Part shown: positions 1 to 28,361 of the stretch, one piece after another | Position numbering within the stretch: the stretch's first letter is position 1 | Layout of the letters: each line of letters starts with the position of its first letter | DNA from: Candidatus Hadarchaeales archaeon | Lineage (GTDB): Archaea > Hadarchaeota > Hadarchaeia > Hadarchaeales > Hadarchaeaceae | Reading direction: 5' to 3' | NCBI GenBank assembly: GCA_038851565.1 | Contig: JAWCKV010000008.1 | Coordinates: 1-28,361 of the forward strand | Length of the DNA stretch: 28,361 nt | Translations under genes and position numbers: made by a program | The notes under the pieces: model-generated | What the model was told of the DNA's origin: nothing | Database searches by the model: none | The model's input: only the letters and a program-made list of their open reading frames with translations

Positions 1-438
1 AGTCATGCTGACGCTGATGGTCTGGCCGGCTATGAGGTTGACCTTGTAGTAGTCATCCGTGTCCGTGGAATCTATGTATCCAGTGCCGGACCCGGCCAAT
101 ATGGCTGTGGCGTTGGACAGGTAATTTCCTGCATCACCTCCGGTGCCCATGTCGTTCTGGGTTGCACCGCCAGCAACCGTGACCGTCATGGAGTAGATGC
201 CGGAGCCCTCATACAGATAAACGCGGATGTAGTGATACCCGGAGGAGGTTGCGGTGTAGCTTACCATGTCGGTCTGGCTCCCACCGAGCAAAGATGAATC
301 AACCTCCCACTGGCTCGCATCATAGAGTGAGAGGTCAAAGTCCGAACCTGTAGGAGGAGTCATGCTGACGCTGATGGTCTGGCCGGCTATGAGGTTGACC
401 TTGTAGTAGTCATCCGTGTCCGTGGAATCTATGTATCC
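1..438. repeat. 81-bp perfect direct repeat (1-81 = 358-438), 357-bp period, inside the PPC repeats
   Basis: Direct comparison: agtcatgctgacg...tctatgtatcc is identical in both copies. Confidence 0.95.
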
Positions 439-1233
439 TGTGTAATACCCGGCTGAAATCGCAAGGGCCATGTCAAAGGTGTTACCGGCGTCATTGCCGG
501 AATCAGCATCGTTCTGGGTGGAGACATTCTCATTCTGGGTTATCCATTGCACCCAGTCAACATACCATTCAACGTTGGGACTGTTGCCGGCTGTAAATAT
601 CATGAACGGACACCAAATATGCTGAAAGTCAACGTTAATGAAAGCGCTCTTGGGGATTGTTATCTTCTCCCAGCCGCCGTTGTTCGTCCATCCATAGTTG
701 CTGATCCACACCTGACTGGACTTTGCACCCGCGGCATCCGTCTGCGTGTTCCAGGATTGAATCTGCACGGCAAGATTTACAGGGCTTTTCACGTAAAACT
801 CAAGGCTGGAGGCCGCAGATAGATCTATGTAGTGCGTTGCCGTTGGGTCTATCTGACCGTTATAAACCGCTACAAAAACTCCCCATCCGGCATAGGCATA
901 TGATTCGGGCCCATTTTTCGTGTACCAACAGTGCGCCCCTTCGGGTATCCCAGAAACTCCGGTATAATATCCGTCGATATATGGCGCTGTTAGGCCCCAC
1001 TCTCCTTCCGAGGGGACGATGATAGCGTCTGCCATAAGACCGGACTCCGACAAAAGCCCCGACTCATCGTAAACTGGAATTGACCCGGTTGATGTGCCGC
1101 CAGTCGCTTCGACCCATAATGTTGATTTTATTCCAACAGAAGCGTTTTTTGTTTGATGCATGACGAAAGCATGAGGTGCACAGACCCATCCAAAAATAAT
1201 TATAAAACACAAAAAATGCCTTGTTTTTTCCAT
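1..1233 (-). CDS. Secreted/surface protein (3' end truncated by window): signal peptide, putative carbohydrate-binding beta-sandwich domain, tandem PPC (pre-peptidase C-terminal)-like repeats
   Basis: Not in ORF track (no stop in window). Hand translation from ATG 1233 is open to base 1: MEKTRHFLCFIIIFGWVCAPHAF (signal-like); DLSAASSLEFYVKS..WEKITIPKSAF..YVDWVQW (CBM-like); QND..GNDAGN..TGYIDSTDTDDYYKVNLIAGQTISVSMT..DFDLSLYD repeated with a 119-aa period. Confidence 0.85.
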   Translation of the reverse strand, partial: MEKTRHFLCFIIIFGWVCAPHAFVMHQTKNASVGIKSTLWVEATGGTSTGSIPVYDESGLLSESGLMADAIIVPSEGEWGLTAPYIDGYYTGVSGIPEGAHCWYTKNGPESYAYAGWGVFVAVYNGQIDPTATHYIDLSAASSLEFYVKSPVNLAVQIQSWNTQTDAAGAKSSQVWISNYGWTNNGGWEKITIPKSAFINVDFQHIWCPFMIFTAGNSPNVEWYVDWVQWITQNENVSTQNDADSGNDAGNTFDMALAISAGYYTGYIDSTDTDDYYKVNLIAGQTISVSMTPPTGSDFDLSLYDASQWEVDSSLLGGSQTDMVSYTATSSGYHYIRVYLYEGSGIYSMTVTVAGGATQNDMGTGGDAGNYLSNATAILAGSGTGYIDSTDTDDYYKVNLIAGQTISVSMT

Positions 1234-1260
1234 TTTTTACCATTTTTATTTTGTAATAAG

Positions 1261-1276
1261 CATTTTAAACATTTTT
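1261..1276 (-). promoter_or_regulatory. Putative BRE/TATA for the PPC-repeat gene
   Basis: Minus strand AAAAATGTTTAAAA about 30 nt upstream of ATG 1233. Confidence 0.5.
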
Positions 1277-1292
1277 CCTTTACTTGGTTGAA

Positions 1293-1385
1293 TGGCGGGC
1301 CCGGTGGGATTCGAACCCACGATCTACAGCTCTGCCCGCATGCACATAGGACGCTGCCGCCCTGTCCTGGCTAGGCCACGGGCCC
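1293..1385 (-). tRNA. tRNA-Arg(CCU) with 15-nt intron at 37/38 (1332-1346), encoded CCA
   Basis: GGGCCCG acceptor stem, GCAGC/GCTGT anticodon stem, anticodon CCT (1350-1348), GTGGG-TTCGAAT-CCCAC T arm; BHB central helix GUCC/GGGC. Confidence 0.93.
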
Positions 1386-1416
1386 CGGTTAGAATATGCG
1401 CAGCGATATTTTATCT

Positions 1417-3075
1417 TTATTTTCTGATCGCGCCCTCCGATGCAGAGCTCACGAATCTTGAGTAGAACGCCAGATATCCCCTTTCAATCTTGGGGGGTGG
1501 CGCCCTGAAACTTGCAAGCCTGCGCCTGAGCTCCGTTTCTGGAATAACCAGATCAATCTTCCTTCTGCCAATATCAATTAAAATCGAATCGCCATCTTCA
1601 ACAACGGCTATAGGCCCCCCCTCCGCAGCCTCAGGCGATACGTGTCCGACGCAGGCCCCTCTGGTCCCGCCGGAAAATCTTCCATCTGTCACCAGCGCGA
1701 CCGATTCGTCAAGGCCCATCCCGGCGATCGCTGAGGTAGGTCCCAGCATCTCTCTCATGCCAGGGCCTCCCTTGGGCCCCTCATATCTTATAACTATGAC
1801 ATCTCCGGGCCTTATTCCTCCGTCAAGTATCTCCCTCACCGCATCCTCCTCGCGGTCAAAGACCCTCGCCGGGCCTCTGTGCACCATCATCTTCGAACTC
1901 ACGCCAGAGGACTTTACAACGGCTCCTTCAGGCGCAAGTGTGCCGTATAGAATCGCTATTCCCCCCTCGTTGCGGTACGGGTCCTTGATCGATCGTATAA
2001 CCTTCCCGTCTCCCTGTTTCGCGGATTTTATGTTCTCTCTGACGCTCTTTCCGGTCACAGTGAGCGCAGACCCATCTATAAGATCGCCAAGTTCTCTCAT
2101 CACCGATTGAACCCCGCCTGCTCTGTACAGATCGAGCATTGTGTGGGAACCGGCAGGTCGCATCGAGCATATATTTGGAGTTTTTCTGCTCAGCCTGTCA
2201 AAAACGCCTAAATCCAGAGTTAGGCCAGCCTCGTGTGCTATTGCCGGAAGATGGAGAACCGTGTTTGTAGATCCGCCTATCGCCATGTCAACTGTTATCG
2301 CGTTCTCGAATGCCTCACGCGTCATTATCCTTCTCGATGTTATGCCCTTTTTCAAAAGTCTGACTATCTGCTGCCCGCTCTTTCTTGCAAGTTTTCTCTT
2401 CAACGGGTCGACCGCGTGGGTCGTCCCCATGTTCGGGATGGACATTCCCATGGCCTCGGTCAGACAGGCCATCGTGTTCGCCGTGAAAAGACCGGCGCAC
2501 GAGCCGCATCCGGGACAGCACCTCTTTTCTATCTGTATGGCTTCAGCAGGCGTCATCCTGCCGCTCTTAACCGACCCCACCGCCTCGAAAGAGCTTATCA
2601 GGTCCAGTTTTTTACCTCTCCACTCGCCGGGCAGCATCGGCCCTCCCGTTACCATTATTGAGGGAATGTCCAGCCGCGCCATCGCCATTAGCATTCCCGG
2701 GACTATCTTGTCGCAGCTCGCCAGACCCACCAAGGCATCGAACCTGTGGGCCTCCATCATGAGCTCCACGCTGTCCGCGATCACCTCGCGCGACGGAAGA
2801 GAATAGCACATCCCGCGGGTGCCCATCGCTATTCCGTCGCATATTCCGATGGTGTTGAACTCAAAGGGGGTTCCACCGGCCTCCCTGATGCCTTTCGCCA
2901 CCTCCCCCGCGAGCTCGTTTAGATGGAGATGCCCTGGCACAATGCTGTTGTACGAATTGGCTATGGCGACGAAGGGTCTTTGGATATCTGAATCCTTAAG
3001 ACCATCTGCTCTGAGAAGGGCCCGCCTCGGAAGACTCTCGAGCCCAGCGACCACCTCTCTGCTCCTGAGCTTCAC
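1417..3075 (-). CDS. ilvD: Dihydroxy-acid dehydratase
   Basis: [62 protein letters not shown] motifs. Confidence 0.97.
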
Positions 3076-3179
3076 CTCACATGCACCGAGAAAGCATCCC
3101 CCGGTGGGATTTATCTATTTTGCGTTGTTCACTACCGATCAGTATTTTAAAACAGATGGACAGCCATATTACGAAGTCC

Positions 3180-3656
3180 ATGAAGTCGCTTGTCGTCTAC
3201 TACTCCCGCACCGGGAACACGAGATTTGTGGCTGAGACCATTGCTGCCAAACTGAAAGCAGAGATTGAGGAAATAATTGATAAAAAGAGCAGAAGAGGAC
3301 TGCTGGGCTGGCTCGGGGCCGGTAAAGACGCGACGATGGGCAGAGAAACTGAAATAGAGCAGGTCAAACACTCTCCATCGCATTACGATCTGGTGATCAT
3401 AGGCTGCCCCATATGGAACAGGAGATTACCTCCGGCGATTAGGACCTACATGAAAAATAGCGATTTTTCTAAAAACATGGTCGCTTTTTTTAACACAAAC
3501 CGCTCGAATGAGAATCAAAACACCTTTTCCACCATGAAAGAACTCGCGAAAAAAGAACCGTTGGCAAAGCTGGTGATAAGCAGCGCGCTCAAAAATAGAG
3601 AAGCGTCCATAAAGAAAATTGAAGACTGGTGCGAACATCTAAAATCCAAAATCTGA
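3180..3656 (+). CDS. Flavodoxin-family protein
   Basis: MKSLVVYYSRTGNT FMN phosphate loop, YDLVIIGCPIW; start moved to ATG 3180, with TTTTAAA at ~3146 upstream. Confidence 0.88.
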   Translation: MKSLVVYYSRTGNTRFVAETIAAKLKAEIEEIIDKKSRRGLLGWLGAGKDATMGRETEIEQVKHSPSHYDLVIIGCPIWNRRLPPAIRTYMKNSDFSKNMVAFFNTNRSNENQNTFSTMKELAKKEPLAKLVISSALKNREASIKKIEDWCEHLKSKI

Positions 3657-3752
3657 GGCCCGGCATCAGAAGGTTTCAATCGTTAAATCTGGCACGAGAT
3701 GCGCGCGCTGAAAAACTGTACAGATGTACTCCTGCATTCTCAAAACAGAACA

Positions 3753-4739
3753 TCACTTCTCTATTCCGGCCCACTTTCGCAGTTCCTTCCCAACTTTCTC
3801 TATTTTGTGAGCTTTTCCTTCCTCACGCATTTTCTTCAGGTTTGGTATTCCCTTCCTGCTCTCTTCAACCCACTCCCTTGCGAATTCACCGCTCTGAATG
3901 TCCTTCAGTATCCTCTTCACGGTCTCCCTGACCCTGGAGTCGATTATCCTGGGGCCGCGTGTTCTTCCGCCATACTCCGCAGTGTTGCTCACGGCTGCCC
4001 ACATCCCCTCAATCCCGTGCTCGTAAATCAGGTCAACTATGAGCTTAAGCTCGTTAAGGCACTCGAAGTACGCAACCTCGGGCTGGTAACCCTCCTGGAC
4101 CAGAGTTTCGAATCCTGCCTTGATCAGCTCCGACACGCCGCCGCAGAGAACGACCTGCTCTCCGAAAAGATCCGTCTCCACCTCCTCCCTGAAAGTCGTC
4201 TCCACGACCCCTATCCTGGTCAGACCCACGCCCTTGGCCATGGCCAGCGCAATTTTCTTGGCCCTCCCGCTGGCATCCTGGTGAACCGCGAGTATTCCGG
4301 GCGTGCCAGACCCCTGCTGGTACATCCTGCGAAGAAGCGCACCGGGAGCCTTTGGAGCTATCATTATCACGTCCACTTCCTTTGGAGGAACTATCTGTTT
4401 GAAATGTATGTTGAACCCATGGCTGAAACACAGCGTCTTGCCCCGCTTCATGTGAGGTGCGATATCCTTCCTGTAAACATCGGCCTGGTACTCGTCCGGT
4501 ATGAGAATGTGGACGATGTCTCCCTTTTCCGCAGCCTCGGAGATGCTGTAAACCTCAAACCCATCCGCAACTGCCCTGTCGTAGCTCGGATCTCTTACGC
4601 TCCCTATTATAACCCTGCAGCCCGAATCCCTGAGGTTGTTCGCCTGCGCGTGTCCCTGATTTCCGTACCCTATTATCGCAATCGTCATGCCCCTCAGAAC
4701 CTTCGTGTCTGCGTCCTTGTCGTAATATATCTTCGCCAT
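3753..4739 (-). CDS. ilvC: Ketol-acid reductoisomerase (class I)
   Basis: [54 protein letters not shown]. Confidence 0.98.
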
Positions 4740-4740
4740 A

Positions 4741-5232
4741 CTATCTCTTACACCTCTCCTCTCTGGATATAAGAACCTGACCAGAGCGTGCCACTTCCTT
4801 CAGGATCTCCGGCCCCAGCTTTTTAACAATTCTCTCAATATCCTCGTGGTCGCCGCTGAGTTCTGCTATAAGCATGCCCCCCTTCGAGTCTATGACCTTA
4901 CCGCCCGCCCTCTCTATCTCAGTGACGACGCTCCACAGCTGGCTGTCCTCGAGCGGCTTTGTCCTGAGCAGAGCCACCTCACGCACAATGCTCTTCGCCG
5001 GATCGATCACCTCAACGTCGACGACAGGCTCGGCCCTGAGCAGCACCCTCCGCATGAAATCCGCCATCATGTCGTCCGCGTTGAATATCAGGATCATCCT
5101 GGCCAGACCGGTTGGCTCTATGCCCACCGTAACTGAGTCCAGGTTTATCTGCCTCCTGGTGAACTCCCTAGAAACCCTCATCATGACTCCGGGGATGTTC
5201 TGACAGAGCACAGAGAATATTCTCTTTTTCAT
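4741..5232 (-). CDS. ilvH: Acetolactate synthase small regulatory subunit (ACT domain)
   Basis: [27 protein letters not shown] motif, REVALL, EVARSG; lies between ilvB and ilvC. Confidence 0.88.
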
Positions 5233-5240
5233 GCAATCAC

Positions 5241-6923
5241 CTAGGTCAGTATAGGCTCATCCAGCCTTCCTCCGGCGGGCACCATCGGGAGAACGTGCTC
5301 CTCCGGGTCTATAACGATGTCCAGCACCGCAGGTTTGCCAGAGTTCAGCGCGTCCCTCAGCTTGGGGCCTATCTCGCCCGGTCTCGTGGCCCTGTCACCC
5401 CAGGCCCCGTACGCCTCCGCAAGCCTGACAAAGTCCGGAGACCCCCTGAGGTCCACGGCGGACCTCCTCTTTCCATAGAACAGATCCTGCCACTGCTTCA
5501 CCATGCCGAGATAACCGTTGTCGAAGATGCATGAAACAACGTTTATCTTGTTGATCACGGCCGTCGCGAGCTCCTGGGAGTTCATAAGGAAGCTTCCATC
5601 TCCCGCGATGTTGACAACGCTGTGGTCCGGTCTCGCCACCTTCGCTCCTATGGCGGCGGGGAAACCGAATCCCATGGTCCCAAGCCCTCCCGAGGATATG
5701 AAATGTCTCGGTTTCTTCACCTGACAGAAGTGCGCCGCCCACATCTGGCACTGTCCCACTTCGGTGACGATTATCGCATCATCCCCGACGGTTTCCATTA
5801 TCTCTCTGATCGCACGCTGCGGTTTTATCGGCACGTCGTCGTGGTCCATCCTTGGAGCGAGATCCTTTTTCAGTTTTTCGACACGGGTCAGCCACTCGCT
5901 AGTCCTGCCCTTTTTCACCTGAAGCTTCAGACCCGCGAGGACCGCCCTGAGGAAGAACCTCGCATCTGCCACGACAGGAAGGTCCACCCTGACGCTCTTT
6001 CCTATCTCCACCGGGTCGATGTCGGCGTGTATGATCTTTGCCCTTGACGCGAAGTGCCTGAGGTCTCCGGTGGCCCTGTCACTGAATCTAACACCGACGC
6101 CTATGAGAAGGTCGCACTCGGTTACCGCGAGGTTGGCCGCCATCCTGCCGTGCATGCCCAGCATCCCGAGGGACAGCGGATGGTCCTCTGGAATGGCCCC
6201 CTTGCCCATCAACGAAGTCACGACCGGTGCTCCGACCGTTTCCGCAAGCTGCACCAGCTCGGCGTATGCCCCGGACCAGACCACACCCCCGCCGGCGTAT
6301 ATCACCGGGCGCTCCGCGTTAGCGATCATCCTGACCGCCATTCTCACGTCCTCAGGGTCCGGCTCGAGCTTGGGCAGCTTGGTGTAAACAACCTCTGCCG
6401 GTATCTTCAGATCCGCTTTGCTGACCTGAACATCCTTTGGGATATCTATGTGAACCGGACCGGGTCTTCCTGACATCGCGGTGATGAAAGCGAGTCTGAC
6501 CGTGGCCGGAAGCTCATCAACGCTGTGGATGATGAAGTTGTGCTTGGTCGCCGGAAGCATCAGGCTGAGCATGTCTGCCTCCTGAAAGGCATCTGTCCCG
6601 AGTGTTTTCGTCGGCACCTGGCCTGATATCGCCACGACCGGGGAGCTGTCCATGTAGGCGTTGAGAATGCCCGTGGTAAGGTTTGTCGCTCCGGGACCTG
6701 ATGTTGACATGCACACACCTGGTCTTCCTAAGGCCCTAGCGTAACCGTCGGCGGCGTGGGCGGCTGCCTGCTCATGCCTGGTGAGTATGTGTATTATCTC
6801 GTGCTCGTCGTACAGCGCGTCGTAAACCGGTATTATCGCGCCTCCGGGTATGCCGAATATATGCTTAACTCCCTCCGCCCTCAGGGCTTCGAAGAGCGCC
6901 TTCGAGCCTGTCATCTCGGCCAT
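5241..6923 (-). CDS. ilvB: Acetolactate synthase large subunit
   Basis: FGIPGGA, RHEQAAAHAADGYAR, TSGPGATN, GTDAFQE, SGGLGTMGFG, GDGSFLMN..N TPP motif. Confidence 0.97.
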   Translation of the reverse strand: MAEMTGSKALFEALRAEGVKHIFGIPGGAIIPVYDALYDEHEIIHILTRHEQAAAHAADGYARALGRPGVCMSTSGPGATNLTTGILNAYMDSSPVVAISGQVPTKTLGTDAFQEADMLSLMLPATKHNFIIHSVDELPATVRLAFITAMSGRPGPVHIDIPKDVQVSKADLKIPAEVVYTKLPKLEPDPEDVRMAVRMIANAERPVIYAGGGVVWSGAYAELVQLAETVGAPVVTSLMGKGAIPEDHPLSLGMLGMHGRMAANLAVTECDLLIGVGVRFSDRATGDLRHFASRAKIIHADIDPVEIGKSVRVDLPVVADARFFLRAVLAGLKLQVKKGRTSEWLTRVEKLKKDLAPRMDHDDVPIKPQRAIREIMETVGDDAIIVTEVGQCQMWAAHFCQVKKPRHFISSGGLGTMGFGFPAAIGAKVARPDHSVVNIAGDGSFLMNSQELATAVINKINVVSCIFDNGYLGMVKQWQDLFYGKRRSAVDLRGSPDFVRLAEAYGAWGDRATRPGEIGPKLRDALNSGKPAVLDIVIDPEEHVLPMVPAGGRLDEPILT

Positions 6924-6969
6924 TTTCTCACGCCATAAAAGTAGGATTGCGGACCTTTAAAACTCCCCC

Positions 6970-7716
6970 TCAAAACCTCACGAGAAACGTGGACCTGTAC
7001 CTCCGTTTTCCGTCCCTGGTCTGACCCACGAGCTTTGAGCTTTCAACCACCTCGGCGCCGAGCTTTCTCATCATCTGGACTGCTCTCCTTGCGGCGCCAG
7101 CGGGATAAATGTAGAAGTCCATTCCCTCTCTGAGCTTAACCGTTTTTGATACGAAAGCCTCCGGCCAGAGCCCACCGATTGCTTCGTCAACCGCCCTGCG
7201 CACCTCCGATATGCTCTTCCCGCCAAGCTCTCCCCTAACCTGGATTATCGCCTCGTACTTACCTCCTCTCCTCGCCCTGCAGACATCGCATGTTCCGGTG
7301 TCAACTCTAACACCGATCATGACATCCTCCACAACCTCCGGCTGAAGCCTGTGCACCCTCCCCCGTGCGGTTATCCTCACGTGCTTTTTATCTGGGCTAG
7401 GATGAACCTCAAGAACAAGATCTGTTGACTGTGTGGCCGGAACTATCATGACTCCATCAGGGCCGGCAACTGCAGCCTGTACCGAAGATATTGCGGAATC
7501 TACGATTGCGGCATTGACCCCGTCCCCGCATGTTGGAGTGATCCAAGAATTTCTTGAACGATACGCGCCACAGCTGCCGCAGACCAGGACCTTTATCTCC
7601 CGCGGGGCACGTATCAGCGGATTCTCCTCTGAGAAACACCTCACGCAGAGACCGTATATGAGTTGACCCGGCCCGGCTTCTGCTCCGCACCTGTAGCAAA
7701 ACTTGCTTCTGGGCAT
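6970..7716 (-). CDS. nmd3: Archaeal NMD3 family protein
   Basis: Four CxxC pairs (CYRC, CVRC, CGSC, CDVC), YEAIIQVRG, GMDFYI, SKLVGQTRDGKRRYRST. Confidence 0.9.
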   Translation of the reverse strand: MPRSKFCYRCGAEAGPGQLIYGLCVRCFSEENPLIRAPREIKVLVCGSCGAYRSRNSWITPTCGDGVNAAIVDSAISSVQAAVAGPDGVMIVPATQSTDLVLEVHPSPDKKHVRITARGRVHRLQPEVVEDVMIGVRVDTGTCDVCRARRGGKYEAIIQVRGELGGKSISEVRRAVDEAIGGLWPEAFVSKTVKLREGMDFYIYPAGAARRAVQMMRKLGAEVVESSKLVGQTRDGKRRYRSTFLVRF

Positions 7717-7777
7717 CAGTTTACATTTTCAGGAGAAGATAAATAACACCTCGCGCCAAAGTCCTGAAGGTGTGAGG

Positions 7778-9637
7778 TTGAGAATCCTGCTGATTCACTC
7801 GGACTTTCTGGAGTACGAGGTGAAAGAGAAAACCCCGGTGGCCGAGGAAGTCCCGCCCGATCAGAGGAAGGGAAGGCTGGAGGAGGTTCTCGTGGTATTC
7901 GCGGCCGCTGAGGAGGACGACGTGGAAAACGTTGCTGCCGTGGCGGAAAACGCGGCACGCGAGATATCGAGGGTGGCCTCCGAAGTCAAGGCAGACAGGA
8001 TAGCTCTGTACCCATACGCTCATCTCAGCCCATCCCTTGCCCCTGCAAGGGTCGCTGTGGAGCTTCTGGAGCTGACCGCAAAAAGGCTGAGGGAGGCGGG
8101 GCTTGAGGTCCACAGGATGCCGTTCGGATGGTACAAGGCGTTTACCGTTAGCTGCAAGGGGCACCCGCTCTCCGAGCTCTCCAGGACGATAACTGCGGAG
8201 GGCAGGGAGGGAGAAGCGCCTGTTCCATCAGGCCCGCCCAGCAGGAGGATCATTCTGACTCCTGACGGGATGGAACACGAGCTTGACCTGTCGAACATAA
8301 ACAAGTGCAAAGTTCTTGAAAAGGATGAGATGCTCAAACAGTTCGTTCTCAGCGAGGAACTCGGAAGAAAACCCGGTGAGGAGCCGGCGCACACAAAACT
8401 GATGCGACGCCTTGAGCTGGTCGACTACGAGCCCGCCAGCGACACGGGACACTTCCGCTTCTATCCGAAGGGCGCTCTCATCAAGGGGCTCATCGAAGAC
8501 TTTTCGGTCCAGCTCGCGGAGAAGCTTGGAGCTATGAGGATCGAAACTCCGGTCCTGTACAGGCTCGACGAGAAGGACATCGCGGAGCAGGCCTCACGCT
8601 TTTACCAGAAGGACTACAAGATAAGGCTCACGAACCGAACCCTTATCCTCAGGTTCTCCGGAGACTTTGGGCTGTTCAAGATGATGCAGAAAACTGTGAC
8701 AACTTACAGACAGATGCCGGTCAGAATATTCGAGCTATCACCCTCTTACAGGCTGGAGCAGAGCGGGGAGTGCGTGGGGTTAAAGCGCCTGAGGGCCTTC
8801 ACCATGCCGGACATTCATTGCTTCTGCCGTGACCTGAACCAGGGGTTTGAAGAGTACGTCCGCCTCTTCAGGATGTACGCTGAGATGATGGGCCTGATGA
8901 ACCTGGATTACGTCGTGGCGTTCAGGGTGGTCGAAGAGTTCTACCGCGACCACAGAGACACCATCTTAAAGCTGGTCAGGCTGGTGAAACGCCCTGCGAT
9001 GATAGAGCTGCTGCCCGCGAGAAAGCATTACTGGATCCTCAAGCACGAATTCCAGTTTGTGGACTCATCCGGAGGCAACGCGCAGCTCTCGACGGTGCAG
9101 CTGGACCTCGAGGACTCCGAGCGGTACGGGATAACCTACATCGACGAGAGGGGTGAGAAAAAAGGATGCACGATACTCCACTCTTCGATTGGATCTATTG
9201 AGAGATGGATGTACGCGTTGCTCGAGCAGGCTGCAAGGGAGCAGAAGGATGGCCGGGCTCCAACGCTTCCCATCTGGCTCTCCCCGACTCAGGTCAGGCT
9301 AATCCCGCTGGCCGATCGTCACATCGGGTTCTGCGAAACTCTGGCCAGTAAAATGGAAAAGGATGGGATAAGGGTCGACATCGACGACCGCTCAGAGACC
9401 GTATCAAAGAAGGTCAGAGAGGCCGAGCGGGAGTGGGTTCCGCTGATCGTTGTTGTTGGAGACAGGGAAGTAAAAGCAAAAAAACTTCCGGTGCGAGTCA
9501 GGGGAAAGAAGGCCGTGAAAAAGTTGGGCTTGAAGGAGATCGTATCTGCCATAGCAAAAGAAACCAGAGGGATGCCTTTCAGACCCCTGCCGCTTCCGAG
9601 GATGCTTTCCATGCGTCCGATATTTGTCGGATCCTAA
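7778..9637 (+). CDS. thrS: Threonine--tRNA ligase, archaeal type with N-terminal editing domain
   Basis: (M)RILLIHSD, YPYAHLS, PFGWYKAF, CKGHPLSELSR editing domain; RLRAFTMPDIH, LSTVQLD, PIWLSPTQV; TTG 7778 after GGTG RBS. Confidence 0.96.
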   Translation: MRILLIHSDFLEYEVKEKTPVAEEVPPDQRKGRLEEVLVVFAAAEEDDVENVAAVAENAAREISRVASEVKADRIALYPYAHLSPSLAPARVAVELLELTAKRLREAGLEVHRMPFGWYKAFTVSCKGHPLSELSRTITAEGREGEAPVPSGPPSRRIILTPDGMEHELDLSNINKCKVLEKDEMLKQFVLSEELGRKPGEEPAHTKLMRRLELVDYEPASDTGHFRFYPKGALIKGLIEDFSVQLAEKLGAMRIETPVLYRLDEKDIAEQASRFYQKDYKIRLTNRTLILRFSGDFGLFKMMQKTVTTYRQMPVRIFELSPSYRLEQSGECVGLKRLRAFTMPDIHCFCRDLNQGFEEYVRLFRMYAEMMGLMNLDYVVAFRVVEEFYRDHRDTILKLVRLVKRPAMIELLPARKHYWILKHEFQFVDSSGGNAQLSTVQLDLEDSERYGITYIDERGEKKGCTILHSSIGSIERWMYALLEQAAREQKDGRAPTLPIWLSPTQVRLIPLADRHIGFCETLASKMEKDGIRVDIDDRSETVSKKVREAEREWVPLIVVVGDREVKAKKLPVRVRGKKAVKKLGLKEIVSAIAKETRGMPFRPLPLPRMLSMRPIFVGS

Positions 9638-9729
9638 ACCACAACATCATGAATATTGCCACCTGACCCTATGAGTCATGTGTGCTCAGCAATTTCTGGG
9701 TAGACCGAAGCCTCTGGCCTGATTTATCA

Positions 9730-9918
9730 CTAATATTCATCTGAAGAGAGCTTTCCACCCGTGGCCCAGTTATCCCTGGGCAGCTCATGTATCACAACCA
9801 CCACTGCGTCCTCCGGGCACCGGATTGACCTTGCCACAGCTGAAGTAACCGTCTTAACAAGCTCCTTCTTCTGCTCCAAGGTCCTGCCTTCCCACATCTC
9901 TATCGTAACGACCGGCAG
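9730..9918 (-). CDS. 4-oxalocrotonate tautomerase family protein (62 aa), CTG start
   Basis: Not in ORF track. (M)PVVTIEMWEGRTLEQKKELVKTVTSAVARSIRCPEDAVVVVIHELPRDNWATGGKLSSDEY; Pro1, GRT, NW.GG hallmarks; AGGTGA RBS 4 nt before CTG. Confidence 0.9.
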   Translation of the reverse strand: MPVVTIEMWEGRTLEQKKELVKTVTSAVARSIRCPEDAVVVVIHELPRDNWATGGKLSSDEY

Positions 9919-9968
9919 ACCATCACCTGTTTATTTTTGATGCGCCATTATAAAACGGGTGTGGGGGG

Positions 9969-11108
9969 TTGAAGGTAAAAAACGCGGCGCTGACCGGAGT
10001 GCTCGTCTTTGGTATAGTGAGCCTGCTCGGAGACATAATTTACGAGGGATCTAGAGGAGTAATATCTCCGTTTCTCTACAACCTCGGGGCATCGGCCGCC
10101 GTTGTTGGTCTGGTGCTGGGGGCCGGGGAATTCGTGGGATACGCGCTGAGAGGGATCTTCGGCGCGCTTTCAGACAGGACGGGCTCCTACTGGGGCATGA
10201 CGATTGGCGGATATTTCCTCCTGATATCGATTCCTCTTCTGGCGGTCGCGGGAAGATGGGAAACGGCGCTTGTCCTGATCCTGTTCGAAAGGCTCTCAAA
10301 AGCCGTGAGAACCCCTGCGAGGGACACTCTTTTGTCTCACGTGACGAGAAAGATTGGAAGAGGGAAGGCATTTGGGCTACATGAGCTTCTGGACCAGATA
10401 GGGGCGGTGGCGGGCCCGGCGATTGTTTCAGTCGCTCTGTTTTTTTCCGGCAAATTTGAGATTTCATTTGCCATTCTTGCCGTTCCATACGCGCTCATGA
10501 TGGCCGCGCTGCTGATGGCCCGCAGGAAACTCGGCGCCGCCGCAGAAATAAAAAAATCAGACAAGCGATGGGGCAGTGCTGGATCTGGTTTAATACGGTA
10601 CTCCGCCGCAGTGGCGCTTAACTGTGCAGGTCTAGTGCCAGCTGGCCTGATACTCTACAGGGCAACGGATCTTGGAGTTCTCACCTGGGTCATCCCTCTC
10701 CTATATTTAGGAATTCAGGCGGTCGACGCAATATCCGCTGTGGCCGCGGGATACGCGTACGATTCTACCGGAAGGAAAATCCTGTTCCTGCCATTCGCAG
10801 CCTCACTGATCCCCTCAGTCCTTGTTTTCGGCGGGATCGAATGTGTGTTGGCCTCAGCCATAATTTTCGGGATAATATACGGGATGCAGGAATCGGTTTA
10901 CAGGGCGGCGGTTGCGGACATGACCCCGATCAGCTCAAGGGGAACCGCCTACGGAATATTCCACACATTTTACGGTTTCGGGTTCCTGATCGGAGGCGCT
11001 GTCTTCGGAATGTTTCTGGAGGGATCAATGTGGACGGCAGCTGTCCTCTACTCCATCTGCATGCAGGCAGTTGCGATGGTGCTGCTGGGTCAGAGTCTCA
11101 GGGACTAG
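9969..11108 (+). CDS. MFS transporter
   Basis: About 12 hydrophobic segments, GALSDRTG and [10 protein letters not shown] motif-A variants, [22 protein letters not shown]. Confidence 0.92.
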
Positions 11109-12037
11109 TCCCTCACCCCGGCCTCCACAATCTGAAATGTTGCCGACTCCTGGGGCAGGCAGGGATGATCCACTATCGTCGCGGTGCGTGAACCGGCCTT
11201 TGCTTTTCTCAGATAAACTCTGGCGGTCACCGCATGACCCAGAACATGACCGCCAACAGGCCTGGTTGGGTCACCGAAGAATACGTCCGGCCTGGCCTGA
11301 ACCTGATTTGTCACCAGCACGGCCAGATCGTTGAGTTCCGAGACCTTGTGTAGCTCAGCTATGTGTCTTCCGAGCTTCTGCTGCCTCTCGGCCAGAGCGC
11401 CGCGCCCGCAGTACTCCGTTCTGAAGAGGGCCGTCAGAGAGTCTATCACCAGCAACCTTATGCCCTCCGTCTTTGCCATGTCGGAAACTTTCTCGGCAAG
11501 CAGCATCTGATGATCGGTCGTATGTGCCCTTGCCACGTATATCCCGTCCAGGGCTACCTTGGGGTCGAGTCCGACGGCCATCGCCATCTGTGATATGCGC
11601 TCCGGCCTGAAAGTGTTCTCTGTGTCTATGAAAACCGCTCTCCCGCCGAGCCCCCCCTGCTCCGGAGAAAGCTGCACGTTGACGCAGAGCTGGTGGGCTA
11701 TCTGCGACTTTCCTGAACCGAACTCCCCAAAGAGCTCCGTTATCCCTAGAGTCTCCACGCCTCCGCCGAGAATTTTGTCCAGCGATTGACTGCCCGTGCT
11801 GATCCTACCGAGGCTCTTTCTCCTTTCAAGAACATCAATCGCCCGCTCGTACCCCATCTTTGACGCCTCGCGCGCGGCATTGATTATCTTAACCGCAGCG
11901 CGCATTCCAATTTCAGTGGCCTCCATCAGCTCCCCTGTGGTCGCAACCGCTATGCTCTCCACCGAATCATAACCGGCCTGCCTCAGCTTCTCCGCTATCG
12001 CGGGACCAACTCCATCAAGTTCTTCGATTTCAGGCAT
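11105..12037 (-). CDS. radA: DNA repair and recombination protein RadA (no intein)
   Basis: N-terminal HhH ([12 protein letters not shown]), [37 protein letters not shown]; start moved from 12148 to ATG 12037. Confidence 0.97.
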
Positions 12038-12100
12038 GCTTACCCGGACTGGATATCGTCCAATGTCTCTTATCCCGGTTCGGAGGAGAGGGGTCACCGG

Positions 12101-12121
12101 AATGGTCTTAAAAATCAGACT
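12101..12121 (-). promoter_or_regulatory. Putative radA TATA box embedded in a GTCT-N8-AGAC palindrome
   Basis: Minus strand AGTCTGATTTTTAAGACCAT, about 70 nt upstream of radA ATG. Confidence 0.45.
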
Positions 12122-12286
12122 GAATTTAACTGTCTTTTTTGTGACCATCGCAGTTCAATCATTGGTCCAAACAAAAAAAGACCATAAAACCATCTGAACC
12201 GAGAAAAGTCTCTTAAAACTCAAAGAAAAATCCATCAGACCGCTTATCCCAATTTTCAAATTCCATATCCGTGCCGGACAGAAATG

Positions 12287-12991
12287 CTATGAGATAAGCG
12301 GGAGCACCTCCTCGGTGATGTACGCGAGGAACTCTTTTACCTCCACGCTGGTGAAAAGCGTCACGACGCAGTTTCTGGTTATCCCCACTGTGATGCTCCT
12401 CTTCTGCACCTCGAAAACCGCATACCATATCTGACCGTGTTTCAGGTATTCCTGATAGAGGTTAGTATCGGCCAGCCCGGATCCGGCAAGCGCAAGCTTC
12501 CCTATGTCAGGGATGTCAACGTTATCGAACCATATCAGCTTCGTGGCCCGCGGGTTGGACTCGTGCAGCGTCTTCAGCGTCTCGTGCTTTATCCTCGCCT
12601 CAACTATCGCTCCTGTCTTTATGAACAGAATTTCGCTGAGCCTGTTCGCCACGTAGTTCGTGAGCAGCTTCTTTACACCCCTGGCCTTCGAAGGTGCCAT
12701 GACCACGAGAAAGACCCTGTTTCCGGTTCTCCTGAAAATGAACGGTACCTCCTCCGTCACAACCGTTTCGACCAGGCCCCTTCTATAGTACCTTGAGAGG
12801 ACGAAATCCCTGCTGAAGACCCCGCTCAGCGTGCCGGTCTCCATCTTCAGGTCGATAACCTCAGTTGTGAGAACTGTGTCCTTTCCTCCGACCTGACGCG
12901 GCTCCTCCTCCCTGAAGTGCTTCAGCTTTCTCGCCGCCGTGTTGAGATCCAGCGGCTCCTTCACCTCAAACACCTTCGCAACCAGGACCAA
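12287..12991 (-). CDS. Hypothetical protein (234 aa), divergent from the SMC operon
   Basis: Long ORF with coding-like composition, TTG start with GGTGGGGTG upstream; no family recognised. Confidence 0.85.
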   Translation of the reverse strand: MVLVAKVFEVKEPLDLNTAARKLKHFREEEPRQVGGKDTVLTTEVIDLKMETGTLSGVFSRDFVLSRYYRRGLVETVVTEEVPFIFRRTGNRVFLVVMAPSKARGVKKLLTNYVANRLSEILFIKTGAIVEARIKHETLKTLHESNPRATKLIWFDNVDIPDIGKLALAGSGLADTNLYQEYLKHGQIWYAVFEVQKRSITVGITRNCVVTLFTSVEVKEFLAYITEEVLPLIS

Positions 12992-13064
12992 TCTTACACC
13001 CCACCTGCTTTTATGCGCGTTTTTCTAAATATTTCACCGCCTGAGTTAATAAACGGGAGATAGC

Positions 13065-14927
13065 ATGTCCGGTGGCATGATAAAGGAGATAATACTCGAG
13101 AACTTCATGTCCCACACCTACAGCAGAATCTCGCTCTCAAAGGGACTGAATCTGATATGCGGCCCTAACGGAGCCGGGAAGTCCTCGATACTGCTTGGAC
13201 TGTCCGTGGCGCTCGGGCAGACATACACCGAGCGGTCGAGAAGGCTCAGCGACCTGATCCGGAGGGGGGAGGACATGGCCAGGGTAAGCGTGGTGTTCGA
13301 CAACTCACCCGAGGACGGAAAAAGACCGGTACCAGGAATCGCCGCTGACACAGTAGTGCTGTCCAGATACATGAAGAAGGATGGAACTTACTGGCACGAG
13401 ATAAACGGAAGAACCGTGGTCAAGGGGGAGGTCCTCAGGCTGCTGGCGAGGCTCTCCATAAACCCGGACAACATGCTGATCATAATGCATCAGAACATGG
13501 TCGACCTTTTCGGAGCAATCGACCCGAAGGAGAGGCTCAGGCTCGTTGAGGAGGCTGTTGGGCTGAGGGAGTACAGGGAGCACATACTGGAGGCGAGGGA
13601 GAAGCTGTCGCACACGCTCAGCGAGGAGGAGGCCACGCGCAGCCTGCTGGAGAAGGCGAGGGAGACGCTCCGGTACTGGGAAACCGAGTACCAGCGCTTT
13701 CAGAAAAAGCAGATGCTCGGAGAGAGGAAGAGGGAGCTCGAGGTGGAGTATGCATGGGCAAAGTGCAGGAAGCAGGAGGAAATCGTGGAGAAGCTGAGGG
13801 CGAGGGTTGAGGAGATGAACGCTGAACTGAAGGAGGTGACGGCCGAACTCGAAGCGGGCTCAAGGGACGAAAAGATGCTGGACAGAAAAATGAAGGAGCT
13901 CGACTTTGAGATAGAGTCCGCATATCACAGGCTCATTGACTTGGAGCGCCTGCGAGGTGAAACCGACGCTGGCATCAGACTTGGTGAAACGCTTCCGGGA
14001 GCAAAATCTGGACTCCCGGGCCTGAAAAAGACAGCGGCCGAACTCGAGAGTAAGATAGGAGAAGCGAAAAATGCTCTGGTCGGCCTGAAGGACGAACGCG
14101 CGAAAACACTTGAAAGCTATGTAGACAGCAGGGTCAGGGTGGCGGTCCTCGGGTTTCGGCGAGAGCTTCTGGAGAAGGAGATCTCGGAAGCCATGTCCGA
14201 GCTCCGCAGGGCGAGAAGGGAGCTGGAGGAGCTCGAGGCAGATGCGTCACAGGTGGGCGAAAAAATTGAAACAGATAGGAAACCACAAGACGTGCTTGAC
14301 GAGCTGAAGGTGGTGAACGCACAGCTATCAACCCTCTCCGATGTTTCTCCTGAAGTGGAGAAGATGTACACAAGCTACCAGAGCACCCTCAGGGAACTTG
14401 AGGCCAAGGCTGAGGTCGCCGCCGCCAACAGAAAAAAGGCGCTCGAGGAACTTGACGTCAGAAAGGTGAGATGGACTCGTGAAGTGGCCAAACTCATAAA
14501 TGAGGCGGGCGAGAGATACGCCGCGGTTCTCGACAGGGTGAATGCGAGGGGCGAGGTGAGGGTCACAAACCTCAACGACATCGACGAGGCGGGCATTGAG
14601 ATACTCGTTGGCTTCAGGGGGTCCTCCCCCCAGCTGCTCGACGCGTACACGCAGAGCGGAGGAGAGCGAACGACCGCAATAATGTGTTTTCTGCTAGCGC
14701 TTCAGCAGAAGATAAAGTCACCAATAAGGGCCATCGATGAGTTCGAGGCGCACCTTGATCCAAGAAACAGGGAGACGCTGTTCAAGGGAATAATAGAGTT
14801 CATGAAGGGCGAGGGCACACAGTACCTCGTGATAACTCCGGGACAGCTGGTAAATCTCGAGGGCGTGCCGAACGTGATAATGGTGCAGAACATCGCCGGC
14901 ACCTCCCACGTGAAGATGGTGGTTTGA
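13065..14927 (+). CDS. Short SMC-like ABC ATPase with Smc5/6-type motifs, no evident hinge or zinc hook
   Basis: IILENFMSH, Walker A GPNGAGKS, TERS..LSDLIRRG, Q-loop IMHQN, signature LDAYTQSGGE, Walker B/D-loop SPIRAIDEFEAHLD, QYLVITP; two coiled-coil arms of ~150 aa; alternative start ATG 13077. Confidence 0.93.
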   Translation: MSGGMIKEIILENFMSHTYSRISLSKGLNLICGPNGAGKSSILLGLSVALGQTYTERSRRLSDLIRRGEDMARVSVVFDNSPEDGKRPVPGIAADTVVLSRYMKKDGTYWHEINGRTVVKGEVLRLLARLSINPDNMLIIMHQNMVDLFGAIDPKERLRLVEEAVGLREYREHILEAREKLSHTLSEEEATRSLLEKARETLRYWETEYQRFQKKQMLGERKRELEVEYAWAKCRKQEEIVEKLRARVEEMNAELKEVTAELEAGSRDEKMLDRKMKELDFEIESAYHRLIDLERLRGETDAGIRLGETLPGAKSGLPGLKKTAAELESKIGEAKNALVGLKDERAKTLESYVDSRVRVAVLGFRRELLEKEISEAMSELRRARRELEELEADASQVGEKIETDRKPQDVLDELKVVNAQLSTLSDVSPEVEKMYTSYQSTLRELEAKAEVAAANRKKALEELDVRKVRWTREVAKLINEAGERYAAVLDRVNARGEVRVTNLNDIDEAGIEILVGFRGSSPQLLDAYTQSGGERTTAIMCFLLALQQKIKSPIRAIDEFEAHLDPRNRETLFKGIIEFMKGEGTQYLVITPGQLVNLEGVPNVIMVQNIAGTSHVKMVV

Positions 14928-15718
14928 TGGCTGGCGATAAGCGCGAACTTCTGATGAGGGTGATAGACCTCTGCGAGTCTGTCAGAAAGAAGGGGTTGGA
15001 TCCCTTCGATGTTGAGGTCAGGGAGTTCTTCGACCGCCTCAGAGAACTCCTGCCAAAGCTCAGGAGACAGGAGGAGTTCTACCTCGACATACAGGCAGTT
15101 CTGGGGCTTTCTGAAGTAGTCTACCAGCAGGGAGAGTGGGTGAAGCACAGATCTTCCGCGCTCTATCTGGATCCGCTGCTCGTTATGCTCAAGGTGCACG
15201 CGCTGTCCAATAAGGAGCTCGCCGATGTACTTGTCAGGTCGTGGCATCCGATAGTCGATGTGGAGTGCGTCACCGACAAGGGTTTCAGGGAAGCGATGGA
15301 CTACTGGAGCAATCTTCCGTCACTTGAGGAGAGGCTGCGCGGGCTTGATGTGCCCGAGGTGCTCACCGGTGAGCTCGCCAGGAAAGAACTGGAAAAGATG
15401 GGGGTGCTCTCGGAGGAGGACTTTGTTGTGCTGCTGGACAGGACCTGGCGCGAGCTCAAGGAACAGGCTGGAGGCAGGGGAGAGATTCCGTACTGGGAAT
15501 TCGTGTTCGAGAAGAGCTTCGAGGGCACGATACTCAGAGCATGGCTGGTGAGCTTCCTGGTGAGCTACGGTTACGCGACAATGGAAATCAGACCAATAGA
15601 GGAGGAGATAATTCTGAGGCCCTTGCCGAAGCCGGAGAAGCCGGAGCAGGTGGTCACTTTCTCTGTTCCAATCGCCATATCCCGCGAGGAGTGGCTCAGG
15701 AGGTTAAAAAATGGCTGA
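14924..15718 (+). CDS. Kleisin (ScpA/Nse4-like)
   Basis: N-terminal LDPFDVEVREFFDRL resembles the ScpA 'DPWDIDI' helix bundle; C-terminal winged-helix-like ILRAWLVSFLVSYGYATMEIRPIEEEIILRP; overlaps SMC stop. Confidence 0.72.
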   Translation: MMAGDKRELLMRVIDLCESVRKKGLDPFDVEVREFFDRLRELLPKLRRQEEFYLDIQAVLGLSEVVYQQGEWVKHRSSALYLDPLLVMLKVHALSNKELADVLVRSWHPIVDVECVTDKGFREAMDYWSNLPSLEERLRGLDVPEVLTGELARKELEKMGVLSEEDFVVLLDRTWRELKEQAGGRGEIPYWEFVFEKSFEGTILRAWLVSFLVSYGYATMEIRPIEEEIILRPLPKPEKPEQVVTFSVPIAISREEWLRRLKNG

Positions 15719-16304
15719 AAGCGCCGACGCAGTTGAGATGAGGGAGAAGGTGGCCCGGGCTGCGCAGCTGCTGCTTTTCAGACACCACATGGAGCCGGGC
15801 GCCAAGGTGTGGGAGCTGAGGCGGGCGCTCGGCAGGGACTACGAGCAAGTGATAAAGGTTCTGGACGCAGAGCTCGAGAAGCTCGGGCTGACCGTGAAGC
15901 GCGTGAGCGAGGGTGAGGGGCCATCTGACTCAGACAGGTACTTTGTCACCCTTAGGGGCAATCCAAAACTTGCAGATACGCGCACATTCGGGTGGAGAAT
16001 AGACGACATGGCAATGCTCGCCGTGGTGCTCGCGCAGATACTCGTGAGGGGTGGCAAGGTACAGCTGAAGGAGGTCCACAGGGTGCTGGAGGAGAAATTT
16101 CCAAGATGGAGGATCGAGTCGACGATAGACCGCTTCATAAGGAGGGGCTATCTGAGCGAGGACGAGGAGGGAACGATCTACACGGGATGGAGAACCAGAG
16201 CTGAGATAGACCAGAAGAAGCTTCTCACGATTCTTGTGGGAAAGGAGCCGGAGGCTGGGGAAACGGAGAGCCAGAAGAAAGATGAAGGTTCAGGCACCGA
16301 TTAG
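15711..16304 (+). CDS. Kite subunit (tandem winged helix), Nse3/MAGE-like
   Basis: ARAAQLLLF..ELEKLGLTV..YFV; MLAVVLAQIL..GG; FIRRGYL..YTGWRTRAE resembles the MAGE/Nse3 'v.qgYL..GpRa..E' motif; overlaps kleisin stop. Confidence 0.72.
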   Translation: MAESADAVEMREKVARAAQLLLFRHHMEPGAKVWELRRALGRDYEQVIKVLDAELEKLGLTVKRVSEGEGPSDSDRYFVTLRGNPKLADTRTFGWRIDDMAMLAVVLAQILVRGGKVQLKEVHRVLEEKFPRWRIESTIDRFIRRGYLSEDEEGTIYTGWRTRAEIDQKKLLTILVGKEPEAGETESQKKDEGSGTD

Positions 16305-17279
16305 GTCGACCTCTTTTCCCAGACCCTTCTTAACCGCCTTCCTGTAAACGAACGCTGCGGTGGCGATGTCCTGCACGGCAAGCCCCGTTGAATCAAAAAC
16401 CGTTATTTCGTCGTCGGAAGTCCTGCCTCTCTTCCTGCCGCATACTATCTCGCCGAGCTCCGCGTATATGTGGTCCGTCGTGATTTCATTTTTAGAGAGC
16501 GGCACGTTTATCTCACCGCTGTGCGTGGCCTGCTCCATGTCATCTATAACAAGCTTGGACCTCCTGAGTATGGCAGGATCGAGCTCCTGCTTTCCGGGGG
16601 CATCGGCGCCTATCGCGTTTATGTGAGTTCCTTCCGAAACCCATTCGTTCATCACCAGCGGTACGCGCGATGGAGTTGTGGTCACTATTATGTCCGCACC
16701 CCTCACCGCGTCTTCAACCCTTCGCTCAACGCTCACGCAGATGTCAAGATTCTTTTTCGCCCAAGCAGCGTAATTCCTGGCACAATTCATGTTCCTGCTC
16801 CATGCCCTTACCTCCCCCGGGTCGAACCGCTCTAACAGTGCCATCAGCTGGAAGCGCGCCTGAACACCTGACCCGACCATCCCGACGCTTTCGCTGTTCT
16901 TCCTGGCGAGATGCTTTGCGGCTAGGACCCCTGCCGCGCCGGTTCTGATGTTCGTTATAAAAGTTCCATCCATGACTGCGAGCGGATGCCCGGTTTTCGG
17001 GTCAAGCAGGATTATCGTTGCCATCACCGTGGGCAGTCCACGCTTTTTATTTTTTTGATGAACGTTTACCACCTTAACGCCTGCGGCCCCGATTTTACGC
17101 AAGTACGCGGGCATTGTCCTAAAGTCTCCGTCGTATTCTTCAAAGAACACATATGACTTGGGAGGCATCTGCACCCTTCCCATGCCCTTCTCCCTGAAGG
17201 CAGCCTCCACCGCCCTGATCGCTTCATTCACGCTCAGAACTTTTTCGACCTCAGCTCTCGAAAGAATAAGCGTGCGCAA
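16290..17279 (-). CDS. ala: Alanine dehydrogenase, archaeal ornithine cyclodeaminase/mu-crystallin family
   Basis: VQMPPKSY, GDFRTMPAYL, GVKVVNVH, RTGAAG, GSGVQA, HINAIGADAPGKQELD, FDSTGLAVQD. Confidence 0.88.
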   Translation of the reverse strand: MRTLILSRAEVEKVLSVNEAIRAVEAAFREKGMGRVQMPPKSYVFFEEYDGDFRTMPAYLRKIGAAGVKVVNVHQKNKKRGLPTVMATIILLDPKTGHPLAVMDGTFITNIRTGAAGVLAAKHLARKNSESVGMVGSGVQARFQLMALLERFDPGEVRAWSRNMNCARNYAAWAKKNLDICVSVERRVEDAVRGADIIVTTTPSRVPLVMNEWVSEGTHINAIGADAPGKQELDPAILRRSKLVIDDMEQATHSGEINVPLSKNEITTDHIYAELGEIVCGRKRGRTSDDEITVFDSTGLAVQDIATAAFVYRKAVKKGLGKEVDLIGA

Positions 17280-17341
17280 TTTTTCACCTTATCTACTAGG
17301 CTCAGCATTTTTTAACTTTGAGGGTGCTGGACTCGAATTCA

Positions 17342-20188
17342 TTATTTCCAGCCGAACCTCCTGAAAAGCGCCTCCCTCTCCTGCTCAACTACAAGTTCCA
17401 CCAGCCTCTCCGTTATCCTCCTCTCCTTGGCGAGTATTTTCGAGGCTGATGCGGGAGTTATCCCCCTTCCCGAGAGCACGAATGCTGCCGCTTTTCCGTA
17501 TGATGATATGAGGCCTGACGTCGCTGCCATGTCCTTCGCCAGTCCGGTTTCTCTGCCCGCAGAGGCCATCTCCAGGGCGCTCCTCACCTCATCCTCGGTA
17601 TGCTCGCTCATGCCTATCCTCTTGGAACCGCATTTTGGACACCTCGGTCCCTCTTCGAGCTCCCCTATCGTCATCTCGCGCACGAACTCCCTGCAGTCCA
17701 AGCATGCGAAGGTCCTGACCTCGCTGAGCAACCTGACCTTCGCGGAGGCCAGCGCCAGAAGCCTCAGTCTCTTCGGGGCGGTCGGCTCGAGCGAAGCATA
17801 CCGCTGCTGCAGCGCCACAGCTGAAACAGGAGAAGGCGAATCTCTTGTCCCAAGCGAAACTATTGATATATCTCCGGAGGCTATTTTACTCAGCACCTCG
17901 CTTTTGATGTCAAGGTCCTTCGTTATCACCTCTTTGAAGGCCTCTTCGAAAGCCGGGGTGTCCTTCAGGGCCCTCATGAGCTTATCCATGACCGAACTTG
18001 TGATCTCCACATCTCTGTCAAGAACCCCCATGCGCCTCGCGACCTGGGCCAACCTCCATCTGAAGAACCTGCTGCCCTCAACTATCGCGCGCAGCTCATC
18101 ATCTGTTTTTTTGAGAGCCTCCTTCCTCAGGAACCCGATTACCTCATCCGGCTCAAGACCCTCAGAACGCAGGATCACCCTGTAGGGATCAACGGATGTT
18201 GCAACTGCACGTCCGGAATCCTCAGATATCCTGTGGGCAAGAAGCCTCGCGAGGGTCCTGTTCACGAGGGTTCCGAAGCATGCGCCGAGCACGCACGCAT
18301 CCCTGACCGCCTCGACCGTGATCAGGCTGTCGGCCGGGACCGGAAGCCCTTCTCTTATCTGCTCCTCCACATCGGAAAGCGCGGCATTAAATGTATCTGC
18401 TGAAACACCATACTCCCGGGACAGAATCTCAGACGCCTCTTTCAGGCTCGAGCCAGACTTCAGCATCTCAGCCGCCCTGCCCCTGATCCTGCCAACCTCC
18501 TGCGCGACCGAAAACGGCACTGGAATTTCCTCGCCTATCCAGGTCGGAATCGCGCCCAGAGGGTCATCGTCAGGTTTAACGTAAACCGTGTTCCTGTAGA
18601 CCTGAACTATTCTCCATATGCCTCCACCGATCACAAACCTTGTGCCCGGCTCACCGTACTCCGCCACGAATGATTCATCAAGCACACCGACCGGCTCACC
18701 CTTAGAGTCATCCACTATCAGATACTGCTTCAGCTCAGGTATCATGGAGAGGTTGTTGAAGTAGTAGTCGTATATTCTCTCCAACGAAGCCGGGCGCGTG
18801 AACTCTCCGTTCCTGACCCTGACCAGCCTTTTCTCCAGGCTCTGCGCGAACTCCAGCACCGCCCTGAGCTGATCCTCTCTGAGGTCCCTGAAAGGATACG
18901 CTCTCCTGAAGATGCCCAGCATGTCGCTCATCTTTGCGGTCCTCGATGCCAGCAGCGCTGACACGGAAGCGTGAAGAAGCACATCAAGGGGGGTTTCAAG
19001 GGAGCGGACCGGCTCGAGCTCGCCCCTCCTGGCCTTGGCCGCTATCACTATCGCCTCCAGGGCATCGTCCGGGTCCTGAACGATTATCACTCCCCTTGAA
19101 ACCTCACCTATCCTGTGACCGCTTCTGCCGACGCGCTGGAGGAGCCTCGTGACCTGTCGCGGTGAGTTGTACTGTATCACCAGATCCACCCTGCCGACAT
19201 CGATCCCGAGCTCAAGCGATGACGTGCATATCATTCCCCTGAGCCCCCCGCTCTTGAGCCCGCTCTCGGCTCTGACCCTGGTGAAGCTTGAGAGGGATCC
19301 GTGATGCACGCCGACCGGAAACCCGATATCCCAAAGCCTGAAGCGGCTCGCGAGAGCCTCAGCGGTCGGACGCGTGTTGGTGAAGACCAGCGTCGAGCGG
19401 TGCGCCTCTATGAGTTCCCTCATCCTCCTGAGCCTGGCAGCGACCGCAGGAAAGGTGTACAGCTTTTCCGAAAGCACGATGTCCTGACGCGATGGCTCCG
19501 GGAACACCACGTCCAGCTCCATCTTTTTGGCGAACGTCACGTCAACCACCTCACACCCCCTGCCCTGCCCCACCAGAAATCTGGCGACCTCATCCGGAGA
19601 ACCGATCGTGGCTGAGAGTCCTATCACCTGAAAGTCTCCGCTGATCTCACGCAGCCTTTCGAGGTTGAGCGAAAGCTGAGCGCCCCTCTTGCTGTCAACC
19701 AGCTCGTGAACCTCGTCCACCACGACCCACCTGACGGTCCTGAGGTAGGAGCTCAGCTTTTTGCCAAGCAGAAACAGCTGCAGGCTCTCGGGGGTGGTTA
19801 TCACGACATCTGACGGGGCAAGAGCCTGGGATCTCCTCTCCCTGGCGCTGGTGTCACCGTGCCGGACCGAGACCTTAAGGTCGAGCGCCCTGCACCATCC
19901 CTCCAGCCTCTCGAGCATGTCCCTGTTAAGCGCCCTCAGGGGAGTTATGTAAATGGCCTTGATGCCCCTTTCCCTACCATGCGTCATGAGGAGGCCATGC
20001 AGAACAGGGAGGAACGCGCTCTCCGTCTTACCGCTGCCTGATGGTGATATGAGGAGGACGTTCCTGCCCTCGAGAATCTTGGGTATGGCCATCTTCTGGG
20101 GCAGCGTTGGCTCCGTGAACCCCCTCTCCGCAAGCAGCTTTCTTATCGGCCTCGCCAGCAGATCGAATACGTTTTCAACTTCCTGCAT
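17342..20188 (-). CDS. lhr: Lhr-family SF2 helicase with C-terminal CxxC..CxxC zinc motif
   Basis: SPSGSGKT, TPLRALNRD, TTPESL, DEVHEL, SAT, HHGSLS, TSSLELGIDVG, QRVGRSGH, WIGE; CLDC..CPKC. Confidence 0.93.
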   Translation of the reverse strand: MQEVENVFDLLARPIRKLLAERGFTEPTLPQKMAIPKILEGRNVLLISPSGSGKTESAFLPVLHGLLMTHGRERGIKAIYITPLRALNRDMLERLEGWCRALDLKVSVRHGDTSARERRSQALAPSDVVITTPESLQLFLLGKKLSSYLRTVRWVVVDEVHELVDSKRGAQLSLNLERLREISGDFQVIGLSATIGSPDEVARFLVGQGRGCEVVDVTFAKKMELDVVFPEPSRQDIVLSEKLYTFPAVAARLRRMRELIEAHRSTLVFTNTRPTAEALASRFRLWDIGFPVGVHHGSLSSFTRVRAESGLKSGGLRGMICTSSLELGIDVGRVDLVIQYNSPRQVTRLLQRVGRSGHRIGEVSRGVIIVQDPDDALEAIVIAAKARRGELEPVRSLETPLDVLLHASVSALLASRTAKMSDMLGIFRRAYPFRDLREDQLRAVLEFAQSLEKRLVRVRNGEFTRPASLERIYDYYFNNLSMIPELKQYLIVDDSKGEPVGVLDESFVAEYGEPGTRFVIGGGIWRIVQVYRNTVYVKPDDDPLGAIPTWIGEEIPVPFSVAQEVGRIRGRAAEMLKSGSSLKEASEILSREYGVSADTFNAALSDVEEQIREGLPVPADSLITVEAVRDACVLGACFGTLVNRTLARLLAHRISEDSGRAVATSVDPYRVILRSEGLEPDEVIGFLRKEALKKTDDELRAIVEGSRFFRWRLAQVARRMGVLDRDVEITSSVMDKLMRALKDTPAFEEAFKEVITKDLDIKSEVLSKIASGDISIVSLGTRDSPSPVSAVALQQRYASLEPTAPKRLRLLALASAKVRLLSEVRTFACLDCREFVREMTIGELEEGPRCPKCGSKRIGMSEHTEDEVRSALEMASAGRETGLAKDMAATSGLISSYGKAAAFVLSGRGITPASASKILAKERRITERLVELVVEQEREALFRRFGWK

Positions 20189-20250
20189 GTTTTCACGTAA
20201 GATAACGCCTTACCGCAAAAAGACCTTGCCCGGCCGGTTCGGGGCCATCT

Positions 20251-20532
20251 TCAGGGACCATGCCTTACCTCAAAACCGGAGAACTCGCCGCGGTACTCCT
20301 CCCACTCAATCTCAATCCCGGTAACAACCGCTGCTGGCGGCCCCCTCTTGCAGAAATCAACCATCTCCTCAACGCTGCTTTTATCGCCCTCGAACATCGC
20401 CTCGACCCTCCCATCAGATGTGTTCCTGACCCATCCCCGCACCCCCAGCCTCCGGGCGAGTTCCGCGGTGTGATGTCTGAAGAAGACGCCCGTGACCCTG
20501 CCGCTCACAATAACATGCGCCCTGGCGTTCAT
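20251..20532 (-). CDS. acyP: Acylphosphatase
   Basis: VSGRVTGVFFR, GWVRN..DGRVE, GPPAAVV. Confidence 0.93.
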   Translation of the reverse strand: MNARAHVIVSGRVTGVFFRHHTAELARRLGVRGWVRNTSDGRVEAMFEGDKSSVEEMVDFCKRGPPAAVVTGIEIEWEEYRGEFSGFEVRHGP

Positions 20533-20595
20533 CAATACTTATCTGAAGATGTTTCCCTTTTTATCACACATCCCTCCAAATGCGCGAGGGGAAAC

Positions 20596-21057
20596 GTGAG
20601 GATGGCTGTGGCGGCCGGAGCGGTATGCGCGGCGGTTACCGTCGCGCTGTGCCTGTGGCCGACCGTATCCAAGGATTTTCCAGAAAACCGGGAGAGACTG
20701 GAAATCGTGGAGAGGGTAATTGATGGGGACACAATTGTCATCACCGGAGGAGAGAGGATAAGGCTGGCGGGCGTAGATGCCCCTCCGCTGTACGCGAGGG
20801 ACGGATCTGGGAGGAGGGCGAAGGAGTTTCTGGAGAACCTCTGTCCGCCCGGTTCACCGATTTCAGTCGATCCTGATGACCTCGCAGGGAGAGACAGGTA
20901 CGGGAGGCTCCTTGCTGTCATATACGCTCAATCCAGCTCAGGTCCGGTCAACGTCAATGCCGAGGTTTTGAAAAGCGGGAACGCCACAATCCTGCTGATT
21001 CCACCAACAGAGTTCAACCCTTACGTATGGATGGCTGATAACGAGCATGACTGTTAG
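20596..21057 (+). CDS. Thermonuclease (SNase)-like protein with N-terminal signal/anchor
   Basis: VERVIDGDTI, IRLAGVDAP, DRYGRLLAVI, VNAEVLKSG; start GTG 20596 or ATG 20602. Confidence 0.85.
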   Translation: MRMAVAAGAVCAAVTVALCLWPTVSKDFPENRERLEIVERVIDGDTIVITGGERIRLAGVDAPPLYARDGSGRRAKEFLENLCPPGSPISVDPDDLAGRDRYGRLLAVIYAQSSSGPVNVNAEVLKSGNATILLIPPTEFNPYVWMADNEHDC

Positions 21058-21067
21058 AATTTGATTC

Positions 21068-21145
21068 TGGTGCGGCCGGCGGGATTCGAACCCGCGTCAC
21101 GGGCCCGGGGAGCCCGGGTCTTAGACCAGACTGGACCACGGCCGC
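21068..21145 (-). tRNA. tRNA-Gly(CCC), encoded CCA, atypical anticodon loop
   Basis: GCGGCCG acceptor stem, A73, CGGGC/GCCCG anticodon stem, loop UCCCCGG, GCGGG-TTCGAAT-CCCGC T arm. Confidence 0.9.
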
Positions 21146-21166
21146 CAGATAACAGTGGACACCGAA

Positions 21167-21178
21167 TCTTAAAACTTT
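21167..21178 (-). promoter_or_regulatory. BRE/TATA of tRNA-Gly
   Basis: Minus strand AAAGTTTTAAG, 22-33 nt upstream of the mature 5' end. Confidence 0.65.
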
Positions 21179-21185
21179 GACAGGG

Positions 21186-21980
21186 TTAAAGCCTCTCCCG
21201 CGCGAGTTCCGTAAGCTCTGTCTTAGTGAGCATTCCAACGAGCTCATTCTCGAGATTCACCACCGGAAGCGCTGAAAACCTTCTCTCGAACATCAGCTTC
21301 GCCGCCTTGGAAACAGGATCGTCGGTTCTGGCGCAGATGGCCGGGCGGGTCATCGCGTCCTCCACGACCAGATTCTTTATCCTCTCCGACTTGTACTGGT
21401 CTGGCACCACGTCGTGGAATGCCGCGAGCGCCTTTGCAACATCTCTCATCGTTACTATCCCGGCCACCCTCTTATCAACGATCACCGGGAGCGCGAGAAC
21501 GTCCTCCTCCATGAGAACCCTCCTCACGTGCATCACCCGGTCTGTGAGCGAGGTCGTGAGCGGGCTGGACTGCATGATTTCACCCGCATAAACGTCGCCG
21601 TACTCGAAGCAGACCTTCGCAAAGTCCATCTTGGTTACAATCCCGACCATCCTTCCCTCCTCGACCACCGGAAGACCGCTCACATCATGGTCCAGCATCA
21701 GCTCGGCCGCTCTCTTCGCCATTATGTCGGGCGCAACGGTCGTCGGGTTTTCAGTCATCGCGCTAGAGACGTGTATCTTGCTGAGGGGCAATCTAGAGGT
21801 TTGAACCGAGCCGAGTTCCCTGACCATGTCCTTCTCAGTCAGGACCCCGACTATCTTAGCTCCATCAACCACCACCAGCCTGGAAATCCTCTCTCTGACC
21901 ATTATTTCCATGGCTCTGTCAAGCGTCGAATCCTTGGAAACCGTGAGAACGGGTGAACTCATTATCTGACTCACTTTCAT
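21186..21980 (-). CDS. CBS domain protein (4 CBS)
   Basis: MKVSQIMSSPV, ISRLVVV..VGVLTEKD, SGLPVV..VGIVTKMD and further repeats. Confidence 0.93.
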   Translation of the reverse strand: MKVSQIMSSPVLTVSKDSTLDRAMEIMVRERISRLVVVDGAKIVGVLTEKDMVRELGSVQTSRLPLSKIHVSSAMTENPTTVAPDIMAKRAAELMLDHDVSGLPVVEEGRMVGIVTKMDFAKVCFEYGDVYAGEIMQSSPLTTSLTDRVMHVRRVLMEEDVLALPVIVDKRVAGIVTMRDVAKALAAFHDVVPDQYKSERIKNLVVEDAMTRPAICARTDDPVSKAAKLMFERRFSALPVVNLENELVGMLTKTELTELARERL

Positions 21981-22831
21981 AAAGACCTCTCCTGCCCCGC
22001 CAGAGCTTTAAGTATCTCAGACTTTGTGATGACTCCCGCCAAGGTATCTCCCCTGACAACCGGCAACATCGTCAGCCCTCTCTTCATAATCAGCTCGGCC
22101 GCCACGACCGCGCTCTCCTCCTCACTGACGGTCACCAGGTCTGGTCTCATCAGATCCTCCACCTCCGCGGAAAAAACCTCTCTGACGTGACGGGCCATGG
22201 GTCTCCCCGCCCTCTCTATTTTTCTGGTGAACTTTGTCATCTTTTTTTCCTTCACGCCTTCAATGCTCGCAAATGCGATGTCCACGCCCGTTATTATGCC
22301 CACGGGCCTTTCCCCTTCCAGAACGACCGCTCCCTTTTCTCCTGCTGTTATGATGCGTTTCAGGGCCTGTGATAGTGAGTTCCTTCTCCCGACCGAAACA
22401 AACTCGCGCTTCATGATCTCACCGATTTTCATGTTCAAGCCACCACTCCTGACGAGCGCCCTCAGTACGTCAGTTTCCGTCACTATCCCTGTAACATCTC
22501 CGGCATCAGTGACCAGAACGCTGCCAACCCCTCGCTGCACCATCACTCTGACTGCCTTGAGAACATCTGTGCCAACAGAAACAGATACCAATTCCGTGCT
22601 CATGAGCGTGGAAACCGGTATCGACTCCAGCGGACGCAAAGTGCGCGACTGCATCTCGCGCCATATGTGTGCAGCTATGTCACTAATCGAAATCACTCCA
22701 ACGACCTTCCCCCTCTCGAGAACCGCAAGATGCTTCACCTTTCTGCTCAGCATCATGTTCCTGGCTACCGCCACCGGGTTGGTAGGACGCACCGCCAGCA
22801 CTGGGGAACTCATAAGCTCATCTACCTTCAA
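21977..22831 (-). CDS. CBS domain protein (4 CBS)
   Basis: VDELMSSPV, KHLAV..VGVISISD, GIVTETD, GIITGVD, LPVV..GVITKSE. Confidence 0.92.
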   Translation of the reverse strand: MKVDELMSSPVLAVRPTNPVAVARNMMLSRKVKHLAVLERGKVVGVISISDIAAHIWREMQSRTLRPLESIPVSTLMSTELVSVSVGTDVLKAVRVMVQRGVGSVLVTDAGDVTGIVTETDVLRALVRSGGLNMKIGEIMKREFVSVGRRNSLSQALKRIITAGEKGAVVLEGERPVGIITGVDIAFASIEGVKEKKMTKFTRKIERAGRPMARHVREVFSAEVEDLMRPDLVTVSEEESAVVAAELIMKRGLTMLPVVRGDTLAGVITKSEILKALAGQERSL

Positions 22832-23724
22832 ATCAACAACCTCAACAGATCGTGCTCCGTTATTATCCCCTGAAGTTCACCGCCGGAAAGCACGGGGATC
22901 CCTCCGAGTCCCCTTTCCCTCATTAGGGCCGCCGCCTCCCCGACATCGGTGTCTGGGCCGACCACAACAACATCCCTCTTCATAATATCCTCAACCGGCG
23001 CCTCCATCGCCTCCTCCATCCCACGCGACTGCATGCGCTCAAAGACCCTGCTGCTGCCAAGATATCCGAGCACATCCATTGTGGTCACGATTCCGAGAAG
23101 CTTTTTATCCATGACCACCGGAAGCCTGCGGAAGCCCATTCTCACCATTCTCTTAGACGCATCAAGCACCGTATCGCTCGGGGCAACCGTAACAACATGT
23201 CTGCTCATGTGGTAGCTCACCTTTTTTCCCGTTGAAGGCGTTATGTGTGAAATGAGGTCTCTCTCTGCTATCATCCCAAGAATTTTTCCGTCATCGACCA
23301 CTGGCACGCCTCCCACACCTTCAGAGAGCAGGAGCCTCACAACCTCTTGGAGCGACATTTCAGGTCCTGCGAAGGGGAACCTCTCGGAGAGTATCATTCT
23401 CACCGGCTCGTTAACCGCTGAGAGAAAATTTCCTCCAAACCTGGCCTGTATGATCCTGTGTTTCTCCCCTCCGCCCAGAAAATCGACGATATCCCTGCTT
23501 CGCAGCACGCCATATAGCTTCATTGAACCGGGCTCCGCCACAGGGAGCCTCCTCTCCTTTTTTGATACCATGATCTCAGAAGCTCTCTTTATTGGGGTGG
23601 TCGGGGTGATGGTGGTGAACTGCCTCCTGGCAATCCTGAGCGCCTCCCCTTCCTCCTTTCTGATCCTGGAGCTGAAACTCAACGGTCCCCTGTCCAGCGA
23701 CTTGTAATGCGGCACTCTTCTCAT
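22828..23724 (-). CDS. CBS domain protein (4 CBS), MJ1225-like
   Basis: PTTPI..RRLPV..DIVDFLGGGEKHRII..NFLSAVNEPVR matches my recollection of the MJ1225 (AMPK-gamma-like) sequence. Confidence 0.9.
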   Translation of the reverse strand: MRRVPHYKSLDRGPLSFSSRIRKEEGEALRIARRQFTTITPTTPIKRASEIMVSKKERRLPVAEPGSMKLYGVLRSRDIVDFLGGGEKHRIIQARFGGNFLSAVNEPVRMILSERFPFAGPEMSLQEVVRLLLSEGVGGVPVVDDGKILGMIAERDLISHITPSTGKKVSYHMSRHVVTVAPSDTVLDASKRMVRMGFRRLPVVMDKKLLGIVTTMDVLGYLGSSRVFERMQSRGMEEAMEAPVEDIMKRDVVVVGPDTDVGEAAALMRERGLGGIPVLSGGELQGIITEHDLLRLLI

Positions 23725-24545
23725 TGTTTTCCCTCCATGATCCTCAAAACGTCGGAAACGCTCAGTATCCCGACCAGATTCCCGCCTGAAACAACCGGAA
23801 GTCTGCCTATCCTCTTTTCGGCCATGATTTCGGCAGCCCTGCTCAAAAGCGTATCCGGTTGCACGGTTACAACAGGAGTCCTCATGACAGATTTAACTCT
23901 GGAAGCGCTCCTTCCCTTGCCTGACTCATGGCTGAGCCTGACCGCTCCCGAACGTATCAGATCTGACACAGTTACCATTCCGATGACAGCCATCTTTCCT
24001 CCGTCTTTCCTCACCACGGGGATCCCTGAAATCCCTCCTCTCTCCATGAGGTCCCAGACCCTGGAGATCTCGTCCTCGGGGGAGCAGGAGATAACATCCG
24101 CTGTCATCGCTTCGCTGACCCTCACGCTTCCGGCAGCGCTCCCCGCCGTGAGCCTCAAAACCTCGTCGAGCCTGATCATTCCAACGACCGTCCTGTCAGT
24201 GTGGCTCTGCACGACCGGAGCTTCGCGCAGTCCCTCTTCCACCATCTCGGAAACCGCCCTGCCGACCGAATCGGCTGGAGTTATGAGCGGCAGGGGCGGG
24301 AGCATCACGCCGCTTATGGGTATGTTTGACCTGGTTGAAGTCACGCGCATAACATCCCTCGCCCTTACTATTCCCTCCAGACGCCCCCCCACCGCCACCG
24401 GCGCAACCCTGATGCCTCCATCTCGCATCACGGCCCTCGCCCTGGTAACCGGGTCTCTGGGCTCCAGGAAAGCGGGGCACGGAACCATTACCTCTCTCAC
24501 GCTTACCCGTTCCAGCGGGCTACCGCTTTCCGGACTCAAGTTCAT
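23721..24545 (-). CDS. CBS domain protein (4 CBS)
   Basis: VREVM, APVA..GIVRARD, VSEAMT..SGIPVV..GMVTVSD, GRLPVV..VGILSVSD. Confidence 0.92.
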   Translation of the reverse strand: MNLSPESGSPLERVSVREVMVPCPAFLEPRDPVTRARAVMRDGGIRVAPVAVGGRLEGIVRARDVMRVTSTRSNIPISGVMLPPLPLITPADSVGRAVSEMVEEGLREAPVVQSHTDRTVVGMIRLDEVLRLTAGSAAGSVRVSEAMTADVISCSPEDEISRVWDLMERGGISGIPVVRKDGGKMAVIGMVTVSDLIRSGAVRLSHESGKGRSASRVKSVMRTPVVTVQPDTLLSRAAEIMAEKRIGRLPVVSGGNLVGILSVSDVLRIMEGKQ

Positions 24546-25072
24546 CCGCTCATAGAGTCTCTACAATCCTCGCAGACCCACATACCGTTAACTTCATACA
24601 GACTGGTTGTGACCTCACCGCAGTTCTCGCAGACGCTTTCCTCCACACTCTCCTTGTCCTGCTCCTCCCTGTGAGCAACGACCTCGATCAGCTCGGGGGA
24701 CATTGCCGTGATGTCGCTCGCCGATATTATTCCGACCAGGTTTCCGCGATCCACCACGGGAAGGCGCCTTATGCGGTTCTTCGCCATTATCTTTGCGGCC
24801 TCGGTGATGTCAGCATCAGGCGATATCGTCACGAGAGGCGACGACATTATCTTTCCGATCTTGATCTTCGCCGGCATTATGTTCGGCCCCAGCACCTTCA
24901 TCAGCAGGTCACGCTCGGTCAGTATACCCACGGGCTTTTTGTTCCTCAGAACCACCAGACTTCCAACGCCGCGATCGGCCATCATCTTGGCGGCGCGGGC
25001 AACAGTGGTGTTCTCTCCGGCGGTTAGAACTTTAACGGTCATTGCGTCTCTGACGGAAATTATCCGCTTCAT
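24542..25072 (-). CDS. CBS-pair protein with C-terminal zinc ribbon
   Basis: VRDAMT, GILTERD, IRRLPVV..VGIISASD, CENCGE..WVCEDC; start moved to ATG 25072. Confidence 0.92.
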   Translation of the reverse strand: MKRIISVRDAMTVKVLTAGENTTVARAAKMMADRGVGSLVVLRNKKPVGILTERDLLMKVLGPNIMPAKIKIGKIMSSPLVTISPDADITEAAKIMAKNRIRRLPVVDRGNLVGIISASDITAMSPELIEVVAHREEQDKESVEESVCENCGEVTTSLYEVNGMWVCEDCRDSMSG

Positions 25073-25175
25073 CGTGCTACCATTTTCATTTTTACACGTC
25101 CGCTTATTTAACTTTGCGCATACCATTAGGGGTCCTGGCTGGCATTTTTTTACCATGAAGCATCAGTTTTAAACG

Positions 25176-25886
25176 GTGCGCTTGGACACAGATGCCTGGA
25201 AGAAAACAGCTGCACGCGCTGCCGCGGAGCGCGTCGAGGATGGAATGCTCGTTGGGCTGGGCACTGGTACGACAGCCTCTGAGGCAATAAAGAAAATCGC
25301 GGAACGTAAACCTGACTGTTCATTCGTTCCGTCATCCAGCTCAACGGAAAAGCTGGCAAGAGAGCTCAGGCTGAAACTCACAGATCTGAAGTACGGGATG
25401 AAGCTCGACCTCATGATAGACGGAGCGGACGAGGTCGACCCGGAGCTGAACATGATAAAGGGACATGGTGGTGCTCACACGAGGGAGAAGATACTGGCGA
25501 TGGCGGCGAGACGCGTGATAATCGTCGTGGACAGGACGAAGCTCGTCAGGAGGCTGGGCGAGAGGATGCCCGTGCCGGTGGAGGTGATTCCGTTCGCGCA
25601 CGAGAAGACCATGGAGAACCTGGAAAAGATCGGGGGAAGGCCGATGCTGAGGACCGCGGGTGGCGCTCCATTTGTAACCGACAACGGAAACTATGTGGTG
25701 GATGTCAAGTTCGGGAGAATAGATAAACCTTCCGAGCTTGAGCTGAGGATCAACTCCATGCCGGGCGTGGTGGAGAACGGGATATTCGTTGGGCTGGCGG
25801 ACGAGGTCATCGTGGGGCACGAGGGCGGTTGCTGCGCCATAAGATCGAGGGGAGATTTTGCAAAGTTCATCAGGCTCAAGAAATAA
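25176..25886 (+). CDS. rpiA: Ribose-5-phosphate isomerase A
   Basis: GLGTGTT, IDGADEVD, IKGHGGAHTREK, PVPVEV, TDNGN, GVVENGIF. Confidence 0.97.
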   Translation: MRLDTDAWKKTAARAAAERVEDGMLVGLGTGTTASEAIKKIAERKPDCSFVPSSSSTEKLARELRLKLTDLKYGMKLDLMIDGADEVDPELNMIKGHGGAHTREKILAMAARRVIIVVDRTKLVRRLGERMPVPVEVIPFAHEKTMENLEKIGGRPMLRTAGGAPFVTDNGNYVVDVKFGRIDKPSELELRINSMPGVVENGIFVGLADEVIVGHEGGCCAIRSRGDFAKFIRLKK

Positions 25887-25912
25887 AAGAGGAGGACACG
25901 ACCTAATAATCA

Positions 25913-26033
25913 GCCGGGGTAGCTCAGCCTGGTCAGAGCGCGAGACTCATAGCTTCGACCGCAGCTGTGAGTGCTGATCCACGGGATGATGTGGGAAATC
26001 TCGAGGCCGCGGGTTCAATTCCCGCCCCCGGCA
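25913..26033 (+). tRNA. Elongator tRNA-Met(CAU) with 46-nt intron at 37/38 (25952-25997)
   Basis: GCCGGGG/CCCCGGC acceptor, CGAGA/TCTCG anticodon stem (A31-U39), CAT 25948-25950, BHB helix CUCA/UGGG; no encoded CCA. Confidence 0.94.
25952..25997 (+). ncRNA. Putative intron-encoded box C/D-type guide for Cm34 of pre-tRNA-Met
   Basis: Guide AGCTGTGAGT 25963-25972, box D CTGA 25974-25977, box C'-like ATGATGT 25986-25992; complementary to ACTCATAGCT 25945-25954. Confidence 0.65.
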
Positions 26034-26071
26034 CATCTTCAAGATTAAATGTCGACCACAAAGGAACACGT

Positions 26072-26090
26072 GATAAAAAATTATTTAAAC
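26072..26090 (+). promoter_or_regulatory. Putative BRE/TATA for the GLUG-repeat gene
   Basis: GATAAAAAATTATTTAAAC upstream of ATG 26138. Confidence 0.45.
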
Positions 26091-26137
26091 AGGGAGAATT
26101 CAGGAAAACTGGGGTAGGTTTAATAACCAAAGATGGG

Positions 26138-28361
26138 ATGAAGGCCCGCAAAGGCGTCAGACTGTTCGGCGTGATACTGGTTGTCGTGGCAATCACCCCA
26201 CTTATCCTCTTCATGTTCTCCGCTACCGCTCCGGTCGTTTCTGCCAACGGCTATCCCTATCAGGGGAGCGGTACACCGGGAGACCCTTACATAGTCGAGA
26301 ACCTTGAGGGGCTGGACAACATCAGAAACAACCTGTCCGCGCACTACGCCCTGGGATGCGACATAGATGCCTCCGACACGAGGTACTGGAACGACAACGG
26401 TGATGGTGGGTATTACGGGTTTGTGCCCATAGGGACGGAAACTACTCCTTTCACAGGGAGCCTCGATGGTCGTGGACACAAAATCTCAAACCTATACATA
26501 AACCGTCCGGACAAGAACTACGTCGGGCTCTTCGGCTTTATTGCGAAAACCAGCGTGGAAAATGCTGTCCTGAACCTTGGACTTGACAACGAAAACATCA
26601 CCGGGTCTGGATTTGTGGGAGGACTTGCGGGGGTTAACGATAACGGAATCATCGACAACTGCTATGCCACCGGGCCCCACCTAGGGGGTGATGAGGAATA
26701 CGCAGGAGGACTTGTGGGTTATAATTCAGGCTTGATCACAAACTGTTACTCCACCTTTGAGAGCGTGATCGGAAATTACGATGTTGGAGGGCTGGTCGGG
26801 AGGAACGAGGAGAACATTGAGAACTGCTATGCGGTGGTAGAATACGTGGTCGGGATTTCGAATAACGATTATTTCGGCGGGCTGGTCGGCACCAACTATG
26901 ATACAGGGTCCATCAGAAACTGCCATGCCGAAATTAAAAACGTTGGAGGAAACAACAACTATGTCGGCGGCCTTGTTGGGTGGAACGATGGCGAAATTGA
27001 TAACTGCTATGCCACCGTGGACAATGCTGCTGGAAACGATTACGTTGGAGGGCTGGTCGGATTTAACAGTGGATGGATCGATAACTGCAATGCCACCGGC
27101 GACAATGTGACAGGGAAGCGCTGGGTGGGAGGACTTGTCGGACTGAATAATGATAACATAGAGCAATGTCATGCCGATCTGTACAAGCTTGTAGGAGAGA
27201 ACTTTGTAGGAGGGCTGGTTGGGTCTAACGTTGATGGAGAAATTGTGAGCTGCCATGCACACGTGGACAATGTTGCCGGAATCGAGAACGTGGGGGGCTT
27301 GATAGGGTTTAACTCCGGATATTTATATTATTGTTATGCCACCGGGTGCGTTTACGTGAATCCGACGATTGGAAAATATACAGGAGGACTTGTGGGGTAC
27401 AACGAAGCCGGACTGATTTCAAACTGCTATTCCATCGACAACATGTTAGGAAATGATTATTACGGTGGATTAGTTGGACTCAACAACGGGGACATTGTGA
27501 ACTGCTATTCAGTCACGGTATTTTCCGGTGGAGATGACAACTTCGGAGGACTGGTCGGGGGCTCAACCGGCGGGATCATTTCCAACTCCTTCTGGGACAA
27601 CGAGACCTCCGGAAAATCCACAAGCGCTGGCGGCACCGGAAAGACAACCGAGAACATGAAGAACGTCAGGACCTACACAGACACCTCGTGGAGCACCGGT
27701 TTGGACACTCCCTGGGACTTTATTGGAAATCCGTACGAGGACATCGAAAATGCGAACATCTGGAAGATTGGGGCGACAAAGAACGACGGATACCCGATCC
27801 TGTGGTGGCAGAATGCCCCGCCGACAGCTCCGACCTCCCTGACGTTGCCGTCATCCATCAAGGTCACGCAAACTTTGACGGCGACCGCCTCTGGATCCAC
27901 CGACCCAGACAACGACAGCATAACCTACCTGTACATGTTCTACAACGTGACCGACGCCGCCGTGAGGCGTGACTGGAGCGATAACAACAGCTACGTGATC
28001 ACCTCCTCTGACGCGCACGACAACATTGCCGTGTACGTGAGGGCAAGCGATAACATTGAGAACTCTGCCGATCTCGAAAACTGCATCCTCGTGGGCAACT
28101 TTGCCCCAGTCGCATACGATCTAGAGACCGAAGGACAGACCAATCCGACTAACCTGACCACCTACACCCCGACTTTCACCTGGGAGTTCTCTGACATGGA
28201 CGGGGACGGCCAGGTGCAGAGGCAGATACAGGTGGGCACATCTCAGAACGGAAACGACATGTGGGACAGCACACTCTCCACGTCTTCGCAGTCAGCCGTC
28301 TACGCCGGATCGACCCTGAGCAGAGGGGTCACGTACTACTGGAGGGTTAAAGTGTATGACG
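26138..28361 (+). CDS. Large secreted GLUG-repeat protein with Ig/FN3-like domains (3' end truncated)
   Basis: Not in ORF track (no stop). MKARKGVRLFGVILVVVAITPLILFMFSA signal; GSGTPGDPYIV, DIDAS, FTGSLDGRGHKISNLYI, many VGGLVG.N...I.NCYA repeats, FWDNETSG, GYPIL, NAPPTAP, PTFTWEF..TYYWRVKVYD; frame consistent at both ends. Confidence 0.9.
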   Translation, partial: MKARKGVRLFGVILVVVAITPLILFMFSATAPVVSANGYPYQGSGTPGDPYIVENLEGLDNIRNNLSAHYALGCDIDASDTRYWNDNGDGGYYGFVPIGTETTPFTGSLDGRGHKISNLYINRPDKNYVGLFGFIAKTSVENAVLNLGLDNENITGSGFVGGLAGVNDNGIIDNCYATGPHLGGDEEYAGGLVGYNSGLITNCYSTFESVIGNYDVGGLVGRNEENIENCYAVVEYVVGISNNDYFGGLVGTNYDTGSIRNCHAEIKNVGGNNNYVGGLVGWNDGEIDNCYATVDNAAGNDYVGGLVGFNSGWIDNCNATGDNVTGKRWVGGLVGLNNDNIEQCHADLYKLVGENFVGGLVGSNVDGEIVSCHAHVDNVAGIENVGGLIGFNSGYLYYCYATGCVYVNPTIGKYTGGLVGYNEAGLISNCYSIDNMLGNDYYGGLVGLNNGDIVNCYSVTVFSGGDDNFGGLVGGSTGGIISNSFWDNETSGKSTSAGGTGKTTENMKNVRTYTDTSWSTGLDTPWDFIGNPYEDIENANIWKIGATKNDGYPILWWQNAPPTAPTSLTLPSSIKVTQTLTATASGSTDPDNDSITYLYMFYNVTDAAVRRDWSDNNSYVITSSDAHDNIAVYVRASDNIENSADLENCILVGNFAPVAYDLETEGQTNPTNLTTYTPTFTWEFSDMDGDGQVQRQIQVGTSQNGNDMWDSTLSTSSQSAVYAGSTLSRGVTYYWRVKVYD

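What the first reader, a model, noticed from the sequence alone, without database searches (positions are those of the whole stretch)
13065..16304. Minimal archaeal Smc5/6-like complex: SMC + kleisin + Nse3/MAGE-like kite operon
Seen: three translationally coupled genes (stop/start overlaps at 14924-14927 and 15711-15718). The ATPase has ENFMSH, LDAYTQSGGE, LLALQ..SPIRAIDEF..HLDPRNR and QYLVITP. Knowledge: QSGGE, 'SPFR.lDE' and Pro in place of the switch His (ITP) are typical of eukaryotic Smc5/Smc6, not of condensin Smc (LSGGE, ITH/ISL) or Rad50. Inference: the two 'hypothetical' followers look like a kleisin and a MAGE/Nse3-type kite, giving a complete homodimeric SMC-kleisin-kite complex resembling a prokaryotic version of Smc5/6. 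Archaea-specific SMC relatives (ClsN, Sph, Arcadin-4) are known, so novelty in this lineage must be checked.
Basis: partly seen in the sequence, partly recalled or inferred. Interest (0 to 1): 0.9.

Follow-up and report, generated by a model that had tools for sequence, protein, structure and literature searches.

The report
Hingeless archaeal SMC5/6-like operon
These three genes encode an already published archaeal relative of the eukaryotic SMC5/6 DNA-maintenance complex; the twists not seen in the papers I could read are that its ATPase has no hinge, that the lineage's second SMC complex also seems to lack one, and that a neighbouring gene with an RdgC-like DNA-binding fold travels with it.

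Summary
The window is from a Hadarchaeales archaeon. The 620-aa ATPase hits Smc5 first in the PDB and groups with SMC5/6 in head trees; gene 2 matches Nse4, gene 3 weakly MAGE/Nse3. Yoshinaga and Inagaki 2021 list a 61%-identical Hadesarchaea orthologue as SMC5/6-related, and van Hooff et al. 2025 describe such SMC-kleisin-kite operons. This scan also found the family before in at least seven other genomes.

Not seen in those papers: (1) the arm is a plain hairpin, with no hinge and no zinc hook; 49 of 56 family representatives are like this, while a few keep a hinge or carry a CxxC hook; (2) the canonical Smc-ScpAB of this order also appears hingeless (Pfam hinge in 0 of 65 genomes); (3) the divergent upstream gene has an RdgC fold (Z 13.2) and co-occurs with the ATPase (170 both, 18 and 11 alone, 202 neither); Lhr helicase is often adjacent.

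Best model, inferred: an ATP-gated, kleisin-bridged DNA clamp acting at replication or recombination intermediates. No binding or activity was tested.

The parts
13065..14927 (+). SMC5/6-related archaeal SMC ATPase, 620 aa: N-head 1-165, helix 168-309, 4-residue turn 310-313, helix 314-397, joint 398-430, helix 431-491, C-head 494-620; no hinge, no CxxC hook
14927..15718 (+). Nse4-type kleisin, 263 aa (alternative TTG start at 14924)
   Evidence: profile hits human EID3 E 9e-5 and yeast Nse4 E 2.9e-4, ScpA pieces only E 0.6-1.1; Nse4_C in 35 of 51 members; aligns over 179 columns with the genome's ScpA, E 4e-4
15711..16304 (+). Nse1/Nse3 (MAGE)-type kite, 197 aa
   Evidence: best PDB hit a MAGE-domain chain (7dg2_C), E 0.2; MAGE in 7 and SMC_Nse1 in 2 of 44 members, no ScpB family listed; no match to the genome's ScpB
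12287..12991 (-). Divergent gene, 234 aa, no Pfam/NCBIfam/PADLOC match; predicted RdgC-like fold (next: CENP-L/Iml3); candidate fourth component
   Evidence: head-to-head in 13 of 13 Hadarchaeota loci and 15 of 43 Thermoproteota loci with at least 1 kb upstream; co-occurrence
12992..13064 (.). 73-base AT-rich gap between the RdgC-like gene and the SMC gene; presumed shared divergent promoter region (inferred)
   Evidence: a TTTA(A)-rich stretch aligns across 7 loci but is weakly conserved
11105..12148 (-). RadA recombinase, downstream of and co-oriented with the RdgC-like gene; linkage seen only here, on the genome's second copy and in one further locus (L106, position not examined)
   Evidence: NCBIfam RadA over cut-off
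17342..20188 (-). Lhr-type SF2 helicase, convergent, one gene (cyclodeaminase family, 16290-17279) away; recurrent neighbour
   Evidence: WH_Lhr; present downstream in 4 of 9 Hadarchaeota and 12 of 19 Thermoproteota loci with at least 3.9 kb downstream

Best explanation
This is a member of the published archaeal SMC5/6-related SMC-kleisin-kite family, in its common hingeless form (shown by sequence, tree and structure model). Inferred mechanism: two ATPases are tied together only by the kleisin (N-terminal helices on the neck of one, C-terminal winged helix on the cap of the other) and, on ATP binding, by head engagement; a kite homodimer sits on the kleisin middle, and DNA is clamped between heads and kites as in eukaryotic Smc5/6. 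The arms (helix 168-309, about 140 residues out to the tip) end in a bare turn, so no hinge closes the ring. The complex most likely works as an ATP-gated DNA clamp or holder at replication and recombination intermediates rather than as a long-range loop extruder, in one pathway with an RdgC-fold DNA-binding protein and often an Lhr helicase. Family membership about 0.95; no hinge or hook about 0.95; functional link to the RdgC-like gene about 0.65; the clamp-in-repair role about 0.5.
For: Best PDB sequence hits are Smc5 (E 4e-34) ahead of Smc (4e-24) and Rad50 (5e-7). Family plus eukaryotic SMC5/6 form a clade with UFBoot 97 and SH-aLRT 91; grouping the family with canonical Smc or Rad50 is weakly rejected (p-AU 0.035, 0.022). 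TDA30713.1, in Yoshinaga's SMC5/6-related table, is 61% identical over 621 columns. AlphaFold2 model (pLDDT 88.6): helix 168-309, turn, helix 314-397. A custom hinge profile found 27 of 29 presumed hinge carriers at 12 bits or more in leave-one-out but gave the query 2.3 bits. The tip is the least conserved part and the W231-G398 span varies from 99 to 232 residues. Engineered hinge-less yeast Smc5/Smc6 sub-complexes co-isolate only with ATP (PMC8327961, passages). RdgC fold: Z 13.2, rmsd 4.6, 214 aligned; next rows Z 8.1; Foldseek E 8.8e-7. Co-occurrence phi 0.86 against 0.33 for ScpB in the same 401 genomes.
Against: No binding, stoichiometry, DNA binding or phenotype was tested. The kite match is weak. 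The RdgC-like gene was not found in 18 of 188 ATPase-bearing Thermoproteota genomes (5 of them re-searched at E 1 with no real hit), so it is not obligatory; kin are not independent, so phi overstates. A shared fold shows no function, and the fold also resembles CENP-L/Iml3. RadA linkage is local. One locus (L097) has the ATPase without kleisin and kite nearby. Arms could still self-associate along their length, as a moderately conserved patch at 350-372 hints.
Confidence: 0.55

Rival explanations
1. It is a closed mini-ring and a true loop extruder: the arms dimerise by coiled-coil contacts at or near their tips (RecN-like, recalled), so the hinge is dispensable.
For: The order keeps two full SMC-kleisin-kite operons with no detectable hinge, so ordinary chromosome organisation must be done without one. 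The B. subtilis hinge can be swapped for a zinc hook (PMC5344682, figure legend). Conserved patch at 350-372.
Against: The tip is unconserved and of variable length, whereas hinged Smc arms show tight length modes (PMC5344682, passages).
Confidence: 0.25
2. The RdgC-like protein is a detached substitute for the hinge or a loader: a DNA-binding dimer that bridges the two arms.
For: Head-to-head gene arrangement and tight co-occurrence; co-loss in one Hadarchaeales genus of 3 genomes; RdgC is a toroidal DNA-binding dimer (PMC2965237 abstract); predicted pI 9.2.
Against: Not found in 18 of 188 genomes that have the ATPase; no conserved surface at the tip; the hingeless canonical Smc has no such neighbour noted.
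Confidence: 0.12
3. It is a defence system against plasmids or viruses, like Wadjet or Lamassu, or like SMC5/6 silencing episomes.
For: Eukaryotic Smc5/6 restricts circular extrachromosomal DNA (PMC10586767, passages); RdgC binds circular DNA; patchy presence in Thermoproteota (188 of 401).
Against: Core-like: 24 of 26 high-quality genomes of the phylum, in all five families of the order; housekeeping neighbours; no PADLOC match for kleisin, kite or RdgC-like protein and only ATPase-level matches for the SMC; no nuclease effector beside it.
Confidence: 0.08

Closest known systems
Archaeal SMC5/6-related SMC (Yoshinaga and Inagaki 2021, PMC8665677) and SMC5/6-related SMC-kleisin-kite operons (van Hooff et al., bioRxiv 10.1101/2024.01.07.573240)
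   Same: Same protein family, same three-gene operon, second canonical complex in the same genome; four Hadesarchaea members are in the 2021 supplement, one 61% identical to this protein.
   Different: In the text I read, neither paper mentions absent hinges, hook-bearing members or an RdgC-like partner ('hinge' occurs 4 and 3 times, only generically). Van Hooff's supplements could not be read and may say more.
Eukaryotic Smc5/6 (Smc5, Smc6, Nse4, Nse1, Nse3)
   Same: Head motifs: QSGGE and TP as in Smc5, DEFxxHxD close to the DEFDVFMD of Smc6-type proteins (Smc6 label by recalled motif); Nse4-type kleisin; MAGE-type kite.
   Different: One SMC gene and one kite gene; Walker A to signature span 498 against 879-932 residues; no hinge; no Nse2/5/6 in the operon.
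Smc-ScpAB (prokaryotic condensin)
   Same: SMC-kleisin-kite layout; the kleisin aligns with ScpA.
   Different: Separate clade; the genome has its own Smc-ScpA-ScpB on contigs C22/C43; kite does not match ScpB.
ASRP (ClsN/coalescin, Sph), Arcadin-4, Rad50
   Same: Short SMC-like ATPases without a hinge.
   Different: ASRPs mostly carry a zinc hook and have no consensus flanking genes (PMC9389158, passages); the query has no CxxC and scores 49.6 bits against an ASRP cut-off of 300, 31.5 against 860 for arcadin-4.
RdgC (E. coli, P. aeruginosa)
   Same: Fold of the divergent 234-aa protein.
   Different: 9-10% identity, about 70 residues shorter; ring formation and action on RadA untested.

Membership tests
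Archaeal SMC5/6-related complex | Head groups with eukaryotic SMC5/6, apart from canonical Smc and Rad50 | tested here: met
   UFBoot 97, SH-aLRT 91; alternatives p-AU 0.035 and 0.022. ClsN, JetC/MksB/MukB and RecN were not in the trees.
Archaeal SMC5/6-related complex | Orthologue of a published member | tested here: met
   61% identity over 621 columns to TDA30713.1; same clade
Archaeal SMC5/6-related complex | Nse4-related kleisin in the operon | tested here: met
Archaeal SMC5/6-related complex | Nse1/3-like rather than ScpB-like kite in the operon | tested here: met
   weak but consistent; no structure model was made for it
Archaeal SMC5/6-related complex | The three proteins form a complex | not tested
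   no complex prediction was obtained; needs experiment
SMC protein in the strict sense (hinge, kleisin, kite/hawk; PMC10586767) | Hinge dimerisation domain | tested here: not met
SMC protein in the strict sense (hinge, kleisin, kite/hawk; PMC10586767) | DNA loop extrusion | not testable with these tools
   needs single-molecule assay
Rad50 / ASRP (ClsN, Sph) | Zinc hook at the arm tip | tested here: not met
   only Cys 32, 234, 541
Rad50 / ASRP (ClsN, Sph) | Score over the family cut-off | tested here: not met
   Rad50 69 of 700, ASRP 49.6 of 300 bits
Wadjet / Lamassu | Nuclease or effector gene beside the SMC genes, sporadic distribution | tested here: not met
RdgC (divergent gene) | RdgC fold | tested here: met
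   Z 13.2, rmsd 4.6, 214 aligned; E 8.8e-7
RdgC (divergent gene) | Sequence membership of the RdgC family | tested here: not met
   no Pfam, NCBIfam or PDB sequence hit
RdgC (divergent gene) | Toroidal dimer that binds DNA and inhibits the recombinase | not testable with these tools
   needs biochemistry

The most novel reading that the evidence does not exclude
Hadarchaeales organise, segregate and repair their chromosome with two SMC-kleisin-kite machines of which neither has a hinge or hook, and the SMC5/6-type one uses an RdgC/CENP-L-fold protein as a fourth subunit. The hinge would then be a replaceable module, kept, lost or swapped for a zinc hook within the sister family of eukaryotic SMC5/6, and these roughly 250 kDa natural complexes would show directly whether a closed ring is needed for SMC action.
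Probability: 0.25. Interest if true: 0.8.

Novelty: new variant of a known kind. Interest (0 to 1): 0.47.

Why it matters
The operon class is known but, by van Hooff et al., untested, and they call for its characterisation. The hinge is treated as a defining part of SMC proteins and as one end of the DNA-holding ring. A natural, conserved, small hingeless SMC-kleisin-kite complex, and an archaeal order with no detectable SMC hinge at all, allow a direct test of whether DNA clamping, entrapment or loop extrusion need it, and of what the ancestor of SMC5/6 did. The RdgC-like gene gives the first functional lead for the family.

Tried and rejected
Rad50, ASRP/ClsN, arcadin-4, canonical Smc and Wadjet/Lamassu identities: rejected. 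Truncation, frameshift or misassembly as cause of the short ATPase: rejected; both heads are in one frame and 49 of 56 family representatives are short. Pfam SMC_hinge alone as the hinge test for SMC5/6-type proteins: too insensitive (it hit 1 of the 6 long Smc5/6-type eukaryote-like proteins scanned), hence the custom profile; that profile itself missed P0204 and L084, so P0204's central domain is only a presumed hinge. Horizontal transfer from Thermoproteota into Hadarchaeales: undecided; Thermoproteota monophyly was rejected with all rows (p-AU 1.5e-4) but not after I dropped L087, P0180 and two outgroup rows (p-AU 0.41). Search for longer homologues gave 1 hit. Sigma-70 promoter scan, not suited to archaea, gave nothing. 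ESM Atlas gave only sub-0.9 leads for the divergent protein (CENP-L 0.84, RdgC 0.79). Complex prediction of ATPase with the RdgC-like protein could not be run, so there is no verdict. Foldseek of the ATPase model ranked Pyrococcus Smc first and Smc5/6 chains at ranks 2-5, so it does not separate the subfamilies. Literature searches that found no report of hinge loss or an RdgC link.
Full report
Observation. The three ORFs, their overlaps and all quoted motifs are present. Of the 13 closest named loci, 11 are titled Hadarchaeota/Hadesarchaea and one uncultured archaeon (59-68% identity), one Aigarchaeota (41%), so the window is read as Hadarchaeales. Kleisin and kite follow the ATPase in 14 of 14 Hadarchaeota loci and 45 of 48 loci of the Aigarchaeota genome's phylum (taken to be Thermoproteota) with enough downstream DNA; those loci were the top 30 hits, 20 hand-picked regions and L013, not a random sample. 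The ATPase has a full-strength hit (E below 1e-99) in 52 of 66 genomes of the phylum, 24 of 26 high-quality ones (my count), and in 188 of 401 Thermoproteota genomes at E 1e-45.

Identity. Smc5 chains are the top five PDB sequence hits. In 300-column head trees the query falls in an archaeal clade that joins eukaryotic SMC5/6-type proteins (FastTree 0.97; UFBoot 97; SH-aLRT 91 under a mixture model), apart from canonical Smc and Rad50; the alternatives are only weakly rejected (p-AU 0.035 and 0.022). The eukaryote-type rows came from an unnamed library and were labelled by motif (Smc5 motif seen, Smc6 motif recalled). ClsN, JetC/MksB and RecN were tested only by profile scores. The profile of gene 2 hits EID3 and Nse4 (E 9e-5, 2.9e-4) before ScpA, 35 of 51 members match Nse4_C, and it aligns with ScpA at both ends. 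Gene 3's best PDB hit is a MAGE-domain chain at E 0.2; 7 of 44 members match MAGE and 2 Nse1.

Prior work. Yoshinaga and Inagaki 2021 (PMC8665677; I saw passages, section 10, supplement parts 1 and 3 of 4 and term searches) define 80 SMC5/6-related archaeal SMCs. Their table lists four Hadesarchaea accessions, of which TDA30713.1 is 61% identical to the query. Van Hooff et al. (bioRxiv 10.1101/2024.01.07.573240; parts 1-4 of 7 and term searches; supplements closed, journal version not held) report Nse4-related kleisins, Nse1/3-like kites and three-gene operons, with a few euryarchaeal cases. Earlier notes of this scan say the same for other genomes; one of them sent me to the 2021 supplement.

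No hinge. The AlphaFold2 model (89 sequences, pLDDT 88.6, pTM 0.63) runs helix 168-309, four-residue turn, helix 314-397. There is no CxxC. A hinge profile that recovered 27 of 29 presumed carriers in leave-one-out gave 2.3 bits for the query and at most 5.7 for 78 other short members (the script stopped on a later print step). The tip is the least conserved stretch and varies in length. Among 56 full-length archaeal-type proteins in the best 150 representatives, 49 are short without CxxC, 3 are about 1,030 aa with a CxxC near the arm midpoint, and 4 are long with a central domain. Of those four, P0212 (Freyarchaeum) and P0252 match Pfam SMC_hinge, P0180 scores 25 bits on the custom profile, and P0204 is doubtful. 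The hook forms are Bathyarchaeota where named, nest among short forms, include a published member (RLI38935.1), and the one locus seen has no kleisin, kite or RdgC-like gene within 13 kb.

The second complex. The genome also has Smc, ScpA and ScpB genes, the Smc broken over two contig ends. Pfam SMC_hinge, which rings in 10 of 14 control genomes, is found in 0 of 65 genomes of the order and in the single genome of the sister order, whose Smc frame is 1,144 aa. In 20 of 25 order genomes listed the Smc open frame is 706-780 aa; the others are 123, 296, 524, 616 and 915 aa. Eight such proteins score at most 0.2 bits on the custom profile and have no CxxC, and two match the SMC_prok_A model in two stretches, the C-terminal one starting at model position 703-726. 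No structure model was made for them, so this rests on sequence.

The fourth gene. The divergent 234-aa gene has no family match. Its model (pLDDT 89.4) matches E. coli RdgC at Z 13.2 over 214 residues, well above TBP and Iml3/CENP-L at 8.1 and 7.6 (Foldseek E 8.8e-7). It is head-to-head with the ATPase in 13 of 13 Hadarchaeota loci and 15 of 43 Thermoproteota loci. Across 401 genomes: both 170, ATPase only 18, RdgC-like only 11 (8 of them weak, E above 1e-40), neither 202; phi 0.86 against 0.33 for ScpB. In the window's phylum: 50, 2, 0, 14, with one genus of three genomes lacking both. Kin are not independent and the genomes are incomplete, so this is a lead, not a test. RdgC is a toroidal DNA-binding dimer that inhibits RecA (PMC2965237, abstract). 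An Lhr helicase lies downstream in 4 of 9 and 12 of 19 loci; archaeal Lhr prefers fork structures (PMC7437997, search listing). RadA follows the RdgC-like gene here but rarely elsewhere.

Mechanism. Shown: family, operon, ATPase motifs, bare tip. From established SMC knowledge: kleisin bridges neck and cap, kites bind kleisin, ATP engages the heads. Inferred: with no hinge the dimer depends on kleisin and ATP, as engineered hinge-less yeast Smc5/Smc6 halves do (PMC8327961, passages), and the complex is best read as an ATP-gated clamp at forks or recombination intermediates. Arm self-association with loop extrusion, an RdgC-like hinge substitute and a defence role are the rivals. None was tested physically.

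Origin. Hadarchaeales members form one clade. Whether it came by transfer from Thermoproteota is undecided.

Verdict. Known family and known lineage. The hingeless state, the hingeless canonical Smc, the hook-bearing branch and the RdgC-like partner were not found in print, within a library that lacks most subscription journals and van Hooff's supplements. The hingeless state was noted before by this scan; the RdgC fold and the hingeless canonical Smc did not turn up in my three look-ups.

Noticed in passing
G000:C47 (L017, L018): A second syntenic copy of radA, RdgC-like gene, SMC, kleisin and kite, 78% identical in DNA over 3,980 columns; more likely a related organism's contig in the bin than a duplication. 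Its radA frame is interrupted after FGSGK by a long insert that looks like an intein.
   Followed up: partly
G000:C22 1-369 and C43 1-3063; L067-L078, L086: Canonical Smc-ScpA-ScpB of Hadarchaeales is also short (706-780 aa) and without a detectable hinge or hook.
   Followed up: partly
L108:4876-8016; P0139, P0147, P0157, P0187: Bathyarchaeota SMC5/6-related ATPases of about 1,030 aa with a CxxC zinc-hook-like motif near the arm midpoint; stand-alone gene in the one locus seen.
   Followed up: partly
G000:C45 4300-5259: A further RadA-like frame, 61% identical to the window's RadA.
   Followed up: no
L084:1714-5199: Canonical Smc of an Aigarchaeota genome has a degenerate-looking hinge region containing CxxC.
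   Followed up: no
window 21186-25156 (-): Five consecutive CBS-domain genes; part of the array lies next to the SMC locus in L001, L002, L004 and L012.
   Followed up: no
window 1293-1385, 21068-21145, 25913-26033: Three tRNA genes; the first and third are long (about 90 and 121 bases); the third was found only by Rfam and may carry an intron.
   Followed up: no
L097 (G377:C1): ATPase with the RdgC-like gene co-oriented upstream and no kleisin or kite hit within about 4 kb.
   Followed up: no
window 1417-6923 (-): Branched-chain amino acid biosynthesis cluster (dehydratase, reductoisomerase, acetolactate synthase subunits).
   Followed up: no

Follow-up and report, generated by a model that had tools for sequence, protein, structure and literature searches.

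The intron of an elongator tRNA-Met precursor in Hadarchaeota as a probable single-motif box C/D guide for its own wobble cytidine

Wobble methylation of tRNA-Met is held to prevent the CAU anticodon from misreading AUA, and the locus described here raises the question whether a tRNA-Met precursor can carry the guide for this modification within its own intron. The window, a stretch of 28,361 nucleotides from a Candidatus Hadarchaeales archaeon, contains a tRNA at 25913-26033 (+ strand), which Rfam detected at 60.2 bits with an insertion of about 48 nt in the anticodon loop; ARAGORN with default settings called no tRNA at these positions. By Rfam and a script parse, the locus is an elongator tRNA-Met gene interrupted at the canonical 37/38 site by an intron of 46 nt; its joined exons gave a 75-nt CAU tRNA. 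The gene was assigned to the elongator because G1-C72 and the stem CGAGA/UCUCG are unlike those of an initiator and because a relative (G010, 95% complete) encodes the initiator (A1...U72, GGG/CCC stem) and an Ile2-like CAU tRNA (GGGCCCG acceptor) as separate intron-less genes. Its neighbours are the ribose-5-phosphate isomerase gene (25176-25886) and a gene for a GLUG-repeat protein (from about 26120), and the host genome is a MAG of 823 kb in 50 contigs, 86.7% complete. The DNA of the host lineage comes from hot-spring metagenomes. In four of seven public sequence runs, contigs over the tRNA-Met gene, from libraries that are probably DNA, retain the intron, and the sole clear RNA run (X5) covers just 26406-26674; these runs contained neither a spliced nor a circular joint. 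The features of the gene are the following.

25913-25951, + strand: 5' exon of elongator tRNA-Met(CAU), nucleotides 1-37, C34 at 25948 (Rfam 60.2 bits, exon/intron parse)
25945-25954, + strand: putative target strand, tRNA nucleotides 31-37 plus intron bases i1-i3, across the 5' splice site (pairs with the guide over 10 bp; in 43 orthologs, 99.1% of cells are paired)
25952-25997, + strand: intron, 46 nt, canonical 37/38 (script parse; orthologous introns in 30/30 full-length loci)
25963-25972, + strand: putative guide, spacer positions 11 to 2, G25969 (position 5) opposite C34 (script parse; i1, i2 and i3 are paired in 43/43, 43/43 and 39/39 sequences through several pair types)
25973, + strand: spacer position 1, unpaired with the target; a G-U pair with U25992 is possible beside the boxes (paired with nucleotide 30 in 1/43)
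25974-25977, + strand: box D-type CUGA (invariant in 43/43 distinct orthologs; present in 30/30 loci from similarity search alone)
25978-25985, + strand: loop between the boxes, 8 nt, K-loop form, 5-8 nt in relatives (sequence and length variable; a stable hairpin instead in many DPANN matches)
25978-25982, + strand: 5' strand UCCAC of a third, alternative helix, partner GUGGG at 25991-25995 (91.6% paired; two of five pairs compensatory; included in the MFE structure predicted at 60 C)
25986-25992, + strand: box C-type AUGAUGU, consensus RUGAUGA, final base U (ATGAT invariant in 43/43)
25992-25995, + strand: 3' strand UGGG of the BHB central helix, pairs with C32-A35 at 25946-25949 (UGGG in 21, UGAG in 20 and UAGG in 2 of 43; 98.8% paired)
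25996-25998, + strand: AA/A bulge of the BHB (AAA in 40/43)
25998-26033, + strand: 3' exon, nucleotides 38-73 (Rfam, script parse)

A sequence-only reading of this DNA had claimed a duplex between 25963-25972 and 25945-25954, and our script recovered it as 10 bp with one G-U pair (G25967-U25950), flanked by unpaired 25944 x 25973 and 25955 x 25962. The one-nucleotide gap (G25973), CTGA at 25974-25977, TCCACGGG at 25978-25985 and ATGATGT at 25986-25992 were found exactly where that reading had placed them, and the proposed wobble target held as well: counted back from CTGA, the fifth base is G25969, and its partner is C25948, the wobble C34. In the C-type box, the GA at 25988-25989 is able to face the GA of CUGA, and AUGAUGU matches the RUGAUGA consensus at six of seven bases. 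The pattern TGAGTNCTGAN{3,13}RTGATG had one match in the window, and none of 100 dinucleotide shuffles contained any. When the intron (25952-25997) was compared with Rfam at E up to 10, no C/D family was matched, just the tRNA model and tRNA look-alikes. A second box pair is absent from the 46-nt intron, which lacks the bipartite layout of terminal C/D and internal C'/D' motifs with two spacers of about 12 nt. Because the second motif is absent, the element is not a canonical bipartite archaeal sRNA, and on present evidence it is best described as a naturally occurring, putative halfmer guide with a K-loop, directed at its own precursor. Two traits count against a guide reading, the single K-type motif and the final base of the C-type box, which is U and not A.

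The module was found by a motif pattern in 53 of 66 Hadarchaeota genomes and by the reversed control pattern in none (0/66). This pattern imposes the N+5 geometry on whatever it finds, and the free test of the geometry therefore lies in the 30 loci of a similarity search only. The latter used the whole 121-nt gene as query in 41 genomes, imposed no motif and detected the intron-bearing gene in 33 (30 full-length loci and 3 partial or lower-identity matches not stored as loci), an intron-less gene in 2 (G031, G034) and no ortholog in 6. All 30 full-length loci carry antisense, one base, CTGA, loop and ATGAT in this order with C34 at N+5, and each of the 3 partial matches also fits the motif pattern. 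The 13 genomes without a motif match comprise 2 with an intron-less gene, 1 with a short intron (G041) and 10 in which no elongator tRNA-Met gene was found, the last being MAGs of 70-93% completeness.

Module-bearing loci gave 54 distinct sequences, 43 from Hadarchaeota and 11 from other phyla with the ATGAT box, and the register for covariation was set solely by how far a base lies from CTGA and from the anticodon. None of the 43 Hadarchaeota sequences departs from CTGA or ATGAT. Spacer position 1 is paired in 1/43, positions 2-6 are invariant and paired in 43/43, and positions 7 and 8 are paired in 41/43 each. Within the intron, position 9 pairs with i1 in 43/43 (A-U 19, G-C 17, G-U 6, C-G 1), position 10 with i2 in 43/43 (C-G 40, U-A 2, A-U 1) and position 11 with i3 in 39/39 (C-G 31, U-A 4, G-C 2, A-U 1, G-U 1), four sequences being unscorable at position 11 as their loop is too short; at position 12 pairing falls to 4/39. 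Shifting the register at i1-i3 gave 5-56% pairing versus 97% observed, a value reached by 0/2000 partner shuffles. RNAalifold, run unprompted on a MAFFT alignment, returned a consensus in which the guide hairpin stacks on the anticodon stem, and pair counts on this alignment showed 99.1% pairing of the guide helix with three compensatory pairs. Slid registers were 34-46% paired versus 97.5% observed, and the covariation score was reached by 0/500 shuffles; because relatedness among the sequences makes shuffle tests look stronger than they are, more weight rests on the slid controls and on how many distinct pair types occur. The alignment showed no conservation of the bases in the hairpin loop that joins target to guide, and this link measures 3-8 nt in cis, with a 3-nt loop in family f2. 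Hence the check that the sequence-only reading had set for itself, conservation of guide, target and boxes in orthologous introns, came out in its favour, with both boxes invariant and all three intron base pairs co-varying.

These limits can be compared with the rules of the box C/D enzyme. According to the relevant passages of Yang et al. 2020 (NAR 48:5094, PMC7229835), spacer position 1 takes no part in pairing in the archaeal and yeast enzymes, substrate recognition is limited to 10 nt and longer duplexes inhibit the reaction. The same passages report that halfmer C/D RNAs with a single box set guided site-specific methylation in vitro with archaeal proteins, and they pose the existence of halfmers in cells as a question. 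A duplex bounded exactly at positions 2-11 throughout the phylum is what the ruler of the enzyme predicts, as far as sequences can tell, and nothing else would keep the duplex of a free hairpin from growing longer. The tRNA-Met intron is like those halfmers in its single box set, one spacer, 10-nt limit and unpaired position 1. They differ in that the halfmers described there were either made by deletion or were human RNAs of weak expression and poor conservation, whereas the intron is natural, conserved across a phylum and accompanied by a co-varying target. The core proteins are encoded in the host genome (L7Ae, PF01248, 102 bits; Nop5, PF01798, 230 bits; fibrillarin, PF01269, 306 bits), the Nop5 and fibrillarin genes being adjacent on contig C1 and the L7Ae gene lying on C6. 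This genome also contains two or more C/D sRNAs of ordinary appearance, which have a terminal stem, variant boxes at their termini and a K-loop of the form CTGA-3 nt-GTGATGA. Thus D-box placement, a C-box, N+5 spacing to a nucleotide that carries 2'-O-methyl in haloarchaea, the 2-11 limit and the core proteins, all features of archaeal box C/D guides, are found together. Older work (Tran 2003; Rashid 2003), on the other hand, reportedly held that archaeal methylation is efficient only with a symmetric assembly of C/D plus C'/D' motifs.

Splicing requires a different fold of the same bases. The helix CUCA (25946-25949)/UGGG (25992-25995) draws its four exon bases from those of the guide duplex. 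It is the 4-bp central helix of the BHB (hBHBh') at 37/38, has on either side a 3-nt bulge with a splice site (UA/G and AA/A), and is 98.8% paired in 43 orthologs; the inner helix of the BHB is weak and irregular. The sequence-only reading had claimed that guide duplex and BHB helix exclude each other, which agrees with the shared exon bases and with the conservation of both helices in the 43 orthologs. A third helix, UCCAC/GUGGG, joins the loop of the K-loop to the end of the C box and the BHB strand, and it is a competitor of the BHB helix as well as of the pairing between the boxes. In the contig of a relative, two positions of this helix are changed together, 25980 from C to T and 25993 from G to A. 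In ViennaRNA the guide-hairpin conformer was the predicted MFE structure, with -53.4 versus -47.6 kcal/mol for the best BHB-enforced fold at 37 C and -30.6 versus -25.9 kcal/mol at 60 C, and thus lies about 5-6 kcal/mol below it at both temperatures. It is a matter of speculation that the loop may park the BHB strand while the guide holds the anticodon. The loop of the K-loop resembles the sequence of the anticodon loop.

The host genome was searched for a separate sR-tMet, a check that had likewise been proposed beforehand, and 25 TGAGNNCTGA cores were found, with the antisense extended in the intron copy only. Strict regular expressions for canonical sRNAs gave 0 and then 2 weak candidates in this genome; they were too strict, because a list centred on K-loops yielded the two real-looking sRNAs with variant terminal boxes. 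Two stand-alone near-matches, at C17:13792 and at position 17501 of the window, have no proper spacer, are likely coding and were rejected.

The deepest family, known from one genome (G041), showed a different arrangement. Its elongator tRNA-Met intron is about 15 nt long and has neither guide nor boxes, and it keeps the UGGG-AA strand of the BHB, so that the extra 30 nt or so in the intron of the window are not needed for splicing. In an intergenic gap of about 150 nt, the same genome carries, on the minus strand of C87 at about 3264-3328, GATGATGA (the C box)-10 nt-CTGA-20 nt-ATGAGGA-12 nt-CTGA, the second spacer of which matches at positions 2-11 perfectly its own tRNA nucleotides 31-37 plus i1-i3, with C34 at N+5. 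ATGAGGA is a C-box variant that also occurs in the canonical sRNAs of the host genome. This putative sRNA is one of 25 short-core matches in G041, and we judged it not to be due to chance. The G041 swap means that the same guide exists either in cis, in the intron, or in trans, as a separate gene, within one phylum. In family f5 (G031, G034) the tRNA-Met gene is intron-less and a stand-alone guide was not found, short-core and extended patterns matching only where no C box lies upstream (G028 is 88% complete); Cm34 may be dispensable in this family or may be made another way. Cis (intron), trans (G041) and apparently absent (intron-less f5) would form a living series of guide RNA interconversion, and with these states in Hadarchaeota and the DPANN modules described below, the exchange between intron-borne and free guides becomes directly testable.

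Taken together, the intron of pre-tRNA-Met(elongator) is probably a natural single-motif ("halfmer") box C/D guide for C34 of its own precursor. The claim of a single-motif self-guide made in the sequence-only reading is thereby strengthened by box invariance, the 2-11 duplex, compensatory pairs, the core proteins and the cis/trans swap of G041. In the proposed mechanism, CUGA and AUGAUG with their short joining loop would form a K-loop bound by L7Ae, on which Nop5-fibrillarin would dock. The 10 bases upstream of CUGA (spacer 2-11) would pair with tRNA nucleotides 31-37 and the first three intron bases, placing C34 opposite spacer position 5 for ribose 2'-O-methylation to Cm34. The guide duplex spans the 5' splice site and therefore can exist only on the unspliced precursor. 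Its anticodon-loop bases are also those of the BHB helix, so the endonuclease could cut only after the RNA has given up the guide conformer, and methylation should therefore precede splicing. Binding of L7Ae, Nop5 and fibrillarin, methylation itself and the order of methylation before splicing are what we infer from the sequences, as is action in cis rather than in trans, which the hairpin loops of 3-8 nt favour. The exclusivity of guide and BHB together with the conservation of both would fit a methylate-then-splice switch.

A more elaborate version, which we put forward only tentatively and consider rather less than an even bet, is a three-state pre-tRNA device that has a natural halfmer C/D enzyme at its core, with Cm34 as a licensing step for the maturation of tRNA-Met. 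In its ground state the guide hairpin would mask the anticodon and the 5' splice site, and the UCCAC loop, as a mimic of the anticodon loop, would park the 3' strand of the BHB, GUGGG. In the second state, with the K-loop captured by L7Ae, Nop5 and fibrillarin, C34 would be methylated in cis; only afterwards, in the third, would the RNA refold into the BHB and be spliced.

An alternative that we regard as unlikely is that the same guide works mainly in trans, either as an excised, possibly circularised stable intron RNP that methylates C34 of other unspliced pre-tRNA-Met molecules or through two precursors that swap guide and target. The tRNA-Trp intron of H. volcanii is called trans-acting in reviews, and, to judge from G041, the phylum can harbour a guide that addresses this same junction target in trans. 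Moreover, the intron starts with ACC in 14/43 orthologs, and in these the 10-nt target resembles CTCATAACC of the intron-less initiator and Ile2-like tRNAs of G010. Nevertheless, guide and target are linked by just 3-8 nt in cis (3 nt in f2), so an intramolecular hairpin should form first, and this hairpin is the predicted MFE structure. Whether in cis or in trans, the substrate would be the precursor, because the target includes the co-varying i1-i3.

Less probable still is a structural or regulatory device without methyl transfer, for instance a fold held by L7Ae in which anticodon and 5' splice site are hidden, so that splicing is timed or chaperoned. The presence of a single K motif only would suit such a role, and the guide, BHB and loop-tail helices, all conserved and each excluding the others, look switch-like. 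Splicing in G041 with an intron of about 15 nt makes the extra 30 nt or so an add-on. In addition, the tRNA-Trp introns of the phylum contain, besides a D' guide for C39, a second antisense to nucleotides 30-37 plus i1-i3 that is not followed by CUGA; antisense hairpins over the anticodon that occur without an obvious box hint at a structural role. Such a device, however, leaves unexplained the exact N+5 placement of C34, the strict 2-11 limits of pairing, which match the ruler of the enzyme, and the recurrence of the same 10-nt antisense in the stand-alone C/D sRNA of G041. Finally, chance resemblance in an ordinary intron, for which nothing speaks except the shortness of the box motifs, has a negligible probability in view of the phylum-wide conservation, the covariation and the negative controls, and from the sequences the module is not a chance product.

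The element that we consider probable, a single-motif guide in cis, has close relatives among known systems. Reviews citing Clouet d'Orval 2001 and Singh 2004 describe the guide in the euryarchaeal tRNA-Trp intron (Haloferax volcanii, Pyrococcus sR50), which was termed "a unique example" in a 2014 review (PMC4090602). Like the guide proposed here, it lies inside a canonical intron, targets its own C34 across the exon-intron junction and is incompatible with the splicing fold. It differs in being a bipartite sRNA with two guides (for nucleotides 34 and 39) and four boxes, whereas the tRNA-Met intron has one guide and one box pair within 46 nt. Cm34 of haloarchaeal elongator tRNA-Met is established as box C/D-guided by sR-tMet (Joardar 2011, as cited in PMC4033218 and PMC2584109), and in Pyrococcus a separate sRNA has been predicted as its guide. 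These trans guides, and likewise the sRNA of G041, address the same nucleotide with the same enzyme system from separate genes, whereas here the guide is within the substrate molecule. sR-tMet also pairs with the intron-containing precursor.

A close precedent is the elongator tRNA-Met of N. equitans. Its 66-nt intron gives, in the portions of Randau 2012 (Genome Biol 13:R63, PMC3491384) that treat it, a stable abundant RNA that combines box D with an imperfect box C and a GC hairpin and is called a potential C/D sRNA. As far as those portions describe it, this RNA shares with the window the tRNA, the intron position and the combination of one box D with one imperfect box C. The same portions name no target (the words "anticodon" and "wobble" have 0 occurrences) and report no conservation or covariation. 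The background given in the sequence-only reading, guides in tRNA-Trp introns and trans guidance of Cm34 in tRNA-Met, stands in both parts in the literature, but omitted the tRNA-Met intron of N. equitans. Our literature search for guides in tRNA-Met introns returned Randau 2012 only, and subscription papers (Joardar 2011; Clouet-d'Orval 2005, Biochimie) may bear on novelty.

Thus the kind of element is already known, with close precedents, and no principle is overturned. Against the searchable literature, the occurrence in Hadarchaeota, the C34 target with covariation, the 2-11 limit in nature and the alternation of cis and trans within one phylum appear to be new. The intron of elongator tRNA-Met is among the most persistent of archaeal tRNA introns, and a functional reason for it would be that it supplies part of the target and, here, the guide as well. 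Furthermore, a natural, conserved one-motif guide with a co-varying target would be a ready minimal system of substrate plus guide on which the structure and kinetics of box C/D enzymes could be studied.

To look beyond the phylum, we scanned 185,579 species genomes with a pattern that required the anticodon loop, a C34-centred antisense core at N+5 from CTGA and the T-loop. The scan returned 75 loci, 35 in Hadarchaeota (assigned by record title or by sequence identity to family f1), 38 in other archaea and 2 in bacteria; their N+5 geometry was imposed by the search pattern, and pairing with nucleotide 31, the C-type box and the hairpin were not. Among the 38 other archaeal loci were 10 in Micrarchaeota, 7 in Woesearchaeota, 6 in Aenigmatarchaeota and 6 in unnamed archaea; Poseidoniales or related archaea had 3, and one or two each came from Nanoarchaeota, Nanohaloarchaea, Methanosarcinales-labelled MAGs, a Methanobacteriota MAG and a Thermoprotei MAG. 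The two bacterial loci were rejected as chance matches. So were the three loci of Poseidoniales or "uncultured euryarchaeote", which fail the position-31 pairing and have no C-type box, and Micrarchaeota locus L105, which fails the same pairing and has just an ATGAC match. Spacer position 2 pairs with nucleotide 31 in 34/38 of the other archaeal loci (A-U 18, G-C 16). A C-type box was found by regular expression in 29/38, a few GATGAA forms being missed, and in 18/38 the boxes are predicted to be joined by a stably folding hairpin, which gives a true K-turn with a closed stem. Hence related modules occur, to judge from these loci, in other archaea with small genomes, the DPANN lineages. A GC hairpin between the boxes is common to N. 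equitans and many DPANN matches, including the Nanoarchaeota MAG locus L095, whereas the window, from a different phylum, has the 8-nt loop of a K-loop instead.

A tRNA-Met intron devoid of the guide module was found in one relative, G041, the sole genome analysed from the deepest Hadarchaeota family, and in this genome a stand-alone box C/D sRNA is present.

G041 contig C87, about 3264-3328 (positions 565-629 of locus L232), minus strand: stand-alone box C/D sRNA in an intergenic gap

Its first spacer reads GGAGCTCTTC, and the second constitutes a perfect 10-bp guide to G041's own pre-tRNA-Met junction, with the wobble base C34 at N+5, the predicted methylation site opposite the fifth base upstream of the CTGA box. 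The window's own genome carries a pair of canonical C/D sRNAs, each with a 6-bp terminal stem and a 3-nt K-loop.

Contig C10, about 16637, minus strand, and contig C49, about 5089, plus strand: two paralogous canonical C/D sRNAs

The terminal boxes of both are variant (ATGAGGA and CCGA), a U-to-G substitution in one box being compensated by U-to-C in the other. One spacer looks, by eye, complementary to the tRNA D-loop sequence GAAGCCAGG.

A guide within an intron was also identified in tRNA-Trp, a gene matched in 57 of the 66 genomes of the phylum (related loci L172-L201).

Contig C6, 11329-11454, own genome, outside the window: tRNA-Trp gene

The 53-nt intron is laid out as guide, CTGA, loop and ATGATGA, the guide upstream of CTGA placing C39 at N+5, and a second antisense stretch, CCCAYTGGAGC, lies 3' of the C-type box against nucleotides 30-37 and the first three intron bases. 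In the parsed tRNA-Trp introns this second stretch is not followed by CTGA, nor can a terminal box C be recognised; the layout was seen in 29 distinct sequences, parsed out of 30 stored loci.

Among the 43 distinct module-bearing tRNA-Met orthologs, the intron starts with ACC in 14, for which the 10-nt guide target is CTCATAACC. This sequence, nucleotide 31 excepted, also occurs in intron-less initiator and Ile2-like CAU tRNAs (L204, L205, in the near-complete relative G010). The guides of ACC-start orthologs might also reach these tRNAs in trans. The guide of the window's own intron, which starts with GCT, would not reach them. A third conserved helix was found in the tRNA-Met intron.

Window 25978-25982 with 25991-25995: third helix, joining the loop of the K-loop to the C-box end and the strand of the splicing (BHB) helix

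It is 91.6% paired, with compensatory changes at 2 of 5 pairs, can coexist neither with the BHB helix nor with the pairing of the boxes, and may serve as a decoy for the BHB strand.

Protein-coding genes flank tRNA-Met on either side, and further tRNA loci were noted.

Window 25176-25886, plus strand: ribose-5-phosphate isomerase A gene
Window 26120-28360, plus strand, extending past the window end: gene of a large protein carrying GLUG repeats and an Ig-like domain
Window 1296-1385, minus strand: second intron-containing tRNA, tRNA-Arg(CCT) with a 15-nt intron (ARAGORN, introns allowed)
G010 contig C9, about 620-700 (L206): CAU-anticodon tRNA-like 3' half, CTCATAACCTGAAGG...CCCCCGCA

No box motifs were found in the window's tRNA-Arg(CCT). 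The 5' part of L206 shows no normal tRNA fold; the gene may be split, or may contain a non-canonical intron.
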